DNA from: a virus
Taxonomy: Duplodnaviria > Caudoviricetes
Reading direction: 5' to 3' (one strand)
DNA: 64,000 nt
IMG/VR virus record: IMGVR_UViG_3300033066_001150
Span: 1 to 64,000 of that record
In this document: in pieces, positions 1 through 64,000 of the stretch
Layout: each line of letters opens with the position of its first letter
Position numbering within the stretch: position 1 is the first letter of the stretch
Program-made: the position numbers and the translations under genes
The notes under the pieces: model-generated
Seen by the model: only the letters and a program-made list of their open reading frames with translations
Database searches by the model: none
Told to the model about the DNA's origin: nothing

Positions 1-128
1 AGTTGCAGATACTCAGTGACCAGCTTTGTTGTTTCTTCCGATGACTTTTGTAGCCAAAGTAAATAGTCCCGTGGGACGTCACTTAATGGAACCCCGGCAT
101 GGATACCGAACTCCAGTGACGTTGTTCA

Positions 129-1142
129 CTATTCGCTGGCCTTTCCGAGGCACGTGCAATACTTGAACCGGGCCCCATTGACAATGAGGTGCTTCTCCGA
201 AATCTCACAGTCGTTGTGACGGTCGGTGATTTCGATGAGCAGCTTGGGGTCGATTCGGAACTTGAAAGAGGTTCCGCGATACTTGAGCTTCTTGACCTCG
301 CGGTACCACCCCGACACCCCTTCCCCCACAACGGTCAACCGGCCCCCGTTGTTGGGGGACAATTCCACGATGACCTGATTGTTGTCTGCGTTTTCCTTGG
401 AGAAGACCTCCGCCTTGTCCACGGCTTCCCCGAGTCCCTTGGGGAGTGTTGTGGGAGTGCCTTTGACCTCCAGAAACTTACCGAAGTCCGGGTAGGTTTC
501 CAGTGAACGACGACAGGACAACCGAAGACCACTCTTGTTGCGAAAGTGAATCCAAGCATCCGTCTCGGAAAACTTGGACATCTGCAGGTCCACAATATGT
601 CGCAAGGACTCCACACGCACGAGGCAGGCTTGGTCCACGGGGTTCTTGATGGGGAACCGGGAGAGCTGGTAGTTGTCGCAGGCCTCCACCCATTTCTGAT
701 GAATGTGGACGCACGTCAGACTGAATTGGGATTGGTCCTTGCTGGCGCAACGGGACACAATGTCGACCGCCTCTGCAAACTCCGGGTCCAGCGGTTTCCA
801 GCCCTGCGGTTTTTCTACCGCCCCAATGGGGAGGAGAATTTGCTGTTCCATACGAATGCCCGTAGAACGGCGTCCGGCTTTGAGACGGAACTCACCCTCC
901 CCCATCTCGACATCGACCTCGTCATTGGGCAGTTTCTGGAGCATTTGCAACAGGGGCTCGGCTTGCACGGCTCCTGTAATTTCCAGACTGCACTTTCGCC
1001 GGCAGGCGACCTCGTCGTTGTAAGTCATCACGGAACCCTCTTGGAACACAAAGCAGGAGGACTGCTCGATGATTTCCTTGGGGGACAGACCGGGACGAAC
1101 CGACTCAAGTTCGTTTAGCAGCTTTTCTCTGTTTACGCGCAT
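129..1142 (-). CDS. DNA polymerase sliding clamp (DnaN/beta-clamp-like)
   Basis: About 337 aa with clamp-like segments (LLQMLQKLPNDEVDVE, IVSRCASKDQSQFSLTCVH, EACDNYQLSR, YPD). Start set at MRVNREK (1142), which has a purine-rich RBS. Confidence 0.7.
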   Translation of the reverse strand: MRVNREKLLNELESVRPGLSPKEIIEQSSCFVFQEGSVMTYNDEVACRRKCSLEITGAVQAEPLLQMLQKLPNDEVDVEMGEGEFRLKAGRRSTGIRMEQQILLPIGAVEKPQGWKPLDPEFAEAVDIVSRCASKDQSQFSLTCVHIHQKWVEACDNYQLSRFPIKNPVDQACLVRVESLRHIVDLQMSKFSETDAWIHFRNKSGLRLSCRRSLETYPDFGKFLEVKGTPTTLPKGLGEAVDKAEVFSKENADNNQVIVELSPNNGGRLTVVGEGVSGWYREVKKLKYRGTSFKFRIDPKLLIEITDRHNDCEISEKHLIVNGARFKYCTCLGKASE

Positions 1143-1299
1143 CTTTCCTTCTTTCTGCGTGTCGTTGAAATCGCTTGATGGTGTCCCCTCGACGTCCATC
1201 AATTTCCCAGTAGGTGAGCATGACGCTGGGTTTGTTCTCACAAAGAACACGTTCGGGCAGTGACTCTCCATTGGTCGAACCGGAGAAAAACATGATCAT
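1105..1299 (-). CDS. small protein, paralogue of 1301-1489
   Basis: MIMFFSG...PE..L...PSVMLTYW; tightly packed in the operon and similar to the neighbouring ORF. Confidence 0.6.
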   Translation of the reverse strand: MIMFFSGSTNGESLPERVLCENKPSVMLTYWEIDGRRGDTIKRFQRHAERRKDARKQRKAAKRT

Positions 1300-1300
1300 G

Positions 1301-1489
1301 CTAGGTTCTCTTTTTTCTCTTTTCGGGAAACTTAATATCCGGCAGTTTCCGTTTCAGTTGTCTTTTTAATCGCCCACACGCCTGACCCCGGTCCCAATGC
1401 CAAAAGGTAAGCATGACAGCCGGGTTGTTCAGTGTTGTTTCGGGGACGTCTTTTGATGCGTAATCGTCACCTGAGAAGAACATGATCAT
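1301..1489 (-). CDS. small protein, paralogue of 1105-1299
   Basis: MIMFFSG...PE..L..PAVMLTFW; ATG lies 2 nt after the stop of the TGT-like gene. Confidence 0.6.
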   Translation of the reverse strand: MIMFFSGDDYASKDVPETTLNNPAVMLTFWHWDRGQACGRLKRQLKRKLPDIKFPEKRKKRT

Positions 1490-1491
1490 AA

Positions 1492-2481
1492 TTACAACGA
1501 GTCCAAGAACGTTTCTCGAGGGGTCCCTTTGAAAGGCCAAGGCCACTCAGGTAACGAATTGCACATGGCTTCGAAGAATCGAAGATTTGCAATTTTTCTG
1601 GCTGAGTGTGTGCTCACAACACCCCACTCTTTCATTTCCCCATTTTCGTCTACACTACCTAGCGGCACGCCAATTTGGTCAAGCCATTTCTGGATGGTAC
1701 GCTGGGCTTCCTTTGATTGATTGTACATCGAGCGTCCTGCGACTTTCCTTTGGGGAGAGTCAGAGCTGACACTGATGTTGTAAGGGCGTACGGGCTGTCG
1801 TGTCCCATTGCAGTCGAGATAGTGAAAGGCGAATTTCCCATCGCGGACACGGGGAACATAAATCATCCCGTAACCACCGGCTTTGCACCACGAAGCACTG
1901 TCCACACTCCACCACGGATACCTGATGAGCAGGTCGTAGGCTGTCATGGCGAAGCCGTGAGTTTTTACAATGGGCTTGCGGTTACTCTTGGCCGGACAAA
2001 GGTAGTCGTACACACGGTCCGCCCAATCGTAGTATAGGTCTTTGGTAGCCTCTTGTCCCAGCCCCCCAAGCCCTATCATCTCGTAACCGGCTTTGACGTA
2101 GCGTTTGACCCATTCCAGAGAGGTCCCCCAGTGAATGACAGGTAGGGGCTTTAGTTTGTGCTCCTCCTCCAGGTACTTTTGGACCTTCCATGTCATTTCG
2201 GGGTTGAAAATAACGTCGATAGTGACGTAGACATCGATTGCTTTTTTGTGTTCTTTGACGAAGGCGGCGTAGCGTTCGACATAATCCCAGAATTCTGGTG
2301 TGTCGTACGCCGAGTAGTCGCGTTGTCCTGTTTGGCGGAACTTGTCGCTCTTCATAACCAATTTGGTGTAGAGAGAGTGCGCCCCGCTATCAAGTGCGAA
2401 TACTCCAATGTTCTCTGGAGGCCGTCCAGAAGACTCGGCAGGCGTCTTCGGTGTACGGATTTTCGACTTCGGGGACCCCAT
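1492..2481 (-). CDS. dpdA: TGT-fold DNA transglycosylase-like protein (DpdA-like)
   Basis: Motifs ALDSGAHS, VTIDVI, PLPVIHWG, IGLGGL, KTHGFA, SVDSASW, in a folE/queD/queE cluster. Start codon uncertain. Confidence 0.65.
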   Translation of the reverse strand: MGSPKSKIRTPKTPAESSGRPPENIGVFALDSGAHSLYTKLVMKSDKFRQTGQRDYSAYDTPEFWDYVERYAAFVKEHKKAIDVYVTIDVIFNPEMTWKVQKYLEEEHKLKPLPVIHWGTSLEWVKRYVKAGYEMIGLGGLGQEATKDLYYDWADRVYDYLCPAKSNRKPIVKTHGFAMTAYDLLIRYPWWSVDSASWCKAGGYGMIYVPRVRDGKFAFHYLDCNGTRQPVRPYNISVSSDSPQRKVAGRSMYNQSKEAQRTIQKWLDQIGVPLGSVDENGEMKEWGVVSTHSARKIANLRFFEAMCNSLPEWPWPFKGTPRETFLDSL

Positions 2482-3676
2482 TCCACACTCCCATGATTTT
2501 TGCTTGACGAGCCCAAGTGCTGTCGTACCTACGATGGATCCAAGACCGCTGCTTGATATTATCGGAGTCCCATAGGCTCTCCGGAAAACTGAGCACGTAC
2601 AGCAAATGAGCGACCGCGGAATCCACGTCAAGATGCCTGTACAGCAGGTCTGTTTCGGCAACACCCGGGGGACTTACGAAAGTCTCAGGAAATGACCGCG
2701 TGGCCGGGTACATAGGCATACAACCTGCAGTGGACGCCTCGAGCAGAGTAAACGATACCCAGTCTTGGTCTGCTGTATTGATTTGGACTTTGGCGGTGCA
2801 GAGTTCCTCGTAGTAGGCTTCTTTCGTAAGGCCTTCTCGGAGAATGATGTTCTCCGGGTACAAAGAACGCGCCTCGTCTAAATCCCGAATGTTTCCAACA
2901 GAATTGCTTCGTAGCTTTGGGGCGCTTGTGCAGACTACAAAAGCCACATCGCGTCGCTTTTCGAGGACCCCGTAAGCAACTTTGAGGAAGAACTGAGGAT
3001 TTTTTTCGTTGTCCCATCGAGACGAGAAAATCACTTTGTTCTGCCGGGGAACGTCGGAAAGCCGCCCGTGCCCATCTTTCATCTTATCTTGATACCATCC
3101 AGGCATCCGTTCCATAACTTCTTGTGAGCAGAATGGAAGCCCAACGACATGAACTTTATTGTGGTCGAATTGCCGTTCTTCTACTAGCAACTCTTTGAGT
3201 AGCGAGTTCGCTACAAAGACCCCTTCGAGAAGAGCCATGTTTCCTTTCTCGAAGTGCGACATCCAGTCACGCATGCTATACGTGAAGTCATATTGATCGA
3301 CGGACTGCGCCCAGCAATAGGCGTACATCTTCGGTGACAGGCCCATCTGCGAGAAACAGTAACCTAAAGCTTCAACCCCCGGATGCCAGAAGTCATCAAA
3401 GTAGATGACATCGTTGTTTTTCAGCCTGCCAGTTTGTGCGTGCTGGAGAAGCTCAGTGATCTGGGAGAATGCATGACAGCACCGGTTGGGGGCGTCAAGA
3501 ACTTGTCCAATTTTGATTGTGCCGGGGTCGGTGTACTTCTGTTCGACTTGTCCGTCAACTCGTCGATACTGAATTCCGGCATTACGCCACTCGCGTTCGA
3601 ACCACCCTGTGACAGGCGCAGACAGTTGCATCGTGTATCGTTCACGAAGAGGCTCAAGGGGGCAGTACCAGAGCAT
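2390..3676 (-). CDS. GT-B (GT4-like) glycosyltransferase
   Basis: FSSRWDNEKNP and QDWVSFTLLEA donor-binding-type motifs; N-terminal YFDDFWHPG. Confidence 0.75.
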   Translation of the reverse strand: MLWYCPLEPLRERYTMQLSAPVTGWFEREWRNAGIQYRRVDGQVEQKYTDPGTIKIGQVLDAPNRCCHAFSQITELLQHAQTGRLKNNDVIYFDDFWHPGVEALGYCFSQMGLSPKMYAYCWAQSVDQYDFTYSMRDWMSHFEKGNMALLEGVFVANSLLKELLVEERQFDHNKVHVVGLPFCSQEVMERMPGWYQDKMKDGHGRLSDVPRQNKVIFSSRWDNEKNPQFFLKVAYGVLEKRRDVAFVVCTSAPKLRSNSVGNIRDLDEARSLYPENIILREGLTKEAYYEELCTAKVQINTADQDWVSFTLLEASTAGCMPMYPATRSFPETFVSPPGVAETDLLYRHLDVDSAVAHLLYVLSFPESLWDSDNIKQRSWIHRRYDSTWARQAKIMGVWNGVPEVENPYTEDACRVFWTASREHWSIRT

Positions 3677-3678
3677 GG

Positions 3679-4170
3679 TTATTCCTTGGGGGTGGCGTCT
3701 TGGTCAAGTTCAAAGATCGGGCTGTCCAGCGGTGTACTATACTTCGGCAGATTATCGAGTATGCTGTTCCAGACCAAGTTACCCCCGATGAGTGTCTTAT
3801 AGTAGTCAGCGTACCCTTGCAACCAGCTACGGTCTGCGCATTCGCCCACGAAGACCACATTGTACGGGTGCCTGTCACGTAACCACTTCAACCACTGATG
3901 GAACGTGTCCACCTCAATTGTCACGTGCAGCTTGTAGGCCTTGGCGTCCTTCAGTATGTCCATAAAAGTCACAGGATTGACATCGCGGTTATTCCCAGCT
4001 CCGTAGTAGAGGCCTTTCACTTCGGGGAGAAGATACCTATACTTGTGGTAGTCGGTGAGTGTTGTCGGTCCGGGGAAGAACAGAACCTGATCACCTTGAT
4101 GAGGTCCCTCTGCCTCTACACCGAAGAAGGGACGAGTCTTGATCTGCATTGCGGGGAGTGTGTCAGACAT
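3679..4170 (-). CDS. conserved hypothetical protein of deazaguanine clusters
   Basis: FFGVEAEG...LFF...LYYGAG pattern; overlaps or abuts its neighbours. Confidence 0.55.
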   Translation of the reverse strand: MSDTLPAMQIKTRPFFGVEAEGPHQGDQVLFFPGPTTLTDYHKYRYLLPEVKGLYYGAGNNRDVNPVTFMDILKDAKAYKLHVTIEVDTFHQWLKWLRDRHPYNVVFVGECADRSWLQGYADYYKTLIGGNLVWNSILDNLPKYSTPLDSPIFELDQDATPKE

Positions 4171-4546
4171 ACTCGACTCTTGCTCCGTTCTCACCGTCTT
4201 CGCTCACTTCAATCCACTGGACCTTATATCGGTCTTTTTGGAGCAACGCGCCAAGTCTAGATGCCAGTTGCTCACACGAATAAAGGAAGGACTGACCTGC
4301 GAACCTCTCGCAATGGAGACTGAGGTTTCTTTTCAGGATAAAGAATTCCACATCGCGATCGCCATGTGCCGCGACGACACTGACTTTGACATGAAAGACG
4401 TGCCGGTGCTCGTTGCGAAGGAAGGCTACTTCGTCAGGGGCGTCTATCCATTTATGAAACCCCACAAACGAATCAGTCACCCATACCGAGATTTTTGTAC
4501 CAGTATTCTGTTGCACGCTGTTCTCTCCGTGTAGAGGTCCTGCCAC
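4163..4546 (-). CDS. dpdL: QueD-like T-fold protein with LxxxHRHxF motif (DpdL-like)
   Basis: GFHKW...FLRNEHRHVF...DRDVEF...SCEQLA...VSEDGENGA. Confidence 0.65.
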   Translation of the reverse strand: MAGPLHGENSVQQNTGTKISVWVTDSFVGFHKWIDAPDEVAFLRNEHRHVFHVKVSVVAAHGDRDVEFFILKRNLSLHCERFAGQSFLYSCEQLASRLGALLQKDRYKVQWIEVSEDGENGARVEYV

Positions 4547-5457
4547 TATGATCGGATCATCGACATGAACTCTGCGCGTGAAGATGCGTCGCTGCGGAAC
4601 ACCCCCTCGAGACTGGATGTTACCATCACCGAGTTCTGTTTCTGGACCCCACGACAGACCATGCAGAGGTGCTTGCTTTCAATCACACACGCCGCCCCCT
4701 TGGGTTGTAGGTGCTCCATCAGAGCAGCCGTGACCTGCTTTGTAAGACGCTCCTGGATTTGGAGGCGGTGCGCGTAAATTTCGAGCACACGGGCCAGCTT
4801 GGACACGCCTATCACCCGTCCATTGGGGACATACGCTACATGGGCCTTCCCTAGAAAAGGCAGCATATGGTGTTCGCAATAGGAGACGAATTCAATGTCC
4901 TTGAGGAGAACGAGTTCGTCGCAAGCTCCGTCTTCGAAAGTCGTCATCACATCGGCGGGGCTCTGTTTGTACCCCGAGAAGAGTTCGCTGTAGCTTTTGA
5001 TGACTCGTTTGGGGGTGTCTACCAGGCCTTCCCGAGCAGGGTCCTCTCCGATATACTGAAGCAGACGAATCACAGCGTCCGTCGGTCCTAAGTCTTCTCG
5101 TTTCTTTTCGTGGGGAAAGTCCTCCCACGGGAAAACAATCCAATGGGTGTCCGGGTCGTTCAGTTTGTTGATCAAGGAGTAGAACGGCTGGGGGTATTGC
5201 TCCGCAAACCGCTGGCGGGTCTCCCCCGAATCTACGATGTCGTCAAAGAAGGCATCTGCGAGATGGGGGTTGTTGACTAGGCAGAACCTATCCGAAGCCC
5301 CCGGCAGGCTCATCAAGACTTGAGCGGCGTGAATACCGCCACGGGGGACAGGGTAAAGAGTAATCAGAGGACGGTGTCCAAACTCGGCTTCGATAAACCC
5401 AACCTGACGGCTCGCCAGATTATGGACGTCGTCCCACGACAAGAATTTCTTTTCCAC
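4546..5457 (-). CDS. folE: type I phosphoribosyltransferase - GTP cyclohydrolase I fusion
   Basis: N-terminal VPRGG, DDIVDSGET, WIVFPWE (PRTase); C-terminal REGLVDTPKRV, CEHHMLPF, GVSKLAR, QIQERLT, HLCMVCRG (FolE). Confidence 0.9.
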   Translation of the reverse strand: MEKKFLSWDDVHNLASRQVGFIEAEFGHRPLITLYPVPRGGIHAAQVLMSLPGASDRFCLVNNPHLADAFFDDIVDSGETRQRFAEQYPQPFYSLINKLNDPDTHWIVFPWEDFPHEKKREDLGPTDAVIRLLQYIGEDPAREGLVDTPKRVIKSYSELFSGYKQSPADVMTTFEDGACDELVLLKDIEFVSYCEHHMLPFLGKAHVAYVPNGRVIGVSKLARVLEIYAHRLQIQERLTKQVTAALMEHLQPKGAACVIESKHLCMVCRGVQKQNSVMVTSSLEGVFRSDASSRAEFMSMIRS

Positions 5458-5484
5458 GAGTGATTGCCTTATGACGGTTTGATT

Positions 5485-6165
5485 CTAAGGGAGACCAGCG
5501 ATTTTGTGGGTTTGCAGACAGAGGATATAACCATGCTTCAAAACCGCGTCCACCGCGGTTTGCATGTTGAGGCTGTTCTTTCCCATTTCGTACTCGTCCA
5601 ACGGCTGGACGTAAATGGGCTTGGTTGTTTCGGCGGGGGTGTAGACCGGGTCGGACCGTCCCAAGGTAGACTGCGGGAGTCCCTTGTCGTTCACATTATC
5701 ATGTTGAACAACGTATTTCCATGCCGAGATGTAGAGTTCCAACTTTGGGTCCACATGTCGGCTCTTGGGCGAGCACACAATAGACAGCCGGGGGTGTTCG
5801 AAAGGGAGCCAGCGGTAGACGGTTCCGTTGGTCTCGATCTGGACCCGCCACCCTTTCCGCAGCATCTCCACCACGAACAGTTGAATCGGTTGGCGGAAAG
5901 GCTCTCCCCCAGTGATCACAACAAAGGGTGTGTCGTACTGGGCGACGGTGGTCATTAGCTCCTCGACGGTCCAGTCCCGTCGGTCGCTTGTGTAGTCCGC
6001 ATCACAATGCGGACAGTTCAGGTTACAACCGCCCAGCCTCACGAACACAGCCCGACGTCCAGAGAAGGGACCCTCCCCTTGAATGGTCAGCCACGGCACC
6101 CCTTGAACGTTCAGGGTCCTCCCGTCTCCGGCATCCTGCTTTTCGATCGGCTGGTTGTTGGTCAT
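5485..6165 (-). CDS. queE: 7-carboxy-7-deazaguanine synthase (radical SAM)
   Basis: TIQGEG, FVRLGGCNLNCPHCD, ITGGEP, IETNG, CSPK, QTHK. Confidence 0.92.
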   Translation of the reverse strand: MTNNQPIEKQDAGDGRTLNVQGVPWLTIQGEGPFSGRRAVFVRLGGCNLNCPHCDADYTSDRRDWTVEELMTTVAQYDTPFVVITGGEPFRQPIQLFVVEMLRKGWRVQIETNGTVYRWLPFEHPRLSIVCSPKSRHVDPKLELYISAWKYVVQHDNVNDKGLPQSTLGRSDPVYTPAETTKPIYVQPLDEYEMGKNSLNMQTAVDAVLKHGYILCLQTHKIAGLP

Positions 6166-6446
6166 GCTGTCCCTAAAAGAAGACGGGCGGACGCCTTGGC
6201 TATATCGTACACACTTCCCTCTTGTGGACCGTGGTTGGACACCAGCCAGAGGAGGTATGTCCTTGGCACTTTAGTAATCGGGAGACCCTTGTGTTTCCCA
6301 AAAGAAAACACGTAGGACCGGGCTTCCTCTACGTTGGAGGGGTAATGTGTGGCGACCGGGACAGCCTTGTGGGTGGGCACCGTCTTTGTCCGTGGGATTC
6401 GTTTGGGCCACTGGTGGGGGAAGCCAAGAACACACTCTAAACTCAT
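6162..6446 (-). CDS. small protein with DUF3820-like FGKHKG motif
   Basis: FSFGKHKGLPITKVPRTYLLWL; ATGA overlap with the queD stop. Confidence 0.6.
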   Translation of the reverse strand: MSLECVLGFPHQWPKRIPRTKTVPTHKAVPVATHYPSNVEEARSYVFSFGKHKGLPITKVPRTYLLWLVSNHGPQEGSVYDIAKASARLLLGTA

Positions 6447-6916
6447 ACCCGTCTCCAATCCGCGTAGCAGTTGGGGGTTTCCCAGAGACGCACGTGGGTC
6501 ACGGTGAGTTTGTGAGGCACCAGCAGCATGGAAGCAACCGTCGCCAGTTCCTCTGCAAGGTTCTCCGCGGTGGGGTTCCGTTTTCCGAGTAGAATGTAAG
6601 GTGTCCGGGGACCGATCACTTCTTGAAAAACAGAATAGGCGTCTCCGGCAGCTGCGCCGTGGGACTGCAGAAACAAACGCAACGGGTCGTCTTCGTGAAG
6701 GATTAAGGTGTGATCCCAATTGTCGTCAATCCACTGTCCCACAATGGTCTTAAGGACCGAAAAGTCGATCACACGTCCCAAGGCATCCAGTTCCGGGGCC
6801 TCGACTGTGACCTCAGCCGTATAACGATGCCCGTGCAATGTGGCACACTTGCTCTCGTGACGGAGGACCCGGTGCCCGGCATCGAACCCGAATTGACGTG
6901 TGATCGAGATTGGCAT
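6443..6916 (-). CDS. queD: 6-carboxytetrahydropterin synthase
   Basis: FDAGHR, KCATLHGHRY, VIDF, WDH, NPTAENLA, WETP. Confidence 0.92.
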   Translation of the reverse strand: MPISITRQFGFDAGHRVLRHESKCATLHGHRYTAEVTVEAPELDALGRVIDFSVLKTIVGQWIDDNWDHTLILHEDDPLRLFLQSHGAAAGDAYSVFQEVIGPRTPYILLGKRNPTAENLAEELATVASMLLVPHKLTVTHVRLWETPNCYADWRRV

Positions 6917-7372
6917 GCTACTTCCTTTTGCACTTTCCACAGATGTCCTGCTTCCCGCCACGGCGGCCCTTGTCCACTCGGAGCATCTTTCCACAGCGTT
7001 TGCAGTGAACAGGGATAGTCATCGCGAGAGGAGAAAACTTTCCGGGGCGACTAACGTTTCTGCTTGGGATCATGGGGTCCTCGCGTCGTCGTTTTGGATT
7101 TCGAAGGCGTGGTCTGCACAACGAACGCAGAGAAAAACAGGTCCCTCGTTCCACAGGAACCTCAAGCCCTCGGTCGTCCCACATCCATCACATTGTCGGA
7201 CGTACTCACAAGAACAACGACCTATGAATAGACGACGTGCGCAGTATGGACATTCGACGTCGCAACCTTCGTCGTCTTTGGGGGCTCGCAACATGACTTA
7301 TCGCTTATCCTTGGCTGTGTGTCACACTGTCGAATCCTGTTCAGGTCCTTCTCTGTTGTATTATCGTCAGAT

Positions 7373-7410
7373 AAAAAAGAACCGCAAGAGAAGGGCCCCT
7401 TGCGGTTCTT
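7373..7410 (-). terminator. intrinsic terminator
   Basis: Minus strand AAGAACCGCAAG-loop-CTTGCGGTTCTT followed by a T-run, downstream of 7432-8091. Confidence 0.7.
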
Positions 7411-7431
7411 GTTCGCAACGGACAGCCAGGA

Positions 7432-8091
7432 TTACTCTTCGTCGCCTTCGTCTTCGTTCTTCTTCACCTTCTTGGCGGACTTCTTGGCCTTCGGTGTGTC
7501 CTTGCTGTCGGTGGGATTTTCTTCCTTGTCGGTCTTCTCCGTTTTCTCAGCCTTCGCGGCTTTGTCCTTGGTAACACCGGTCAGCTTGTAGCCCTTCTCG
7601 GTCTTCTCAGCGAACCCGTGATTGATGAGGAAGGCCAGGTGTCCTTTGACACGACCCACGTCAAACCCGGCAGCTTCTGCGATTTCCTTGGCCGTCTGTG
7701 ACTTCTTGGTCATCACGGCGTTGATGGCTGCGGCTTGCGAACCTTCGCGATTGCCAAACTGGTCCCGGGGGGCGTTTGGCTTCGCTTTGGTTGTGGGGCG
7801 CTTTCCTTTCTCGGCCTTTTCGCCTTTAGAGGCCTTCTTGCTCTTCTTCTTGTCGGTGTCGTCGGCTTCTTCGCCGTCGTCTTCGATCTCGATGTCCTGT
7901 TCCGCCTCGTTGAGCTTCTGTATGGCCTTGAGAGTCTCCTGTTGGTCCTTGGACAGTTCGACCTCTTCGTCGACCAAGGTGTCGATGGCCTGGAGCTTCC
8001 CGAGAAGCTTCGCCTTCGTCCACTTGCCCGCCATCGCGGCACCCAACGCAACCAACAGGGACACAGCTGCAGACCGCTTAATCGCACTCAT
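7432..8091 (-). CDS. Lys/Glu-rich DNA-binding protein with winged-HTH-like domain
   Basis: RDQFGNREGSQAAAIN...GHLAFLINHGFA, shared with 23350-24207; charged tails. Confidence 0.6.
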   Translation of the reverse strand: MSAIKRSAAVSLLVALGAAMAGKWTKAKLLGKLQAIDTLVDEEVELSKDQQETLKAIQKLNEAEQDIEIEDDGEEADDTDKKKSKKASKGEKAEKGKRPTTKAKPNAPRDQFGNREGSQAAAINAVMTKKSQTAKEIAEAAGFDVGRVKGHLAFLINHGFAEKTEKGYKLTGVTKDKAAKAEKTEKTDKEENPTDSKDTPKAKKSAKKVKKNEDEGDEE

Positions 8092-8219
8092 CTCGTCTCT
8101 CCAATTCCGGGGGAACTATGGCGCCCGTTGCGCCCGGTCGAACTGTCGACCGTTGTGCTAGTAATATCGGATCGCTGTCTTAGTCGACAAGAAAAATCTA
8201 GGCGGCTCGCAATTTTTCT

Positions 8220-9614
8220 TCAAAATACTGAACGGACCGCTGGGTTCCCGATATCAAGGCATCCTGCGACGTAGACGCATCGGGATACGTTGAACTCGCT
8301 TTCCCGAAGGACAATCCAGTTAAGGCGGTAAATACCGTCTTCCTTCTCGTCACGGGTCTGGTTAATCCCACACATGCCGGTCACGTGGGCCATCTTCTTT
8401 TTGAGTTCACTGAAATGGGACTGGTCCAGTGTCTCCGCTTTGTAGGACGCCGAATTGGCTTGGGTGGCCGTAATGACGCAACAGTGCAGGGCTTGGGACA
8501 GTGCTCGCAGTTTCATCCACGTCTTGTTGATGGCGTCTTGGCTTTGCAGGTTCCCGGGGGGAGGTGCCAGAATGTCCGCGTAATCAATCACAATAACATC
8601 CGGGGACCAGTCCTCCCGTTCCCATGTTTTAAGAATGGAGGAGATACCGTTGACGCTTAACGTGTCCGCCGGATGGGTTGAAAGACGGAGCAACGTCTGC
8701 TTCGTTTTAACCTTTTTCAAAACGGCTTGGCAGGCTTTGTACCCGTCTTGCCACGAGAGGGCTTCCTTGAAGACGCGCTCTTCCGTGGTCACGGTCGCCC
8801 AGCGTTCGTCCGGGTCGTGTTCGATACTGATAGGGTAGCGGATGGTCTTGGGCACGAAAGGACGTCGGGCGGCCCGTTTCTGGAACCGCCGCATCATTTG
8901 GTTCTGGCTCAAGTCTCCCACGGAGAAGAATGCCACACGCCTCCTTTGCAGCATGGCCCGCCATGCGATATCTAGGAGAATCCAGCTCTTGCCACGTTTC
9001 TCCGGTCCCATAAAAGAAATGAACGAGTCCCGTTCCAAGGCGTCCTTGAAAAAGTTCCCAAGAGCCCCGGGATACGTGACTAGCGGTTCCGACTTGGATT
9101 CAAAGGCTTGTTGCATCGCCACTTGATCACGCAACACGTCCACACCCATGCCCGAGCCTAGTTCCACGTGGTGGAACCCATTGACCCGGTCGAGGGCTTT
9201 TTTCAAATCCCCTTGGTCGATATCCCCCTGCAGGGTCTCCGCGAGGTGGGCGAGGTTTACTTTGTTGAAATGCCCGGAGGCCAAGTCCACAAGGAATTGA
9301 CTGTTCTGTTCCTTATGCAGACTGGCGTACTCCCCGGACAACGAAGAAAGAAACCCCTCGATTGTAGAGATGGTTTCTTTATCCTTGTTCCGGGCGGCCC
9401 AACTTTCGAACATCCCTTCGATATTTTTGCGGGGGGCCTTTTCGTACTGCTCGTAAAACTTGACGCACCATCCGCCAATTAGGTTGGACCATTTGGATTT
9501 GAACCGACCTTCCTTCGCCCACACAGACGCCACGTGTCCGAGCACAATGGGGTCAACGATCATCCCGATGAGAATGCGGCGTTCGTCGCCCCCGTTGCGG
9601 CGTTCAATTTTCAC
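8220..9614 (-). CDS. DnaB-like replicative helicase
   Basis: Walker A GPEKRGKS, VIVIDYAD, ITATQAN. Confidence 0.85.
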   Translation of the reverse strand: MKIERRNGGDERRILIGMIVDPIVLGHVASVWAKEGRFKSKWSNLIGGWCVKFYEQYEKAPRKNIEGMFESWAARNKDKETISTIEGFLSSLSGEYASLHKEQNSQFLVDLASGHFNKVNLAHLAETLQGDIDQGDLKKALDRVNGFHHVELGSGMGVDVLRDQVAMQQAFESKSEPLVTYPGALGNFFKDALERDSFISFMGPEKRGKSWILLDIAWRAMLQRRRVAFFSVGDLSQNQMMRRFQKRAARRPFVPKTIRYPISIEHDPDERWATVTTEERVFKEALSWQDGYKACQAVLKKVKTKQTLLRLSTHPADTLSVNGISSILKTWEREDWSPDVIVIDYADILAPPPGNLQSQDAINKTWMKLRALSQALHCCVITATQANSASYKAETLDQSHFSELKKKMAHVTGMCGINQTRDEKEDGIYRLNWIVLRESEFNVSRCVYVAGCLDIGNPAVRSVF

Positions 9615-10180
9615 GTTTCCGTTTCCTTATCATCTTGATATAGGGAGCAAAGACTGATCATGTCATAGGAAACTACATGATAGTCGAAATCGTCTCCACC
9701 CTCTGTTGAGTCGATCCCATTGTCCCCAACCTCTAGTCCATTTGGATGATGAGAGAGGAGTTCCCGGGCAATCACTTTAAGGCGTTTCTCCACGTCTTTT
9801 GGGGACCCACTGGCGTCCACCGCAAGACATAGCACCTTGCGTTGCTCCGTTTTGTTATCCGACATGGACTTCCCCTTGATGGTTCGATTTTCATATGTTG
9901 CGGTCACTCCTGCAGCACTGTCAAAGAAGAAATACCGGGGACCGGAAGACAATGGTTCTTGTTCCAACAAACTGAATGAAAATTCCGACACCCCAATGGA
10001 CAGAAACTCCCAGAACAGGGGCGGTGCATCCGAGTACATTCCGAGCCAAGGCCCGCTGTCGAGCTTCTGGCATTCTGCGAGCAATCGATCCCAACCCGCC
10101 TCTAGCATGTCACGGGTCTGTTGGTTTCTCCACGTTTCGCGAATAGGTGTCATCCCAGAAGCTCCAGTAACTTGTCCCAC
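9611..10180 (-). CDS. hypothetical protein
   Basis: Fills the gap in the operon; no motif recognised; start uncertain. Confidence 0.4.
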   Translation of the reverse strand: MGQVTGASGMTPIRETWRNQQTRDMLEAGWDRLLAECQKLDSGPWLGMYSDAPPLFWEFLSIGVSEFSFSLLEQEPLSSGPRYFFFDSAAGVTATYENRTIKGKSMSDNKTEQRKVLCLAVDASGSPKDVEKRLKVIARELLSHHPNGLEVGDNGIDSTEGGDDFDYHVVSYDMISLCSLYQDDKETET

Positions 10181-11385
10181 CGACTAGGGTCCCCACAATA
10201 ATCGTCAGACCAACCTTGACCGAGGGAATGAAATTTTTTGTGGTCCCGCCGTAGGGCCATGGAGCGGAGGTTCCCCGACCAGTCTTTCCAGTTCGCAACA
10301 GACTTGTGGATACCTTCGAACCAGTCCCGCACAAACGTCTTGAGGCTCGGGATCGAACTTCGCAGTTCCTTAGCAAATCGGAGCACTTTGGGGTCCACGT
10401 CTGTTCTCTTGGTCACGTCCGTTAATGCTTTCCAGAACACACCGTATTCCAACACGGAGTCCTGGATGGCGTCCATGAGCTGGGTCTTGGTCCCCTTGGG
10501 CCAATGAAGATGACGTAATTCGTTGTAGAGGGATGTTGTGGCTTGATCGTACTCTGTGTGTTTCTTGACTGACGTTGGTGTGACGTGATTTTCCGACTGG
10601 TGTTTGATGTTGTCAAACTTGCGCCGAAATGAACCAGCACTCAGGGCAACCGAAATGTATTTTTGACCAGCATGGTCACAGTACCATTTGAGTACAGACT
10701 TGATGATAGCTTTTTTGTTGGTCTTCCTCAAGATACGGAATTCGTTTGACCAATTCCTAAGACTGACTGGCCTTGTGATAAGATTTTTGGTATTGAGTGC
10801 GTCCTTTAATTTTGACGCACAATCGATGTCAAATTTTGATGGTGGTGTTTTCTCCGTTTCTAAACTTTCCAGAAATGGCATGTCTGTCTCCATCTCAACA
10901 CCGTCGCCGCCCGAAGGGCGCGACAGTTTTTGTTTTGTTTTAAGTTTATTATAATATGGCCCTCCACTTTTAGTGGAGGTTCCCTCCACTTTTAGTGGAG
11001 GGTCGGCTTGTGGCCCTCCACTTTTAGTGGAGGTTCCATTTCCTTGACCCTCCACTAAAAGTGGACCATCATCTGCTTTGGTTATGTCTATCAGTGGGGA
11101 AATTTGACGTGATTTCCCCACTTGGTTCACCGAAACTAACCCATTATTCTTTAGTTTCGATACACTGTTTCCAATGGCGTTTGGGCTAGAATTCAGTATA
11201 GCTGATAGCTTAGAATTGCTCGCAAAGCAGTATCCAACACTGCGGGAAAGTCCAAAAATCAGGCAGTAAAGTTGACGTTCCCCAGCCGATAGACTGCGGA
11301 GTGGTTCCACTTGAAACGACCAAAGAGGTATCCATATTCCATGGGATACCTCTTTGGGAATACCTTTTTCTTTGTTGGGTTTCAT
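10150..11385 (-). CDS. replication initiator protein (N-terminal HTH, lambda O-like layout)
   Basis: LSAGERQLY...GYCFASNSKLS...LKNNGLV HTH; internal iterons; lies between primase and helicase. Confidence 0.75.
   Translation of the reverse strand: MKPNKEKGIPKEVSHGIWIPLWSFQVEPLRSLSAGERQLYCLIFGLSRSVGYCFASNSKLSAILNSSPNAIGNSVSKLKNNGLVSVNQVGKSRQISPLIDITKADDGPLLVEGQGNGTSTKSGGPQADPPLKVEGTSTKSGGPYYNKLKTKQKLSRPSGGDGVEMETDMPFLESLETEKTPPSKFDIDCASKLKDALNTKNLITRPVSLRNWSNEFRILRKTNKKAIIKSVLKWYCDHAGQKYISVALSAGSFRRKFDNIKHQSENHVTPTSVKKHTEYDQATTSLYNELRHLHWPKGTKTQLMDAIQDSVLEYGVFWKALTDVTKRTDVDPKVLRFAKELRSSIPSLKTFVRDWFEGIHKSVANWKDWSGNLRSMALRRDHKKFHSLGQGWSDDYCGDPSRWDKLLELLG
10927..11065. repeat. putative replication origin: four palindromic iterons plus AT-rich tract
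   Basis: CCTCCACTTTTAGTGGAGG at 10961, 10983 and 11015; inverted partial copy at 11049-11065; AT-rich 10927-10957. Confidence 0.8.
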
Positions 11386-12257
11386 CAGGCAGCGTCCAAC
11401 AAAGAACGCAGATATCGGGTCTCTTTGGGCGTGGCACTCCCAGCGTCTTTGCTGTCCAAAACTACGTTCAACGTCTCCCCTGGAAAGGGCTCCAGTTCGT
11501 CGCAAATGGCACGGGCTCGACGTTGGGCTTCCGGTTCGTTGTCGTAGCAGATGACCCTTCTGGGGTACTTAGAGATGCGGAGAATTTGGGACCGGGAGTA
11601 GCCCGCTCCACACGTGCAAACAGCCCCCGGTCCAGTACGGAACACGTCAAACGGACCCTCGTGGACTATGCAGGCGTGTCGGCAATAGTCTTCCCCAAAG
11701 AGCAGAGATTTGTGGGGAATGGCTTCGTCTTGGGAGGGGGCAGAAATGTACCGGGTACCGTGGTCGGATAGGGACCGTGTCGTCCACGAAACAACACGTC
11801 CGAGGTATGTGATGGGAATGTAGATACGCCATTGCAACTGAGGGTGGAGACCAATGCCCCCGAGGTTCCACAGCCGCTTCATGTCCTTAACAGACAGGTC
11901 CCGTCCCCGTAGATACTCCCGGTGTGCCCGCATAAGAGGACGGACCCCACGGGGTTCCCGCAGAACCCCAGTGTGTTCCGTTTGTTGTTGGTACCGTGGG
12001 CGTTCTACGTTTTTTAGAAAGTGTTTGATACGGGACTGGGGGTTCCCCGACAGTTCGGCTAGTGTTTCAACTAGGTTATGAGGACCACACAGCCAACAGT
12101 TAACGTATCCGCCACGGGTATTGAGACCCATGTGATATTTAGAGGTTCCAGCCCCACAAAAAGGACAGTCGAAGTTGATCCAACCGTCGCGTCCGTGGTG
12201 GTGTCCTTCCGGGGCTGTGTCGATGTTCAGGTCCGCGAGAAGTTCGCGAAAATCCAT
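11385..12257 (-). CDS. DNA primase (Zn finger + TOPRIM)
   Basis: CPFC...NCWLC, YLRGR, IYIP, HEGPFD, CYDNE, KDAG. Confidence 0.85.
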   Translation of the reverse strand: MDFRELLADLNIDTAPEGHHHGRDGWINFDCPFCGAGTSKYHMGLNTRGGYVNCWLCGPHNLVETLAELSGNPQSRIKHFLKNVERPRYQQQTEHTGVLREPRGVRPLMRAHREYLRGRDLSVKDMKRLWNLGGIGLHPQLQWRIYIPITYLGRVVSWTTRSLSDHGTRYISAPSQDEAIPHKSLLFGEDYCRHACIVHEGPFDVFRTGPGAVCTCGAGYSRSQILRISKYPRRVICYDNEPEAQRRARAICDELEPFPGETLNVVLDSKDAGSATPKETRYLRSLLDAA

Positions 12258-12401
12258 AAGATGGGTCCGGTTACTCTAAATCTCGTACCGCGTACCATGT
12301 GCTAAGGCACAGCAAGGCCCCGAGGGTCGTTATCGTCGTCCATGGGTGGGCGACAAGCCAGTCCGTTAACCTGTCCATGTTTCTGCCCTTTGTTGCTCTA
12401 G

Positions 12402-12510
12402 AACACCCGCCCGGAGTCGAACCGGGTTACCAACGATTACATGGGTTGGACGTTGTCTCTTCCCGCTGGCATCTACATGGTTGGTGGTATACCGTATCCA
12501 CTCCGGGTGT
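12402..12510 (-). tRNA. degenerate tRNA-like element (possibly Tyr-GTA) with an insertion in the anticodon arm
   Basis: Acceptor ACACCCG/CGGGTGT, D-arm GTGG/CCAC, T-arm CCCGG-TTCGACT-CCGGG; about 35 extra nt in the anticodon region. Confidence 0.45.
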
Positions 12511-12675
12511 AATATGGCGGCAGACTCCCCCGCTGCCGCTTCGGGACGTAGCACCGGTCGGCTACAGATGGGTATCAGTTGATCTTACGCATGAGACACC
12601 TCCTGTTCTGTAGGGTGGGCAGGGGCTTCCTGTCAAGGGCCTCCCGTATATTCGGATGGGCTTGTTCCCGGTTCC

Positions 12676-14055
12676 CTAGGACTTCTTTTTCCTTTGGCGC
12701 TTGGCGATTTCTTGGTCCAGCAGATCCATCAGGTCCTCTTCGTTGGTGGGAACACCTCCATCCAATGTCTGGTCCAGAATTCCTTGCTTGTGTTGAATGA
12801 GTCGAATAAGATCGTGTTCGATGGTGTCGTAGACCACAAGGTAATAGCAGGACACGCCTCGGGTTTGGCTAATGCGGTGGGCACGGGCAATGGCCTGACT
12901 GACTTCCCCTGGTGTCCACGGGATCTCAATAAGCCCCACGGACCGGCTGGCCGTCAACGTATAACCGGTCCCCCCGGCTTGGACGTTAGCTAGAAGGAGT
13001 TTCGTCTTGGGGGATGTTTGGAACTTGTCAACGGCTAGTTGTCGCTTGTGCCCTGTAACAGACCCGTCCACAAGCACAGACCGGGAACGGTAGTGTTCCT
13101 GCAGGGGTTTCAGCACCTTTTTATGAATACCGAAAAGGATAAGCTTATCGTCGGTCTCTTCGAAGAACGTGTCCACCCATTCCTTGACCGCCTGCAGTTT
13201 CAGTTCCCCAATAAGACGCCGGAGGTAGCCACGTTTGACCATACGTTCTGCCCGCACGGCCCGGTTAGCCTTGGCGGGGGACTTCTTGTAAAGCCAGTTC
13301 ACGAAGTCTTGTTCGGCCTCCTCGTATTCCTTCCGGTTCTTGATATCTAATAGAACGATGTTGTGGGTGATGGGTGGCAGGTCCTTGAGTACGTCTCGTT
13401 TCAGACGTCGGATCATCCCATGTTTTTTCAGGCGGCGGTGAAGTACGTCGAGATTTTTGGCTCCCTTGTATTCCCACTGCCCCCGGAAGTTCCTTTGCGG
13501 GTCACAATACTTCCAAGCGAACCGGGGAAATTTCCGGTATTTCTTGGGGAACAGGATGTGTAGAATGGGGAACAGCTCGGCGGGGCGGTTTGTCAACGGG
13601 GTCCCACTGAGGGCAATGACGTGGGGGACTCCCTGACACAAGGCGGTTACGTTCTTGGACCGTTGGGACTCCGTGTTTTTGCAGTAGTGAGCCTCGTCAA
13701 TGATAATCAGGTCGGGCTTGAGACTGGACAGGTACTCGACCCATTCTCCCAGCACATCATAGTTGATAATGATGACACGGTGCCGGAGGAAATGGCTCCG
13801 TCTTTTGGGGGGCTTCCGGCCGCTACAGATGGCGGACCGAATTCCCGTATGGTGTAGGACCTCCCGTTCCCAGTTGTATTTGAGGGAGGCGGGGCACACC
13901 ACAATGCATAGAGCTTCTTCGTCGAAGTTCCAGTCGTACCATGTAATGGATTGCAGGGTCTTACCGAGACCCATCTCATCCGCTAACAGTACCCGCCCAC
14001 CAAATTTCGAGATCAACTTGACCCCTTGCTTCTGGTACGGGAACAGCTTTGTCAT
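12676..14055 (-). CDS. SNF2-family helicase
   Basis: LADEMGLGKT, IIDEAH, LSGTP, QAIARAHRISQ. Confidence 0.92.
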   Translation of the reverse strand: MTKLFPYQKQGVKLISKFGGRVLLADEMGLGKTLQSITWYDWNFDEEALCIVVCPASLKYNWEREVLHHTGIRSAICSGRKPPKRRSHFLRHRVIIINYDVLGEWVEYLSSLKPDLIIIDEAHYCKNTESQRSKNVTALCQGVPHVIALSGTPLTNRPAELFPILHILFPKKYRKFPRFAWKYCDPQRNFRGQWEYKGAKNLDVLHRRLKKHGMIRRLKRDVLKDLPPITHNIVLLDIKNRKEYEEAEQDFVNWLYKKSPAKANRAVRAERMVKRGYLRRLIGELKLQAVKEWVDTFFEETDDKLILFGIHKKVLKPLQEHYRSRSVLVDGSVTGHKRQLAVDKFQTSPKTKLLLANVQAGGTGYTLTASRSVGLIEIPWTPGEVSQAIARAHRISQTRGVSCYYLVVYDTIEHDLIRLIQHKQGILDQTLDGGVPTNEEDLMDLLDQEIAKRQRKKKS

Positions 14056-14197
14056 GGATTTCTTTTCTTGTGATAGAAATGGCTTCGGTACTGACAAACC
14101 CAAATTTCACACGGTTTCCTTGAATGGACAACACGCGGAGGGTTACACCGTTTCCAATATAGATTTCCTCGTTGGGACGTCTACTTAGTACAAGCAT
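13976..14197 (-). CDS. csrA: CsrA-like RNA-binding protein
   Basis: MLVLSRRPNEEIYIG...RVKFGF...ITRKEI. Confidence 0.75.
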   Translation of the reverse strand: MLVLSRRPNEEIYIGNGVTLRVLSIQGNRVKFGFVSTEAISITRKEIHDKAVPVPEARGQVDLEIWWAGTVSG

Positions 14198-14447
14198 CGG
14201 GACCTCCAAGACGGGGGCGCGAACTGTAGGATTTGAAGGGAGGTTCTGTCTCCCGTCACGCCCCGTTTTTAGAAAGAATTACCCGTGGGGGGTTGGTCCT
14301 GTTCCTCTGTTCCCTCGTAGCGTGAACCACTTCTACGCGGGAACAGGATCAGCCCCAAAAGAAGAACCGTATTGTGGAACCGTGGGAAGGGTCGCTCCAA
14401 CACACGATCACAGGTCCGGCTCGTCTACGCACGGGCCACGTGGATTG

Positions 14448-14984
14448 TTACGCCAGCGCCGTACTAATTTCGGAGAAGGCACGGGTAACCCGGCTAGTGT
14501 CCCATCCCATACCGTCAAGATACTGACGGAGGGTGTGTTTCACTTGTTTCCGATCGTCTTCCTGCATCACACGGAGCAAGCCCGTAGGAGTGTCCAGTAC
14601 CAAGGAAACAATGGCGCGGGCGTCTTCTGAGATCTCATCCAAGAAGTCTGTCAGGGAGAAGTGAGGGGGACTTACCGAAGGTTCCACTTCCGTGGTTGTG
14701 TTGAACCGGACACGACGCTTTGTCTCGGTACGAACAAGTTCCAGGAGGGTATGACCCACCACGGTTCGGACGTAGGTAGGAAAGGACCCCTTGGCTGGGT
14801 CGTACCTCCTGTAGGCGATTGTGAAGGCGACACAGCCTTCTGAAAAGAGTTCTTCCCTTGTCCCGTAGTGATCGCCGTATCGGCGATGGAACCGATGCAC
14901 TGAGTCCCAGATAAGAAGCTCGACGTCTTTGAATGATTCGTTGGCGAGTTCCTTACGAGCTGCGGCGGCTGTTGTGGTTGCCAT
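14448..14984 (-). CDS. sigma-70 region-2-like factor
   Basis: EELFSEGCVAFTIAYRRYDPAKGSFPTYV. Confidence 0.7.
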   Translation of the reverse strand: MATTTAAAARKELANESFKDVELLIWDSVHRFHRRYGDHYGTREELFSEGCVAFTIAYRRYDPAKGSFPTYVRTVVGHTLLELVRTETKRRVRFNTTTEVEPSVSPPHFSLTDFLDEISEDARAIVSLVLDTPTGLLRVMQEDDRKQVKHTLRQYLDGMGWDTSRVTRAFSEISTALA

Positions 14985-15021
14985 ATTGGCTTCCTTTGAT
15001 AAGGGGGAACGAACTACCTCC

Positions 15022-15450
15022 CTAGCGGGGAGAACGTGCTATGCTACGCAGGGGGCGCCCAGCCGTCAACTGGGTGTGGGGGAAAATCAACGTGTGGCCT
15101 TTGCTCTCTATCCTCGCTACTATCAAGGCGCGATCGGTTTCGGTAGGGATGTAGTTCCCCATCAGTTGCGCCGGGAGAGAATGAAAGGCTGTGGTCTTGT
15201 CGGTGACGTTGAATCCCCGTCGTCTACATTCGGCGTGGATGGCACTATACCGAATGGCGAGGTATCTAAGCTTATCGTAGAAGAATCTGACGTGTCCTGT
15301 GCCTAAGCAAAATGTAGGAGGTAGGTTATCGAAGTTCTTGGTTCGTCCTTTTTTGATGGCGTTTGGGATTCGTGTGATTTCGCGATGCTCGGCGAGCAGC
15401 ATTTTGTCGGGAAGCTCTCGTGGGCCCACACCGACATTGATTCTAGTCAT
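15022..15450 (-). CDS. denV: pyrimidine-dimer DNA glycosylase (endonuclease V)
   Basis: MTRIN...LLAEHREITRI...FCLGTGHVRFFYDKLRYL...ECRRRGF. Confidence 0.9.
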   Translation of the reverse strand: MTRINVGVGPRELPDKMLLAEHREITRIPNAIKKGRTKNFDNLPPTFCLGTGHVRFFYDKLRYLAIRYSAIHAECRRRGFNVTDKTTAFHSLPAQLMGNYIPTETDRALIVARIESKGHTLIFPHTQLTAGRPLRSIARSPR

Positions 15451-16198
15451 TTGGGAGACCTCGAACGTTGTGGGCGATAGGGGTTTCTCGTTTGGGATTG
15501 AGTTCGTATTGATACCCATCTGACCAGCCGGTTTGGAATTCGGTGGAATGCAATCTGCTTTTAGCAATGGCTTTGTGCTTCCCAGGTTTTGCTTTGAGTA
15601 CGTTGGTTTCGTACTCCACAAGTGCGTTGTCCTTGAGAAGGATGAGTCCGGTTCCCGAGGTGGCTTCGTCCTGTGATTGTTTCTTCAGTTTGTTGGCCTG
15701 ATTCGCAAGCCCACTACAGAATCCATCGCAGTAATAGTAGTGCCGCTGTCCCCACGGTGTTCCTACCTTGGCACGGGCCATAGAACGAACCACGACAAGC
15801 AGTTCAAGGAACAGAAAACGAGCAGCCAGCACGTCTTGCGCCATGCCAAAGAACACAAGCTTGACTTGCGTCTTCCTTTTTTGTGTCGCTTCGTCCCACT
15901 TGTGTGACTTCTGGTAGTACCATCGCACATCACACACATCAGCAGCAGTGGACATGAGGTACTGCTCGAAGCGATCCATTTTTGATGCGGTGCGGGCTTC
16001 CTCTTCTTTGATTTCGATGGTCGCTGGGCCGGCGGAGGCTTGTTTTGTCAGCACCTCCTCCATGGCGATGTTGTGCTCGTCCATAAGTCGACGGGCAATT
16101 TTCATTGCGGCTTCGACTTCAGCTTCGGAGGCTCCGTTGTCCCGGGTCCGCTTCATCAGGGCTTCGAGTTTGGAGAGAATGCTGTCGCGGTTTGACAT
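15443..16198 (-). CDS. DUF2786-family protein
   Basis: KLEALM...ASEAEVEAAMKIARRLMDEHNI. Confidence 0.7.
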   Translation of the reverse strand: MSNRDSILSKLEALMKRTRDNGASEAEVEAAMKIARRLMDEHNIAMEEVLTKQASAGPATIEIKEEEARTASKMDRFEQYLMSTAADVCDVRWYYQKSHKWDEATQKRKTQVKLVFFGMAQDVLAARFLFLELLVVVRSMARAKVGTPWGQRHYYYCDGFCSGLANQANKLKKQSQDEATSGTGLILLKDNALVEYETNVLKAKPGKHKAIAKSRLHSTEFQTGWSDGYQYELNPKRETPIAHNVRGLPND

Positions 16199-16733
16199 GT
16201 TGGTTCCTGTGTCGAAAAGGTTGCTCGTTCCCACCCCCAAGATTGAGGAGGGGAACGAGCAACCCGGCTGGTGGGGCACTATACCGATCCCACCGAGACA
16301 CCGTGCGCCGGGTTACCCGTTGGTCTAGCCGTATGTAGAAGGCTGTTGTCGGGGAGCGCTGGTCTCCCCATCGCCGGACCGTTGGTCCTGTTGGGTCTCC
16401 ATGAACGTCGTTATCGGTTCAACGACGTTCGTAAGAGACGGTGAAGCGTACTGCATTGGTTTCCTTAGGCAGTGGCGATCGAGACCCGTGGGACGGCGGC
16501 GAGGGAGACCAATCCGCGGCGATGCAGTTTTTTGCGTTCCTGTCGTGCCCGTCCTTTGGGCAACTGGGCCATCAGGACAGCTGCCTTTTCGGGGGTGTTG
16601 GCGACCGTCCCTTTACTGCCGAGGCGAATGCCGGTTGGGGTGTGTTGGACAGCGAGCTCGCACATGATCTAGGGTTCCTTTCTGCTGGGGTTGGTCGGGT
16701 CACGTTTACTATCGGAAGTCCAACCTGATCCGG

Positions 16734-16955
16734 TCAGTAATCAAAGTCAGGTTCGCTGGCGTTGTCTTCGGCCAGTTCTGCGAGCCGGTTTTGTTCGTCG
16801 TCGTCCAGTTCCCAGTCGAGTTTCTCCCCGGTCTCGTCGTCCGTGATTTTGTAGTCTTCCACGTAGGCGGACAGGATACCCACGTCGGGTTCAGCCGGCT
16901 GCATCCACAGCTTCACGGTCACTTCCCGGTCACGTAGGGTGGTCTGAATTTGCAT
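16734..16955 (-). CDS. small acidic hypothetical protein
   Basis: RBS AAGGA; AEPDVGI motif. Confidence 0.55.
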   Translation of the reverse strand: MQIQTTLRDREVTVKLWMQPAEPDVGILSAYVEDYKITDDETGEKLDWELDDDEQNRLAELAEDNASEPDFDY

Positions 16956-17160
16956 GGCGGGTTCCTTTTCCCACGGGGCAGTTCTTACGGCAGTCCTCAC
17001 AGACCGCCATTTCGTGTTCGCTACGTGTGGGGTCGATCACCCCGCTAATGTACTCCCCAGTCTCCGGCAGTCGACAGGACCGGCACGTGCACCGACCCGA
17101 GGAACTGGGGTGTCCGTTGTAGCAATTGCAACGCGCGGACCAAGCAGGTTTGCTAGGCAT

Positions 17161-17448
17161 CTAGGGCATCTCCATAAAACGACGCAGAACAGTTTCCGCT
17201 ACCACACGGGCGCCTCGTTTGTAGGGAATGATCGTGTTCTTGTGCTTCCCATCAACTTCGGCCACGACCCGCATTTTATCTTCGAGGACGTAATGCATCA
17301 CAATCACTTCTCGTGTGTTCCACGAGTTGGGAATGAAACAGCGCACGTCATGGGAGTTGTTGATGGGGCGGGTTTCGATCCCGGCACGGTGGAGCAGGAC
17401 ACGTACCTCTTCCAGTTCAGGCGATGGGGCGGTTTCGTAGTTGATCAT
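17161..17448 (-). CDS. hypothetical protein
   Basis: RBS AAAGGA, downstream of the last twister copy. Confidence 0.55.
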   Translation of the reverse strand: MINYETAPSPELEEVRVLLHRAGIETRPINNSHDVRCFIPNSWNTREVIVMHYVLEDKMRVVAEVDGKHKNTIIPYKRGARVVAETVLRRFMEMP

Positions 17449-17484
17449 GACGTGTCCTTTGCTAGTGGGAATTGAATGTGGCTT

Positions 17485-17547
17485 GGGGACTTGGAACCCC
17501 TGCGGAACAGCCGCAGCGCATTACAGGACCGAAGTCCTGTCCTCTGC
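17485..17547 (-). ncRNA. twister-like ribozyme (P5-type permutation)
   Basis: GCAGAGGA-CAGGAC(TTCG)GTCCTG-TAATGC-GC-P3-GGGGTTCCAAGTCCCC. Confidence 0.8.
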
Positions 17548-17855
17548 TATGCAAGGGGAATAACGAAGTCCCGGTTGAACCCGTTGTGTCCCCCGTTTGG
17601 GTGATAGTAGTCATAGGCGTACCGGAGGTAGACTTTTCCGTTGGCGAATGACACGTGGATGATGCACTCGATCCGTTCGAAGATGGGTCCGACGGGACCA
17701 CACATGGCCGGGTTAATTCTCACCCGGTCCACGAAGTAGTAGGACTCCAACTTCTTCAGTGTGACCTTGTCCTCCAGATAGAGGGTTGTGCCGATGGTCT
17801 GGAACGTGTGCTGTTCCACGATTTCACAAATCTTGGTGACGGTGCTGACGGTCAT
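17547..17855 (-). CDS. hypothetical early protein
   Basis: Stop TAG overlaps the ribozyme 5' end. Confidence 0.55.
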   Translation of the reverse strand: MTVSTVTKICEIVEQHTFQTIGTTLYLEDKVTLKKLESYYFVDRVRINPAMCGPVGPIFERIECIIHVSFANGKVYLRYAYDYYHPNGGHNGFNRDFVIPLA

Positions 17856-18118
17856 GGGTTCACTTCCACTTTGTTGAGACGGATACCGGTTACGGGGGTC
17901 TTGGTCTGGACACACGCAGCCAAGGTTTGGAGGTTCAAGTTAATGTTGGTCAGGGCGACCGCGTGTTTACGACAGAGGAACTCCAGCTCCGGGTCGGGGC
18001 ACCCTCGGGTCACCTCCGCCAAGCGGTTTGACAAGTGCCCGAGCATGGCCCCGATTTCTTCCAACGATTTCTCCATATCAGTCTTCCTTTGTAAGTGACT
18101 CCTCGTGTTGTTGGACAC
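17852..18118 (-). CDS. hypothetical early protein
   Basis: Overlaps both neighbours. Confidence 0.5.
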   Translation of the reverse strand: MSNNTRSHLQRKTDMEKSLEEIGAMLGHLSNRLAEVTRGCPDPELEFLCRKHAVALTNINLNLQTLAACVQTKTPVTGIRLNKVEVNP

Positions 18119-19481
18119 GTTCCTCTTCCGTGTAGTTCCGAAGGATTTTCACACGGGTCAGAATGGTTTGTTTCACACCCTTATACTCACTGTGATCTTT
18201 CACGGTCCCTTGAATTTGGAACTGGCCCCGTTCCGTGAGCCACGTCGTGGAACCCGACGCGAACCACACGAACACGTTGCCAAGGTCATCCGTCATGTTA
18301 TGGACGCCGGTCGTTCCATAGTACCCTTCGCTGGAGAAAATGCGGTCGCACGTCACATCCAAGACCAGCTTGTCCTTGACCTTGCCCACATGCTGGGACA
18401 CAGAACGTTCCCCTTTGGTAGGAACTTTCAAAGTCCCCGTCGCCCGGCGGTAGGCTTGCAACAGGGAGGCAGCCACTCCTGTCGTCTTTCGGGACACGTA
18501 CCCGGCCCGGGCAATAAGATTGACGTTGTAGAGGTAGTCCTCCCCTTCCGTGGGGCTGAGGTCTTTGGCCCACACCAACGCGGCCTCGACCTCTTCAACG
18601 TATTCCGGCACGTGGTCGTCGATCTTGGTCTTCCACACCTTCCAGTCTTTATACGCCTCCGTGCCGGACATGGGTGGGTTGAAATAGTAGAGCACGTAAT
18701 CGGCGGTCGCCGTCACGCGGTCCCCCATCTCGGCCCGTTCGTTGGCTTTCCCCCGGGATACCCAACCCTCCACACGGATCACCCCAGCCGTGACCTCCAA
18801 GAACCGAACAAGGTCCCAGCATTCCGGCTGGCGACAGCCCCCACCCAGCCAGTCATTATTCTCGGCGTCCGCACAAAGACCATTCAGGTCGAAGAACAGT
18901 TCCGCCAACTTGGCAAGGGCATGGGGGTCGGTGTGTCCAAGGAAGTCTTTGATACACTGGCGCCCGACCATATTCGTCCGTCCGTCGTCGTGTTGGACCA
19001 CGAACGTTTCGGTCCGTTTTCGCTTGGTGCTGCAGTGGTCACAGTACCCGACCCGGTTTCGGTACACACTGGGGACCGTGTGACCCGGCACAGTTCGCAC
19101 CATGTTTTCCCGGGTCCCGTCCTCGAGGTCCACGGGCGACAGGCACCCCACGAGGGACCAGCCGTCGTACTTTGGGGACACCCCGGACACGGTGGCATAG
19201 TGCCATTGCCGGACAAGTCCCGTCATCGTGGTTCCGGTGCCGGTGTACGCGTGAGCCTTCCCCACAATCGTTCGGCCTTCTTCGTCACGGGTCAACGTGT
19301 GGTTCGCCCACCACGTCCGGCTCCCTGTCTTGTCGTTCTCGAACTCAAACTCCGTGAATGCGGGACTGGTCACCAACGCGATCCCGCTGGTCCCCAGTTT
19401 CTTGGCCCGCTTGTTGAGGCGGGCCAGTTCGTCGTATAACCGGGGCAGGTTCTGTTCCGGGATGACATAGGTTTGTTCCAT
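18078..19481 (-). CDS. conserved phage protein with Zn-binding motif and C-terminal OB-fold-like domain
   Basis: CDHC...VGRQC; C-terminal HVGKVKDK...GTVKDHSEYKGVKQTILTRV. Confidence 0.7.
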   Translation of the reverse strand: MEQTYVIPEQNLPRLYDELARLNKRAKKLGTSGIALVTSPAFTEFEFENDKTGSRTWWANHTLTRDEEGRTIVGKAHAYTGTGTTMTGLVRQWHYATVSGVSPKYDGWSLVGCLSPVDLEDGTRENMVRTVPGHTVPSVYRNRVGYCDHCSTKRKRTETFVVQHDDGRTNMVGRQCIKDFLGHTDPHALAKLAELFFDLNGLCADAENNDWLGGGCRQPECWDLVRFLEVTAGVIRVEGWVSRGKANERAEMGDRVTATADYVLYYFNPPMSGTEAYKDWKVWKTKIDDHVPEYVEEVEAALVWAKDLSPTEGEDYLYNVNLIARAGYVSRKTTGVAASLLQAYRRATGTLKVPTKGERSVSQHVGKVKDKLVLDVTCDRIFSSEGYYGTTGVHNMTDDLGNVFVWFASGSTTWLTERGQFQIQGTVKDHSEYKGVKQTILTRVKILRNYTEEERVQQHEESLTKED

Positions 19482-19498
19482 GGCCGGTGTTCCTTCTA

Positions 19499-19566
19499 CT
19501 GGGCTTGGGACCAGCCTCCCAACATTCGGGAGGACGCATTAGAGGGCTTGTGGCCCTCCCCTCTGC
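19499..19566 (-). ncRNA. twister-like ribozyme (divergent copy)
   Basis: GCAGAGGG-GAGGGC(CACAA)GCCCTC-TAATGC-GT-P3-CTGGTCCCAAGCCCAG; T1 is CCC/GGG instead of TCC/GGA. Confidence 0.8.
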
Positions 19567-19820
19567 TAGAGTTGTTGTGGGCAGTGCGCCCGAAGGAACA
19601 GGACGATCTGTTCCTCCCGTTCGAGTTGAGTGAGTCGTCGACCGTTGACAGCCGTGTCGAACATTTTTGGTTGCTCGCGGGTCGTGTCCACAAGGTTGAC
19701 CAATGCGGACAGGATACAGGTGCTCTCCTGATGCGGTTGTGCTGAGTAGGTGCAGTACCTCCGCAGGGTGTCGATCAGTTCCAGTTCGAGTGACGTGTTG
19801 TCTACATAAACGCTAGACAT
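19566..19820 (-). CDS. hypothetical early protein
   Basis: RBS GGAG; stop abuts the ribozyme. Confidence 0.5.
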   Translation of the reverse strand: MSSVYVDNTSLELELIDTLRRYCTYSAQPHQESTCILSALVNLVDTTREQPKMFDTAVNGRRLTQLEREEQIVLFLRAHCPQQL

Positions 19821-20011
19821 GGCGATGCTCCGTTTGAAGTTGACTGATTTGAATTTGCAGGTTCTCAATATACCCTTCATGGGCATAGACCATGACCCCA
19901 CCGATATTCCAGTGTCGGCGGTACCGGGGCCAGCAGTCTCGCATCCATGCTGGGAACTGACGTACAAGCTTGTCGTACGTCTCGCGGTTTACGAATAGCG
20001 AACGTTGCATT

Positions 20012-20296
20012 TCAGGTACTCACGACTGTGATGGAATAGTACATGGCCAGGATCAGCCACTCGGATCCGAACACTACGGGCGCGAACCGCCCCTCCTCGT
20101 TGACCGCGATCACGTATCGGCAACGTGTGGGGTCCCCGCCGGACCGTTGGATGGCCTTGTTGAGGGCCGCGATAGCGTTGCTTCGGGTCGCATAGGTCGT
20201 GCGCGTTTGCAGAACCTGTAACATCCCCGGCAGGGGCTGAGTTGACTTGGTGGCGGGATGGCGAGCACCTTCCTGGCCACTGATAGGACTGCTCAT
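20012..20296 (-). CDS. hypothetical early protein
   Basis: RBS AAGGAAACGCC-ATG right after a ribozyme; RYVIAVNEEGRFAPV. Confidence 0.6.
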   Translation of the reverse strand: MSSPISGQEGARHPATKSTQPLPGMLQVLQTRTTYATRSNAIAALNKAIQRSGGDPTRCRYVIAVNEEGRFAPVVFGSEWLILAMYYSITVVST

Positions 20297-20312
20297 GGCG
20301 TTTCCTTATGAC

Positions 20313-20380
20313 GGGGACTTGGAACCCCTGTGACACGTTGTCACAGTGCATTACAGGGTGCTTCGCACCCTGTCCTCTGC
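20313..20380 (-). ncRNA. twister-like ribozyme
   Basis: GCAGAGGA-CAGGGTGC(GAA)GCACCCTG-TAATGC-AC-P3-GGGGTTCCAAGTCCCC. Confidence 0.8.
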
Positions 20381-20381
20381 A

Positions 20382-21023
20382 TTAGTCGTGGTCGAACGTT
20401 TCCACGTATAAGGCGGGGCAGTCAAAGAACTGAGCCGTCTCGGCGGACATTGGCTTGCTGTGCCGACTCCGCTTCGCGGACACACGTAAGCCCGTTCCAA
20501 ACCCACTGGGAACGAACGTGATGGACTTCCCTTGCTTCAGTTGTGCCGTTCGCTCCACACGGCTCTCCGGCGTGATACGGTAGGGGATGCCGGGGATGTC
20601 CAGCCGGCGGGCGTCCACCTCGTTGAACTTCACCACCCGGTCGCACTGTTCAGCGATCACTTGACTGGGGTCCGGCATATCCTTTAACGCCTTGGCGTCG
20701 TATGGCGAGTAGAACGAGTCCTCCACACCAAGGCGGTCGAACGACCGCCACCCCTTGCTCGACGCGAAGTTCGTGTGCCCCGAGTAGACCACATGACTCT
20801 TCTTCGAGCGGAAGTCCACCCGCTCTTCGATACAGAACACGATGATGATGCTGTCTGACTTCAGCACGATGGACAGCATCCCCGGCATGGAGTCCTTTCC
20901 TCCATAAGGAATCCCGCTCGTGTAGAAACCGTCCAGTTCCTCACGGGACCATCCCTCGGGGGCTTTGATGGACTTGGCGAACTCGCGCATACCCTTGGTC
21001 ACTTCCGGCTTGGTCGTAGTCAT
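20382..21023 (-). CDS. hypothetical early protein
   Basis: RBS GAGG; flanked by ribozymes. Confidence 0.6.
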   Translation of the reverse strand: MTTTKPEVTKGMREFAKSIKAPEGWSREELDGFYTSGIPYGGKDSMPGMLSIVLKSDSIIIVFCIEERVDFRSKKSHVVYSGHTNFASSKGWRSFDRLGVEDSFYSPYDAKALKDMPDPSQVIAEQCDRVVKFNEVDARRLDIPGIPYRITPESRVERTAQLKQGKSITFVPSGFGTGLRVSAKRSRHSKPMSAETAQFFDCPALYVETFDHD

Positions 21024-21039
21024 GGTCGTGTACCTCACT

Positions 21040-21107
21040 GGGGACTTGGAACCCCTGACACACGTCGTGTCAGTGCATTACAGGGTGCTTCGCACCCTGT
21101 CCTCTGC
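21040..21107 (-). ncRNA. twister-like ribozyme
   Basis: Same core, with P3 CTGACAC/GTGTCAG. Confidence 0.8.
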
Positions 21108-21108
21108 G

Positions 21109-21348
21109 TTAGCCAGCGAGTGCGGCGTTACACGCCTCCGCGGTTTTCCGTCCCTTGTCGGTCAGTCGTATCGTGTAGGACTGAACCGTGATCAACTCCA
21201 GCGCGACCATCAGGGATCGAATAGCCTCGTACTTTTCCATGTCCATCCCCATTGCGAGGTAGATGGAGCTCTCCGGGGCTGGGGCGTCCGTTTCCAGTAG
21301 CGTTGTGAGAATGGCGGCGACCGTTGCGTAGACTTCTTTCTTGGACAT
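21109..21348 (-). CDS. small winged-helix-like protein
   Basis: IYLAMG...IRLTDKGR; flanked by ribozymes. Confidence 0.55.
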   Translation of the reverse strand: MSKKEVYATVAAILTTLLETDAPAPESSIYLAMGMDMEKYEAIRSLMVALELITVQSYTIRLTDKGRKTAEACNAALAG

Positions 21349-21363
21349 GGTGTTTTCCTTACT

Positions 21364-21426
21364 GCGGACTTGGAACCGCCCGATACATTATCGGGTGCAT
21401 TACAGGACCGAAGTCCTGTCCTCTGC
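21364..21426 (-). ncRNA. twister-like ribozyme (P4 compensatory variant)
   Basis: P4 GCGG/CCGC replaces GGGG/CCCC; P3 CCCGATA/TATCGGG. Confidence 0.8.
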
Positions 21427-21725
21427 TACTCGTTCGGGGCCATGGGTCCGTTGTAGACCTGTCCCTTGATCTTAATTGTAATGATGTTCCCGAGGGGGAT
21501 GGACCGGAACCCCTCGGCTTGCATGTCCCATACGGGCAGCAGTCCCTTGTCGAGGGCGTTGTAGGCGGGACCGTTCCCCGTCTCGCCCTTGACCTTGTTC
21601 ACCGTGCCGAACCGGCACAGCATATCCCGGACCTCCCCAGTGGTACGCTTGATGAACTTCACTGAGAAGATTGTACCCCCGGCTTGCTTGCGTACGAAAC
21701 TAGCCAACTGTTTGACGGTAGCCAT
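21426..21725 (-). CDS. WYL_2/SH3-barrel-like protein
   Basis: FSVKFIKRTTGEVRDM...VWDMQAEGFRSI. Confidence 0.65.
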   Translation of the reverse strand: MATVKQLASFVRKQAGGTIFSVKFIKRTTGEVRDMLCRFGTVNKVKGETGNGPAYNALDKGLLPVWDMQAEGFRSIPLGNIITIKIKGQVYNGPMAPNE

Positions 21726-21739
21726 TCTATCACTCCACT

Positions 21740-21804
21740 GGGGACTTGGAACCCCTGTCCTACGTTAGGACAGCGCATTACAGGACCGAAGTCCTGTCCT
21801 CTGC
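21740..21804 (-). ncRNA. twister-like ribozyme
   Basis: Same core, P1 with UUCG loop, P3 CTGTCCTA/TAGGACAG. Confidence 0.8.
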
Positions 21805-22253
21805 TAGAGACAGACCGTGGGTTGGAACAGGAACAACATGGCATTCCACCGGGCGATGCAGTTGTCGACCTCTTGCCAGAACGATTTGTACTCAATCACT
21901 GTGAGCTTGGTTTTGAGCTCCCCGCGAATCCTCTCCAGAATTTGCTCCACTTCCCCCTCTTCTAGTGGGTCGTCATTGTAGCAGGGTTCATGTTCCATCG
22001 CCTCGGTCACTCGTCGTTTGAACTCGTCCCGCGTTACGACTTCGAACCGGTCCCCGTGATGGTACGCTACGACCCGGATGTCGTTTTCAGCACAAGCAAG
22101 GCTGTGGTCGATTTCCACCCCGAAGCTGAAGTCTTCGTCCATTCGGTAGTCGAACCGGAGGAACCATCGGTCCCGACCATTAACCTGTCCCATGCTGAGA
22201 CAGGGGAGGTTGATGTTCGTTGTCGTTTGGGAGCTGAGGCATGTTACAGTCAT
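21804..22253 (-). CDS. hypothetical early protein
   Basis: RBS AAGGAAACGCC-ATG; flanked by ribozymes. Confidence 0.55.
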   Translation of the reverse strand: MTVTCLSSQTTTNINLPCLSMGQVNGRDRWFLRFDYRMDEDFSFGVEIDHSLACAENDIRVVAYHHGDRFEVVTRDEFKRRVTEAMEHEPCYNDDPLEEGEVEQILERIRGELKTKLTVIEYKSFWQEVDNCIARWNAMLFLFQPTVCL

Positions 22254-22269
22254 GGCGTTTCCTTATGAC

Positions 22270-22338
22270 GGGGACTTGGAACCCCTGACCCAACATCGGG
22301 TCAGTGCATTACAGGGTGCGAAGCGCCCTGTCCTCTGC
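22270..22338 (-). ncRNA. twister-like ribozyme
   Basis: Same core, P3 CTGACCC/GGGTCAG. Confidence 0.8.
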
Positions 22339-22339
22339 A

Positions 22340-22519
22340 TTAGTTGTCTTTGTTGGGGTTCTTGTAGTGCGGGCAGCGTCCCTTGCGGAGCATTCGCATG
22401 TAGAAGCCCCGTGCCTTGAGCAGGGAATCAAATGACTTGCTCAGGCGCGCTGTGCCTTTGGTGTTGTCGTACGTGACCAGAACTTCTGGGTCTGGTGTGC
22501 CGATAGGACGTGGACCCAT
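22340..22519 (-). CDS. small basic hypothetical protein
   Basis: RBS GGAG; MGPRPIG start; flanked by ribozymes. Confidence 0.55.
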   Translation of the reverse strand: MGPRPIGTPDPEVLVTYDNTKGTARLSKSFDSLLKARGFYMRMLRKGRCPHYKNPNKDN

Positions 22520-22533
22520 CTTATTACTCCACT

Positions 22534-22601
22534 GGGGACTTGGAACCCCTCGTTCACGTTGAACGAGTGCATTACAGGGTGCTTCGCACCCTGTCCTCTG
22601 C
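22534..22601 (-). ncRNA. twister-like ribozyme
   Basis: Same core, P3 CTCGTTCA/TGAACGAG. Confidence 0.8.
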
Positions 22602-22602
22602 A

Positions 22603-23268
22603 TTACCAGCTGTGATACGCTTGTCGGGCACAGTCCCACAACGCCTTCTCCGGGTCGTTGGGGTCGGCGTTGCTGGTTGAGTACGACCCGAAGGAACCCG
22701 ACGACCCATTGCACACGGTCATCGCGCACTCACGTGACGTGCGGCCCATCCAGTCCGTGGTCGGGGGCCCGATACGGACTGTCATGATCTCCCAGCCCTT
22801 CTTACGCTCCACGTAGGCTTCCATGACGGGAATACGTACCGTGTAGACCTCGTTGCCGTCCGGGGCAGTGAAGTGTTGAAGGACGTTAAGTCCCTCTTCT
22901 CCACATGCCGCCTTGACTGCCGCGAGTTCCTCGGCCATACGGGCTTCGTAGGCCGCGTGTCGTTCGTCGTCCGCGGCCTTCCGTTCGGCCCGGCGTTTCT
23001 TATCGGACTCTTCTCGCCATTCCAACTGAACCCAGTTCTTGTCCGTGTTCTCCACGCACTCAAGGTGCGTTATGGCCTTCCGTTCCACGGGCTCCCCGCT
23101 TTCACGGAACAGAACCGGGGACTCTTCCACGTAGAAGCGTCCAGTCTTGGTCACCTTCGTCACGTTGACCCGACGGAACGTTCCCTTGCGGCTGTCCCGC
23201 AGAATGACCACGGACCCCACGGACACATTCCGGGGGCGGGTAAGAAATTCGTACTTTTGTTCGGTCAT
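22603..23268 (-). CDS. hypothetical early protein
   Basis: RBS GGAG; flanked by ribozymes. Confidence 0.6.
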   Translation of the reverse strand: MTEQKYEFLTRPRNVSVGSVVILRDSRKGTFRRVNVTKVTKTGRFYVEESPVLFRESGEPVERKAITHLECVENTDKNWVQLEWREESDKKRRAERKAADDERHAAYEARMAEELAAVKAACGEEGLNVLQHFTAPDGNEVYTVRIPVMEAYVERKKGWEIMTVRIGPPTTDWMGRTSRECAMTVCNGSSGSFGSYSTSNADPNDPEKALWDCARQAYHSW

Positions 23269-23282
23269 CTTATTACTCCACT

Positions 23283-23348
23283 GGGGACTTGGAACCCCTG
23301 ACCCAACATCGGGTCAGTGCATTACAGGGGCGAACCCCTGTCCTCTGC
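23283..23348 (-). ncRNA. twister-like ribozyme
   Basis: Same core; P3 identical to the copy at 22270. Confidence 0.8.
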
Positions 23349-23349
23349 A

Positions 23350-24207
23350 TTACTTCGCGGCTTCTGTCAGTTGGGTCAGTTGCTTCTTGGTCAGTTTGGC
23401 GGGTTCGCCCCACCGAGTGGACCCTTTCTTCCCGGCCACGTAGTGCATTCGCATTGTGGCATGACTCATACCCTTGCAACCAAGGGTCTCAATCGCAAGG
23501 GTCAGGGCATCGAACTCCCAACCTTTGGCCCCCAGTGTGCGACACACGGCGCAGGCGTTCAGGCCGAACACCGTGTAACGGGCTTTGGTTTTCTTGTCGG
23601 TGGCCTTCGTCGTTTCGGCTGTCTTCTCAGCCTTGACTGCGGGGACGGCACTCGAATCGGTGGGAATGTACTCGTCCCCGTTCTTGGTCGCGAACCCGTG
23701 GGTCAACAGGAACTTGAGGTGCCCCGCCATCCGGCCCGAGTTGAATCCTGTCGCCTTGCACAAGGCGGCGGCGGTACGATGTCCGGCCAGGAAGGCAACG
23801 TTGATGAGGTTCGCTTGCGACCCCACACGATTCCCCATGGCGTCCCGTTCGACGGGGGCCTTGGCGGCCTTCTCTTCCTTGGCGGCTTTCTTCTCCGCTT
23901 TGGCTTCTTCGCGGGCGGCGGCTTTCTCCGATTTGGTGGCCAGTTTGCCGGCCATCAACGTGTTCATTTCACGTGCCGACAATGGGCGTTCTTCCGGCCA
24001 TTCTTCGCTCAGCCACTGTTTGACATCCCGTGGGTCCACAATGTCGAACGAACGGGAGTAGAATACAAGGGCCTCGACCATGTAGTGTCGGTCGTTCTTC
24101 AGTCCGATTTCCCGGACCTTGTGAGCCCAAGCAATCACTCCATCACGCGAGGCGTCTTTGAGCTCGACCGGACATTTGCCGGCCGGCGTTGCAATTTTGT
24201 TGATCAT
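23350..24207 (-). CDS. Lys/Ala-rich DNA-binding protein with winged-HTH-like domain
   Basis: RDAMGNRVGSQANLIN...GHLKFLLTHGFA, paralogous to 7432-8091. Confidence 0.6.
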   Translation of the reverse strand: MINKIATPAGKCPVELKDASRDGVIAWAHKVREIGLKNDRHYMVEALVFYSRSFDIVDPRDVKQWLSEEWPEERPLSAREMNTLMAGKLATKSEKAAAREEAKAEKKAAKEEKAAKAPVERDAMGNRVGSQANLINVAFLAGHRTAAALCKATGFNSGRMAGHLKFLLTHGFATKNGDEYIPTDSSAVPAVKAEKTAETTKATDKKTKARYTVFGLNACAVCRTLGAKGWEFDALTLAIETLGCKGMSHATMRMHYVAGKKGSTRWGEPAKLTKKQLTQLTEAAK

Positions 24208-24221
24208 GGTCTTGTCCTGTT

Positions 24222-24289
24222 CGGGCTTCGAACCGTCCCCACACGTTGCGGGGGCCACATTACGTCCCAGTGATGGGACGTCGTCTGTG
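24222..24289 (-). ncRNA. twister-like ribozyme (most divergent, first in the transcript)
   Basis: CACA-GA-CGA-CGTCCCA(TCAC)TGGGACG-TAA-TGTG-GC-P3-CGGTTCGAAGCCCG; P2, T1 (TCG/CGA) and T2 (GC/GC) all covary. Confidence 0.75.
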
Positions 24290-25227
24290 TTGCATCTAAA
24301 CTCACCGTATGCTCTATTCTGCCGGGGAATGTACCGGTCCACCGCGCAGTCGGTGCTGCGGGCCAGAAGAAGTCGAGTTGTCAAAGATCAAACGGGGCAC
24401 ATGGTTCGTTGCGTGTGTCACCCCCACGTTCCAACGCGACGTAGCGCATTGGACCCCGTGGGCCATCTTAGCAACGGTCCCCCTAGCCGGTCCCGGGTTC
24501 CTCAGGGCGCGAAACGCCCAAAGTCCAGGCCGGCATGCATTTGAAAAAGAACGTTTGGGGCGCTTGGCCCCGTGTGCCCCGTTGCGGGGCGCACATAGGG
24601 ATAACGGAAACGGGGCCGGTCCGAACACGCAAAAAGGGGCGCGAAAATCACTTTTTTTGAAACTTTTCAATGCGCAGGTCGTTTTCGTTGTTTGGGGTCA
24701 AAACCGCCTAGAAACTTGCGGTCGGACTGGCGGATCGCCGGGAAAACAAGGGGATCGCCACCGCTGGAGAAGGACGCCGCCCAATTTCGTCTCAGGGGCG
24801 CGACCGCCTACGAGCCCGATACTTAGGTCATCCCCGTCAAAAGACGCCCCTGAGACGACCGTAGGCGGCGTCGGGTGTACAAGATGGGTTCGACCTGTAA
24901 ACAAACCTGACGTCTGGACATCTGTACAAAATGCTTCGCTTTTGTACAGATGTCTACAAAAGCGAACAGGTTTGACGTTTTGTCGGGGTTTCTACTGCTT
25001 TTTGGATTTTGACTTGACACGGGTCGGTGGCAGTCGGCTGGCGCAGTACACGGCGGGCTGTCCCCACAATGATTCGGTCCACAGTTTGGCGTGGTCTCCA
25101 AATAGTTTCTTGGCGCGAATGTTACGGCATTCTCGGTCGTCGTCGCGAATGACCATCGGTTCGTCCATGTTGTACTCCCGTTAGTTTGACTTGATCAAGG
25201 CACTTTATCATCGGTCGTGAACTGCCG

Positions 25228-25584
25228 ATGTTACAGGAGAAGGAACGAGATCCCATGAAAGACTGCTACAGTTACGTATGCTCTCCCCGTCATCTCGCTG
25301 TGGTGGACGTGCATTTTTGTGTGGGAATGCGGATGTGGGTAGTGTCTCGTGTCAATGTCCCGGCTCCTTTCCGGCGAAGGGGTATTGCCACACGGTTGAT
25401 GGGGGAGGTACTGGAAGATGCCGATAACGAAGAGGTCTGGCTGGCGTTGTGGGTCAATCCTTACGGAGACATGACGGCCGAGCAGTTGGTCGATTGGTAC
25501 AAGCGCTTGGGGTTCGAACCGGCCAGTGGGGCCGACGACGATGCAGGGTGTATGGTACGTCCACCACAAGGGTCTGCGGAATGA
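25228..25584 (+). CDS. GNAT-family acetyltransferase
   Basis: VPAPFRRRGIATRLM...LVDWYKRLGF. Confidence 0.8.
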   Translation: MLQEKERDPMKDCYSYVCSPRHLAVVDVHFCVGMRMWVVSRVNVPAPFRRRGIATRLMGEVLEDADNEEVWLALWVNPYGDMTAEQLVDWYKRLGFEPASGADDDAGCMVRPPQGSAE

Positions 25585-26210
25585 AAATGACAGCGGGTCG
25601 GGACAGCAATGGACGGATTCGGATTGGGTATTGGAAGAATAAGGACGAACCGGATTTGCCGGACCCCAGTGATTTCATTGACAAGAAATGGGACTGGGAG
25701 GAACAAGACAAGGTCGTCAAGTACCTGACCCGGGACCAGTTTTGTTCCACGGTCTACAAGGGCTGGTCCACGTGTCGCATTTGCGGTTGTAAGAACTGGT
25801 CCGCCGACATGACGGACGGGACCTACGTGTGGCCCAGTGGGTTTCAGCACTATGTTCTCGGGCACAATGTCAAACCGACCAGCAAGTTCCTTCAACACGT
25901 TCTGGAGCAAAGTAGAAACCCTCCACAGAAACCCGAACTCAAGAATAAACCAGCTTGGGCGTTTGATACCCAAGCCGCGCCGAAGATTTCTAAAAAACAC
26001 AAAAAACAACATCCTGCGAACTTCGACGATTATTGTCCTGTCTGCCGTGGGCTGATTGGATGGGACAAGTTGGTCGAGTTGTATGGGGACAAATCGTTCC
26101 AACAGGTTGTGAAGGAAAAGCACCGCGACTTGGAATGCCCCCATTGCGAATGCGCATTGCAGGTCTGCGCGGTTGTGTTTTTTGGCCTCCGGCAAGCCCC
26201 TTTCGAGTAG
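25581..26210 (+). CDS. Cys/His-rich hypothetical protein
   Basis: YKGWSTCRICG...TDGTYVWPSG..HYVLGHNV; C-terminal CxxC pairs. Confidence 0.6.
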   Translation: MKMTAGRDSNGRIRIGYWKNKDEPDLPDPSDFIDKKWDWEEQDKVVKYLTRDQFCSTVYKGWSTCRICGCKNWSADMTDGTYVWPSGFQHYVLGHNVKPTSKFLQHVLEQSRNPPQKPELKNKPAWAFDTQAAPKISKKHKKQHPANFDDYCPVCRGLIGWDKLVELYGDKSFQQVVKEKHRDLECPHCECALQVCAVVFFGLRQAPFE

Positions 26211-26859
26211 GGATATAACATGACATCGAGTACGGATGAGCAGTTTCGGGTGTGGCTCCTCGCGGTGGACCAGATACTCAAATCCGAGTGTGGGCTGGGA
26301 CACGATGACCTGCCCGACCAGTGTTATCGGGACATGTTCGACGCTGGGGACAGTCCCCAAGACGCCGCGACGGAAGCCTTAGGCGGGTAATGAAACCGAT
26401 CAGGACTTACAAACGCTTCTTTCAACTCCTCCACAAATTGCGGAGAGAAGAAACGCACACGTTCGTCCTGCTTGATTCTAATTACCGTATCAAGTCCACG
26501 GACCAGCGGCAGGTCAACGCACATACGATTTGGGTTCCCTATCTGTGGAGTGCGACGTACACAACACACCTTAGCCCCTTTCAGATTCTCTTTCACACCT
26601 ATTTTCAACGGGGGAACGAGAGGCGGTGGGTGTGTTGTGAGTACGCGGCTGTGCAGATGGGGATACCCAAACGGAAATTCCAAGAACTCGAGAAAGCCCA
26701 ATGGGATAAGCCCCGGCATTTGTTGTCCCTTCGACGACGGATGTTGTGGGCGTGTGGGCTTGTAGAAATTACCAGTATAGACCGGCGTTCTTTCCGCCAT
26801 CATGGGACTAAGCCCTTACGGTCCCCCAAGCCCCAGAAGACCCAGAAAAGGTCCAAGGA

Positions 26860-27384
26860 ATGACGGACAGTATGTTTCGTTCGGCGGTACGTGTTTCCCG
26901 CATTTGGGGAGAGGAGTATCACTACACTTCCCGGTACTGTCTAGCCAAGACCCTCGTTGTGCGAGGTCCCTTGTCGGTACAAGTCCACCCCCGAAAATGG
27001 GAGACGTGGTCTGTTGTGTCCCATGATCCACGTGCGTTGCTCTACTTGGGCTTTCGTCCTTCTTTACGGTCCGACTTGACACAAGGGTCTATTCGGCAAG
27101 CCGTAGAGGAGGGTCGTCTTCTACAACTGCTGGTGTCGGTCCCGGCGGAGGTGGGAATGACGATTGTGATCCCGCCCGGCTGTGTTCATATGGCGATGGG
27201 AGAACAGTTGGTACTCCATGAGGTCCAGCCGTTCGAGGACGAGACGTACCGTCTTTTCGACTGGGGAAGGCCTCGTCCGTTGCACATCGGGGAGGCTTTG
27301 ACGTGTCTGGATATTAAGGCGGAACCGCTCGTGTACCACCCCGTGGACACCGCAACTAGGTCAAAGTGGGAGACAGCACTGTGA
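26860..27384 (+). CDS. short phosphomannose-isomerase-like cupin
   Basis: LSVQVHP, ETW, PGCVH, EVQ, TYRLFDWGRPRPLHI. Confidence 0.7.
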   Translation: MTDSMFRSAVRVSRIWGEEYHYTSRYCLAKTLVVRGPLSVQVHPRKWETWSVVSHDPRALLYLGFRPSLRSDLTQGSIRQAVEEGRLLQLLVSVPAEVGMTIVIPPGCVHMAMGEQLVLHEVQPFEDETYRLFDWGRPRPLHIGEALTCLDIKAEPLVYHPVDTATRSKWETAL

Positions 27385-27704
27385 GCAGGACCTACTATGT
27401 CAGTGCTTGGTTTAAGGAACAGCTGATACAACAGTGGTCTAATCCGTGGATGCGACAGGCGCTACAAGGACCAATCGTGAACGAAGTCCTGCTTGGTCTC
27501 CCCATTGTGGTCTCTAGTTATCTGCCATACAAGACGGGAAAGATTATTCAAAAAGACCCTTTTGTCACGTACGAACCACGTGACATGATTTGGGCGGAAC
27601 GAGTGGGACTGGCCCAGTGGGAACTTTGTCACGCTGTCTGTGCAGAATCCCCGCCTGCTTATTTCGACCGTCCCGACCACGTTACGAAACCGGAGAAGTG
27701 ACCC

Positions 27705-28685
27705 ATGTCATTGGAATTCGTGCCGTACAGGACGCTCTATCAACGTCAACAAGAAGCCAACAAAGTCGCACCGGGTTGGACTGAGGAAGCGTTTTACACA
27801 TGGTCCCTTCTGGAGGCGGCTCGGGAACTTAACAGGAATTGGACGGTCCAGCAAGCGGCCTTGACTGGAATGTTGGAAGCCGAAGATACGTGGATCAAAC
27901 ATGGACGACCCTACTTCAAGGTCTGGCCCGCAATGGCGTTGGAACTGATGACCGTGGGACTGGACCTCCCGGCGTCCTACTTGATGCCTCCGTTTCCCGT
28001 ATTCTCCATTCTGCTCCCAAACAAAGAGATCCCCGTGGGTGAAGGATACATGACCTCTATCCTTGTCCGTTACGAGGACGCCGGACAAGGTAAGAAACGG
28101 TATGTCCACACGGTGGAGACAACCCGCCCGGTGGGCATTGGTCGAGCCGTGGTGGGGTTCACGTATGAGAACGGGGATAACCTTGAGGAAGTGATTAAGC
28201 GGAACACTGTAATCCACGAACAAGACCGGTTCTTGGAAAATGGAATGACCCCGGAGATGCTGGAACGGGTGATTCGACTTACGGTGGCGGTGTGCTTTTT
28301 CGGGACCAACCAACACGAGGTCATTCGACCGGACATTCCCAAGAAGTACGTCGAGAAAATGGAACGGGCCCGCCAGCGAGGGGACACCGCACGGGTATCC
28401 CAAATCGAAAAGCGGTACTCCAAGGGGTACACGGTAGGACGGGAACTGACCCTCCCCGCGGCGGTTGTCCTTGTCCCCAATGGCACGGCCAGTACGGGGA
28501 CGAGACGGGGTTTAGAGTATTCCCACACAAGACGGCCCCATCTTCGCTTGCAACAAAAGGGTCCCCGTACCAGTCCCTATCACGAACTGATCTTCGTCCG
28601 GTCCACGATAGTAAAGCCAGAACTGCCATTTGACCCCCATGCTAAACGGGGTTTCCTGATCCCTGACAAGAAAGATGGAACATGA
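27705..28685 (+). CDS. conserved phage hypothetical protein
   Basis: C-terminal HTRRPHLRLQ...IFVRSTIV motif. Confidence 0.6.
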   Translation: MSLEFVPYRTLYQRQQEANKVAPGWTEEAFYTWSLLEAARELNRNWTVQQAALTGMLEAEDTWIKHGRPYFKVWPAMALELMTVGLDLPASYLMPPFPVFSILLPNKEIPVGEGYMTSILVRYEDAGQGKKRYVHTVETTRPVGIGRAVVGFTYENGDNLEEVIKRNTVIHEQDRFLENGMTPEMLERVIRLTVAVCFFGTNQHEVIRPDIPKKYVEKMERARQRGDTARVSQIEKRYSKGYTVGRELTLPAAVVLVPNGTASTGTRRGLEYSHTRRPHLRLQQKGPRTSPYHELIFVRSTIVKPELPFDPHAKRGFLIPDKKDGT

Positions 28686-29158
28686 CGATTCTCTATGTTG
28701 CCCGTGACAAGGACGAAGCTGTTACTCTTTTTGCCTCTTGTCCTATTTTGAAAAAGGGGGTGTGGCTACACAAAAATCGCGTCCCAAAGGCGGAAAGGGG
28801 ATGCGTTGAACTCCCTGACGACTGGTTCCCGGAAGTGAAACCTGAGGAGCGTTCCACGTTCGTGTTGTCAAGAAAACCGACTGGGAACACAGGTCCCCAA
28901 CAAGACGACCCGGCTCCTGCGAAGGACCCCGTTGCTGTGGAACCCGACGAGGAAGACACACGTTGGATCGCCTTGACAAATGTTACGTTGGCCACAATGC
29001 TCCCCCTCATCCGGGAACAGCAGTTCCAACGTATTCGCGACCAACACACTATTGATATGCTGGATGTGCAGACAATCATTCACGAAACGGTTCAGCGCTC
29101 CATTCTGTGGGCCATCGCGATGGTAAAAGAGGTCGATAACGTACAACGGAAAGGCTAG
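28682..29158 (+). CDS. hypothetical protein
   Basis: ATGA overlap; YVARDKD motif. Confidence 0.55.
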   Translation: MTILYVARDKDEAVTLFASCPILKKGVWLHKNRVPKAERGCVELPDDWFPEVKPEERSTFVLSRKPTGNTGPQQDDPAPAKDPVAVEPDEEDTRWIALTNVTLATMLPLIREQQFQRIRDQHTIDMLDVQTIIHETVQRSILWAIAMVKEVDNVQRKG

Positions 29159-30749
29159 GCAAAATCCCGTATCCGAAAATAACAGCATACCGCTCCCACG
29201 GCGCGGCGGTGTGGTTTACTGTTACGACGGTGAAGCCTGATCAAACTCATTGAAGGTTCGGGCTGTGAAATACTTAGAACTTGATCAACTGCAAATCGGA
29301 CAACGGTATTTGTGCCAGTTGTATTCTACCCGTCGCATGTATGTCTTGACGTATCAAGGGCGGGGTTTATTTGCTGGTCGTTGTCGGACCTTTTCTGTGG
29401 AGGGGCAGGTTCGTTACGTTTTCAAGCAGGTTCAGCCGGCTAAGGGGAAATCATGTCCTTAAAAACGTGGATGACGAGGTATTGCCCTGTCGAGACTCCA
29501 CTTCCACCTCCTGATATAGAAAGAACAACACGACCACCTCCAGCACATTCTATCTCTACTGTGGTACAGACGGCAATTGGTTGTCTATGTCGTGCTTGAT
29601 TTGGCACAAAAGCGGACAAACGGTGGAGGTACTTCAATGGAGCGTCGGCCGAAAAGCATATGGACGTTATGGAAATCCAGATCGTCCCCAAGTTCGCATT
29701 CAACTTCAGCAACTTCGTTCCAGAGATTGAGGAGACCATGTGTCGCCTACCGAAGGACTTCGTACCGCTGTTGACCAGACAGGAAAAGATACGAAATATT
29801 GCGTTGCGGGTTCGGGGTCTCCTGTCTGACATGATTACGGAAGAAGTCGTCCGGCAGTTGAATACCCTGCTGGGACTTCCACTCAAGAGCTAACCATGAA
29901 CTGGCGAAAACGTCCTCTCGGTGTCACTATCCCGACTTGGTTGGGGGAAGCCTCCCGGCATGGTTCGTGGGGGCTTGGTTTTTCCTTTCGGTCTGTTACC
30001 TATGCTGATCATCGGTCTGGTTGGAGTGGGACCCAACTGCGGGTCCAGTTTTTGCGGTGGAACTGGTCGGTCGGTGTTCTACGGTGGCAAACCCCACTTC
30101 ACAAGCCACTAGCATCGTGGCTGTCTTTACGGGAACAAATCCAAGACACACACGAGAACCACTGGCTACGTTGGGAAGAGAAACAAGCTGATCAGGAGCT
30201 CCAACAACGCATGCACGAATTGTTGATTCTCAAACGCATTCGGGATTCCCGCGAGGGTTGATATATCATGGGTGACCACGCGGATGATTGTTTGAACGAA
30301 ATGATGGATAGTGACGGCTTACAACAAAGCTAAGGCCACGCCGATCCGGCAACTATCTCCGAACACATCCGCGAACTGCTTTACGATTACGATGGGAGTC
30401 GTGTCCCGGGAGTGTTTTCTGTCTTTCCGCGAAAACCATCGGGCCCGGGAAAATGTCCCGCTTGTGGTGGGGAGACTGTGTTGAAAACAAATCGCAAAAC
30501 GCAACAACTGTTTTATGGATGCCAACGGTTTCCCCAATGCCGGGGAAATCGGGATTATTGACTGGAGAAAAAAGTCCCAAGTGCACCCCGTGGGTTTCCT
30601 TTACATTGTGGGGGATCCGTGGGGTTTGTTTTTTGAAGAAGAGAGCAAGACCCTTGTCGCTTGAGGGGAATGGTCTTATTGTGTTTCTCTGTTGTGGGTA
30701 ATTCCCTCCTACTAAGTAGTGCACCCCCATTTAGAAAACTTGAATAGAA

Positions 30750-31358
30750 ATGTCGAAACCTTTAGAGAATATGCGACATGAGCGGTTTTGTCAGGCTTAT
30801 GTGGTGTCGTTCAATGGAAAGAAAGCTGCGCTAGAAGCCGGGTATAAAGAGCATTCTGTCCAGGCGATGGCTAGTCAATTGCTTGCACGAAGGGATATTC
30901 GGAAACGACTCCGGGCATTACAAAAGGACTTCTTTCAGGCTAAGAAACTCGAACGCGAAGAAGTGATCCAGCAGCTCTACTATCTCTGCACACGGGATGT
31001 CCTGGATTTCGCAGATCATGATACTGGGGTCATTAACGTCGACGATCTTCGTCGACTTCCCAAAGGACTCCGGGCAAGTATCGACGGCCTTCGTGTACGT
31101 CAGCTCTATGATAAATCAGGAGAGGTCATCGGTCAGGAGATTACACTGAACCTCTCCCCCAAGGCCAAGGCTATCGAAATGGCCATGAAACATTTCAGCC
31201 TCTTCGCTCCAGAGGAAGTGGATCACAAGCATTCGGTGTCTGTGGACTGGGACCGGATGTTCGAATCACAAGCGGGAAAGGTTCCAGAGGTAGAGGAGAT
31301 GATACAGCAACTTCCTGAGAAAGGGACATTGCTGATTACGAAACAAGCCTCACCGTAA
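30750..31358 (+). CDS. terS: terminase small subunit
   Basis: RHERFCQAY...NGKKAALEAGY...ASQLL; directly upstream of the large subunit. Confidence 0.88.
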   Translation: MSKPLENMRHERFCQAYVVSFNGKKAALEAGYKEHSVQAMASQLLARRDIRKRLRALQKDFFQAKKLEREEVIQQLYYLCTRDVLDFADHDTGVINVDDLRRLPKGLRASIDGLRVRQLYDKSGEVIGQEITLNLSPKAKAIEMAMKHFSLFAPEEVDHKHSVSVDWDRMFESQAGKVPEVEEMIQQLPEKGTLLITKQASP

Positions 31359-31370
31359 AGACTGGAAATC

Positions 31371-32933
31371 ATGCCCCCTTTTCAGACTATGGACCCTGTC
31401 CAGTTCGTGAAACTTTGTTGGCCAGATATTACTCTGTATCGCCAACAACGGGAGATCATGTACTCGGTTCGGGATAATATCGATACAGTAGTCCCCGCCG
31501 GTCACCAGTTGGGGAAGGACTTCGTTTCGGGACTGATTGTCCTGTGGTTTTTCGTGGCCCATCACCCTGTCCGTATCGTAACGACGTCCGTGGACGGTAC
31601 CCAATTGGAAGGGGTGTTGTGGGGGGAAATTCGCCGTTTTCTCCAGACCTCGAAATATAAGCTCCCCATTGTTATCAATCATCTCCACCTCAAGAAAACA
31701 TACAAGGGGGAGGTTGATGGATTGAGCTATGTGATTGGACGTGTTGCGGCCCGTGGGGAAGGTCTGTCCGGTCACCACATTGCCCGGCGGGAGTACAGCT
31801 CTCCCCACACGTTAGCCGTAATCGACGAGGCCTCCGGTGTGGACCCGGTGTCCTATGAAAAGATGATTGAGTGGGCTCACCGACGCTTGATCATTGGCAA
31901 CCCTTACCAGTGCGACAACTTCTTCAAGTACGCTGTGAAAGGAAAGCCGGGCACAGAGGACCGGGGCGGTGACTTGAAATCGGACTACGTGTTTCCAGAC
32001 GGACGCGAGTCCTACCTCCGCAAAATTATTCGCATCAAGTCAGAAGACAGTCCGAATGTCCGTCGGGCTTTGTATCAGATTTCCCAAGGCTATGAACCGG
32101 ATCGCAAGATCATTATTCCGGGGGTCATTGACTATGACACGTATGCCCTTGCCCGCAAGACGTGGGACCCTGTTAAGCAGTGTGCTGGACTGGATGCTGA
32201 CTTCTACGAAGGTGCGGAAGTTCTGATGTTTCCAGCTGTGTGGTTGAACCGGGCTGAGGAAATTGCGGCTACACTTCCCACTCGACGCATCGCCAAGGCC
32301 ATAGGTGTAGACCCCGGAGAAGGCGGTGCGAATACGGTGTGGACCGCGGTGGACGAGTTGGGGGTGATTGAACAGTTGAGTATGAAAACACCGGACACAA
32401 GTATGATCCCTGAGCAGACAATTGTGTTTGCCCGGGAACATGGCTGCCCGATGGATATGGTTTTCTTTGATGCTGGTGGCGGTGGGATCCAGCATGCGTG
32501 GGTTCTCCGACGGGCGGGGTTCAAGGTCCAGACGGTCCGTTTTGGGGAACCGGCGACGGCTCCCTTAAAACGTGGACAACGAATGCTCGAGGAACGGAAG
32601 CAGATTCAGGAACAACAATACGTCTATGCGAACCGGCGGGTGGAGATGTACCACATGGCTCGGCTTCTGCTCGATCCCGGGTACACGGAAAAGGGGTGGG
32701 GTATTCCTCGGCGGTTCGTGGAACTGCGACGTCAGTTGTCTCCGTTGCCTTTGATATACGACGAAAAAGGGAAGATGATACTACCTCCCAAGAACCGCAA
32801 ACCGGGTTCCACCAATCGTCAGAAAACACTGGTTGATATCCTAGGCTGTAGTCCCGACGAATCCGATAGTATGGTATTGGCGGTCTTCGGAATGCGTCGA
32901 CAAACCAAACGCAAACTCGGAAAGGCATTTTAG
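31371..32933 (+). CDS. terL: terminase large subunit
   Basis: AGHQLGKD, VIDEASG, IGNP, IGVDPG, SPDESDS. Confidence 0.9.
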   Translation: MPPFQTMDPVQFVKLCWPDITLYRQQREIMYSVRDNIDTVVPAGHQLGKDFVSGLIVLWFFVAHHPVRIVTTSVDGTQLEGVLWGEIRRFLQTSKYKLPIVINHLHLKKTYKGEVDGLSYVIGRVAARGEGLSGHHIARREYSSPHTLAVIDEASGVDPVSYEKMIEWAHRRLIIGNPYQCDNFFKYAVKGKPGTEDRGGDLKSDYVFPDGRESYLRKIIRIKSEDSPNVRRALYQISQGYEPDRKIIIPGVIDYDTYALARKTWDPVKQCAGLDADFYEGAEVLMFPAVWLNRAEEIAATLPTRRIAKAIGVDPGEGGANTVWTAVDELGVIEQLSMKTPDTSMIPEQTIVFAREHGCPMDMVFFDAGGGGIQHAWVLRRAGFKVQTVRFGEPATAPLKRGQRMLEERKQIQEQQYVYANRRVEMYHMARLLLDPGYTEKGWGIPRRFVELRRQLSPLPLIYDEKGKMILPPKNRKPGSTNRQKTLVDILGCSPDESDSMVLAVFGMRRQTKRKLGKAF

Positions 32934-33672
32934 TGGAAGTCTACGAACCCTCTGCAAAAGCACTCCGCAAAAGTGTTCTAGATCCTGAGGATCGTATGGT
33001 CTTCGTACCTGGCACAAAGTCAGCAGTTCTCTGGCATGTATTCACTCGCGAGATCATACAAGTCGACTTTCGCAAGACAAAAGATAGCCATGTCGAGAGA
33101 AGTAGCGACACTCCTGTCGGTTTGTGGATAAGCCGGGATTTGTTGGCGACTTATACTGATCCCGAAAAGGCTCTCCGTGTATTAACTGATCTGCGATTGC
33201 CCTACACTGTTCGTTAGTTCCAAAGATTCGGAAAGGTTTTTCCATGGCGTCCTTTACTCAGTTCAGTGGGTCCTACACGAACACACGGGAGTTGATGTTT
33301 CGATTGGCGGCGATGGCTAATATCTCCAGCGCTGGTATCTGCCGGATGGTTTTGGACCTGCGGCTCGATAGCATTCCAACTCTCTATACAGAAACGAGGT
33401 TGGATCGGGAACAGGTCCACAAGGCGGAGCTGCCTCCTGTGGACGTTAATGTTGTTCGGGGTCCAATTGATACGACTACAATCTTGAACGAAACTTTCCG
33501 GACATACGAACCATCCCCGACAGATCCAGAAAAGGAAATGTTGATTAAACTGCTGCGTGGGCTGGTAGTGAACGAAGGGAGTATGGATGACGTGGAGTTA
33601 CGTCCGGTGAGGGATCGTTTGTTTTCCCTTGCTCGTGATTACTTGGAAAGCCATTTTCCTAAGGACTAGACC

Positions 33673-34020
33673 GTGGGGAACCTCAACACCAGACGGCAGC
33701 GATTGCGGATTCTCTATCTCAATGACATGATCAAGGAAAGCAAGGCCCGGTGTGCGGTTTGTCATTGTCATGTCGTCCGGCTGGGCCGGGTCCAGAATAA
33801 CGGAACCTTGCTGCGGGTCAATGGGGGTCGGGTTCTGTACAAGAGCGGCAAGTATGGTGTTTGGGCGGGGATCGCCACGATTGGTCACATTGTAGATATA
33901 GAGGATGGGGGAACGGACGACCGGGGGAACCTGCAGCTAGAGTGCTACGATTGTAACAATCGCAAAGAGCGGGAAAAGACCATGTCCCGCAAAGCCAAGG
34001 GAAACAATGACCGTCTTTGA
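33673..34020 (+). CDS. HNH endonuclease-like protein
   Basis: CAVC...ATIGHIV...GGTD..GNLQLECYDCNNRK. Confidence 0.75.
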   Translation: MGNLNTRRQRLRILYLNDMIKESKARCAVCHCHVVRLGRVQNNGTLLRVNGGRVLYKSGKYGVWAGIATIGHIVDIEDGGTDDRGNLQLECYDCNNRKEREKTMSRKAKGNNDRL

Positions 34021-35501
34021 TGAAGCAACCCACTCCTTCTTGGAGGCCATTACCGAGAAACTTGTAAAGAATCTCCAAAAGAGCACTGTCAATGTTGTAG
34101 TTGCTCCAGATGTGGATAAACTCGATGCTAAAATATGCATGGAGGTCGGTGCTTCCGTCTTGCTTGGGAAGCATACCATTGTCTTCGTTCCTCCGGGAAG
34201 GACGTGTTCTGCCCTGTTAAGAAAAATTGCGTTCGAAGTAATAAACAGGGAATCCGAGTTACCTGCGGTGTTGGCACGGTTGGAACACTTTGTGGCATCA
34301 GAAAGGGAACAATGACACTGAAACGCGCGTGCTCCCAACATATACTGATTACCGTGGGTGACTACGATCGGACGGGCGACTTGTGCGGTAAACCAGCTCG
34401 GTACCAAACACCAAGTGGTCGTTATGTGTGCGGAACGCATCGTCGGGTTGTAGATGCTTTTCTGGAGCGTCAAGGTAAAAAAGAACGATGTGTCAGCATC
34501 CAGACTGGAGGTTAGAAATGGGGACGAAAAGACCAGTATTGCCACCACCAAAATCTCAGTGGCCAAAAGACAGGCCGCGACCTGTTAGCCCGCCACCTCC
34601 CCCGACTCGGGAGCAACTGATCGCCATTCGACTCATTTCGCAGATAATAAAAGGCGACAAGTAAAAGTAGTGTCTAACTAGGAAAGACCAGTAATGTATC
34701 CGAATTCAGATTGCAGTGAAGGAGAACCTAGCTGGGATAACGGGGAGGATGTGACCACGTGCTACGGACGTCCCCAACCACGGGTCTACCGGTTTTTCAA
34801 GTTTGAGGTCTGGCGGGAACCGGCAGGGGTAATCAGTCGCGACCCGATATGGGTTTGCCTCTATGACGTGTGGCTCCACACTCATCCGACCTTGTGGGGC
34901 CTCCTGTGGGATGTTTTACGAAATCACAAGTCCGACCATAACCTGGTCGCCTAAGTGAAATTATGAATAAGCTGTTTCGTTTTATCAATGGCATTGGTCG
35001 TCCGGTCTGGATTTTACCCAGCACCGTGATTGCTATGTATCAAGAAGAATGTGGCGCATGGGTTGTGGTCTGTACCAACACAATGTGGACCATGAGCAAA
35101 GGGGATTTTGATCGACTGTTGAAAGTGGTGGACCAGTTCCGAGCTTCGTTAGAGGAAGACGAAGGGGACTGGTGGAAGGGCGTCGGGACAGATACCACGG
35201 AAGAAGAGGATGACGATGAAGACGATTATTAGTCTCTGGCAGCGGTTGCTATTGTGGTGGCGGGGACCTTTGGAACTGGATGCGGATGAGGACCGGGAAA
35301 TGATGGTCCCGACCATGCTTCCCATGTCCCCCGATCGGGAGGTCATGTGCTCCCCCGATCCCGACACCTCCCCTTGTGTGGACCCCCAGTGCCCCTGTCA
35401 TAAAGTGATCACGCACACCTCAATTGCTGTGAATTGAACCGGACCCTTGACAACTAGGGTTCTTGTCTTTACTGTGTGACGGTTTGTTAAGGAGGATGAA
35501 C

Positions 35502-35681
35502 ATGTTGGTCTTGTCACGGCGGAAAAACGAACAAGTGATGATCGGAGATGACACGGTGGTCACTGTCGTGGAGGTACTGGGCGACAAGGTGCGGCTCGGG
35601 ATCGAAGCCCCAAAGGAAGTCGCCATTCACCGTCGGGAAGTGTGGGTTATTATTCAACAGGAAAAGGCGACCGAGGAGTAA
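35502..35681 (+). CDS. csrA: carbon storage regulator CsrA
   Basis: MLVLSRRKNEQVMIGD...VRLGIEAPKEVAIHRREV; RBS AAGGAGG. Confidence 0.9.
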   Translation: MLVLSRRKNEQVMIGDDTVVTVVEVLGDKVRLGIEAPKEVAIHRREVWVIIQQEKATEE

Positions 35682-36062
35682 TGATCACTTCCATTTTCTG
35701 TCTGTTGCTTGTGGGTGTGCTGGTGCTGCAGTTGGTATTGCGGTGCCAGCTTCTTCGCCTTCGGGGGGACCTACGTCAGTTCCACGAAGACCAGAAAAAT
35801 CAGACCACACTCACTCCCAACAACCAAACAATGTGGGATGACTAATGCCCTCAGTCTCTTTCCCTGCTCCGCTTCTTCCCCAGCCGGTTCCCCGGGAACG
35901 TCAGTGTCTCCGGTGTAATCGGCTTTTCGTATCTATGGGCCCCAGCAATCGCATCTGTGAGGATTGTCAGGACAAGAACAAACGACAAGGTCGCCGGGCC
36001 AGCAAAGAGTCCAATTGCGGCTGTTGCACATCATTAGGTCGAACACCTCGCGGAGATTAGAT

Positions 36063-39000
36063 ATGGCGAAGAAGAAACCTCGCCCACGTACTGCTTCCAC
36101 TCCTGTCAGTAATTTCCGTGAACAGTTGATGGACATGGCCCTCAATGCCCAGTCGACCCGCTGGGGGTATCTGCAGTCATTGATGGACCCACGTCGGGAT
36201 ATTGATCAGGAGTGTGGGTACGACGCCTCCCGGGAACACGACCCGCAGCTTTATCGGGAACTGTTTGACCGGAACCCTATCGCCTCCCGGGTCAATAAAC
36301 TGTTCCCGTCCGAGACGTGGGGACTTCCCCCTGAAATCTATGAATCGGAGGACCCCAAGGCCAAGACCCCATTTGAAGAGGCTTGGTTGGAACTGGGGGC
36401 CTCCTTGGGTGGGGAGAGCTGGCACGAGGACTTGACTTGTTCGTCTATTTGGGAAGTGCTCCGTCGGGCGGATATTCTTTCGGGGATTGGTCACTTTGGT
36501 GTGATCCTGCTGGGCCTCAGTGATACGGCTGATTTGTCTGAACCCGTAGAAGAGATTGACAAAGAGGGTAAGAGCGTATTCACCGCGAAGAAGAAAAGCG
36601 GGAATGTTCGAAACGCCAAGCAGCCACGCCGTCTGTTGTACATGCGGGTCTTCGACGAAACCCAAGCCACCATCCAGAGCCTCGAGACCGATCCCAGCAA
36701 CCCCCGCTACGGACAACCAACTCACTACAATATCAATTTCTATAATGTGAATAATCAGTCCGATGGGCAAATTGTGTCCTCTGTGGGGACCAAGGTTGTT
36801 CACTGGACCCGTATTATCCATGTCACGGATAACGTTCTTTCTAATGAACTGATGGGTGTGCCCCGGTGCAAGCCAGTGTTGCATCGACTGCTGGACCTGA
36901 ACAAGCTTTACAGCGGGTCCGCGGAGATGTACTGGAAAGGAGCCTTCCCCGGCTTGTCCATTGAAACACAGCCCCAGTTGCAAGGGGATGTGGAAATCGA
37001 TGCGGAAGCTATGCGCTCGCAGATGTTCGACTACATGAACAGTCTGCAACGCTATCTGACATTGACCGGGATGTCTGCCAAGACCTTGTCCCCCACGGTG
37101 GTCGACCCCACAACGCAGATCAATGTGCAGTTGGAAGCCATTTGTATTGAGTTGGGTGTACCGGTCCGAATTTTCAAGGGCAGTGAACGTGGGGAACTGG
37201 CTTCCAGTCAGGACGCTGCGGCTTGGTTGGACCGGGTTAAAGATCGCCAGCGGATGATTACAACGCCGCGGCTGGTGGTCCCCTTAGTCAACCGGCTGAT
37301 TCAAGTGGGGGTGTTGCCGGTTCCCAAGAAGTACGTGACTCATTGGCCGGATATGGCGTCTCTGAGTGAGGAAGAACAAGCCCGCGTCGGGACACTGATT
37401 GTTGACGTCATGGCGAAGTATATCCAAGGCGGCTTGGAAGTCATGATGACACCGATGGACTTTATGATGCGGCTGTTACACTTCTCACAGGAGGAGGCCG
37501 AGGGGATTTTGGAAGCCGCTATTGAAGCTGCGGACACACAGCAGCAACTCACAACCGACCCTGCCGCTGGACAAGACCCCGGACAAGGTGGGGCGCCGCC
37601 TTTGGGACCGGATGGACAACCCCTGCCCATCGGGCCGGATGGGAACCCTGTTGGACCTGATGGTAAGCCGGTGGAATTGGGACCGGATGGACAACCGCCC
37701 CAGCAAGTGGATGAGGACGGGAAACCTGTGGAACCCGTGGACGAAGAAGGGAACCCGGTGGCGGGACAACAACCCACCGGGTTCCCTGTCCCGGGTAAAA
37801 CACCCCCACACTTGGCAGCCTTTGCCAAACAAGCCGCACGTACAGGACGGCCCATTCCTCCGGGGCAAAAACAAGTGGCTCCGGGACAAGGGAAGCAGCC
37901 CATTCCCAAGAAGAAACCACAAGTCCGTAATAGACTGGCCGGGATTGTGGGACAGGCCGTGGACAAGGCCCGGCGCGTCTGGAATAACAAAGAGGTATAC
38001 CCCAAGATCAAGGCAATGGGTCTGTTTCTGCGTGAGACCGGACAAGCCATGCCCGGCTATGGTCAAATCTTCTATAAGACTGATGGTTCGGGTCAGTGTT
38101 GGTACGTGGGCGGGGATGGGGATGGGGACGGTTTCTACAAACTGGTTCAACGCAAACTGAAGACCATCCCCGGTGTCAAGTCTGTGACCTACGAAGCCGA
38201 AGTTTTCCCACCAAAGAATAATAAGTGGCATCAGGTCTACCCCCAGCAGAGGGCATGGGTGGGCAATGCCTTTTGTCCGACCGGTCCCGGTGGGGGACAG
38301 GACAATAGCTGTGCTCCTAAGGGAGGAACCGGACCCACAGATAGTCAACGAATCAGTGCCACAGTGCTAATCATGAAAACAAAGACAAGCACTATGGGAG
38401 AGAAAGGTACTATCCGCGAAGAAAAACGCCACACAGTCTCTATCAAAGATAAGGAAATTGGGACTATTGTTGAAAGACGGATCGCTAAGTCGGCGACTCA
38501 AGGTGGCGGTTACGAAAAGGTGATGGAAGCTGTTTATAAGGATGGGACTGTTCTGGGGCAGGTCAGCAGTCTTGTTCTAGGCAAGGAACGGTTGGCCCAG
38601 CACCGTTTGGAGAGAAGCAAGGCTAAGGCGGGGTCCACATCCAACGTCTTCTGTCCCACGGGACCGGGAGGTGGGGTGGACCCAACCTGTTCCCCCAAAG
38701 GTGGCGGCGGTGGAGGTGTCTCCGGCAAGGGGTCCGGTCGCATTTATAACCCGGACGTTGAGGAACGGGACTCGGCAGGGGTTACAAAGGCAGCCCGTGT
38801 GGGAGTGCCTGCCGAACACGTACCGCCTCCACCTCCCATCGGAAAGCTTCCCAATCTGACAGAACACGAACGCGAGGTCGAATCTAAGTTCGCAGAAGCC
38901 TACGAGGCGGACCCGGATGGGGTGGCTGATAAGTTCCGCGAGCTGGTCAAGGCTTCTGCCAAACCGGGTGAGCCGTTGACCTTTGGAACAGACGACGCCA

Positions 39001-39698
39001 AGGCCCTGACCGACGTGTGGTCCCACCCCGACCAAGACCAGCGTGCGGAGTACCGGGCCAGTCTCAACACTCCCTTACACCAGACAGCGAACGCGATCGC
39101 TAAGCGGGCCTTCGTGCGTGAGTTGGACAACCTGCAGGAAGGGGATGAGATTCTGGTGACCGTGGGTGGCTGTGGGGCTGGTAAAGGTTATGCCCTCAAG
39201 AATGTGCCCGAAGCCTTGGCAATGAAGCAGGGTTCCAAGATTATTTGGGACAGTGCCGGAGACCAGAATGCTACGGAGAACCCGTGGATTCAGAAGGAAG
39301 CGGAAGCTCGTGGACTGAAAGTCAACTATGTCTACGTGCATGCTGACCCTTATAAGGCATGGGCCGACCCGGAACGTGGGGCGATTCAACGGGCCAAAGA
39401 TCCCAAGGATGGGCGAATGGTGGACGCCAAGGTGTTCGCCGATAGTTATGCCTTGGGGATTAAAAACCACGCGGCGTTCTATGAAGCGAACAAAGACAAC
39501 CCCAGTGCTAAGTTTGCCTTCTTGGATAACCGGACGAAACCCAGCCTTATGGATATGATTCCGGACGAAGGGCTGCAGTTGGACCGCCACGAGTTGTCCA
39601 AGTTTGCCGTGAAAGCTGTGGAACAGGCACAAGCCCCGGATCGTGTGGTTCGTGGGGCCTTGATCGGGCAGCGTATCTGGGCAGGAGAAAACATCTAA
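36063..39698 (+). CDS. portal protein (DUF1073-like) with C-terminal cargo, including a zeta-toxin-like P-loop kinase
   Basis: Portal core (NPRYGQP, HWTRIIH, SAEMYW, IFKGSERGELASSQD); Pro/Gly linker; two tag copies; GGCGAGKG...YVHAD...RA...GRMV. Confidence 0.85.
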   Translation: MAKKKPRPRTASTPVSNFREQLMDMALNAQSTRWGYLQSLMDPRRDIDQECGYDASREHDPQLYRELFDRNPIASRVNKLFPSETWGLPPEIYESEDPKAKTPFEEAWLELGASLGGESWHEDLTCSSIWEVLRRADILSGIGHFGVILLGLSDTADLSEPVEEIDKEGKSVFTAKKKSGNVRNAKQPRRLLYMRVFDETQATIQSLETDPSNPRYGQPTHYNINFYNVNNQSDGQIVSSVGTKVVHWTRIIHVTDNVLSNELMGVPRCKPVLHRLLDLNKLYSGSAEMYWKGAFPGLSIETQPQLQGDVEIDAEAMRSQMFDYMNSLQRYLTLTGMSAKTLSPTVVDPTTQINVQLEAICIELGVPVRIFKGSERGELASSQDAAAWLDRVKDRQRMITTPRLVVPLVNRLIQVGVLPVPKKYVTHWPDMASLSEEEQARVGTLIVDVMAKYIQGGLEVMMTPMDFMMRLLHFSQEEAEGILEAAIEAADTQQQLTTDPAAGQDPGQGGAPPLGPDGQPLPIGPDGNPVGPDGKPVELGPDGQPPQQVDEDGKPVEPVDEEGNPVAGQQPTGFPVPGKTPPHLAAFAKQAARTGRPIPPGQKQVAPGQGKQPIPKKKPQVRNRLAGIVGQAVDKARRVWNNKEVYPKIKAMGLFLRETGQAMPGYGQIFYKTDGSGQCWYVGGDGDGDGFYKLVQRKLKTIPGVKSVTYEAEVFPPKNNKWHQVYPQQRAWVGNAFCPTGPGGGQDNSCAPKGGTGPTDSQRISATVLIMKTKTSTMGEKGTIREEKRHTVSIKDKEIGTIVERRIAKSATQGGGYEKVMEAVYKDGTVLGQVSSLVLGKERLAQHRLERSKAKAGSTSNVFCPTGPGGGVDPTCSPKGGGGGGVSGKGSGRIYNPDVEERDSAGVTKAARVGVPAEHVPPPPPIGKLPNLTEHEREVESKFAEAYEADPDGVADKFRELVKASAKPGEPLTFGTDDAKALTDVWSHPDQDQRAEYRASLNTPLHQTANAIAKRAFVRELDNLQEGDEILVTVGGCGAGKGYALKNVPEALAMKQGSKIIWDSAGDQNATENPWIQKEAEARGLKVNYVYVHADPYKAWADPERGAIQRAKDPKDGRMVDAKVFADSYALGIKNHAAFYEANKDNPSAKFAFLDNRTKPSLMDMIPDEGLQLDRHELSKFAVKAVEQAQAPDRVVRGALIGQRIWAGENI

Positions 39699-39859
39699 TG
39701 GCGATCACTGAGAACGCAGAAGGTCAATGGTGGGACGAAGAGGCTGACCGGGTGAACCGGATGGCGGAACTGGCCCGTCAAAAGGGAATGGTCATTTCGG
39801 TGACCCCCAAGGCAAAAGCAAAGGTCAGCAAAAAGAAACCCACCAAGAAGGAGAAATAA
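39698..39859 (+). CDS. 53-aa protein coupled to the portal-zeta gene
   Basis: TAATG overlap at both ends; MAITENAEGQWWDEEADR...; too short for the supplied ORF track. Confidence 0.55.
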   Translation: MAITENAEGQWWDEEADRVNRMAELARQKGMVISVTPKAKAKVSKKKPTKKEK

Positions 39860-40064
39860 TGCGGGACCTCCTCAAGCAAGAAACAACGTGCCTCAGTTCT
39901 GTTTGCAAAGAGTGTGGTCGACCGCTCCGGCACGGCGCCAAGGAACTGGATAAACATGGGACGTTGTGTGATGCTTGTTGGGCGGACCGTGAGATTCGGA
40001 TACAGGAACACCAACGCCGTATTCAGCGGGATATCAAACGTCTAGGGCTCCGGGGGAAACGGGA

Positions 40065-40379
40065 ATGTTAGACAGATTTACTACAGTCATCGAAAAGCCG
40101 TTTCCACTCGAGGCCCACGACCGATCAACCCCTTCGGTGGGGGAGTTCTGGGTCTTTGTGGAAGACGGGAACCCGGTGGCGGTGGAGTTCGTGTGTCCGT
40201 GTGGGTGCGGTCATAACCTCCACACACCGCTCGGACTGTCATCTCCGCATCACTGGGAATACCGGGCTGGGAGTGAGGGGCCGACTTTGTCCCCTTCTGT
40301 TCGTTGGACGAGTGGGTGTAAAGCGCATTTCACGGTGACCAATGGCAAGATTCATTGGTACTCTGATTCTGGGAAGTAG
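40065..40379 (+). CDS. DUF6527-like Zn-binding protein
   Basis: CPCGCG...PTLSPSV...CKAHFTVTNGKIHW. Confidence 0.7.
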   Translation: MLDRFTTVIEKPFPLEAHDRSTPSVGEFWVFVEDGNPVAVEFVCPCGCGHNLHTPLGLSSPHHWEYRAGSEGPTLSPSVRWTSGCKAHFTVTNGKIHWYSDSGK

Positions 40380-40381
40380 AC

Positions 40382-43300
40382 ATGCCACGGACCATTCCGC
40401 AACCTCGGGGCTTTTATAACCGCCGGCTCGGTCAGGGTCTCACACGTCGGGACCCCACCCGCACGGCGACCTTGCGGAAGATATTTTCTAATGAACTGCG
40501 ACGACGGATGAGTCGGTTGTTTGCGGATTCGTGGAAGCTGTTGGAAGATAATGGTCTGACAGAGAACGCCTTCTGTCCGACAGGTCCGGGCGGTGGAGTT
40601 GACCCAACCTGCAGTCCAGATCAAATTAGTATACAGCAGGCTTTCGATAGAATGCCATTCGGAGACAACCCCAAGGGGTACACATGGGCTTCGTTGTCTC
40701 TGACTACCTTGGACTCCCTGTTGAAGACAGGAAAGCTCGGATTGATCCATGATGTTGGGGAGTTGTCCGAGGACAGTGTATTATCTAAAGTGAATTCTAA
40801 GAAACTCAACCCTCTAATTGTTACGAAAATAGGGCAGCGGTTTCTTGTTGTGGATGGAAACCATTCTCTCGAGGCGGCCCGTCGTCTTCGGGTGGATTCT
40901 GTGAAAGCCATTGTTCCTAAGAAGTCCCTCTTGTCCTTGAACGCCTTCTGTCCCACTGGAAAGGGCGGTGGTCAAGACAATAGTTGTTCCCCTTCCAACA
41001 AAGGCATGTCTGCTCCGTTTGAAGCGGTGATGGGTCATTGGGACGCCATGCGCTCCAAAGACGCCTATAAAACAATGGGAAAGATCTGGAAATCGGACTA
41101 CGAGGGCACTCGTTGGTTCGACTACACACCAAAGCCGGGGACCAAGGCTTATAAAGAGTTGGATGCTTCGATTAAGTCCGGAGAACTTGTCCGGGAGTTT
41201 GAGGAGCGGTTCGCCTCGGAAGATAAGGAAGTGATGATGATTATCCATCCTTCCTCAGATGACATGTACAACCGAGAAACAGCAAAAGTCTCGGTCTACA
41301 CTTCTTCTAATCGTAACGAAGTCACTCCACATGACCAACCCTTGTCTGGTCGCATTCTGACTCATAATCATCCAGATGGGGCTAACCTATCCTTGTCTGA
41401 TGTAAAAACTGCGGTCCGGAAAGGAGTCCAGGAAATTAGGGCGGTTACTCCAGACGGGACCGTGTACAGCCTCAAAAAGGCAGAAAGCTACTATAAAAAA
41501 CCAGATGGGACACAACACAAGGCGGTTCGTGGACCGGGACAAGATGCTATTGATAAGCGATTAGGGGAGGCTATTCGAAAGCATGTAACTCTCGAAGAAG
41601 CTCAACTCCCCTTAGGCCAACAGCAAGCCATCTATGAAAAAGTCTGGAAGGCGTTTACAAAGGAACCGTTCGTATCAGAGTCCGCTGAAGGGGGCCAACA
41701 CTACACAAGGTACGAGTACACTGTGTCCCGTCGGACGGAGAACGTCTTCTGCCCGACTGGACCGGGCGGAGGTGTGGACCCCACATGCTCTCCTTCCAAT
41801 AAAGGGACAGCGAATGTACCGCAAACTCCGGAAGAGTGGGAAGAGCATTTCCAACATATCAATTTTCTAGGAACGAAGCGAGTTGTAGAGGACCGTGCAA
41901 AAGAGTGGAAGTATCACGCCCCGGTAAACGTGGAAAACGCCGTTGGTCGAAACTTTGAACGGGGTGGGGTCCAGTGGGAGGAAGGCGGAAATTGCCAACT
42001 GGAAACCGGAGTGGTGACTATTTACTCCCGGTCCGTTGGTAGTTCCGTGGAAAATGTGGAACGGATTACAAACCATGAACTGATGCATGGTACGTTCGAA
42101 AAGGTCTATGATAAGTACCGACGAGAACTGGGGAAGATTACCATAGATCACATTCATATGGATGGGACGCTGAAAGCGGAACATTTCAACGAATTCCCCA
42201 CGTATGGTCGAATTCAGGCTCTGTTGGAAAATCATGGCCAGTTCTCTTTAGGCAAGGCCCTACAAAAAGAGGACGGGATTACGGACTATAGCCGGGCTTA
42301 CTGGAAGGATTACGAAGAAGGAAAAGTCAGTTACCATATAGCGGTTCATGAGACCTTGGCGGAAATCGCAGCTATTCATGGAACAACTGGTGTTATCCAA
42401 GGGGAAAAGGTGTGGCGGGATCTCTACAAAGGCATTCGGGACGAGTATCGGGTTCTCCAAGGTCATCAGTCCCGTCGACGTGGTCCCGGTATCCCTAAGC
42501 CGGTCAAGAACTACTCCACGGAAACCGTTTATTTGGATGGGGATTTTCGGCGTGTCCCCCCAGAGCAAGCTGTTTTCATTCATTGGTGGGATGACGCTGG
42601 TTCCCACTGGGGGACTCGGAAGCCCCCGACAAACAATTTCGCCTCTACGCAATTCAATGTCGACGAAGTGGGGGTGCTGACCGCGGTCCATGTTATTCAG
42701 TCCCATCTGGATTCCCGGGATGTGTTAGAACTGGAAACCCAGCCACATATCACGGTTCGGTATGGTCTCCATGATCAGGAAGCTTCGGGTGTGCGGGCGT
42801 TGTACGACAACCAAGTCCCGGTCCGGGTCAAACTGGGTGGCTTGTCCTTGTTCCAGACACCGAAGGCGGATGTGCTAAAAATTGACGTGGATTCCCGTAG
42901 TCTTCCGGCCATTCACGGGCGATTGGGCCTGCTTCCCCACACGAGCACCTTTCCCACGTATATTCCCCATTTGACAGTCGCCTATCTGCGACCGGGCACA
43001 GGTCATAAATACGTGGGGAAAAGCGGTCTGGAAGGGACCGTGTTGACTTTTGATAAGTTGGTGTTCTCGGATGACAACCGTCGGCAGACTACCGTGTCCA
43101 ACGCTTTCTGTCCGACAGGACCGGGGGGTGGACAGGACAATTCCTGTCCACCTAATAGACAGGCGGAAAGTAGCAGCCTTGTCGTTCCAGTACGGTACAC
43201 AGGAAAGAAGGGAACGCCTGTAGAGGTAGTCCACAACCCCACTGAAAAAACACTGAAACGATTAGTGAAAAAGGAAAGGCTCAAGGGGTTGTTGGACCTC

Positions 43301-44815
43301 AAAAACGGTACATGGCATTTCTGGTCAGAGGAAGATGGGGAGCATGAAGATGTAGCCAGAGGAATGGGACTTTCCTCCGGTAATGTGTTCCGTGATGGGA
43401 TAGAGTATGTTCGCCTCTATGCTATAAAGGACCCTCTTAGTCTGGAGGCTCGGATAGCCACGGCTTCCCATGTGGACACACCACTGCCGCGAACACCGTT
43501 TCGGGTACACAACGCCTTCTGTCCGACAGGACCGGGAGGAGGTGTTGATCCGACTTGTAGTCCAAAGGGTGGTTCTAGTCCTGTGACGAAAGCGATCAGG
43601 GAATATGGACCAGTTTTGGCCGAGAGTCGTCAGGGTGGGTACACACTTCGAGTACACGACGAAAATCCAAAGTCGGAGGGACAACCAGCCCATATAAGTG
43701 ATGAGGAAAAACCTTTTTCTGGTGCTGGTCGTATGACCATCGAGTCCCCAGATGGAGAACTTGTAATCGCTGGGAAGTGGATGGATTGGGCGGAAGTACA
43801 TTACCCATCCGACTACACAAAACTCCCGAAAAAAGACAGAGCTGCTCTAGAAGCACAAGAGCAGCTAAAATACGATTTACAGAAGAATTTCCATTTTCAT
43901 AAGGAACGGGGTGGTCTAGTCGCCAACACCTACGACCCTGTCCGTTATCGAGTCTCCAAGTTCGTAAAAGAGTTCACCGCCCGTGTCAAGTCCACGGTCA
44001 AGGATAAACCGTGGTGGGTTGGCTTTATCAATTCTGGATATCAGACGGGTGTGGGTCGAGCATATGACGATCTGAACAAACCAGCTCTGATGACACCAGA
44101 AGAACGCAAAGCTTATCAGGCCGAACGACGGTCCTTCGTTCGGGGCGTTGTAAAGGCGTCCGGTCCGACTGCTCAGAAGTTGTATGCCTCTGTGGAAGAG
44201 GATATTGACCGGATTACAAGTCAGTTGGGAGACAAGCTGCGGGTACAATTGAAACAGGCCCTTGCCGAGGGGTTGTCCTTACGCAAAGTTGCTAAGGGGA
44301 TTCTTGCCAAGGTGGAGGAGGAAGGGTTGCGACGGGCCACAAACGTCGCGAACTATCGCACAGTGGAGGCCCATAACGAGGGTCAGTTAGCGGCCTTTGA
44401 AGACTTGGGTGTGACGGATATCGGTGTGTTGGTAGAATGGACCGTGGCTGGGAACCCGTGCCCACTGTGCAAGCCGATGGCCGGTGTGGTGCTTCGGCCC
44501 AAGGACGCTCATGGATTGATACCCAGACACGTCCATTGTCAGTGCTGTTTCGAGGTCGTGGGAAGTGGGTTCGGGGCTGATAAGGAGGACCTGATTGTAG
44601 ACCGATCGGGGATTCGTAAGGCTATCAAGAAATCCATTTCCCGGGAACGTAAGCAGGGCACGTGGAAAGACAAGTTGGAAGCCACACAATGGAAAGGCCG
44701 GTCGGTGCGGGTGGAAGGGCGGCCCTTGTTCAATGAGGAAGCCTCCCCAGCACTTCGGGCTTTCAGTCAATTCGTGACTTCGCACAAAGCCGCACAGGTC
44801 GAGGAAACACCATGA
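40382..44815 (+). CDS. MuF/SPP1-gp7 head morphogenesis protein with inserted multi-domain cargo
   Basis: N-terminal DPTRT helix; C-terminal VEW...CPLC...IPRHVHCQC; internal ParB-N, JAB, HExxH and 2H domains; five tags. Confidence 0.85.
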   Translation: MPRTIPQPRGFYNRRLGQGLTRRDPTRTATLRKIFSNELRRRMSRLFADSWKLLEDNGLTENAFCPTGPGGGVDPTCSPDQISIQQAFDRMPFGDNPKGYTWASLSLTTLDSLLKTGKLGLIHDVGELSEDSVLSKVNSKKLNPLIVTKIGQRFLVVDGNHSLEAARRLRVDSVKAIVPKKSLLSLNAFCPTGKGGGQDNSCSPSNKGMSAPFEAVMGHWDAMRSKDAYKTMGKIWKSDYEGTRWFDYTPKPGTKAYKELDASIKSGELVREFEERFASEDKEVMMIIHPSSDDMYNRETAKVSVYTSSNRNEVTPHDQPLSGRILTHNHPDGANLSLSDVKTAVRKGVQEIRAVTPDGTVYSLKKAESYYKKPDGTQHKAVRGPGQDAIDKRLGEAIRKHVTLEEAQLPLGQQQAIYEKVWKAFTKEPFVSESAEGGQHYTRYEYTVSRRTENVFCPTGPGGGVDPTCSPSNKGTANVPQTPEEWEEHFQHINFLGTKRVVEDRAKEWKYHAPVNVENAVGRNFERGGVQWEEGGNCQLETGVVTIYSRSVGSSVENVERITNHELMHGTFEKVYDKYRRELGKITIDHIHMDGTLKAEHFNEFPTYGRIQALLENHGQFSLGKALQKEDGITDYSRAYWKDYEEGKVSYHIAVHETLAEIAAIHGTTGVIQGEKVWRDLYKGIRDEYRVLQGHQSRRRGPGIPKPVKNYSTETVYLDGDFRRVPPEQAVFIHWWDDAGSHWGTRKPPTNNFASTQFNVDEVGVLTAVHVIQSHLDSRDVLELETQPHITVRYGLHDQEASGVRALYDNQVPVRVKLGGLSLFQTPKADVLKIDVDSRSLPAIHGRLGLLPHTSTFPTYIPHLTVAYLRPGTGHKYVGKSGLEGTVLTFDKLVFSDDNRRQTTVSNAFCPTGPGGGQDNSCPPNRQAESSSLVVPVRYTGKKGTPVEVVHNPTEKTLKRLVKKERLKGLLDLKNGTWHFWSEEDGEHEDVARGMGLSSGNVFRDGIEYVRLYAIKDPLSLEARIATASHVDTPLPRTPFRVHNAFCPTGPGGGVDPTCSPKGGSSPVTKAIREYGPVLAESRQGGYTLRVHDENPKSEGQPAHISDEEKPFSGAGRMTIESPDGELVIAGKWMDWAEVHYPSDYTKLPKKDRAALEAQEQLKYDLQKNFHFHKERGGLVANTYDPVRYRVSKFVKEFTARVKSTVKDKPWWVGFINSGYQTGVGRAYDDLNKPALMTPEERKAYQAERRSFVRGVVKASGPTAQKLYASVEEDIDRITSQLGDKLRVQLKQALAEGLSLRKVAKGILAKVEEEGLRRATNVANYRTVEAHNEGQLAAFEDLGVTDIGVLVEWTVAGNPCPLCKPMAGVVLRPKDAHGLIPRHVHCQCCFEVVGSGFGADKEDLIVDRSGIRKAIKKSISRERKQGTWKDKLEATQWKGRSVRVEGRPLFNEEASPALRAFSQFVTSHKAAQVEETP

Positions 44816-46218
44816 ACTCAGATATGACTGACGAAGAATACAATCTGGCACTTCTCCGGAAGTTCAGTCGGGTCTCCACACGAAACGCCTTCTGTCCTAC
44901 TGGTCCGGGCGGGGGACAGGACAATTCGTGTTCGCCGAAAGGGGATTCTGCCTATCAGGAAATGGGGAAACGGGCTGCTTTTCTACAACTTGAGACCAAT
45001 GACAAAAAACTCAAGGACGCCTATCTGGGCAGCCAATCGGCTTCTTACGTGTCGGGTCTTGCGGATAAAACCAATGAAATGGAAGACAAGAAGCGATGGA
45101 GGGCTTTGCATACAGACGCCGAAACCAGTCACAAAGCGGCATTACGTGCCTTGAAGAAGCTGGACGGAGACAAAGACCTAATCCAATACCATAAGGAAGC
45201 GTCCCAGCATCATAGCAATGTCTTAGGCGGTGCGGGGGCCCTTCGTCACTCTACTTACGTCCGTTCGGATATTGGGAAAAAGCGCCGGGGCGGATCGACA
45301 CGGAATGCTTTCTGTCCGACTGGTCCGGGTGGGGGAGTAGACCCAACATGTAGCCCCTCCTCCACCACCAAAGGCGGCGAGGACCTTTACAGCGCAACCC
45401 TCGGGAAGGACAAGGTGTGGCGTGTGGGGAAATTACCGGTCCCAGACCACATTCGCAAGCTGGCTATTCCCCCAGCATGGACCAATGTGGAAATCAACCC
45501 CAACCCCAACGGGACAGTCCTAGCTAAGGGGTTGGATTCCAAGGGCCGGGTCCAGACACGATATAGTGATACACATACGGCCCGTCAGTCGGCTGCCAAG
45601 TTTGGTCGGACCCGGGAACTGCTCAAAAAGCGCGAACAGATTTTCAAGGAACTGGATAAGGACGCCAAGGACCCCACACTCAAAGAGCATGCGGAGTGTC
45701 TGAAAGTCATTATGCAGACAGGAATGCGTCCCGGAAGTGATAAGGACACCAAAGCCGAACACGAGTCCTTCGGGGCCACGACTTTGCTGGGTCGCCATGT
45801 AATTCCCCAAGCGGACGGCAGTGTGGTTCTCCGGCTGGCAACCGGCAAGAACAAAGGCCGGGAGGTCGACTTTCCCATTCAGGACAAGGCCACGGCCGCT
45901 ATGCTGCGGGCGCGGGCTAAGGAAACTGGCAAGTCGGGTCGTTTGTTTGGAACAACGGCAGCCCAGTTGCGGAATTATAGTAAGACGAAAGACGGAGGTG
46001 GCTTCAAGACGAAGGACCATCGTACGGCGCTGGGCACGGAGACCGCACTGCGGGCTATCAAAGGGATTAGTAAACCTAGCACCGAGTCCGAATATAAGTC
46101 CCGAGTGAAGGAAGTGGCGACTCGTGTTGCTGCGGTTTTAGGGAACACGCCTCCAATCGCCCTCAAGTCCTACATCGACCCGCAGGTCTTTACTGCTTGG
46201 AACAAGGGATTGAAATGA
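44812..46218 (+). CDS. tagged polyprotein with C-terminal type IB topoisomerase
   Basis: IPPAW, DSKGRVQTRY, GMRPGS, FGATTL, KDHRT, LGNTPPIALKSYIDP; two tags. Confidence 0.88.
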   Translation: MNSDMTDEEYNLALLRKFSRVSTRNAFCPTGPGGGQDNSCSPKGDSAYQEMGKRAAFLQLETNDKKLKDAYLGSQSASYVSGLADKTNEMEDKKRWRALHTDAETSHKAALRALKKLDGDKDLIQYHKEASQHHSNVLGGAGALRHSTYVRSDIGKKRRGGSTRNAFCPTGPGGGVDPTCSPSSTTKGGEDLYSATLGKDKVWRVGKLPVPDHIRKLAIPPAWTNVEINPNPNGTVLAKGLDSKGRVQTRYSDTHTARQSAAKFGRTRELLKKREQIFKELDKDAKDPTLKEHAECLKVIMQTGMRPGSDKDTKAEHESFGATTLLGRHVIPQADGSVVLRLATGKNKGREVDFPIQDKATAAMLRARAKETGKSGRLFGTTAAQLRNYSKTKDGGGFKTKDHRTALGTETALRAIKGISKPSTESEYKSRVKEVATRVAAVLGNTPPIALKSYIDPQVFTAWNKGLK

Positions 46219-46385
46219 CAAACCCTCTTTATGATACAGACGCAGATGCTAAGTGGGATGTCAATCCAGCTGATTGGAGAAATCTTCCGGATAGCGATCT
46301 CACGGACGATGACCAAGACGTCCCCACCCCCAAGCATGTCAAGGATGTGCTGGGCTTCGACCCCGACGAAGAGGATTGGGAATAA
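46215..46385 (+). CDS. small very acidic protein coupled to the topoisomerase gene
   Basis: ATGA overlap; DWR...DDDQD..TP..V..VLGFDP. Confidence 0.65.
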   Translation: MTNPLYDTDADAKWDVNPADWRNLPDSDLTDDDQDVPTPKHVKDVLGFDPDEEDWE

Positions 46386-46387
46386 AT

Positions 46388-46660
46388 ATGACAGATGCCT
46401 TGTCTAGTTTGACAAGTTCACGGGACTTGACGTTCACTCAACATCGTATGGTCGAACTCCTCCGGGACGAGAGACCCCACACACGGTTTGAACTGCGCCA
46501 GTGTCTGCGAGATGATCAGGGCACATTGGAAACAATGCGTGTGCACGTATCCCTGCTTCGGAAGAAACTGGTCCCGCAAGGGTACACGATTCGCAGTGAA
46601 AAGCTGGCGGGCGAGTGCTACTATCGCCTTGTCGCTATCACTCATTTGGGGTCGGAATAA
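46388..46660 (+). CDS. OmpR/PhoB-type winged-helix protein
   Basis: LTFTQHRMVELL...TMRVHVSLLRKKL...YYRL. Confidence 0.7.
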   Translation: MTDALSSLTSSRDLTFTQHRMVELLRDERPHTRFELRQCLRDDQGTLETMRVHVSLLRKKLVPQGYTIRSEKLAGECYYRLVAITHLGSE

Positions 46661-46732
46661 CTGGTTTATCCGCTGGTAAAAAAAATTTAACTCTGTAGAG
46701 TGTTCCGGACTCTGTCGTTACTCTCGACAGCC

Positions 46733-49700
46733 ATGGAACACTATACCTTCAACTTCACGGGTCGGGCGCGGCGTGAGAAGCTTCACGGTCGTGAGTTTCT
46801 TGTTGTTCCCCTGACAATGATCGTCCCCGGTGTCCTCAACGGAAGCCAAGGGGCGTTATTCTATCCCCCCAGCGAAATTAAGCGGAATTCGCAGGCGTGG
46901 AATGGTATCCCGTTGACGGTGGGTCACCCCACACGTAACGGCCAGCAACTCAGTGGTCGGGACCCCTCGGTGTTGAACGAGACCGGTGTGGGGTTTGTGT
47001 TCCATGTCCGTTCCGAAAGCGGTAAGCTGAAAGGCGAAGGTTGGTTTGACGTTGAGGCGGTTCGGAAAGTTGATAATCGAATCTACGACGCCATTATCAA
47101 TGGCCGTAAGATGGAACTGAGTACGGGCCTCTTCACGGACAATCACCCGGCGACCCCCGGTTCCAGTTACAATGGGCGTCCGTACACCCATGTCGCCCGG
47201 AACTATCGTCCGGATCACTTGGCTATTCTTCCTGATCAGGTTGGAGCATGTTCCGTGGAAGATGGGTGTGGGGTCAATGTCAACATAGCAGCTGATCAAG
47301 AAGAGTGTTCCTGTGGCGGTCAGTGTGATGAATGCAAGGCCGGTTTGGAAGAAAACCAAGCTGAGGGGTGCACCTGTGACACGTCAGGCCCCGAGGGGTG
47401 TCCGGTTCACGGCGACACCGAGAAGGTTACCAACTCCAAGCAAGTGATCTGGAACGAGATTGGCAAGGTGTTGGGGATTCTTGAAGCAGTAGAAAATGGA
47501 ATTGTCCAACCACACTCCAAGAATACGGGACGATTCAAATCACCTAGTGCGGGCACGGGAAAAGGGCCTGTCCACGAAGCCGCTCAACGAGGTGCTTTGG
47601 CACTAGACCCAGATGATCATGCTAAGGGCGCCTCCGCCAAAGCCGAAGCAGATGTTGGGACCAACCCAGCTAGCTGGGTGGAGGATGAGGATATTTGGGA
47701 TCGAGCTAAGAAGGCAGCGGATGCTGGGGAGTACGACGCCGACACTTATTGGGCTGTCGTGTCCCATATCTATAAACGGATGGGCGGCAAGTCCAAGTCG
47801 GAAGGGACTACCGACAACGCAGACGACGACTGCCAGTGGGTGACCGCTAGTGGGACCCCTATCTGTATCAAGGGCGGGGAAGTCAAGAAGGGCCCTTCTG
47901 CTCTCAAAAAAGCAGCCGCCAGTGACGGCAAGAAAAGTTCCCACTTCAAAACCAAGGACCGGGACGAAGTCGCCCAGAAAGAAGGTTTCCGCAAACATAG
48001 TGACAAACAGAAGGCACAGGACAAGGCGTTGGGGAAAGCCAACAAAGACGCCATGGATAAGGACCTTGGAGATCTGAAAAAAGAGCTCTTTGGCAAACAG
48101 GGGAAGGCTCAGGCTGCCGGGGAAGTCCACAAGAGGGACCCCATGTTGACCGTTAAGGGCGCCGCCAAAGTGATTGGCAAGCATCTCAAGTCGGGTCTGT
48201 CTAAGGCCGGCGCTCTTGCGGATATGATTGGAACAAAACTGCTGGGCAAGGACGACTTCGAAGCGATCAAAAACATCCCAGATGATGTGAAATCCCGGTT
48301 CCGGAACTTGTTCAAGAAGGGCAAGTTCACGTCCAATGGGGTTGTAGCAATTCATCCAGTCACATTGGAGTGCCTCGTGGAAATGGGTCTTGTCTACAAC
48401 GCTCGTGTGAACAACGCTTTCTGTCCAACCGGTCCCGGTGGCGGTCAGGACAATTCCTGTTCCCGGTACGGTGACGGTGGTTCCTCTAAAGAAAAGGCCG
48501 TGGCCAAAGCTTTAAGCAACTTCAAGATCAAAGAGAACGGGGAATGGTCTTCTGTTAAGGTGGGGTCCCGTGCTTACAAGATTAGAAAAGTCGGTTCCGG
48601 TTACGAAGCTGTCAGTCCTCTTAAAACAAGGACAATTGGGAAAACCGCAGAATCCGCGTTGACCTCTGTTATAGATGTTCGTGACATCCCAAAGGGAACC
48701 GCCACGGACATCGGGGCCAAAGGCCAACAATTCAATAACCCCAAATCCGATGAGGACGCCCAGTTCTTTAAGTCCCGGGCAAGTGCTGAGGCATTTGTGA
48801 AGGAAGCGACGGACAGGGGGTATGATGTAGACTATTCCCACAAGGGAGGCACGTCCCAAGTCCGCATTCAAGGTGTGACAGACGACAACAAGAAAGAAAT
48901 CCGGGCCCTTGGTGATAAGCACGGTCGTGAGAAATCGATCTGGGAACAACCTGTCCCTCCACCACGTGGGACCGCCGCGAAGGACTTGGAAAAGTCCGCG
49001 GTTAGTAAACGCCAACTCGCCAAGGAGTTGAAGGCGGAACGCGCAGCACGGGAAGCCGCCGCAAAGGCCCCTCGAAAAGATGAGGAGGTGTTTGCACGGT
49101 GGAAAGCCAAACAGAAGAAAACGAACAACGCCTTCTGTCCTACTGGTCCTGGTGGGGGTCAAGATAACTCGTGTTCGTCCAAAGGTGGAGGTGGAGGTGT
49201 TAAGGTAGGGGACAAGGATGCGAAAGGCCGCACAGTAATTTCCGACGAGGTCGCATCCATGGGGGCGTCTCTAGCAGACAAACTCAACACTGCGGGTCGC
49301 AAAAGCGATGCGGCCGTAGAGGTATACTCCAATGCTAAGTATCATCGGCTGAAGAGAGAGCAGAAGAAAGCACCTGAGCTCGAAAAGAAAATGAAGGAAG
49401 TCACAAAGCAGTATTATAAGGCCCGCGACGAAGCAGAGGCTTTTGAAAAGAAACATGGCTTGTCTGTTGTCGACGCATGGGAGGCGGATCGCGGTCGAGG
49501 TTGGCCTAGCTACAAGGTGGACACAAGAACTGACACACGTCCTAAGTTCGTACGGCAGTCAGATTCTGAGCCACACAAAACTGAAAATTCGTCGGTGGGG
49601 AATCGCTCCCACTCCGCACGACGCCCACGGTTGGGAGCGAATGTTGTAGGAGTTCGAGATATGAAGCGGGGACAGGTCATCGACGCCCTCGTGAGCAACT

Positions 49701-50353
49701 GTGATTGCTTTGACGAGGAAGATCGGGACACGTTGAACAGCCTCGAAGACGGCAAGCTGGTCCGACTCTATCAGAGTCTGATTGGCAACGCCACTTATGA
49801 GGACGAAGAAGAGGAAGCGCCGGCCGACGACGAAGAGATCATGGAAGACGACGAAGAGATGGAAGATCCGGCTCCGAAGAAGAAGCCCGGTGGATTCTTT
49901 CAGAAGAAGGCCATCGCCAATCGCCGAAATTCGTCGGATGCCATTGCGGCATCCATTCTTCGCAGTCGACGCAAACCCATGTCGGCGGATGAGTGGTTTG
50001 GTACCGCTCCTCCGGAAATCAAGTCGGCTGTCCAGAACGCCATGAAGCTGGAAGCGGAAACGAAGCGGGGCCTGCTGGACCGTCTTACGGCCAACGTCGC
50101 CGACGACAAGGTCCAGTCGGTGCTCAATTCCCTCAAGGACAAGTCCATCGAAGAACTCGAAGGACTGCTGTCCCTGTTGCCGCCGCCGCGGGCCATCAAC
50201 GCCCCCAGCTTTATTGGGGCCGCGGTGCCGTTCCCGGGTCGCACCACGAACGAACAAGCCATCAGCAATGATGACGATGATGTTCTGCCACTGCCCACCA
50301 TCAACTACGCCGATGAGTTCGGGACTCGGCGCAAGACTGCCACGGTTTCGTAG
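46733..50353 (+). CDS. DUF2213-type prohead protease / scaffold with inserted cargo
   Basis: GIPLTVGHP, ELSTG, YNGRPY, DHLAILPDQVGACS; acidic coiled C-terminus; two tags; directly upstream of the capsid genes. Confidence 0.85.
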   Translation: MEHYTFNFTGRARREKLHGREFLVVPLTMIVPGVLNGSQGALFYPPSEIKRNSQAWNGIPLTVGHPTRNGQQLSGRDPSVLNETGVGFVFHVRSESGKLKGEGWFDVEAVRKVDNRIYDAIINGRKMELSTGLFTDNHPATPGSSYNGRPYTHVARNYRPDHLAILPDQVGACSVEDGCGVNVNIAADQEECSCGGQCDECKAGLEENQAEGCTCDTSGPEGCPVHGDTEKVTNSKQVIWNEIGKVLGILEAVENGIVQPHSKNTGRFKSPSAGTGKGPVHEAAQRGALALDPDDHAKGASAKAEADVGTNPASWVEDEDIWDRAKKAADAGEYDADTYWAVVSHIYKRMGGKSKSEGTTDNADDDCQWVTASGTPICIKGGEVKKGPSALKKAAASDGKKSSHFKTKDRDEVAQKEGFRKHSDKQKAQDKALGKANKDAMDKDLGDLKKELFGKQGKAQAAGEVHKRDPMLTVKGAAKVIGKHLKSGLSKAGALADMIGTKLLGKDDFEAIKNIPDDVKSRFRNLFKKGKFTSNGVVAIHPVTLECLVEMGLVYNARVNNAFCPTGPGGGQDNSCSRYGDGGSSKEKAVAKALSNFKIKENGEWSSVKVGSRAYKIRKVGSGYEAVSPLKTRTIGKTAESALTSVIDVRDIPKGTATDIGAKGQQFNNPKSDEDAQFFKSRASAEAFVKEATDRGYDVDYSHKGGTSQVRIQGVTDDNKKEIRALGDKHGREKSIWEQPVPPPRGTAAKDLEKSAVSKRQLAKELKAERAAREAAAKAPRKDEEVFARWKAKQKKTNNAFCPTGPGGGQDNSCSSKGGGGGVKVGDKDAKGRTVISDEVASMGASLADKLNTAGRKSDAAVEVYSNAKYHRLKREQKKAPELEKKMKEVTKQYYKARDEAEAFEKKHGLSVVDAWEADRGRGWPSYKVDTRTDTRPKFVRQSDSEPHKTENSSVGNRSHSARRPRLGANVVGVRDMKRGQVIDALVSNCDCFDEEDRDTLNSLEDGKLVRLYQSLIGNATYEDEEEEAPADDEEIMEDDEEMEDPAPKKKPGGFFQKKAIANRRNSSDAIAASILRSRRKPMSADEWFGTAPPEIKSAVQNAMKLEAETKRGLLDRLTANVADDKVQSVLNSLKDKSIEELEGLLSLLPPPRAINAPSFIGAAVPFPGRTTNEQAISNDDDDVLPLPTINYADEFGTRRKTATVS

Positions 50354-50407
50354 CCGTATCCCCTCGGCATAAGTTCACTCATTTTTCTCGGAGACTGGAG
50401 ACAGACA

Positions 50408-50953
50408 ATGGCCTTTCCTGATTCGACATCTCGTCCGGCGAACGAGATTGTCCTCAACGCGAACCCGAAGGGGGTGTTCCTCGAAGGTTACGTTGACGGC
50501 ACTCCCAAGCCCGGTGTCGCTATGCAGCTCAAGGCTGCCGGCACTGTGACCGGTGGCCGCAATGAGTACGAGGTCTACAACCAAGCCTCGGACGGTGTGC
50601 GGGGTTTGGTGGCCATCCTGTTGCCGAACTTCCTGCAAGGGACGGCACTGGATACCCAAGATCAGACCTCGTTGACGGACGTGGGAGGTGATGACACCGC
50701 GTTCGAAGACGGTGATCACATTCACATGTACTGTCCGGTGATGGGCGAAGAGCTCAACATCCGGGTCGCGGTGGCAGGAACTGGAACCGGTGACGGCATC
50801 GCCATCGGGGACAAGTTCATGATCGACGATGGCACGGGTCTCTTCATCGCTGTCGGCGGTTCGGAACAGTCCGCTCCGTTCCAAGCGGTGGAAGCCGTGG
50901 CAGACGTCAAGGCTGGCGGTACGCTGGTCCGCTGTATCTACACCGGCTACTAA
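50408..50953 (+). CDS. capsid decoration/cement protein
   Basis: Gly/Ala-rich 181 aa between scaffold and major capsid protein; strong RBS. Confidence 0.7.
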   Translation: MAFPDSTSRPANEIVLNANPKGVFLEGYVDGTPKPGVAMQLKAAGTVTGGRNEYEVYNQASDGVRGLVAILLPNFLQGTALDTQDQTSLTDVGGDDTAFEDGDHIHMYCPVMGEELNIRVAVAGTGTGDGIAIGDKFMIDDGTGLFIAVGGSEQSAPFQAVEAVADVKAGGTLVRCIYTGY

Positions 50954-51009
50954 GCCACTGCGGCCGCGGTCCGGTACTTTCTGATTCAACTGTTCTTGGG
51001 AGAGTAACA

Positions 51010-52170
51010 ATGTTCGTGGATTACGTGCTCAATGGTCAGGGACATGGTCCCGTGGCCGAGCAGCTGATGGGGACTCACTTCGATCCCGGTCTTCTCCGAC
51101 CGTATATCGACAGTCGTGGTCGCAAGGTTGTGATGGTCCACACGGGCCAGTTCGCCACCAACAAAGACACGGGTCGTCAAGAACCCATCTACAAGAAGCG
51201 CCTCGTGAGCGAGCTTGTGGCGGGTGGGATGTACTCCCCGGTCTTCAACGCCACGTCCCTGCGGAAGCAGGAGTGGGTGCAGCTGGATTCGGTGGTGCTC
51301 AAGGCCGCCCGTGCCCGGTTGCGAGCGTGGGGGGATTTGGCCGCGTCGAACACTTATAGCGGTTTCAACGGCATGAGCCGGACCGTGCTCGAACACGAGC
51401 AGATGAGTGATCCCGGCGAGGCGATGGTCGATATGGATGGCCTGACCGAAGGCCGTTCGGACCGTCCCCGGTTCGATCTGCAGGGTCTCCCCCTGCCGAT
51501 CACTCACAGTGACTTCTGGTTCAGTTCGCGGCAACTGGCGGTCTCCCGGAATACGGGAACCCCGCTGGACGCCACGATGGCCGAAGCCGCTGGACGCCGC
51601 GTTGCCGAAATGATTGAGAAGACGACCATCGGCACCATCACGGGGATGCGGACGAGCAAGGTGGGCAGCCTGCTGTCCGCCGCACCGCAGGTCTACGGGT
51701 ATACGAACTACCCGCAGCGCATTACCAAGAACGACCTCACTGTTCCAACCGGTTCCAATGCCGGTTCGACGGTGGCTGACGTTTTGGAAATGCGGGATAT
51801 GTTGTACGACGTCAACCGCTTTGGCCCGTTCATGCTGTACCACAGCAAGGACTGGGACCAGTTCATGGACAACGACTACGTCCTGACCGGTGGCAACGTT
51901 GCAACTCAGACCCTGCGCGAGCGCCTTCGGGCCATTGAAGGGATTCAGGATGTCCGTCGCTTGGACTTCCTGACCGATACCTTCACCCTGTTGATGGTCC
52001 AGATGACCCCGGATGTGGCCCGTGCCGTGATCGGGATGGACCTGACGACGGTGCAGTGGGAATCGCAAGGCGGTATGCGCTTGAACTTCAAGGTCATGTG
52101 CATCCACGTGCCCCAACTGCGCAGCGACTTCAACGGTTCGTGCGGGATTCTCCACGCCACCACGGCGTAG
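51010..52170 (+). CDS. major capsid protein (HK97 fold, encapsulin/linocin-like)
   Basis: NATSLRKQEWVQLD, PLPITHSDF, YGYTNYP, GPFMLY, PQLRSD. Confidence 0.88.
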   Translation: MFVDYVLNGQGHGPVAEQLMGTHFDPGLLRPYIDSRGRKVVMVHTGQFATNKDTGRQEPIYKKRLVSELVAGGMYSPVFNATSLRKQEWVQLDSVVLKAARARLRAWGDLAASNTYSGFNGMSRTVLEHEQMSDPGEAMVDMDGLTEGRSDRPRFDLQGLPLPITHSDFWFSSRQLAVSRNTGTPLDATMAEAAGRRVAEMIEKTTIGTITGMRTSKVGSLLSAAPQVYGYTNYPQRITKNDLTVPTGSNAGSTVADVLEMRDMLYDVNRFGPFMLYHSKDWDQFMDNDYVLTGGNVATQTLRERLRAIEGIQDVRRLDFLTDTFTLLMVQMTPDVARAVIGMDLTTVQWESQGGMRLNFKVMCIHVPQLRSDFNGSCGILHATTA

Positions 52171-52253
52171 TCCAGTCCAGAATGCTAGCCTAGGCGTTTA
52201 GGCCAGAGGGGTGTGAAGCCCCCTTCCCTCTCACTCTTTTCAGGATCGCTATT

Positions 52254-52733
52254 ATGGTCAAGACACAGAAGCCCCCCAAACAAAAGATGCGTTTCCGATT
52301 GCTGCAAGGCCTGCACACCACGGGGCGTCAACAAGACACCACGAAGATGACGGTTCTCCAGCAGCAGTTGGACGAGGGCATGATCACACAAGCCCAGTTC
52401 GACGAACAGACCAAGGACCTCCAACCCCGGCGTATTTTCCACGCCGGTGAAATTGTGGAAAGTCGGACGGACCTGCTTCGCCTCAACGGTCCCCATCCGA
52501 TGGTCCCCAAGTTCGCACGGGCGGACGAGGACGTGGCCTCGATGGTCCCACAACCGTATCAGTCCCCGGAAACCCGACCGGCCCCGGTGGATGTGGACGA
52601 CACGTTGACTGGGATGACGTTGGAGCAACTGAAGAAGATGGCCCGAGCCGAAGCCATTGATATCAAGGGCCTGACGACTGTGGAAGAGATCGCCGACCGG
52701 ATTCGACAGTCCATGGAAGAACTGGACGCCTAA
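52254..52733 (+). CDS. post-capsid protein with Rho-N-like tail
   Basis: LTGMTLEQLKKMA...IDIKG. Confidence 0.55.
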   Translation: MVKTQKPPKQKMRFRLLQGLHTTGRQQDTTKMTVLQQQLDEGMITQAQFDEQTKDLQPRRIFHAGEIVESRTDLLRLNGPHPMVPKFARADEDVASMVPQPYQSPETRPAPVDVDDTLTGMTLEQLKKMARAEAIDIKGLTTVEEIADRIRQSMEELDA

Positions 52734-52774
52734 GGGTTTCGTTTCCTCCACGTATCGTTTATCGAGAACCCCTG

Positions 52775-53194
52775 ATGGCCATTCGCACGACTGATTCCGT
52801 CGTACAAAAGATTCTGGGTCCCAACTATGACGGGACCACGGATCTGGAAGAAGTCATGACGACGGCCTCGGTGTTCATCGACCTTGTGGTCCAGTGTGCG
52901 GCTCGTAAGTCTGTGACCCTTACGAGCACGCAACTGGAACGCATGGAAGCCTATGTGGCGGCCCATCTCTACGGGCACGGGGACCAGTTCTATCAGTCCC
53001 GAAGCACACAAGGCGCCAGCGGGTCCTTCCAAGGCTCTACGTCGCAAATTGGACTGGAAGGTAGTCAGTATGGTCAAACGGCATTGCGGTTGGACACTAG
53101 TGGCTGCTTGAACGCGCTCCACAACAAAGCTCGGGTCGGGATGACGTGGTTGGGCACCAAGGCCACGAACGTAACCCGCATCGGGGGCGAGTAG
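52775..53194 (+). CDS. head-tail adaptor
   Basis: YVAAHL...SQYGQTALRLDTSG; gene position. Confidence 0.7.
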   Translation: MAIRTTDSVVQKILGPNYDGTTDLEEVMTTASVFIDLVVQCAARKSVTLTSTQLERMEAYVAAHLYGHGDQFYQSRSTQGASGSFQGSTSQIGLEGSQYGQTALRLDTSGCLNALHNKARVGMTWLGTKATNVTRIGGE

Positions 53195-53196
53195 TC

Positions 53197-53574
53197 ATGC
53201 CGGCTGTGGAAGTCGTTGATTTTATTCACTATGCCGTTCTCTGGAGGAAAGCCGGTTCTGATAGGTTTGGGAAACCGATCACATCTAACCCAGTTGAAAT
53301 CCGTTGTCGATGGATTGAGACTCGCAAAGAAAAGACCGATGCCCAAGGCAACACAGTCACCATAGATGCTCAAGTTTACATCAATACGGATATCACTGTG
53401 GGTAGTTTAATGTGGAAGGGTCGATTGTCCGAACTGCTGGGGACCGCCAGCCCCATGTCTGGGAATATTATGCAGGTCATTTCGTTCAACAGGACCCCAG
53501 ATCTCAAAGGTCGCAATCATCGTTCTATGGCTAGTGTGTCCCGTTATATGGACACACTGCCCGAAACCGTATAG
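53197..53574 (+). CDS. head closure protein
   Basis: DRFGKP...IRCRW...DAQGN; gene position. Confidence 0.65.
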   Translation: MPAVEVVDFIHYAVLWRKAGSDRFGKPITSNPVEIRCRWIETRKEKTDAQGNTVTIDAQVYINTDITVGSLMWKGRLSELLGTASPMSGNIMQVISFNRTPDLKGRNHRSMASVSRYMDTLPETV

Positions 53575-53791
53575 CCACTGGTGGAGAAATGCCCTAGTTG
53601 TCCGGGGGCCATTCACGGAACGATGCCCACCAGTGGCCTTGAGGAATTCCATGTTCGACAAATTCCCCGCAAAAGCGTTCCGTAACTGGCTGTCGTTGGG
53701 TTCGCCCCATCGACGGACAAGGTCTGTGAACGCGAAACGTCAGCATTTTTCGGAAACAACAGCTTCTGGAAAATTCACGGAAGGGGCCTCA

Positions 53792-54304
53792 GTGACTAAT
53801 AAGAAGAACGTGTTGATTGTGTTGATATTTTTTGCGACGACAGCCGTCACGAATTGTGTGCTTTTGCTGGCCGCTAACTTGACGGACGAACCTCAAGTTG
53901 TGGCGGAGGCGATGCCGCAGATTTTCGAGTCTGTACGGTTGACATCCATGTGTGTGCTGGGCGCTACGGCCGGGACACTGTTGCGGCTGTGCTGGGCGCC
54001 AACCAAGGAATTGGTAACAGTAGAACCGCGGGGGCTCATTGTCCTGTTAGCGCGGAAAGCAATGGTCTCTATGGTGTGTGGGGTCTTTGTGACACCTGCC
54101 ATTTTTCGGTTCACGCCACTAATTCCGGAACCGGACTTGCTCGTGCTTGTGAGTGGTCTTGTGGCCTTCTGTGGGGATGTGGTCGTCATGCCCATCCTTA
54201 TCAATCTACAAACAAGAGTTGCTTCTCGCGGTGAGAAGATTGTGGATAGTGTGCTCGGTGACGAATCAAATCACAAAAAAGGAAAACGGAATGTCCCTGA
54301 TTGA
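53792..54304 (+). CDS. multi-TM membrane protein (holin-like)
   Basis: Four hydrophobic segments and a basic C-terminus; GTG start after GAAGGGG. Confidence 0.55.
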   Translation: MTNKKNVLIVLIFFATTAVTNCVLLLAANLTDEPQVVAEAMPQIFESVRLTSMCVLGATAGTLLRLCWAPTKELVTVEPRGLIVLLARKAMVSMVCGVFVTPAIFRFTPLIPEPDLLVLVSGLVAFCGDVVVMPILINLQTRVASRGEKIVDSVLGDESNHKKGKRNVPD

Positions 54305-54521
54305 GCTGCTCTCCTTGGTCAAAAAGTACGGTCCTCTGTTCCAGCAACTGGGACCATACATCACTCAGCTGGTCTCCCTGATCCGGGAAATCATCGCCAT
54401 CCTGAAGTCCGATGTCCCGCCCACCGTCGGAACCAGTACGGATATCACTCTGGACGAGTTCTGTGCACAAAGCGGTCTGTCGGAAGAACAGGCCAAGGAA
54501 CTCGCCGCGGCTTTCGAGTAA
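54291..54521 (+). CDS. small amphipathic protein
   Basis: MSLIELLSLVKKYGP; RBS AAGGA. Confidence 0.55.
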   Translation: MSLIELLSLVKKYGPLFQQLGPYITQLVSLIREIIAILKSDVPPTVGTSTDITLDEFCAQSGLSEEQAKELAAAFE

Positions 54522-54570
54522 TACGTCCAGACTTTCCCCCTTTCCTTCCCCCAGCAATGCAGGTGTGACA

Positions 54571-55371
54571 ATGAAATGGTTCCTCGCCTTACTGCTTGTT
54601 CCCCTTTCCCTTCCTCCAACCTTGGCGCAAGAGAATACCGCCGTCGCGAAAGCGGTGATCACCAGTCGTTCGGGGGAAGACGTGCCGGTGACGTTGCCTC
54701 GCGGCGGCGGTTACTTTTTCTCCGCCAAGAAGTCCGTATATGGGACCAACCCGTTGTCCGTGCAGTGGGAAGTGGAACCCGAGCTACTGGGACAGCGGAG
54801 TGAGGAGTTGGTGATTCTGGATAAGGACGGAACTCCCAATCCTTGTCTCTACGTGCCCTACGGCAACGAGTTTGATACGATTGTTGTGCGGTTATACGTC
54901 TCGCTGAATGATCAGGGAGCTCGCACCAAGATCAATGTCAAGATCGGGAATGGTCCCCGTCCGGGACCCCCCGACCCGCCGGGACCTACGCCTCCCGACC
55001 CGCCGGGACCTACGCCTCCCGATCCCACACCGACTCCGGGCGCCTTCCGGGTTATCTTTGTTCATGAGTCCGGTGAGTTGTTGCCTCCGGGACAGGCCTC
55101 GGCTACGGCAGCCGCCTCGATCCGGGAATACCTCAACACCAAGGCCACCAAAGAGCAAGGGCAACCGAGTTGGCGGTTGTATGATAAGGACACGGAAGCC
55201 GGAAATGATTATTCTGGCATGAACGAACTGTGGACGGCCGTCAGACCAAAAATCTCCCAAGTCCCTTGTATCGTCATCCTGTCACCCAAGGATGGCAAAG
55301 CCCACATCGAAACATGGCCCGCCACGGTGGCGGACGTCCTCAAGTTGCTCAAGACGTATGGAGGGGAATGA
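54571..55371 (+). CDS. secreted protein with Pro-rich linker
   Basis: Signal peptide MKWFLALLL...TLA; PGPTPPDP repeats at about 54955-55040. Confidence 0.7.
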   Translation: MKWFLALLLVPLSLPPTLAQENTAVAKAVITSRSGEDVPVTLPRGGGYFFSAKKSVYGTNPLSVQWEVEPELLGQRSEELVILDKDGTPNPCLYVPYGNEFDTIVVRLYVSLNDQGARTKINVKIGNGPRPGPPDPPGPTPPDPPGPTPPDPTPTPGAFRVIFVHESGELLPPGQASATAAASIREYLNTKATKEQGQPSWRLYDKDTEAGNDYSGMNELWTAVRPKISQVPCIVILSPKDGKAHIETWPATVADVLKLLKTYGGE

Positions 55372-55372
55372 T

Positions 55373-56215
55373 ATGGATTTCTACAAGACCAACATCCCCA
55401 TCATCGATTTGGAAAACACCACACCAGAAGGGGACGCCATGTTGCGTCCGGGTGGGGTGGAGTTTGGGGCGGTCCCCCGGGACTACTCGGTCCAACCGCA
55501 GGAAATGTTCGCTTCCCCCACGGAGATGAAACAAATCCCAGAATCGGACTGGGACGCTTATTACGACGAACAGGAAGCCCAGAAGTCGTCCCTCGAGCAC
55601 TTATACCTGAGTGGACCTGACGGGGGTCCGGTCTTTCCCAATTTGGACCAGAATGGGGATGGGTACTGCTGGGCTTACTCCACAGCCCATGCCGTTATGA
55701 TGGACCGGTTACGGCGGAACTTGCCGTATCGGCGTCTCAATCCGCACAGTGTGGCCGCCATTATCAAGAAGGGCGAGAACGAGGGCGGTTGGTGTGGGTT
55801 GTCCGCCCAATTCATGAAAGAGAACGGGTGCGCATTGGAAGGTTCCACAGCGGGGACATGGCCACTACACTCCCGGGATTTGAAGTACAACACACCGGAA
55901 CTCCGGGCTGTCATGAAACAGTACCGGATTGACGAGGACTGGTATGACTTGACCAAGCAGGTCTACAATCAGTCTCTGACACAACAGCAAGTCGCCACGT
56001 GCTTGTTCCAGAACACGCCGGTTCCCTCGGACTTCAATTGGTGGGGTCACTCCGTGTGCTCCATCCGTAAGGTGCGTCTGGAGCGGGGGTCCTGGGGCTT
56101 GATGATCCTCAACTCTTGGAAGAACTGGGGCCGTCACGGTCTGGCTGTCCTGCGGGGAAGTCAAGCTATCCCCAATGGGGCCGTCGCCATTCGTTCTACG
56201 ACGAGTCACAACTAA
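55373..56215 (+). CDS. papain-like (C1) cysteine peptidase
   Basis: LDQNGDGYCWAYS, WGHSV, ILNSWKNWG (Q/C/H/N catalytic set). Confidence 0.85.
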   Translation: MDFYKTNIPIIDLENTTPEGDAMLRPGGVEFGAVPRDYSVQPQEMFASPTEMKQIPESDWDAYYDEQEAQKSSLEHLYLSGPDGGPVFPNLDQNGDGYCWAYSTAHAVMMDRLRRNLPYRRLNPHSVAAIIKKGENEGGWCGLSAQFMKENGCALEGSTAGTWPLHSRDLKYNTPELRAVMKQYRIDEDWYDLTKQVYNQSLTQQQVATCLFQNTPVPSDFNWWGHSVCSIRKVRLERGSWGLMILNSWKNWGRHGLAVLRGSQAIPNGAVAIRSTTSHN

Positions 56216-56670
56216 TGCACACCCTGTTGCTTTCCTTAGCTTTGGTTACGGGCCTCGAGGTTGTGGACCACACATCCCAATCCCCCGGGATGACGGTGCA
56301 GGACCACTGTGTCCCCCGTCGTTCTTTGGAAGTGGTGGTCCACACCCTCCCCGTCCCCAAAGCTAAGAGGAATGTGGGGTACACAACGCGGTCGGCGGTG
56401 AAATTTTGGTATCACGGAGGTTACTGGCCCCAAGCCAAACATCTCAACGAAGGGGAACATACGGGGCTGTTCGACACACGTTGGTTGTCCACTCTTTCTC
56501 CCCAAGATTTGTTGAACCTGCATAGCGACGCCCACGAGGGTCGGGTGAACTGGGAATATGCTTTCCGTCCCGGAGAATTTGTAGTACCTGAAAAAGTGAC
56601 TGTCCCGACTCCAGCCCGACGGATGGTCCAACGTTGCATCAATGGTCGTTGCTACTTGATTTGGGAATAA
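56215..56670 (+). CDS. secreted protein with His motifs and C-terminal CINGRC
   Basis: Hydrophobic N-terminus; HL...H...LHSDAH; TAATG overlap. Confidence 0.6.
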
Positions 56671-56674
56671 AGAC

Positions 56675-57448
56675 GTGCCAACGTTGTTTGATGCACAACC
56701 CAAGAATGCTAACTTGACTGCTCTGGCGGGATTGACGTCAGCAGCAGATCGTCTTCCTTATTTTACGGGTTCGGGAACCGCTGCGCTCGCAACGTTTACT
56801 TCAGCGGCTAGAAACCTCCTGGATGATACTACCGCTGCGGCGATGGCGACCACTTTAGGCCTAGGAACGGGAGACTCTGTAACCCATAACAATCTCACCC
56901 TAGGAGACGGAACCGGCCAGCACCGTATCAATCTGGATTCGGCAGCAGGGCAAACGCCCGGTATTGCCTGGAAGGTTGGAGGACTCTTCCGCTGGCTGTT
57001 TTACACGACGAACGCGGAGACAGGGAGTGATGCGGGGTCTGATCTTGTATTTGGTCGCGCATTTGATGATACGGGTACAGGAATCGACAACCCGATTACG
57101 ATCACTAGAGCGGCGGGCGGGCTGATTACTATTGCCCGCCCAATGTCTTGTAATAGTACGCTGACGATTGGTAGCGGGATCACGTTCAACGACAACAAAC
57201 ACATTACTGCCAATACCACTACTGGAACAAAGATAGCGACCGCGACCACACAGAAGCTAGGCTTCTGGAACGCCACTCCAGTCGTTCAACCTTCTGGAGC
57301 TGCTCAAGCTGCTGTAGCGACTACTGCTGCTACCAACTCTACACCTTGGGGATTCACTACTCAAGCTCAGGCAGATGCGATCGTGACTTTAGTCAACGCA
57401 CTTCGTTCCGCGCTGGTGTCGGCGGGTATTATCAAGGGCAGCGCGTAA
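56675..57448 (+). CDS. fibre-like virion protein
   Basis: [19 protein letters not shown] fibre repeat; [13 protein letters not shown]; [11 protein letters not shown]. Confidence 0.7.
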
Positions 57449-57678
57449 TGGCCACGACGGCAGAAATTCAAGCAGCGGTGGAGCGGGATAAGCGTATTTA
57501 CGCGGATGATTTGCACCGTGACGCAGTGGTCCGTGCTATCACGGCCGAACAGCGCGTGCAGGTACTAACCGCAGAGGTCGAGGAGCTGCGCCGTAAACTT
57601 GCAGAACTCGTGCCGGCTGCCGAGCCGGACGACACAAGTGACGGCATTGTTGTTGAAACCGAACAGGATGCAGAGTAA
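57448..57678 (+). CDS. small coiled-coil protein
   Basis: TAATG overlaps at both ends. Confidence 0.55.
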   Translation: MATTAEIQAAVERDKRIYADDLHRDAVVRAITAEQRVQVLTAEVEELRRKLAELVPAAEPDDTSDGIVVETEQDAE

Positions 57679-60503
57679 TGGCGACGTCTCCGGTCGTGTT
57701 CTGGCAGCCTGCTGGTTTGACACTAACCGCCCGTGTGTTTGCGGTTGGTAGCGACACGCAGGTCGGAACGGACTATAGCCCGACAGAGTCTACGAACCGG
57801 AAGGGGCGTTATTCGTTTAACGTGACCTCGGGTATTGCCGGGGCTCACGACGTCCATGTCTTTGAAGGTGCTACATTACGAGCTGCGTTTCGTGTAATCA
57901 TGGTGGATGACACGACAGAAAAAGAGTGCCGCGACCCCGCGTTCATTGTTAGTGGAACGGGAGCCGGACAGCTTTCTGTCACAAGTGGCGTAGCAGCGGT
58001 CAACGTTACTCAATTCGGTGGTTTCGCCGGCACATTTGCCAGTGGCCGACCCGAGGTCAATACAACACATTGGGGTGGAATAGCAGTTGCCTCCGCCAAT
58101 GTGTTGATTGATGGGGCGATTACTGCGGCTAAGATCGCCGCCGACGCGATCACGGATGCCAAAGTGGCGTCGGACGTGACGATTGCCAGCGTGACGGGAG
58201 CAGTGGGGTCCGTCGCAGGGTCTGTCACGGGGTCTGTGGGTTCAGTTGTGGGAAATGTTGGCGGCAACGTGCTCGGCAATGTGCTTGGATCAGTGGATAG
58301 TGTTATTGGTTGGATCGGTGGCAGTGTGGCGGGGGGCGTGGTTGGGTCTGTGGGTTCAGTTGTGGGAAATGTTGGCGGCAATGTGGTTGGGTCTGTTGGC
58401 TCAATCAGCGGAATTACGTTCCCGACAAATTTTGCAGCATTGGGTATCAACGTCAGTGGTCATGTCTCACGTGTAACGTTAGTCGACACGACGACCACTA
58501 ACACGGATATGCGTGGGACCAACAATGCAGCGCTGGCGGTCGATCTGGCGACAGTTGCCGGATATCTTGATACTGAGATTGCGGCTATTCTGGCCGATAC
58601 CAACGAACTCCAAACTGACTGGACAAACGGTGGACGCCTTGACCTAATTCTGGATGCTCGGGCATCCCAAACGAGTGTCGACGATCTTCCCACCAATGCA
58701 GAACTCGCAACGGCTCTTGCGGCAGCTGATGATGCCACACTGGCGGCCATTGGGGCACTTAATAACCTGAGCGTCGCCCAAGTCAATGCGGAAGTTGATA
58801 CCGCACTGGCGGACGTTGGACTGACTACAACGCGAACAGGATACCTTGACAATTTGAGCGCGGGTGCGGCGGCGCTGGAATCTACAGCACAGAGCATTCT
58901 GACCGATACCGCAGAAATCGGGGCGGCTGGTGTTGGTCTGACGGCATTGGCGACGCAGGCCAGCGTAGACACGATCGACGCGAATGTGGACGCGATTCTT
59001 GTGGATACTGGGACTACAATTCCAGACCAGTTGACCGCGATGTCTGGGGCTACGTTTGATACGGCTACCGATTCGTTGGAAGCGATACGCAACCGGGGAG
59101 ACTCTTCTTGGGTGACTGGGGCTTCCGCTCCTACAGCGGTAGATATTCGTACAGAAATCGATAACAATAGCACACAGCTGGCCGCTATTGTTTCCGACAC
59201 CAACGAGTTGCAGACGGACTGGGCCAATGGGGGGCGTCTGGATTTGATTCTGGATGCACGGGCCTCGCAGGCTAGTGTGGACGACCTCCCCACCAACGCC
59301 GAACTCACGACCGCCCTTGCAGGTGCAGATGACGCTACGTTGGCTGCGATTGGTTCCTTGAATAATCTCAGTGCGGCCCAAGTCAACGCAGAGGTTGATA
59401 CGGCGCTGGCGGATGTGGGACTGACGGTGACACGGACGGGTTATATTGATAACCTAAGTGCTGGTCCTGCTGCCTTGGAATCCACGGCACAGGCCGTTTT
59501 GACAGATACGGCGGAAATTGGTGTGGCGGGGGCGGGGCTCACGGCGCTCGCCAGTGCATCAAACTTGGCGACATTGGCAGGCTATGTGGACACAGAAGTT
59601 GCCGCGATTAAGGCCAAGACAGATAACCTGCCAACAGACCCCGCAGACCAGTCCGCAGTGGAGGCGGCCATTACTGTAGCCGTTGCTGGACTGAGTACCT
59701 TGGACGCCTCCGGTGTTCGGGCGGCTGTTGGTTTGTCCGCGGCGAACCTTGATACTCAATTGGGGGACCTGCCGACGAATGCCGAACTGGCGACAGCGCT
59801 TGCCAGTGCCGACGATGCCACACTGGCCGCCATTTCCACATTGACCACAAGAGTCGGTGTTCCGGCGGACCTTGGTACCGGAGCTACAGTTGCGGCAAAC
59901 CTCACCGACATCTATAGTGAGGTCTCTGGTAGTGGGGCTGCTTCGACGGGTGCTCGTGTAGTGAATATTACTGTCACAGACGGGAACAGTGATCCTCTGG
60001 AAAATGCCCTTGTGCGGGTTACTCAGGGAATGGAGTCTTACGTCTTAGAATCCGGGGCGGATGGTACGTTGTCCTTTTCGCTGGACGACGCGACATGGAC
60101 GGTCTCCATCACGAAGCCCGGTTATCGTTTTGTCCCGATAACATTGGTTGTTGACGGTAACAAAACGATTTCGTATAGTATATCCCAAGTCTCTATCACA
60201 CCCTCCGATCCCGGACTGATCACAGGGTACCTCGTGTGTTATGATAATGAAGGAGCGGTGGAGAGCGGGGTCTCTGTTTATCTCCAACAGATCGAACCGG
60301 TAACAGGTTCCGGCATTGCTTACGATGGGGATGTTCGGTCCGCGATTTCTAACGGAGAGGGTGTGGCCGAGTTCACCGGCTTGTTCTTGGGGGGCCGTTA
60401 TTACGTGTACCGTGATCAAACGGATGGTCGACCAGTGATGTTCACCATTGACGCGGACCAGACAGACCCCATGGAATTGCCATCAGTTATTAGTAGGACG
60501 TAG
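57678..60503 (+). CDS. long Ala/Thr/Asp-rich virion fibre-like protein with internal repeats
   Basis: GSV/GNV repeats; 120-aa duplication; C-terminal beta-sandwich-like domains. Confidence 0.7.
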   Translation: MATSPVVFWQPAGLTLTARVFAVGSDTQVGTDYSPTESTNRKGRYSFNVTSGIAGAHDVHVFEGATLRAAFRVIMVDDTTEKECRDPAFIVSGTGAGQLSVTSGVAAVNVTQFGGFAGTFASGRPEVNTTHWGGIAVASANVLIDGAITAAKIAADAITDAKVASDVTIASVTGAVGSVAGSVTGSVGSVVGNVGGNVLGNVLGSVDSVIGWIGGSVAGGVVGSVGSVVGNVGGNVVGSVGSISGITFPTNFAALGINVSGHVSRVTLVDTTTTNTDMRGTNNAALAVDLATVAGYLDTEIAAILADTNELQTDWTNGGRLDLILDARASQTSVDDLPTNAELATALAAADDATLAAIGALNNLSVAQVNAEVDTALADVGLTTTRTGYLDNLSAGAAALESTAQSILTDTAEIGAAGVGLTALATQASVDTIDANVDAILVDTGTTIPDQLTAMSGATFDTATDSLEAIRNRGDSSWVTGASAPTAVDIRTEIDNNSTQLAAIVSDTNELQTDWANGGRLDLILDARASQASVDDLPTNAELTTALAGADDATLAAIGSLNNLSAAQVNAEVDTALADVGLTVTRTGYIDNLSAGPAALESTAQAVLTDTAEIGVAGAGLTALASASNLATLAGYVDTEVAAIKAKTDNLPTDPADQSAVEAAITVAVAGLSTLDASGVRAAVGLSAANLDTQLGDLPTNAELATALASADDATLAAISTLTTRVGVPADLGTGATVAANLTDIYSEVSGSGAASTGARVVNITVTDGNSDPLENALVRVTQGMESYVLESGADGTLSFSLDDATWTVSITKPGYRFVPITLVVDGNKTISYSISQVSITPSDPGLITGYLVCYDNEGAVESGVSVYLQQIEPVTGSGIAYDGDVRSAISNGEGVAEFTGLFLGGRYYVYRDQTDGRPVMFTIDADQTDPMELPSVISRT

Positions 60504-60504
60504 C

Positions 60505-60918
60505 ATGCACGTTGGGGCGCGAGTTTACAAAGCCAAAAAGCTGGAGACGATTTTGCTCGTCAAAGGCCGTAAAACGAGTCAGTCTGCCAAAGGCCGGATT
60601 CGGGTGGGGTATGCCGCTCCCTATGCCAAATATGTGCATGAATTGGTTGGGATGGTACTAGCCGGTCTTCCCCGCCCCTCGGGTAACGGGACCTATTGGA
60701 GTCCCAAAGGCGCCCAAGCCAAGTTTCTGGAACAGCCCTCCCGAATGTTCGCCAAGGACATCGGGTCTTTCATTACAGCACAAGTGAAACAGAAGATCCC
60801 GGTCCTCAAAGCGATGGCTAAAGCTGGATTGATTCTTCTGCGCGAAAGCAAGCGGCTGGTGCCTGTAGACACTGGACGACTGATCTCCAGCGGCTATGTC
60901 AAAGTCGAGGAGTCATAA
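60505..60918 (+). CDS. tail completion protein (HK97 gp10-like, motifs in permuted order)
   Basis: VGYAAPYAKYVHE, QAKFLEQP, then VPVDTGRLISSG. Confidence 0.7.
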   Translation: MHVGARVYKAKKLETILLVKGRKTSQSAKGRIRVGYAAPYAKYVHELVGMVLAGLPRPSGNGTYWSPKGAQAKFLEQPSRMFAKDIGSFITAQVKQKIPVLKAMAKAGLILLRESKRLVPVDTGRLISSGYVKVEES

Positions 60919-60920
60919 TT

Positions 60921-61370
60921 ATGTCTGGTGCGATGACACATGGTCCCTGTGATATTGTGGGCCAGCTAATGATCGACCAATTGGTTGTGACAGACCCTAC
61001 GGATGACGCGGTGTGGCCTTTGGGGGTTTCGGAAGAGTTATCTTCCCCAGACGAAGCGGTCTGTATTTTTGATTCCGAAGGCCGACAACAGGGGTTTGAT
61101 CAAACACAAGGGGAAATGCAGGAGCAAGAGGGTCTTGTGGTCCGGGTCCGGGCCAAAGATTACCGTAGAGGCTACTTAAAAGCCAAGGCCCTTGCTACAC
61201 TCTTTGACACAACAATTTCCAATAATTTGGTCACACTGGAGAGTTCCACTTATCTTGTTCACTCGGTGAATCGAACAAGCGGTGTGATTCATATGGGGAA
61301 AGAAACGGGCGCCAGCAAACGACATCTTTTCAGTATCAACTTCACTGTTGCAGTAACGCAACGCAGCTAA
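60921..61370 (+). CDS. tail terminator-like protein
   Basis: VRVRAKDY..GY.KA, FSINF; gene position. Confidence 0.7.
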   Translation: MSGAMTHGPCDIVGQLMIDQLVVTDPTDDAVWPLGVSEELSSPDEAVCIFDSEGRQQGFDQTQGEMQEQEGLVVRVRAKDYRRGYLKAKALATLFDTTISNNLVTLESSTYLVHSVNRTSGVIHMGKETGASKRHLFSINFTVAVTQRS

Positions 61371-61382
61371 GCAGGAGGACTC

Positions 61383-61859
61383 ATGGCCGCTCCCACACCA
61401 ACAGCACGAGTGACCCCGACGGGGATCAAGCTGAAAGACGGGTATCCCGTCAAGATCACCTTCTCCCTCGATACCAACATCGAAATCTGGGAAAAGAGTG
61501 TACAACCCCCCGGGATTGTTATCGGGGACAAGATCGACCAGACAACCCAGCACAATGAAGATTATGAGACGTTCGCCCCGCCGGCCCTGAAAAGCCTGAC
61601 GGATGGCGGCGGTACATGCGCCTATGACCCGGCGGTACTGGCGTCCATGGAAGCCATTATTGGTCTGGAACAGACCATCACGTACACGTTCCCCGACGGG
61701 ACAACGTGGGCCATCTACGGCTATGTGGCAGAGTGGACGCCCGACGCCTTGGAACGTGGTTCCCAGCCGGAAGCCAACTTCAAAGTCGTGTTCACGAACT
61801 GGGACAACACGAACAAGGTCGAAGCCGGTCCGGCTGTGGCGTCTGTCGCCGGTACCTGA
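61383..61859 (+). CDS. major tail protein
   Basis: IDQTT...LKSL...YDP...TFPDGTTW..YGY; gene position. Confidence 0.8.
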   Translation: MAAPTPTARVTPTGIKLKDGYPVKITFSLDTNIEIWEKSVQPPGIVIGDKIDQTTQHNEDYETFAPPALKSLTDGGGTCAYDPAVLASMEAIIGLEQTITYTFPDGTTWAIYGYVAEWTPDALERGSQPEANFKVVFTNWDNTNKVEAGPAVASVAGT

Positions 61860-61925
61860 TCAATGAACTAGGATGTGATGGGGCAAGGAAGCCCATTTCC
61901 CCCCTTCTATATGGAAAGTAGAACG

Positions 61926-62342
61926 ATGAGCGAAATACCAGAAGCCCCCAAGACCCCACCGAAAGACCCCTTCGATTTCAGTGATTTGAGGATCATTGAA
62001 ATTCCCGTGAAAATCGGGAGCGCCTGCTACACGTTGGTTGAGTGTAGTGCGGATGCGGCGGCCCGCTACGAAGAAATGAAACTGCAGTGCGCCAAGGACT
62101 ACATGGACGGGAAACCCACACGTATCGAGGGGGCCGGGATTCTCCCCATTAAGCTCTTATCAATGTGTGTTCTGGACGCGAACAATAAATTCGTTTCCGA
62201 GGAAGTGGTCAAGTCGTGGCCGAATCGGGTTGTCCAGTCCTTGGAGGCCAAAGCCAAAGAGATCAGTGAACTGGGGAGCAAGAAGTCGGCTTTGGACGCA
62301 CTAAAAAACGTGCCGCCCGCTACGACGGACAGCTCCGCGTAG
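61926..62342 (+). CDS. tail assembly chaperone G
   Basis: Between major tail protein and tape measure; ends just after a slippery site. Confidence 0.8.
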   Translation: MSEIPEAPKTPPKDPFDFSDLRIIEIPVKIGSACYTLVECSADAAARYEEMKLQCAKDYMDGKPTRIEGAGILPIKLLSMCVLDANNKFVSEEVVKSWPNRVVQSLEAKAKEISELGSKKSALDALKNVPPATTDSSA

Positions 62343-62674
62343 CCAGTCACCTTCAACGAACTCTTGGTGAGTACCTTGGTTGGAACCAACCTGTGACTCA
62401 CCGAGAGCATTTGACTTGGTTGTATTGGTTGCGGGAAGAAAAGAATAATCCCGGAATCAATGAACACTACTTGATGATGGTCGGGGCAGAAATCCGGCGG
62501 TCGCGGACCAAGAACCCCAAAGAAGTCAAATTGGAAGACATGCGGTTGGAGTTCTCGTTTGCGGGACCAGAAGAACAGGAGGGGATGACCTTAGAAGAAC
62601 AGAAAACATATTCTGACTGGTTAAAACAAGCCTACCTCGCCCGATGGAAAACCAAGCCCCCCGGTGTTAAATGA
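62303..62674 (+). CDS. tail assembly chaperone GT extension via -1 frameshift
   Basis: A-AAA-AAC at 62303-62309; the -1 frame is open through to 62674. Confidence 0.8.
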   Translation, partial: KKRAARYDGQLRVASHLQRTLGEYLGWNQPVTHREHLTWLYWLREEKNNPGINEHYLMMVGAEIRRSRTKNPKEVKLEDMRLEFSFAGPEEQEGMTLEEQKTYSDWLKQAYLARWKTKPPGVK

Positions 62675-64000
62675 ACGAAGAAGAAATCGCCAATCTTGTG
62701 ACAGTCCTCTCTGCCGAGGCGGGAGAGTACACCAAGACTATGGAAGAAGCTTCTACGACGGCCCGTAAGACAGCGGAAGACGTCGAAGGTTCGTTTAGCA
62801 AAGTCAGTGTCGGGTCCATCGCGGCCGGTCAGCTAATCGCCACATCTATCACTGCAATCGCGTCCAAGGCTTATGAGATTGGCACGGCGGCCGTCGCCAA
62901 CTTCGCAGACGCCGAAGCGGGGGCTATTAAACTCAAAGCTGCCATCGGGGCTCGTGGCGGGGATGTGGCGGCGACGTTTGCTGACTATGATAAGTTCGCG
63001 GGGGTTATCCAGAAACTCACAGTGGTGGACGATGACGCTGTGAAAGGTCTGTTGCAACAGTCGGAAGCTTTGGGGGTTACAGGCGACGCGGCTAAACGGG
63101 CCGCCAAGAACGCCGTCGCCTTGCAAGCCGCCCGTGGGATCAGTGCCCAGTCCGCCATTCGAATGACCGCGGCGTTGGAGCAGGGCAACGCCACCATGCT
63201 GACACGTATGATTCCCTCGCTTCGCAACGCCAAGACAGACACCGAAAAGGTCGCGATGGCACAGGACATGCTCGCCAAGATGTTCAAGGTCGCCGAGGCT
63301 GAGGCAGGTTCTATCAAGGGTGCCTATGCTCAAATGAGTAACGCGATCAGTGACACCTATGAAATGGTGGGGACTTTTATCGCGGAGAACCTGCAACTTG
63401 TAGACGTGATGCAGTTTGTCCGGGACGGGTTCGGCAAGGTCCAGATGATCTTACCGGCAGTCTTCGAAGCCGTGACTCCTATTATCAATCGGGTCAAAGA
63501 AAGCGGCACGGCTCTGTTCACTACTATTATGGAAAAGGGGACCGAGTTTCTTGTGTGGGCGGGTCCCTTGTTTCTGGAGTTTGGAAACATCGCCGTCACA
63601 TCCATCGATGGCTTGGTGACCATTTGGATGAAGTCGTGGGACATCATTGTTGGTGCGGTTTCCGCGGCGTGGAGTTTTATTTCCGGGTCTACGGAAACAA
63701 CATTCACGGACGTCAAAACGTTCCTGCTGGACGCCATGATTTCGGCCGAATTCGCCTTCCAGCATTTTGACGAGGTGGCGGCTCTCACGTGGGTGAATAT
63801 CCAATTGGGGTTCGTGGGGCTGGTGGAAGACATGAAACACTTCTTCCTCAGAACAATCCCAGAACTGCTGACATGGTTCGGGGAGAACTGGGAAAAGGTG
63901 TTCTTCACGGTTCTGGACTTGACAATGACGGTGTTTATCAATTTGGGACAGAACATCCGCAACGCCATGACGGCTATCTGGGACTACATCAAGTCCGGTG
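62671..64000 (+). CDS. tape measure protein (partial, runs off the window)
   Basis: ATG at 62671 overlapping the GT stop; Ala-rich helical ORF starting MNEEEIANLVTVLSAE. Confidence 0.85.
   Translation, partial: MNEEEIANLVTVLSAEAGEYTKTMEEASTTARKTAEDVEGSFSKVSVGSIAAGQLIATSITAIASKAYEIGTAAVANFADAEAGAIKLKAAIGARGGDVAATFADYDKFAGVIQKLTVVDDDAVKGLLQQSEALGVTGDAAKRAAKNAVALQAARGISAQSAIRMTAALEQGNATMLTRMIPSLRNAKTDTEKVAMAQDMLAKMFKVAEAEAGSIKGAYAQMSNAISDTYEMVGTFIAENLQLVDVMQFVRDGFGKVQMILPAVFEAVTPIINRVKESGTALFTTIMEKGTEFLVWAGPLFLEFGNIAVTSIDGLVTIWMKSWDIIVGAVSAAWSFISGSTETTFTDVKTFLLDAMISAEFAFQHFDEVAALTWVNIQLGFVGLVEDMKHFFLRTIPELLTWFGENWEKVFFTVLDLTMTVFINLGQNIRNAMTAIWDYIKSG

Follow-up and report, generated by a model that had tools for sequence, protein, structure and literature searches.

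In phage T7, the early polycistronic message is cut between its cistrons by the host RNase III, and the resulting units keep terminal hairpins. The enzyme acts on double-stranded hairpins and leaves 5'-phosphate and 3'-OH ends. Clustered hammerhead ribozymes flanking single prophage genes were proposed in 2011 to process polycistronic RNA, and the same study reported cleavage of triple hammerhead arrays both in vitro and in E. coli cells (Perreault et al., 2011, PMC3088659). In bacteria, twister and hammerhead ribozymes are enriched close to one another and to Mu-like phage genes, a clustering described as a statistical association, the reason for which is called unknown (PMC10085705, PMC6765202). 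Ribozyme clusters that flank phage genes have been published, as has the idea of processing (PMC3088659, PMC6765202, PMC10085705), and the literature still calls the biological purpose of such clusters in bacteria and phages unknown (PMC6765202, PMC10085705). For the twister class (Roth et al., 2014, as reviewed in PMC5408937), a scissile U-A step adjoining P1 has been described.

An array of ten twister ribozymes was analyzed here in an uncultivated IMG/VR phage, of which the 97,978-bp record represents a near-complete genome. The window, that is, the whole stretch of DNA analyzed, comprised positions 1-64,000 of this record. The ribozyme cluster is assigned to a phage because the record encodes terminase, portal, Mu-F and replication genes. 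For the large terminase, only remote matches (25-31% identity) were found in cultured phages, and no relatives were found among 185,579 prokaryote genomes. A search for tRNA genes, made with host and lineage in view, found none.

Identity and structure of the ribozymes

All ten intergenic elements matched the Twister-P5 family of Rfam (RF02684) on the minus strand, over model positions 1-58 (cmscan). The gathering score of this family is 37.6 bits; nine copies scored from 38.1 to 43.9 bits, and the tenth scored 34.0 bits, below the gathering score. The copies are as follows.

24221-24289, minus strand: copy 1, the leader copy; 38.1 bits; predicted cleavage 24262/24261; P2 CACA/UGUG, T1 CGA/UCG
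23283-23349, minus strand: copy 2; 41.4 bits; predicted cleavage 23324/23323; directly after the gene A TAA
22534-22602, minus strand: copy 3; 41.5 bits; predicted cleavage 22574/22573; directly after the gene B TAA
22270-22339, minus strand: copy 4; 34.0 bits; predicted cleavage 22311/22310; C.A mismatch inside P1
21740-21805, minus strand: copy 5; 39.1 bits; predicted cleavage 21780/21779; gene D TAG overlaps the P2' strand
21364-21427, minus strand: copy 6; 43.9 bits; predicted cleavage 21402/21401; gene E TAG overlaps; P4 GCGG/CCGC
21040-21108, minus strand: copy 7; 39.5 bits; predicted cleavage 21080/21079; after the gene F TAA
20313-20381, minus strand: copy 8; 41.4 bits; predicted cleavage 20353/20352; after the gene G TAA
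19499-19567, minus strand: copy 9; 41.1 bits; predicted cleavage 19541/19540; gene J TAG overlaps; T1 GGG/CCC, P4 CUGG/CCAG
17485-17548, minus strand: copy 10, the last; 38.6 bits; predicted cleavage 17523/17522; gene M TAG overlaps

No other Rfam family was found at E<0.05 within the 64-kb window, and no further twister copies were found elsewhere in the 97,978-bp record. A plus-strand candidate at 35541-35614, which scored 18 bits with a custom model, lacked the GCAGAG, UAA, and AAG core and was rejected as a chance match.

Minimum free energy (MFE) folds of all ten copies had P2 enclosing P1, followed by P3 and then P4. Together with the cmscan alignments, these folds revealed the circular permutation of the P5 type, in which the ends open after P4 and P1 is closed by a loop. 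The element order was P2'-GA-T1'-P1 hairpin-UAA-P2-T2-(P3)-P4, with the loop GU-T1-AA-T2. In the strongly conserved loops L1 and L4 (GCAGAG, UAAUGC, and GGU-NNN-AAG), the motifs CAGA, UAAUG, GGU, and AAG were invariant among the ten copies. The sole core departures were observed in copy 1, where a G to A change in P2' and a G to C change in T1' were both compensated on the partner strand. Variants in the window included T1 as GGA/UCC, GGG/CCC, or CGA/UCG, P4 as GGGG/CCCC, GCGG/CCGC, or CUGG/CCAG, and P2 as GCA/UGC or CACA/UGUG.

Covariation was analyzed in an alignment of 38 copies from five phages, where the pseudoknots T1 and T2, which join L4 to L1 and L2 and are not scored by the Rfam model, lay outside the aligning model. 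Paired cells accounted for 97.9% of the alignment, as compared to 69.3% in shuffles and no more than 49% after sliding of the partners, and changes on both sides were found in 18 of 23 pairs. Pairing reached 99.5% in P1 (all five pairs changed on both sides), 100% in P2 (one pair), and 94.7% in P4 (two pairs). T1 was paired in 99.1% and T2 in 94.7%, each with changes on both sides. In a pseudoknot test, 33 of 34 parsed copies were fully paired; the T1 pairing among parsed copies was GGA/UCC in 16, GGG/CCC in another 16, and CGA/UCG in one. Compensatory change preserves five helices and two pseudoknots around an invariant core, and demonstrates selection on the folded RNA. As far as sequences can tell, every helix and both pseudoknots show the covariation required of a twister, and the ten elements are intact type-P5 twister ribozymes for which catalysis is predicted.

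These results largely bear out a preliminary description made from the sequence, which had placed ten twister-like elements of the P5 type on the minus strand of this region and proposed a covariance-model scan. The scan was positive for all ten, each a full-length match to RF02684 and nine at or above the gathering score, and the alignments, folds, and invariant core agree with the P5-type consensus. A parse of the sequence reproduced the layout, the T1, P4, and P2 compensatory changes that had been listed, and the example cleavage position 23324/23323 as a predicted site. The single correction concerns copy 4, with its mismatch inside P1.

Placement within the operon

Thirteen small genes, identified as ORFs, lie between the ribozymes (17550-24207, minus strand), and the ten copies bound seven single genes and two three-gene blocks. 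Upstream and downstream of these are a control region and a continuation without ribozymes:

24290-24550, minus strand: conserved non-coding leader or control region, directly upstream of copy 1, between divergent gene blocks
23353-24207, minus strand: gene A
22606-23268, minus strand: gene B
22343-22519, minus strand: gene C
21807-22253, minus strand: gene D
21429-21725, minus strand: gene E
21112-21348, minus strand: gene F
20385-21023, minus strand: gene G
19569-20296, minus strand: gene block H-I-J
17550-19481, minus strand: gene block K-L-M
8223-17448, minus strand: ribozyme-free continuation with small ORFs, a pyrimidine-dimer glycosylase, a replication initiator, and a DnaB-like helicase
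14451-14984, minus strand: sigma-70-family factor, in the continuation
12679-14103, minus strand: helicase, in the continuation

A ribozyme was present at all nine consecutive junctions. In every one of the nine non-leader copies, the stop codon of the preceding gene abuts or overlaps the first ribozyme base (TAA-N-GCAGAGG or TA-GCAGAGG). For example, the G of the gene D stop codon TAG is also the G of GCA in the P2' strand of copy 5. The copies fused to a TAG lack the fourth P2 pair of the Rfam consensus, which is lost to the stop codon, and their P2 comprises 3 bp. The spacer between ribozyme and next ATG measured 13-17 nt for nine copies, where GGAG or AAGGA precedes the ATG, and 36 nt for copy 10 (ATG at 17448). 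The preliminary description had likewise located nine copies at upstream stop codons and one in the leader, each ending shortly before the next RBS, and its count of seven single-gene and two three-gene units is retained.

For most of the thirteen genes, no protein family was identified. The exceptions included gene E, with a match to phrog_2267 and a weak match to the WYL_2/Sm-like SH3 fold, gene F, with a weak wHTH match, and gene K, which matched phrog_2319 and shares 33% identity with a protein of an Acidobacteria phage annotated as 'RecT-like'.

Copy 1 is located at the 3' end of the non-coding leader, and no upstream ORF ends at it. The closest material for comparison was found in two IMG/VR phages, G001 and G002, which are near-identical over the array region and share 50-87% amino acid identity with the window. 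The leader DNA is 89% identical to that of G001 over 350 nt, its substitutions being distributed evenly among the three codon positions (16/10/11), and an alignment of the window, G001, and G002 had a mean column identity of 94%, the G001 and G002 rows being the same there; the proteins flanking the leader are only 50-87% identical to their counterparts in these phages. Two ORFs across the leader (24314-24670 on the minus strand and 24309-25184 on the plus strand) were rejected as genes, as they displayed no codon-position bias and a flat GC3.

Promoter-like and terminator-like sites in a scan of 16.5-25.5 kb did not exceed the shuffled background, and the same scan recognized no promoter upstream of copy 1. 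The gaps between stop codons and ribozymes are too small for a promoter. With no room for promoters and no terminators, the genes would appear to share a single polycistronic transcript, and the position of the operon suggests that it is early.

Proposed processing of the transcript

The copies very probably chop a long message into gene-sized RNAs by their predicted self-cleavage. One long minus-strand message would start at about 24.3-24.5 kb, within the divergent control region, and each copy would fold as it emerges and cut between the P1-closing U and the invariant A of UAAUGC. The products would be a separate RNA for each of the seven genes A to G, two RNAs of three genes each (HIJ and KLM), and a long tail RNA with the sigma factor and the replication genes. 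Each upstream product would end about 25-30 nt past its stop codon with the P1 hairpin and a 2',3'-cyclic phosphate, and each downstream product would carry 5'-OH-AAUGY at its start, with the P3 and P4 hairpins next and the Shine-Dalgarno site after them. These end groups and end hairpins are expected from the established chemistry of twisters in combination with the P5 permutation (PMC5408937). The two halves should separate readily once cut, because only the 3-bp P2 and the 3-bp T1 would hold them together.

The genes are presumably co-transcribed and the message cleaved in vivo, with a possible effect on its stability. One conjecture for the pay-off is that uncoupled, hairpin-protected, and uniformly ended mRNAs may allow stability and translation to be controlled gene by gene without a host RNase. 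The leader copy suggests that at least part of the benefit is a standard 5' end for the downstream RNA, because this copy has no upstream gene to separate.

Arrays in other phages and alternative explanations

Comparable arrays were found in other IMG/VR phages: G004 contains 15 twister-P5 copies in 9.4 kb, G001 and G002 seven Rfam matches each, and G003 three. An eighth copy of G001, located in its leader and found with a custom model, carries an A to C substitution within the conserved AA of loop L4. A search for more relatives with protein K and a leader 25-mer returned only G001 and G002.

The conserved apex of the P3 loop mostly reads A-A/G-Y-G-U. It was considered as a possible protein or tertiary contact and set aside, since this apex is less pronounced in G001 and G003, and the many G004 copies without P3 do not have it.

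A rearrangement of gene cassettes was observed between the two related phages and the window. The gene order is A', E', D', F', K', M' in G001 and G002 and A, B, C, D, E, F, G, HIJ, KLM in the window; D and E are swapped, G001 and G002 lack the genes B, C, G, H, I, J, and L, and at the position of gene L of the window, K' and M' are separated by a ribozyme. The window copies are themselves mosaics. Copies 5 and 10 agree fully in their 5' halves (100% identity over 36 nt), copies 3, 7, and 8 have the same P1, copies 2 and 4 have the same P3, and copies 4 and 8 have the same stretch from P4 to the ATG. The G001 copy at 12939-13006 is a hybrid of a GGA-type 5' half and a CCC-type 3' half, with a mismatch in T1. 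Near-repeats of 65-70 bp at every gene boundary, together with cassettes that were reordered, gained, or lost, would fit a main role of the ribozyme repeats as DNA recombination joints for early-gene cassettes, with RNA cleavage as a secondary matter. This explanation is compatible with processing and is plausible, although not the expected one: plain repeats would serve equally well for recombination, yet the catalytic core is invariant and the helices and pseudoknots are compensated. In addition, the divergence of the orthologous hairpins prevents a mapping of crossover points, and the comparison covers one related lineage.

A tentative and somewhat doubtful extension is that the twisters are portable 'gene plugs', which would provide early-gene cassettes with uniform RNA ends as well as DNA crossover points. 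At the RNA level, every early gene, the first included by way of the leader copy, would receive the same self-generated, hairpin-capped start with a 5'-OH, and the genes with a following copy would also receive a hairpin-capped end 25-30 nt past the stop codon. At the DNA level, related phages would gain, lose, and rearrange early-gene cassettes by crossover at these repeats, which are fused to stop codons. If true, the 'gene plugs' would constitute an integron-like cassette system without an integrase.

The stop-codon fusion was found in most copies of the other arrays and, more broadly, among viral contigs, where 26 of 65 twister-P5 pattern matches had a stop codon 0-2 nt before the C of CAGAGG (ORFs of at least 50 codons), with offsets peaking at 0 and -2. 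Its strong enrichment in unrelated phages, its presence in all non-leader copies of the window, and the P2 pair sacrificed in the TAG-fused copies could reflect a gating of cleavage by translation. A terminating ribosome would cover P2', GA, T1', and part of P1, such that the RNA would fold and be cut only after the ribosome leaves, or when untranslated, and the fate of the mRNA would be coupled to translation. Such gating is unlikely, as the fusion is also expected from genome compaction or from cassette joints at gene ends, about 60% of the viral twister-P5 matches are unfused, and the leader copy has no stop codon.

A joining of the 5'-OH and 2',3'-cyclic-phosphate ends into circular single-gene mRNAs is highly improbable. 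While this end chemistry is the one used by RtcB-type ligases, and in most units the 3' half of a copy matches the 5' half of the following copy in P2 and T1, the T1 halves are mismatched in the gene A and KLM units, and no RtcB or RNA-ligase domain was found in the 98-kb record. That the array consists of inactive relics or of selfish repeats without a role for the phage is scarcely credible: besides the P1 mismatch of copy 4 and the L4 change in the G001 leader copy, which would suit decay, all ten keep every invariant core base, their helices are maintained by compensation, and they sit precisely at gene boundaries, all on the coding strand, in an arrangement kept in related and unrelated phages.

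Comparison with known systems

Processing by predicted self-cleavage, as preferred here, reveals no new RNA class or principle. The role of the thousands of self-cleaving ribozymes in bacteria and phages is still described as unknown, which makes the locus relevant as a compact natural test bed, with ten ribozyme variants in 6.8 kb and exactly predictable cut sites. Its leader copy separates a function at the 5' end from the separation of cistrons, and the reshuffled cassettes of G001 and G002 offer comparison material. The copies also represent ready-made insulator parts for synthetic operons, similar but non-identical.

The analogy with T7 that had been drawn in the preliminary description applies to function and not to membership. 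The intergenic elements have short helices (3-9 bp in the MFE folds) and are twister folds, not the long imperfect duplex hairpins that host RNase III recognizes between cistrons in a T7-type operon. In contrast to RNase III cleavage, the RNA here is predicted to cut itself, leaving a 5'-OH and a 2',3'-cyclic phosphate.

The elements share with RF02684 (clan CL00120) the element order, the invariant core, the double pseudoknot, and the U-A site adjoining P1. They differ from it in a T1 that is mostly GGA/UCC, where the consensus has GGG/CCC, in a P2 of 3 bp where the stop codon overlaps, and in a P3 hairpin present in all ten copies.

As in the reported enrichment (PMC10085705, PMC6765202), twisters occur within kilobases of each other in phage-type DNA, and the phage with the ten-twister array encodes a Mu-F-like head protein. 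Unlike in that statistical association, nine of nine consecutive junctions are occupied within a near-complete phage genome. The array also resembles the hammerheads of Perreault et al. (PMC3088659), several of which likewise flank individual genes or short gene blocks within a phage transcript. Those arrays consist of two or three hammerheads, in contrast to the ten twisters here, and neither a stop-codon fusion nor a leader copy is described for them in the accessible part of that report. The array is a large and tidy case of an arrangement that has been proposed for phages since 2011, and not a new kind of element; specific to it are the stop-codon fusion that recurs across phages, the leader copy, and the reordered cassettes in G001 and G002.

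Identification of the ribozymes

Ten matches to the Type-P5 twister model (Rfam accession RF02684) were found in the window by cmscan against Rfam 15, all on the minus strand and all spanning model positions 1-58. Nine scored 38.1-43.9 bits, relative to a gathering score of 37.6, and the copy at 22270-22339 (copy 4, counting from the leader copy at 24221-24289 to the last at 17485-17548) scored 34.0. These matches coincide exactly with the ten minus-strand elements reported in the preliminary description, so that the Rfam covariance-model scan named there matched every copy, nine of them above the gathering score. No other Rfam family was matched in the window at E<0.05 in the same scan, and no further twister copy was found in the remainder of the 97,978-bp record.

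Parsing of the ten copies gave a common layout, in the order P2' (GCA), GA, T1' (3 nt), P1 hairpin, U^AA, P2 (UGC), T2 (2 nt), P3 hairpin, P4, U, T1, AA, T2', and P4'. This parse reproduced the element layout originally proposed and recovered every compensatory variant listed with it. Minimum-free-energy folds placed P2 around P1, followed by P3 and then P4, in all ten copies, and the sole blemish among them was a C.A mismatch within P1 of copy 4. The P3 stems differ in nearly every copy, and most of their loops share the apex A-A/G-Y-G-U (four copies have AACGU), as at 24241-24249 and 22551-22557. This apex motif is less pronounced in G001 and G003, two other IMG/VR viral records with twister-P5 copies, and is absent from the many copies without P3 in a third record, G004.

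A covariance model was made from the ten window copies with the pseudoknots left out, and 38 copies from the window phage and four other viral contigs were aligned to it, where pairs were counted on the structure with T1 and T2 added afterwards. Standard pairs occupied 97.9% of the cells of this alignment, compared with 69.3% in column shuffles (none of 500 shuffles was as high), and pairing was at most 48.7% when partners were slid by one to three columns. Both-sided changes were observed in 18 of the 23 pairs. The pseudoknots were paired at 99.1% for T1 and 94.7% for T2, with the T2 misses including two leader copies that were displaced by one base by the aligning model. The T1 types in a separate parse were GGA/UCC (16 copies), GGG/CCC (16 copies), CGA/UCG (one copy), and a mismatch (one copy). 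By these sequence comparisons, the ten window elements are identified as genuine twisters.

Genomic setting and placement at gene boundaries

The phage record, from IMG/VR, is linear with an estimated completeness of 90%, and the window is its first 64 kb. Genes to the left of about 24.3 kb are read leftward (minus strand), and those from about 25.2 kb onward are read rightward. The right arm carries tail genes and encodes the terminase (small and large), a portal fusion, a 1,477-aa Mu-F-like protein, and topoisomerase IB. The left arm starts with thirteen small genes (named A to M here), most without a known family, followed by genes for a pyrimidine-dimer glycosylase, a sigma-70-family factor, a helicase, a replication initiator, a DnaB-like helicase, and a clamp. 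Further features observed in the two arms were:

14451-14984 and 15025-15621, minus strand: sigma-70-family factor (region 2 match) and pyrimidine-dimer DNA glycosylase, on the strand of the ribozymes and a short distance downstream of their array
10957-11071, within the replication-initiator gene: four copies of a 27-nt unit with an inverted core (CCCTCCACT-TTTAG-TGGAGG)
38265-49185, plus strand: 59-nt coding repeat at 11 sites, with the translation ~N-A-F-C-P-T-G-P-G-G-G-x-D-x-x-C

The four 27-nt units resemble iterons and may mark a replication origin. The 59-nt repeat is shared by the portal fusion, the Mu-F-like protein, the topoisomerase IB ORF, and a 1,217-aa ORF, all four in the head region. 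It is conserved at the level of the peptide, since silent positions differ between copies, and the peptide may act as a linker or metal-binding tag, or be a site of cleavage.

All nine non-leader ribozymes begin at a stop codon: in five copies a TAA stop is followed by one base and then GCAGAGG, and in four the G of a TAG stop also opens the GCA strand. On the other side, the spacer from each ribozyme to the next ATG is short and contains GGAG or AAGGA. The ORF layout between copies agrees with the seven single-gene and two three-gene units of the preliminary description, and beyond copy 10 the operon continues without ribozymes. Promoter-like and terminator-like sites within 16.5-25.5 kb were not commoner than in shuffled sequence, which makes it plausible that the array lies on one shared transcript.

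Table. Predicted cuts of the ten ribozymes (minus strand; from the parse and the class chemistry), number of nucleotides between the end of P4 and the next ATG, and the unit that follows.
Copy 1: 24262/1; 13 nt; A
Copy 2: 23324/3; 14 nt; B
Copy 3: 22574/3; 14 nt; C
Copy 4: 22311/0; 16 nt; D
Copy 5: 21780/79; 14 nt; E
Copy 6: 21402/1; 15 nt; F
Copy 7: 21080/79; 16 nt; G
Copy 8: 20353/2; 16 nt; H-I-J
Copy 9: 19541/0; 17 nt; K-L-M
Copy 10: 17523/2; 36 nt; ribozyme-free continuation of the operon

Predicted cleavage products

Twister ribozymes cut the bond that joins a less conserved U, next to P1, to the highly conserved A that follows it, leaving 2',3'-cyclic phosphate and 5'-OH ends (PMC5408937, PMC8782182). 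Copy 4 would be expected to cut more slowly. Given the P5 permutation, the upstream RNA would retain GCAGA-T1' together with the hairpin of P1, extending about 25-30 nt beyond the stop codon, while the downstream RNA would open with two hairpins immediately before the ribosome-binding site. The halves would then be joined by the 3-bp P2 and the 3-bp T1 only. By the general principles of bacterial mRNA decay, hairpin-capped ends with such unusual termini would be expected to hinder exonucleases and decay that starts from the 5' end.

A weak match to the 2H phosphoesterases ('2'-5' RNA ligase superfamily'; E 3e-5, under the Pfam cut-off) was found at residues ~785-872 of the 1,477-aa Mu-F-like virion protein (40382-44812, plus strand). 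Enzymes of this fold have 2',3'-cyclic phosphates and cyclic nucleotides as substrates, and a connection of this match to the ribozyme products would be pure speculation.

The leader copy and its upstream region

No ORF ends at copy 1. The approximately 260 nt upstream of it (24290-24550, minus strand) are 89% identical to G001 over 350 nt, and an alignment of the window, G001, and G002 (the rows of the latter two do not differ here) gave a mean column identity of 94%. The proteins flanking this region share 50-87% amino acid identity, far below the conservation of the region itself. Its substitutions are spread evenly over codon positions (16/10/11); it was therefore interpreted as a leader or control region that does not code for protein, and ORFs open across it were dropped as genes. 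No Rfam match was found in 24290-24550, which may contain the early promoter and operator or form a structured leader. As copy 1 has nothing upstream to detach, we infer that selection acts at least in part on the new 5' end of the downstream RNA, which would consist of 5'-OH-AAUGY and then the hairpins P3 and P4.

Other twister arrays and cassette reshuffling

A pattern search of IMG/VR identified 78 stretches with twister-P5-like sequence, and Rfam scans of five whole records revealed the following copies:

G004: complete phage of 82.9 kb, with 15 copies inside 9.4 kb
G001 and G002: seven copies each
G003: three copies, at the record end
G005: two to four copies

An eighth copy of G001, in its leader, was detected by the covariance model built on the window copies. 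The fusion of stop codon and ribozyme recurred in most copies of the scanned arrays. Among the 65 unique pattern matches with sufficient upstream sequence, 26 had an ORF of 50 codons or more whose stop ended 0-2 nt ahead of the C in CAGAGG, and other offsets had zero to five occurrences each.

G001 and G002 are true relatives of the window phage. Their array genes, named by their counterparts, follow the order A', E', D', F', K', M'. Compared with the window, D and E have exchanged places, there are no counterparts of B, C, G, H, I, J, and L, and a ribozyme stands in place of gene L. The window copies themselves are mosaics of shared halves. One G001 copy (12937-13008 of its stretch L093) is a chimera of a GGA-type 5' half and a CCC-type 3' half, with an A.C mismatch in T1, and the leader copy (L093 10099-10170), which the Rfam scan did not report, has CAG instead of the conserved AAG in loop L4; both may be impaired. 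Taken together, the reordered genes, the mosaic copies, and the T1-broken chimera indicate that ribozyme-bounded cassettes have been gained, lost, and reordered, with the ribozyme repeats as candidate crossover sites.

In the distantly related G004, the 15 copies (1417-10804 of its stretch L089), many of which are without P3, also punctuate small genes. A helicase homologue with 34% identity (L089 11380-11988) follows the array on the same strand, as in the window.

Comparison with known systems

Processing into operon-length or single-gene-length mRNAs was proposed by Perreault et al., who also showed cleavage by triple arrays in vitro and in E. coli (PMC3088659). Reviews mention the processing of polycistronic transcripts as a suggestion, while stating that the reason remains unknown (PMC5408937, PMC6765202, PMC10085705). 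No literature was found on a twister array of ten copies, on ribozymes fused to stop codons, or on the reshuffling of cassettes in a search whose scope did not extend to Roth 2014 and Weinberg 2015. The preliminary description had proposed that the early message cleaves itself into gene-sized RNAs, and the sequence evidence supports this as the best reading. The array is a new, large, and very regular case of a known arrangement rather than a new type of element, and it offers a good experimental system for the question of what phage ribozyme clusters are for.

Follow-up and report, generated by a model that had tools for sequence, protein, structure and literature searches.

The 64,000-nt window, the whole stretch of DNA analysed here, is part of the 97,978-bp (~98 kb) genome of an uncultured phage and contains a head module encoded on the + strand. 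As in relatives, the gene order is portal, MuF, protease/scaffold, a small protein and the major capsid protein (MCP). The portal protein (36063–39698) has a PF06381 core extended at its C-terminus by two cargo segments, which are bounded by tags; its frame is open from a TTG at 35964 (35964–39698), with the ATG at 36063 as the likely start. The last portal segment (38691–39695) is P-loop/zeta-toxin-like by a weak match. The MuF polyvalent protein (40382–44815, 1477 aa) was identified by a weak PF04233 match and by PHROG head-morphogenesis matches, and consists of a 62-aa N-terminal MuF segment, four cargo segments and the MuF core (about 43967–44683). The N-terminal segment matches the N-termini of MuF proteins in relatives, so that MuF is split by the cargo array. 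MuF cargo segment 4 contains a 2H phosphoesterase/Acb1-like domain (42734–42997; PF13563, E 6.6e-6; PF23474, E 0.0019), which is also tag-flanked in relatives. The start of the topoisomerase cargo ORF (44812–46218; PF01028/PF21338) overlaps the MuF stop (ATGA), and the encoded protein comprises a 25-aa leader, a tag, a 140-aa helical segment, a second tag and topoisomerase IB (about 45448–46155). The protease/scaffold ORF (46700–50353) encodes a DUF2213 head-maturation protease domain (46733–47284) and a scaffold part (47285–50353) with two tag-delimited inserts, the C-terminal portion of which (about 49565–50350) is homologous to the scaffolds of relatives. The tags divide MuF into six segments and the portal, topoisomerase and protease ORFs into three each. 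The untagged MCP (51010–52170) bounds the tagged module on its downstream side.

A regular-expression search of the whole window in six frames with N[AV]FCPTG.GGG.D..C yielded 11 matches, all on the + strand and all within the portal, MuF, topoisomerase IB and protease/scaffold ORFs. The portal carries tag 1 (38265–38312, QDNS type) and tag 2 (38643–38690, VDPT type). MuF contains tag 3 (40565–40612, VDPT), tag 4 (40940–40987, QDNS, with Lys at the variable loop position), tag 5 (41741–41788, VDPT), tag 6 (43100–43147, QDNS) and tag 7 (43511–43558, VDPT), the latter located upstream of the MuF core segment. Tags 8 (44884–44931, QDNS) and 9 (45304–45351, VDPT) are found in the topoisomerase ORF, and tags 10 (48413–48460) and 11 (49127–49174), both QDNS, in the protease/scaffold ORF. 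A relaxed core pattern revealed no twelfth copy in the complete genome. Each tag is followed by a linker rich in Ser, Pro, Gly and Lys, and BLASTP detected no similarity among the 15 between-tag segments of the window. The earlier note had described 11 tags in these four carriers, six QDNS and five VDPT, each followed by a linker and an unrelated domain, and our counts, profile matches and comparisons agree on all of these points. It had also described the subtypes as nearly alternating, which holds inside the window and fails in relatives (consecutive tags there pair as VV 34, QV 8, VQ 5 and QQ 4).

The tag itself gave no Pfam match at E values up to 10 and no NCBIfam match, its PHROGs matches were the carrier proteins only, a PDB profile search returned a single chance match (E = 1) and literature string searches found nothing relevant, in line with the earlier statement that it belongs to no described family. 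A zinc knuckle or zinc ribbon, with four Cys/His ligands in two knuckles of a single element, was considered and rejected: the tag has two Cys and no conserved His, and neither the Pfam nor the PDB profile search gave a match of this kind. AlphaFold2 models the tag as an ordered coil (pLDDT 78–85 across the tag). Together with the Cys pair, a loop rich in Gly and an Asp that never varies, features that resemble a folded or metal-binding mini-element, this order would suit an uncleaved structural joint, a small hinge stapled by a metal or a disulfide that shields adjacent domains from one another while the proteins stay whole in the virion and after ejection. Passages of Iyer et al. (2017, PMC5512222) do report full-length transfer for some polyvalent proteins. 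We nevertheless regard such a joint as unlikely in view of the junction and protease data presented below.

Conservation of the peptide rather than the DNA, claimed previously, was borne out. The eleven 48-nt tags of the window share a mean pairwise nucleotide identity of 74%, the same codon is used in a fraction of 0.47 compared with 0.37 expected from codon usage, and the longest exact in-register run between any two is 23 nt. The slight excess of shared codons would be expected if the junction were kept mainly as DNA homology for swapping cargo cassettes, with the peptide a by-product; cargo has clearly been shuffled among carriers and phages at the tags, and tag-positive and tag-negative phages are intermixed on the protease tree. 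However, synonymous positions are largely randomised, and the peptide is nearly invariant over 607 tags from phages whose portals are 40–50% identical or belong to other families. Near-invariance of the peptide over such diverse phages points to selection acting on the protein, and makes a recombination joint very improbable.

In public metagenomes the tag occurs in 1,497 protein clusters and reaches 10 copies in a single protein; it is absent from cultured phages. An association with head genes had been anticipated, and in 12 head modules with tags, for which the genes were mapped one by one, the tags are confined to the portal-to-protease/scaffold genes, with none in MCP or tail genes. PF04233 is present in most tag carriers. 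Tagged carriers are long, the median length being 1191 aa for tagged versus 617 aa for untagged MuF proteins, and 1134 aa versus 586 aa for portals. Tag-separated domains include ADP-ribosyltransferases, 2H/Acb1 phosphoesterases, InPase, a sigma factor and topoisomerase IB. Pfam annotation of 121 non-redundant tag-delimited segments gave ART-PolyVal (11), 2H (7), Acb1 (6), ADPrib_exo_Tox (4), C39_2 (3), InPase (2) and others, the effector repertoire of polyvalent proteins, consistent with the effector-like cargo proposed before.

Cargo that forms part of a fusion in one phage can be a separate piece in another, with the break falling exactly at a tag. Topoisomerase IB is a separate ORF with leader and tag here and in P0058 and P0059, and is fused into MuF in P0022, P0026 and P0100; the topoisomerase ORF of the window is a homologue of residues 783–1252 of the P0026 MuF polyprotein. 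Likewise, the last portal cargo is carried by MuF in P0040 and P0075, as the C-terminal segment of these polyproteins (64–67% identity). Where the first tag lies close to the N-terminus, among both the ORFs and the database proteins, a leader, mostly of 11–40 aa, stands ahead of it in every case. These leaders are mutually unrelated and either basic or acidic. The leader is 3 aa in P0037, and P0034 begins 7 residues upstream of a Leu-type tag, although its start may be miscalled.

The AlphaFold2 model of the DUF2213 domain (pLDDT 86) has T4 gp21 (5JBL) as its best PDB match in Foldseek (probability 1.00, TMt 0.64), followed by the herpesvirus proteases of KSHV, EBV, HSV and HCMV. This model gives the domain the protease fold of T4 gp21 and herpes assemblin. 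H76 and S141 (within ELSTGL), the putative catalytic residues, are invariant across 19 relatives, as are D172-H173 and GACSxxDGCG. The gene is placed between portal/MuF and MCP and is fused to a site-rich scaffold, as for a prohead protease. The protease domain ends in V-N-V-N (47273–47284), a predicted self-release site: in the alignment of 19 relatives, almost every sequence shows an Asn at most a few residues beyond the domain, mostly as [VLI]-x-N (e.g. VLVN, VNVN). Three Asn are among the few columns conserved at ≥80% in the C-terminal part of the scaffold.

The pattern [TVLI]-x-N is over-represented in the protease/scaffold ORF, with 29 occurrences observed and 10.7 expected (z 6.6), and in this genome no other gene is enriched apart from the portal, mildly. 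Across 73 protease/scaffold proteins of the lineage, 1340 were observed versus 611 expected, about 2.2-fold; in the same lineage the ratio is near 1.0–1.2 for the MCP, the decoration protein and MuF proteins without tags, and the MCP of the window is not enriched. Residues around the scaffold Asn are biased at P3 (V 3.4-fold, T 3.3-fold) and P2' (W 2.3-fold, F 2.1-fold), and the tag flanks show the same pattern, with T/V/L/I/A at P3 and F at P2'. The T4 prohead protease site is L/I-x-E, with an aliphatic P3 and a fixed P1, and [TVLI]-x-N fits this rule of related proteases. The SPN3US protease cleaves after A-x-E (PMC10052503). In Brevundimonas MaInes, the cultured DUF2213 phage nearest to this one (41% identity), [TVLI]-x-N is not enriched, and the argument for Asn specificity is thus one of sequence statistics.

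We surveyed the residue before x-F-C (P1) in 177 database proteins containing 607 tags. P1 is Asn only in 153 proteins, Lys only in 7, Arg only in 6 and Leu only in 2, and is mixed in 8, staying within N/H (plus one S) or L/F/A/T. Non-N tags are concentrated in 8 proteins versus 27 expected by shuffling (0 of 20,000 shuffles). P1 is hence uniform per protein and shifts between phages, being Asn here, Lys or Arg in phages whose head protease, wherever it could be assigned, is Peptidase_S78, and Leu elsewhere. The S78 match is strong at one of these Lys/Arg loci (L142, E 2.9e-30), and at two others (L138, L141) consists of weak Pfam matches, at or below the Pfam cut-off, together with PHROG protease matches. 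The HK97 protease, an S78 enzyme, cuts at K103/S104, after Lys (PMC10275583). Uniformity of P1 could in principle result from concerted evolution of tag copies, but the codons of K, R and L at P1 differ synonymously and the tags sit in separate ORFs, the 8 Lys-type tags of L138 being spread over 4 of them.

Asparagine-lyase chemistry is known from the nodavirus coat protein, the NPTH of FlhB/YscU and intein C-termini. The invariant Asn followed by Ala or Val in the present lineage is similar to the nodavirus site, Asn|Ala, and a Cys lies three residues on, so the tag might be taken for a self-cleaving element that acts by Asn cyclisation or a Cys N-S acyl shift and needs no protease. An Asn-lyase is incompatible with whole genomes in which Lys, Arg or Leu replaces Asn and the loop is unchanged, and an asparagine peptide lyase or intein-like identity was rejected on the all-K, all-R and all-L proteins, where the loop is intact. 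In addition, the [TV]-x-N code is abundant in scaffolds that lack the Cys loop, and the unrelated upstream sequences provide no conserved fold to strain the F-C bond. We give self-cleavage almost no credence. An uncleaved joint, for its part, leaves unexplained why the upstream residue is constant per genome and switches between N, K, R and L with the protease family, why the tag flanks match the scaffold-enriched [TV]-x-N|x-[FW] code, why a leader is always kept ahead of N-terminal tags, and why tags are the exact points at which a given cargo is joined or separated.

The residue ahead of the loop matches the code of the phage's own head protease and so is the predicted cutting point. We propose, with a probability of roughly 0.7, that the junctions are cut after Asn in the prohead by the resident head protease, that the loop stays behind and that the tagged cargo is thereby separated. 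Cutting after Asn by this protease had been suggested before, and is indirectly supported by the protease fold, the scaffold [TVLI]-x-N sites, P1 switching and the fusion and fission of cargo. The first part of the tag, [T/V/L/I]-x-N, would be the cleavage site for the DUF2213 protease, a predicted Ser/His enzyme of the gp21/assemblin fold, which would cut between Asn and Ala/Val after the proteins have entered the prohead. The second part, [A/V]-F-C-P-T-G-x-G-G-G-x-D-x-x-C and its Ser/Pro/Gly linker, would remain at the N-terminus of each released piece. Portal, MuF and protease/scaffold would serve as carriers that bring strings of effector domains into the prohead (the 2H/Acb1-like phosphoesterase, the P-loop kinase-like domain and domains of no known identity); topoisomerase IB is encoded apart from these three, by an ORF whose product has a short leader and two tags. 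About 15 pieces would be separated, presumably to be delivered with the DNA. It is most likely that the enzymes joined by the tag are carried inside the phage head.

A nearly invariant 15-residue P'-side element exceeds the needs of a protease site, and the main function of the tag may thus be something other than cutting. The loop may act as an address for loading or ejection, help to present the P' side to assemblin-fold proteases, or form an N-terminal cap closed by a metal or a disulfide. The tag is not tied to the DUF2213 protease, which the earlier note had proposed to cut it: most phages with a DUF2213 protease have no tag, and the tag also occurs with other protease families. Found with different protease and portal families, the loop is not the partner of one particular protease. 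Cleavage might proceed as proposed with the Cys loop having no role after the cut, being an optimised P'-side sequence common to all assemblin-fold prohead proteases that exposes junctions between folded domains. The loop does accompany two or more protease families that belong to a single structural superfamily, the lineage scaffold sites likewise prefer an aromatic P2', and tags co-occur with no accessory gene tested. On the other hand, most cleavage-type scaffold sites have no loop, related phages have other post-Asn motifs at their junctions (NPEGCNQYTGPGC, AW[ST]DEAR) and substrate binding has no obvious need for two invariant Cys, which leaves a role limited to presentation rather doubtful. 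Far more tentatively than cleavage itself, we consider it possible, though less likely than not, that the exposed NH2-x-F-C...C loop is a portable, carrier-independent address, closed by a metal or disulfide, that governs head retention and/or tail threading; such a cleavage-activated N-terminal hook might work across heads of different portal, capsid and protease families. Any protein with a protease site and the loop would then be loaded and delivered.

If true, the proposal provides a genome-only rule for head-loaded proteins and their cut positions in about 1,500 protein clusters of uncultured phages, and predicts a new P1 Asn specificity for DUF2213, an uncharacterised branch of the assemblin-fold proteases. 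One junction module re-fitted to different proteases through its P-side residues would amount to a natural experiment in protease-substrate co-evolution, and the tag would offer a compact handle to load foreign proteins into capsids.

Protease-processed capsid cargo is known; the Cys-loop junction tag is an undescribed portable module. Polymorphic toxins have junction motifs such as the pre-toxin VENN of CdiA. Such motifs, and MuF-toxin fusions of temperate phages, were reportedly described by Zhang et al. 2012 and Jamet et al. 2017. Like these, the tag is a short conserved motif bordering constant carrier and variable effector modules, with MuF as a carrier; unlike these, it is internal, repeated and linked to a capsid protease code, and it shows neither sequence similarity nor a Pfam pre-toxin match.

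The T4 internal proteins IPI-III and Alt have a capsid targeting sequence beside a gp21 site. The resemblance is that proteins bound for the head bear a short signal adjoining a prohead-protease site, in which P3 is aliphatic and P1 is fixed, and that the protease fold is the same. In T4, however, P1 is Glu rather than Asn and a conserved N-terminal leader is removed, whereas here the leaders are unconserved and the loop is on the P' side, predicted to be retained, and recurs inside the polypeptide, as many as 10 times in one protein. A T4-type capsid targeting sequence was rejected, as the leaders are unrelated and the conserved part follows the predicted cut. HK97 gp4 (Peptidase_S78) has Lys at P1, and tag phages with S78 have Lys or Arg before x-F-C; the HK97 substrate is the scaffolding domain of the capsid protein, where no cargo tag is known. 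For giant phages (SPN3US gp245, phiKZ, 201phi2-1), A-x-E is the cutting site in a large number of head and ejection proteins as well as in the portal and in the protease itself (PMC10052503, which also summarises the role of propeptides). Their protease sheds its own C-terminal propeptide, a parallel to the V-x-N self-release predicted here, but their sites are three-residue motifs that mostly serve removal of N-terminal propeptides, without a Cys loop or enzyme strings.

In its cargo the system resembles the polyvalent proteins that phages and conjugative elements encode (Iyer, Burroughs, Anand, de Souza and Aravind 2017, PMC5512222). Here too, one polypeptide holds several unrelated effector or enzymatic domains, with a repertoire linked to MuF. 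A term search of that paper returned no mention of cysteine, and its passages on cleavage and processing contain no junction peptide. As outlined there, polyvalent proteins are very large, combine many domains with an anchor such as MuF or another virion domain, share the effector repertoire (ART-PolyVal, 2H phosphoesterase, InPase, NUDIX and peptidases) and are predicted to be packaged in the head and released proteolytically as separate domains. Those passages assign processing mainly to in-built zincin-like metallopeptidases, whereas the junctions here carry a defined element of 16 residues, the first part of which matches the resident prohead serine protease; if this reading holds, the dismantling of polyvalent proteins becomes a directly testable question.

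The phage under study is an uncultured tailed phage represented by a single 97,978-bp contig, of which the window covers the first 64 kb. Its head module starts with the small and large terminase genes (30750-32933), followed by portal, the head-morphogenesis protein MuF, a topoisomerase IB ORF, a 94-aa ORF, a protease/scaffold fusion, a 181-aa protein and the major capsid protein. A six-frame regex scan of the window identified exactly 11 copies of the 16-residue Cys-loop tag N[AV]FCPTG.GGG.D..C, distributed over the portal (2), MuF (5), topoisomerase (2) and protease/scaffold (2) ORFs, and a whole-genome search found no further copies outside these four carriers. The tags share a mean nucleotide identity of 74%, with a same-codon fraction of 0.47 versus 0.37 expected. 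Synonymous positions are thus close to random, and selection therefore acts on the peptide. This confirms the observation in the earlier note of 11 peptide-conserved tags in four head ORFs. When compared with one another, the inter-tag pieces are unrelated; those that can be recognised are the portal core, a P-loop/zeta-like domain, a 2H/Acb1-like phosphoesterase, the MuF core, topoisomerase IB, the DUF2213 protease domain and the C-terminal part of the scaffold. An endonuclease VII-like ORF (52254-52733, + strand) directly follows the capsid gene. Elsewhere, the minus strand encodes a DnaB-like helicase (8220-9614), a SNF2-family helicase (12676-14103) and, in the early/replication region, GTP cyclohydrolase I (4546-5457; PF01227, E 6e-73), which may indicate a 7-deazaguanine-type DNA modification pathway. 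A tRNA scan of the window detected no tRNA genes.

A degenerate DNA pattern of the tag, run against IMG/VR, matched 54 stretches containing 122 distinct tags. Searching 1.84 billion cluster representatives with a profile retrieved 1,497 tag-bearing proteins (E ≤ 0.001), which carry as many as 10 tags each. The Asn-type loci in IMG/VR form one lineage with a common portal (mostly 40-50% identity), MuF, protease domain (41-62%) and capsid protein. Twelve tag-bearing head modules were mapped gene by gene: tags are confined to the genes from portal through protease/scaffold and never occur in capsid, decoration or tail genes. Tagged MuF and portal proteins are approximately twice as long as their untagged counterparts. 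A prophage search limited to the DNA pattern of the Asn type gave only one true match in 185,579 species genomes, on a 20-kb MAG contig. The sequencing runs looked up listed no RNA holder. Cultured relatives reach at most 34% identity in the portal and 41% in the protease, and all of them lack tags.

By similarity, the 121 non-redundant segments delimited by tags sort into 72 groups. Pfam matches were obtained to ART-PolyVal (11), 2H (7), Acb1 (6), ADPrib_exo_Tox (4), Peptidase_C39_2 (3) and InPase (2), as well as to sigma-70, zeta toxin, TopoIB, NUDIX, HNH, RelA/SpoT and GNAT; as read from these matches, this is the repertoire of 'polyvalent proteins'. The MuF cargo of one relative (locus L003, protein P0084) includes a tag-delimited sigma-70 domain (regions 2 and 4), suggesting that a sigma factor is delivered by the virion and that at least this relative has a bacterial host.

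We consider it probable, at roughly 70%, that the head protease cuts at the tag. Four independent lines, all non-experimental, favour the tag as a cleavage site: the enzyme, a site code, covariation, and fusion and fission of the cargo. The DUF2213 domain (46733-47284) was modelled with a pLDDT of 86; structurally it matches best the T4 prohead protease gp21, followed by the herpesvirus assemblins. His76 and Ser141 are invariant among 19 aligned relatives. In nearly all of these an Asn lies within a few residues behind the protease domain, mostly as [VLI]-x-N, and three of the few conserved columns in the otherwise variable scaffold are Asn. The [TVLI]-x-N pattern is enriched only in the protease/scaffold ORF of the window's genome (29 observed vs 10.7 expected, z 6.6) and mildly in the portal; across 73 protease/scaffold proteins of the lineage, tagged or not, 1340 occurrences were observed versus 611 expected, with near-background counts in capsid, decoration and plain MuF proteins. 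Scaffold Asn residues are flanked by V/T/I at P3 and W/F at P2', and the tag flanks follow the same pattern. An aliphatic P3 combined with a fixed P1 resembles the prohead-protease sites of T4 and SPN3US, the T4 site being L/I-x-E. In SPN3US, cutting occurs at A-x-E and the protease strips its own C-terminal propeptide (PMC10052503).

The residue at P1, immediately before the predicted cut, is uniform within most proteins. Among 177 database proteins with 607 tags, P1 is always Asn in 153, Lys in 7, Arg in 6 and Leu in 2; the 8 of 177 with mixed P1 vary within N/H (plus one S) or within L/F/A/T. Non-Asn tags are restricted to 8 proteins, versus 27 expected by shuffling. At one related locus (L138) eight Lys-tags are spread over four different ORFs, and the codons for K, R and L at P1 vary synonymously. 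The non-Asn phages have other head modules. At L138 and a second locus, L141, the portal belongs to PF04860 and the capsid protein to PF05065, and the protease is of Peptidase_S78 type (a weak S78 match). At L142 an S78 protease (E 2.9e-30) adjoins an Arg-tagged protein, and the Leu-type loci have a portal of Mu type. HK97, the S78 prototype, is cut at K103/S104 (PMC10275583). As P1 is uniform per protein and changes with the head module, we infer a genome-specific reader of P1 that follows the protease family. Tags with K, R or L at P1 rule out self-cleavage by Asn chemistry.

Cargo units also occur in both fused and separate states. The window's topoisomerase ORF consists of a leader, a tag, 140 aa, a second tag and TopoIB, and matches residues 783-1252 of a MuF polyprotein, P0026, in which it is fused; the unit is likewise fused in P0022 and P0100, and separate in P0058 and P0059. 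The last cargo of the window portal sits on MuF in P0040 and P0075. First tags close to the N-terminus retain a non-conserved leader, mostly of 11-40 aa (3 aa in P0037), ending in P-side residues; P0034 begins 7 residues ahead of a Leu-type tag, although its start may be miscalled. Within the window (44780-44890), the start of the topoisomerase ORF overlaps the MuF stop (ATGA), and the MuF C-terminus and the topoisomerase leader are each similar to a single continuous junction segment of P0026, as if this segment had been duplicated when the gene was split. The predicted products number ~15, plus scaffold fragments, where about a dozen had been proposed.

Related phages carry other motifs behind a junction Asn. 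The first, N/[AS]NPEG[CHI]NQ[YH]TGPGC (the slash marks the predicted cut), shares two Cys and TGP with the tag and occurs in portal, MuF and protease/scaffold ORFs (L004/L108 MuF, L047, L054, L093, L120, L074, L083). It has 17 distinct matches, one of them chance-like, and none in the window's genome; a literature search for its string returned nothing relevant. The second, N/[AVT]W[ST][DE]EAR[EQ]AA, is followed by His/Ala-rich helical stretches and occurs in two or three repeats per scaffold in protease/scaffold ORFs (L037, L038, L006, L019/L042, L012). Since several different motifs follow it, the Asn is the common element, and the downstream part comes in several modules.

Further Cys motifs are found in the protease/scaffold ORF. 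GACSxxDGCG ends the protease domain (47243-47272; protease aa 182-191) and is invariant in 19/19 aligned relatives. Most scaffolds have a conserved [LV]-x-N/C-x-C(W) site, located at ~49800 in the window (VSN/CDC), and Asn sites show a ~3-fold enrichment of Cys at positions P1' and P3'. The closest cultured phage with the same protease type, Brevundimonas phage vB_BpoS-MaInes (L137; ON529866.1; 41% identity), has GACSxxDGCG but lacks the Asn behind it, and none of its protease/scaffold, portal, capsid, decoration and terminase proteins is enriched in [TVLI]-x-N. Its portal and protease/scaffold genes are short and stand-alone, as is usual in tag-less relatives. The Asn code must thus have arisen later than the protease family itself.

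Among the 78 closest protease relatives, collected with GACSxxDGCG as one of two patterns, only 16 loci have tags and 62 do not; tag-positive and tag-negative phages are intermixed in a weakly resolved protease tree. The loop also accompanies S78 proteases. It is no companion of the DUF2213 protease, and the earlier reading is corrected: the tag is not a trait of this protease lineage but a mobile module at junctions. Of the earlier proposal, cleavage after Asn by the head protease is favoured by the four lines. No accessory gene among those tested co-occurs with tags. The idea of a zinc clasp linking the tag to GACSxxDGCG or the scaffold N/CxC was rejected as a specific partnership because 62 of the 78 relatives retrieved in part through GACSxxDGCG lack tags, CxC is absent from some tag-positive scaffolds, and the loop is found with S78 proteases. 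Pairing of QDNS and VDPT tags, as intramolecular clasps or by alternation, was also rejected: relatives are mostly VDPx-VDPx, and the near-alternation noted previously is a local accident of the window. In an AF2 model (pLDDT 78-85) the tag is coil, ordered but with no regular secondary structure. Candidate roles for the loop are a loading/ejection address, a P'-side presentation module, or a metal- or disulfide-closed N-terminal cap.

The tag has no match in Pfam, NCBIfam or the PDB, a PHROG search returned nothing for the tag itself, and literature searches yielded nothing relevant for the tag motif strings and no biochemistry for DUF2213. Judged from its genes, the system belongs to the polyvalent-protein class (Iyer et al. 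2017, PMC5512222); in that paper a term search for cysteine gave nothing, and the passages on cleavage and processing describe no such junction peptide. The system is predicted to work like the head cargo that prohead proteases process in T4 and the giant phages. Unlike the polyvalent, T4 and giant-phage systems, the present one has a defined, repeated Cys-loop junction that would be retained after the predicted cut, and it differs further in its predicted Asn-specific DUF2213 protease.

Follow-up and report, generated by a model that had tools for sequence, protein, structure and literature searches.

A MuF-type minor head protein divided at its hinge by a chain of cargo modules in an uncultured tailed phage

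In bacteriophage T4, the internal proteins and Alt carry a capsid-targeting sequence that is cut by the gp21 prohead protease. Alt is cited in the description of the polyvalent proteins, whose named hub and cargo domains include MuF, zincin peptidase (MPTase), ParB, RadC-type JAB and 2H domains, and for which capsid packaging, injection and proteolytic processing have been predicted (Iyer, Burroughs, Anand, de Souza, Aravind 2017, PMC5512222). The MuF polymorphic toxins of temperate phages consist of an N-terminal MuF and one C-terminal toxin domain, usually with an immunity gene (Jamet et al. 2017, PMC5576092).

The window analysed here, 64,000 nucleotides of an uncultured 98-kb tailed phage, contains at 40382–44815 (plus strand) a single uninterrupted frame of 1477 codons, whose product, P0001, is a MuF minor head protein of the SPP1 gp7 / Mu gpF type encoded between the portal and capsid genes. 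The start codon is backed by the closest relative, P0002, which shares this N-terminus; no cultured relative was found in the phage collection. With many unrelated enzyme domains in one polypeptide and a gene beside those for portal and packaging, P0001 falls within the known polyvalent-protein class (PMC5512222), and it resembles the MuF toxins (PMC5576092) in that a MuF head protein carries variable effector domains. However, the former description concerns fusions to MuF, whereas in P0001 the cargo lies between the first MuF helix and the core, and, unlike the single-domain C-terminal cargo of the toxins, it is internal and six modules long, with the MuF core at the C-terminus. A text search of PMC5512222 returned no mention of linker or cysteine motifs, of a Cys-loop tag or of Asn joints, PMC5576092 mentions neither insertion nor cleavage, and no description of the internal layout, the tag or the Asn joints was found in the literature. 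That the frame is an assembly or gene-calling artefact merging several genes is scarcely credible: no supporting point was found, the codons run uninterrupted with the tags in frame, and the same architecture recurs in independent contigs from other samples.

The head genes follow the order terminase, portal, MuF, DUF2213-like protein and capsid, which is syntenic in four related contigs, and the topoisomerase IB encoded directly after MuF is fused to it in P0002. The features of the locus, all on the plus strand, are listed below; slashes in motifs, here and in the text, mark joints.

35964–39698, plus: portal protein carrying two tags, with cargo at its C-terminus (context)
40065–40379, plus: DUF6527/BubE-family small protein, candidate protease (66 bits to PF20137)
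40382–44815, plus: split MuF polyvalent head protein P0001 (open frame; 94 long relatives, 2428 MuF-core relatives)
40382–40564, plus: MuF N-terminal part, S0 (cargo-free profile, phrog_758, helix of the P0095 model)
40445–40549, plus: DPTRT helix, aa 22–56, ending in the hinge motif EDNGL (EDAFGL in relatives)
40565–40618, plus: Cys-loop tag 1, aa 62–79 (motif)
40619–40939, plus: cargo 1, probable ParB-N/Srx-like unit, aa 80–186 (convergent weak matches, BLASTP)
40940–40993, plus: Cys-loop tag 2, aa 187–204 (motif)
40994–41740, plus: cargo 2, 249-aa unit, possibly JAB/RadC-like (motif only)
41741–41794, plus: Cys-loop tag 3, aa 454–471 (motif)
41795–42637, plus: cargo 3, zincin-like metallopeptidase, aa 472–710, with C-terminal beta piece YLDGDF, aa 711–752 (fold and motifs)
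42638–43099, plus: cargo 4, 2H phosphoesterase, aa 753–906 (PF13563, VIA, Foldseek)
43100–43153, plus: Cys-loop tag 4, aa 907–924 (motif)
43154–43510, plus: cargo 5, 119-aa module (weak homologues in P0007 and P0010)
43511–43564, plus: Cys-loop tag 5, aa 1044–1061 (motif)
43565–43921, plus: cargo 6, 119-aa alpha+beta module ending GGLVAN (homologues in P0160, P0186, P0095 and P0015)
43922–44812, plus: MuF core, aa 1181–1477 (cargo-free profile; PF04233, E 8e-5; TIGR01641)
44812–46218, plus: topoisomerase IB frame, tagged, overlapping the MuF stop codon (ATGA)
46700–50353, plus: DUF2213-like protein in the protease/scaffold position, two tags, densest [VTI]-x-N sites
51010–52170, plus: major capsid protein (DUF6260) with the invariant V-F-N/A-T-S-L-R-K at aa 78–86

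The division of MuF was established with a profile built solely from 16 cargo-free, tag-free MuF proteins, to which residues 22–56 (profile positions 6–40, E 4e-7) and 1197–1445 (positions 76–329, E 1e-64) match collinearly, so that some 1,130 residues are inserted in the hinge after the first helix. PHROG phrog_758 likewise matches both pieces collinearly, at positions 25–60 and 105–249. Cargo-free MuFs of 301–350 aa open with the same DPTRT helix, followed by EDAFGL, a short linker, x-x-N/T-R-W and the core; in P0001 the core resumes at VAN/TYDP (nt 43922) and comprises a helical bundle and a Cys4 knuckle (C1360, C1363, C1386, C1388), then the tail PALRAFSQF. A first-pass annotation of this DNA, which had proposed a MuF protein split by cargo between the DPTRT helix and the rest of MuF rather than extended at its C-terminus as in the MuF toxins, is thus confirmed by the comparison with cargo-free homologues, its segment coordinates being correct to within a few codons, and its reading is supported. 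It is the full-length protein that is split at the hinge, while the Pfam-defined MuF domain stays intact.

A minimal split MuF, P0095, has one cargo module and is 36% identical to the last cargo module and core of P0001. Its N-terminal helix is modelled at pLDDT 83–95, helical-bundle matches cover residues 20–389, and a search with the model finds 59 viral MuF-type models at E<=1e-3. How helix 1 packs against the core is taken from these alignment ranges and pLDDT values of P0095 and not from coordinates of P0001. The DPTRT helix may instead be viewed as an independent leader, a capsid-targeting peptide outside the MuF fold, giving the order leader, cargo, MuF; the helix does fall outside PF04233, even MuFs without cargo have a conserved Asn joint between it and the core, and 16 tagged relatives carry further cargo N-terminal to it. 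We nevertheless regard a separate leader as very unlikely, given that 122 of 144 representatives have both helix and core and that no case of the helix without the core was found. Its prediction is of high confidence, and bundle alignments take it in together with the helices of the core. A check for cargo-free relatives without the helix, or with it on a separate unrelated protein, showed none.

Across the subfamily the hinge is a recurrent site of insertion. Among the 122 representatives with both helix and core, hinge inserts reach at least 80 aa in 57 and at least 150 aa in 42, that of P0001 being the second largest, and 59 of 92 tagged MuFs carry tags in the hinge. The layout is internal, as proposed, but common within this MuF subfamily. 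The commonest hinge insert, tagged or untagged, is a 2H domain, and tag-flanked inserts nested within a 2H domain also occur.

The P0001 insert strings together six modules, delimited by five Cys-loop tags and three untagged joints, all joints ending in [VT]-x-N. Two of the modules are assigned by fold. Cargo 3 is confirmed at fold level as a zincin peptidase by its model (pLDDT 80–95 over aa 481–701), which matches anthrax lethal factor (VIA Z 8.3) and other zincins (Z 5–6) and contains HELMH and HETLAE (H565-E-x-x-H569, E657); this type occurs in 5 of 265 relatives. Cargo 4, which begins at the untagged joint TNN/FASTQ, is confirmed as a 2H phosphoesterase: with 29.8 bits the PF13563 match exceeds the cut-off of 27, the module has both HxT motifs (H789-x-T791, H863-x-T865), and the fold (aa 748–903) matches Usb1, MHV ns2 and CPDase at VIA Z 10.3 and Acb1 at Z 8.9, with a Foldseek match in addition. 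Where models are confident no domain crosses a junction, the zincin ending near aa 700 and the 2H domain spanning aa 748–903.

The remaining modules are less firmly assigned. Cargo 1 is probably ParB-N-like, as weak Pfam, PHROG and NCBIfam matches coincide on the same 40 residues and BLASTP aligns it with the ParB_N region of P0023 (E 4e-4); its motif is DGNHS (aa 158–162) and not DGxHR, the usual Arg being Ser, and the AF2 model is not confident (pLDDT below 50). The JAB-like identity of cargo 2 is unproven: it is suggested by E283 and H328-x-H330-x6-S337-x2-D340, an HxHx6SxxD motif one residue shorter than the canonical JAB spacing, while no HMM or PDB match and no homologue among the 265 relatives was found, AF2 pLDDT is below 50 and an Atlas search gave leads of 0.79–0.81 only. 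Cargo 5 has no family match in Pfam, PHROG or NCBIfam, and the counterpart of cargo 6 in the P0095 model is a low-confidence fold; neither module yielded a confident model. Of the domains originally listed, zincin and 2H thus stand and ParB-N is probable, but JAB is unproven; the count of at least seven falls to six independent modules because the YLDGDF piece, joined to the zincin at VKN/Y, always accompanies it (in P0239, P0005 and P0003).

The tags share the consensus N-[AV]-F-CPTGxGGGxDxxC and number 356 in 144 of the 265 relatives. All 11 tags of the 98-kb genome are confined to four head proteins (MuF, portal, topoisomerase IB and the DUF2213-like protein), and their codons are scrambled, with identity in 383 of 834 same-residue codon pairs; these features indicate that the tag acts as a peptide signal. 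Its likeliest role is that of a label for retention or packaging, or of the context in which the cut site is recognised. Of the 356 tags, 320 have Asn at position -3, preceded two residues earlier by V or T; whole lineages replace this Asn with K or R, one K lineage having an HK97-type head module, extreme N-terminal tags mostly lack the Asn, and the P0048 and P0081 lineages have neither N nor K/R, which implies that the tag works without that residue. As first noted, the untagged joints also fall after Asn: modules finish in [VT]-x-N without a following tag as well, and homologues keep these Asn joints. In the four tagged proteins [VTI]-x-N is enriched (0.82 vs 0.29 per 100 aa), and remains so after removal of tag sites (odds ratio 1.97, p 0.006). 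The capsid motif V-F-N/A-T-S-L-R-K, invariant in five phages, lies immediately ahead of the capsid fold start, and the V-x-N/A motif thus placed would mark the propeptide boundary of the capsid protein. A structural role, for example as a helix N-cap, rather than a cut site may instead explain the conserved Asn that precedes T-R-W and A-T-S-L-R-K.

Such a structural role belongs to the possibility that P0001 is packaged and used uncut, as a giant multi-enzyme ejection protein like N4 vRNAP or phi24B gp47, with the Gly-rich tags as flexible or metal-stabilised spacers between domains. Tags and flanks are indeed predicted to be disordered (pLDDT below 50), some lineages lack N, K or R ahead of the tag, phi24B gp47, a large polyvalent protein, is reported to be abundant in the virion, and full-length transfer has been described for some polyvalent proteins (PMC5512222). 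We hold this to be unlikely, though it is the strongest competitor: spacers leave unexplained the lineage-wide -3 switch between N and K/R, the recurrence of [VT]-x-N at joints without a tag and at the propeptide boundary of the capsid protein, and the tag-flanked inserts nested in a 2H domain, and the two parts of a small head protein would need to accommodate a loop of 1,127 residues between them.

Distinctly less likely still is cutting by a dedicated small protease or by the chain itself in place of the head protease. The DUF6527/BubE-type Ser-His protein encoded directly upstream is one candidate and could cut inside the tag after GGG: its PF20137 match keeps the published catalytic dyad and zinc-site pattern (intact Ser-His dyad and Cys4 site, CxCxC...S-x6-C-x2-H), known relatives cut after a C-terminal Gly, and the L001 and L004 head modules contain homologues. 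The other is the embedded zincin, with HExxH and Glu intact, acting in cis as proposed for polyvalent proteins (PMC5512222). However, four other loci (L002, L007, L008 and the P0013 contig) have no recorded BubE-family gene within 10 kb of their tagged MuF, and the zincin type is rare among the relatives, yet all these cases show tags and Asn joints; the BubE-like protein could alternatively be a counter-defence enzyme removing host ubiquitin-like conjugates. The joints of P0001 fit a head protease better than the zincins invoked in PMC5512222.

The explanation that we favour, with moderate confidence, is loading by MuF, cutting by the head protease after Asn and injection of the enzymes. Helix 1 and core would fold as one bundle, so that the cargo would protrude as a loop, and MuF would take it into the procapsid via its usual portal association. 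During head maturation a head protease, the best candidate being the DUF2213-like protein upstream of the capsid gene (no match to any solved structure), would cut after each joint Asn, releasing each enzyme with the tag as its new N-terminus and leaving MuF in two pieces, helix 1 and core. This working would resemble that of T4 in prohead entry by a short signal, cutting at a short protease motif shared with capsid proteins and injection with the DNA. In T4, however, each cargo is a small protein of its own, whose N-terminal leader is removed by a cut after Glu, whereas P0001 links its cargoes in a row within a structural protein; here the cut would follow Asn and the conserved tag would remain attached to the cargo.

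The internal layout points to a natural cargo-loading site. Once released, the enzymes would be injected with the DNA and may have nucleic acids, signalling nucleotides and proteins of the host as early targets; cyclic-nucleotide or 2'-5' defence signals, for instance, could be degraded by the 2H enzyme.

The window covers the opening 64 kb of one 97,978-bp contig, in which the MuF gene adjoins the portal gene within a head module whose gene order is syntenic in four related phage contigs (L001, L002, L004 and L007); a megablast search of this head module against 50,697 phage records returned no match. Its principal features, in which "tagged" denotes proteins carrying a conserved Cys-loop peptide, are as follows.

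Features of the head module
31371-32933, plus strand: terminase large subunit, head module
35964-39698, plus strand: portal, tagged protein, head module
40065-40379, plus strand: DUF6527 protein, 104 aa, BubE family
40382-44815, plus strand: MuF polyprotein, 1477 aa, open frame
44812-46218, plus strand: topoisomerase IB ORF, 468 aa, tagged
46700-50353, plus strand: DUF2213-like protein, tagged
51010-52170, plus strand: major capsid protein, DUF6260 fold
3' of the capsid gene, plus strand: tail-fibre and tape-measure genes, head/tail module

The same region holds further sequences of interest, including the last tagged module of the portal (38697-39695, plus strand), with weak P-loop and zeta-toxin-like matches (E 0.004-0.015), and a 159-aa ORF directly after the capsid gene (52254-52733, plus strand), with an endonuclease VII-like match (phrog_3281, E 3e-5). 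The structural region of one related phage contig encodes a member of the Acb2/Tad1-hairpin family, an anti-CBASS/Thoeris sponge family (L002:22074-22313).

The frame at 40382-44815 is unbroken over 1477 codons, and its start codon is supported by the closest relative, P0002, whose N-terminus is nearly identical. The MuF stop codon is overlapped (ATGA) by the topoisomerase IB ORF, whose 24-residue leader (…ALLRKFSRVSTRN) is a second copy of the MuF tail (…PALRAFSQFV); in P0002 this tag-module-tag-topoisomerase unit and MuF form a single in-frame fusion. A recent frameshift parting MuF from the topoisomerase was considered and rejected, since the topoisomerase leader is instead a duplicate of the MuF tail.

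Within this frame, Pfam and PHROGs place the MuF core, comprising a helical bundle and a Cys4 knuckle, close to the C-terminus (aa 1207-1438), while the first 61 residues alone match the head morphogenesis family phrog_758 at profile positions 25-60 and the C-terminal piece matches the same family at positions 105-249. The alignment to cargo-free MuF homologues that the first-pass annotation had proposed was carried out by searching a profile of 16 cargo-free, tag-free MuF proteins against the whole ORF, and it gave two collinear matches, profile positions 6-40 to residues 22-56 (E 4e-7) and positions 76-329 to residues 1197-1445 (E 1e-64). The MuF protein is thus opened at the hinge that follows helix 1, where 1,127 residues separate the helix from the core, and the placement of the cargo between the N-terminal DPTRT helix and the remainder of MuF, originally read from the sequence, is borne out by both profiles. 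What had been described as a split MuF applies to the full-length protein, which is opened at the hinge; the Pfam-defined MuF domain (PF04233) is itself intact, and the insert lies outside it.

By its profile matches the polyprotein has the core domain of the MuF / SPP1 gp7 minor head protein family, although PF04233 scores only 23.7 bits (E 8e-5), under the Pfam cut-off of 29.6, and TIGR01641 gives E 0.0016; two relatives in the broader match set, P0133 and P0006, pass PF04233 at 59-67 bits. Both subfamily marks are present, namely the DPTRT helix (aa 22-56) and the C-terminal CxxC...CxC knuckle, whose cysteines (C1360, C1363, C1386 and C1388) fall at nearly invariant cysteine positions of the alignment. 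A word-based search for short MuF homologues using the core alone returned no matches; an exhaustive search with aa 1062-1477 then gave 2428 relatives at E<=1e-3. The short cargo-free relatives (301-350 aa) all start NPLR-x-DPTRT-x2-LRR-x-F...RRF...EDAFGL and continue for 20-35 residues past EDAFGL to x-x-N|T-R-W, which is followed by the core. Searching the phage collection by tblastn with the MuF polyprotein recovered distant MuF and 2H pieces only, and no tagged relative.

The relation of helix 1 to the MuF fold was examined in a proxy, P0095, a 440-aa relative with the layout helix-tag-cargo 6 homologue-core that is 36% identical to the last cargo module and core of the MuF polyprotein and was folded from an alignment of 26 sequences. 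MAFFT alignments of aa 907-1477 with whole relatives were left out of folding because they misplaced the helices of relatives onto the first module without a family assignment (aa 925-1043). In the P0095 model, pLDDT is 83-95 for the helix (28-55) and 80-97 for the core, with low values for the tag and the cargo module. At E<=1e-3 it resembles 59 predicted structures of viral minor capsid (head morphogenesis) proteins. A structure search with this model found no solved MuF structures, only generic helical bundles; after trimming of the low-confidence stretch, the majority of its best alignments, which are to compact helical bundles, start at residue 20-28 and extend to about 386. This relative's model fits a helix 1 that is a member of the core bundle.

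The intervening segment, aa 62-1180, is divided by five tags and three untagged joints into six modules.

Cargo modules of the MuF polyprotein
aa 80-186, plus strand: cargo 1, probably ParB-N-like (weak convergent family matches)
aa 205-453, plus strand: cargo 2, JAB-like (motif only)
aa 472-752, plus strand: cargo 3, predicted zincin peptidase and YLDGDF piece (fold, motifs)
aa 753-906, plus strand: cargo 4, 2H phosphoesterase (PF13563, HxT motifs, fold)
aa 925-1043, plus strand: cargo 5, no family assignment (recurs in a few relatives)
aa 1062-1180, plus strand: cargo 6, no family assignment (recurs in a few relatives)

Cargo 4 belongs to the 2H phosphoesterase superfamily: it has two H-x-T motifs (H789-I-T791 and H863-L-T865), scores 29.8 bits against PF13563 (cut-off 27) and matches the fold of Usb1, coronavirus ns2 and CPDase (VIA Z 10.3, rmsd 3.1-4.5 over 137-155 aligned residues). 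Its score against the Acb1 family PF23474 (22.4 bits) lies under the cut-off of 27, and its match to the Acb1 of phage FBB1 (Z 8.9, 21% identity) is not better than those to other 2H families. Cargo 3 lacks a Pfam match and is predicted to be a zincin-like metallopeptidase from its model (pLDDT 80-95), which combines a beta-sheet, an HExxH helix and a Glu helix, with H565-E-L-M-H569 and E657 in predicted helices; the closest fold is that of anthrax lethal factor (VIA Z 8.3, rmsd 5.9, 171 residues aligned), and PPEP, M32, M13 and M1 peptidases follow at VIA Z 5-6. The 42-residue YLDGDF piece is counted within this module because it always follows the zincin, at a conserved x-x-N joint, in proteins with the full unit (4/4, including one free-standing 282-aa protein).

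Cargo 1 is probably ParB-like, given that the same 40 residues draw PF02195 (E 0.22), PHROG ParB families (E 0.003-0.5) and TIGR00180 (E 0.066), and that a Pfam-positive ParB_N region of the relative P0023, likewise placed between helix and core, aligns with it by BLASTP (E 4e-4); its motif reads DGNHS against DGxHR, with Arg replaced by Ser, and the ESM Atlas yielded no more than a partial ParB_N lead. Cargo 2 may be called JAB-like at the level of its motif, HxHx6SxxD (aa 328-340), which is one residue shorter than the canonical HxHx7Sx2D; the segment matched nothing in Pfam, PHROG, NCBIfam or PDB, has no homologue among 265 relatives, found nothing in a viral-contig scan and gave only weak ESM Atlas leads (0.79-0.81), and its model has pLDDT <50. 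The AF2 model of aa 62-924 was unusable for the ParB-like and JAB-like segments, which had no alignment depth, and PDB sequence searches with these two segments and the zincin returned chance-level matches only. The cargo stack as first annotated stands for the zincin and 2H modules by fold and for a probable ParB-like module; it comprises six modules rather than at least seven, and the JAB assignment is one of motif only. No domain spans a proposed joint where models are confident, the zincin ending near aa 700 and the 2H domain occupying 748-903.

The tags read N-[AV]-F-C-P-T-G-x-G-G-G-x-D-x-x-C, and in most cases S-P and a stretch of Gly/Ser come next. The 98-kb genome holds 11, exclusively in the portal, MuF, topoisomerase and DUF2213-like proteins, and 356 occur in 144 of the 265 collected relatives. 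Position -3 of the tag is Asn in 320 of the 356, with V or T two residues earlier; K or R takes the place of this Asn throughout some lineages, of which one with K has a different, HK97-type head module, and three of the four tags in the first 13 residues of a protein are without Asn. DNA repeats or recombination sites were rejected as an explanation, since codons are scrambled while the peptide is conserved and the longest shared run is 23 nt. Other Cys-pair motifs at the N-termini or joints of MuF relatives may be alternative tags, namely NPFVSEAQR-x-ACYA...WDC (P0012, P0039, P0044, P0052, P0058, P0064, P0068 and P0072), C-x5-G-x-RWG-x3-KCY (P0011, P0050, P0175 and P0191) and WCNQ-x-GG-x2-C (P0005 and P0128).

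The frequency of hinge inserts was surveyed in 144 newly returned representatives among the 150 matches listed by a MuF-based search. Among these 144, helix and core are both present in 122, of which 45 are contiguous (helix-core gap <40 aa), 57 have a hinge insert of at least 80 residues and 42 one of at least 150; a C-terminal extension of more than 100 aa occurs in 70. In the 92 tagged proteins with both parts, tags lie in the hinge (59), at the C-terminus only (17) or before the helix (16). Whether tagged or not, the insert seen most often is a 2H phosphoesterase; the insert of the MuF polyprotein is the second-largest of 192, and its hinge tag count is the highest. Five relatives (P0166, at L006:1001-5395, P0180, P0171, P0140 and P0126) have a 2H domain that is itself broken by a tag-flanked insert, which in P0166 is a zincin between the first and second HxT halves. 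Precomputed intein-splicing or Hint matches occur in the MuF relatives P0009, P0011, P0014, P0029, P0031 and P0065, and the finding of the P0009 core in three pieces suggests inteins inside MuF.

These counts bear on the comparison with MuF toxins, in which MuF occupies the N-terminus and the toxin domain the C-terminus (Jamet 2017, PMC5576092). Here, by contrast, the cargo is internal, as the first-pass annotation recognised: the MuF core is C-terminal (aa 1181-1477) and only a 30-residue tail follows it. Nor is there a small downstream immunity gene, the next ORF being the 468-aa tagged topoisomerase IB. By the definition of that study the MuF polyprotein does not count among the MuF polymorphic toxins, and the hinge layout, unusual against the published toxins, is not unusual in nature. 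The polyprotein is a clear member of the phage-type polyvalent proteins, for which MuF, zincin (MPTase), ParB, RadC-type JAB and 2H domains have been described as recurrent parts and packaging and processing have been predicted (Iyer 2017, PMC5512222). Such proteins join at least two disparate activities in one polypeptide, here 2H and zincin by fold with a probable ParB-like unit, and are encoded with portal-terminase packaging genes, as is the case here. Text searches of these two studies and a full-text literature search turned up no account of the internal insertion site, the Cys-loop tag or the Asn joints; the tag letters retrieved unrelated parechovirus papers only.

The joint motif extends beyond the tags. 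Without a tag, [VT]-x-N stands ahead of the 2H module, where three proteins read T-x-N|[LF]-A-S-T-Q, and likewise follows it; at least 97 relatives also have it in front of the MuF core. In the capsid protein, V-F-N|A-T-S-L-R-K (residues 78-86) is invariant across five related phages and lies directly before the DUF6260 fold, which would fit removal of a propeptide of about 80 residues at the cargo-joint motif. Furthermore, [VTI]-x-N is enriched in the four tagged head proteins, also with tag sites removed (odds ratio 1.97, p 0.006). Its density is highest in the genome in the DUF2213-like protein, which has two tags, occupies the protease/scaffold position and has a conserved N-terminal domain with invariant GHP, LS..D and ELSTG-like motifs; searched against PDB as a single sequence or a four-sequence profile, this domain gave no match.

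From this architecture we infer packaging, cutting and injection. MuF would carry the cargo chain into the procapsid, where a head protease, its specificity, on the simplest reading, co-varying with the joint residue, would cut all joints behind their Asn, those of the capsid propeptide and the MuF hinge among them; the released enzymes would retain the tag at their N-terminus and might leave the head with the DNA, and so may be delivered into the host. Autocatalytic Asn cleavage, as in inteins and nodaviruses, is less likely, since whole lineages have K or R at the joint position and the residue before Asn is unconserved. The embedded zincin is another candidate for cutting the chain, in line with the proposal of Iyer 2017; this type occurs in only 5 of 265 relatives and so is not general. 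A third candidate is the DUF6527/BubE-like protein encoded directly upstream, whose family a 2024 preprint demonstrated to be a Ser-His protease with a Cys4 zinc site. The phage copy keeps all published residues at the same spacing (C44, C46, C48, S78, C85 and H88), and the L001 and L004 head modules carry BubE-family homologues; however, four of the seven loci compared (including L002, L007 and L008) have no record of such a gene in the vicinity of the tagged MuF, and the gene was rejected as a universal tag protease. The protein could process polyproteins or remove host ubiquitin-like conjugates.

A broader reading, which we advance tentatively and consider rather doubtful as a whole, is that the hinge is a general excisable cargo-display loop in tailed phages; that an Asn-specific head protease cuts all [VT]-x-N joints (capsid propeptide, MuF hinge, cargo joints and inserts nested in 2H), leaving the host domain as a non-covalent two-piece protein and freeing the inserts; and that the Cys-loop tag on the freed enzymes is a new portable signal, possibly metal-bridged, which keeps cargo inside the head or directs how it leaves.

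The layout pinpoints a recurrent site at which a small, widespread phage head protein is loaded with extra proteins, and it gives a loading grammar (helix, hinge, tag, module, [VT]-x-N) that makes the cargo-loading rule directly testable. At least 144 tagged relatives were seen, none of them in the cultured-phage collection. If the proposed steps hold, tailed phages would pack early-acting enzymes by a polyprotein strategy, like many eukaryotic viruses; several of the cargo enzymes would resemble known counter-defence activities, such as the destruction of signalling nucleotides by 2H enzymes; the hinge and tag would be of practical use for loading phage heads with proteins of choice; and many unannotated giant ORFs in metagenomic phages could become readable as tagged cargo.
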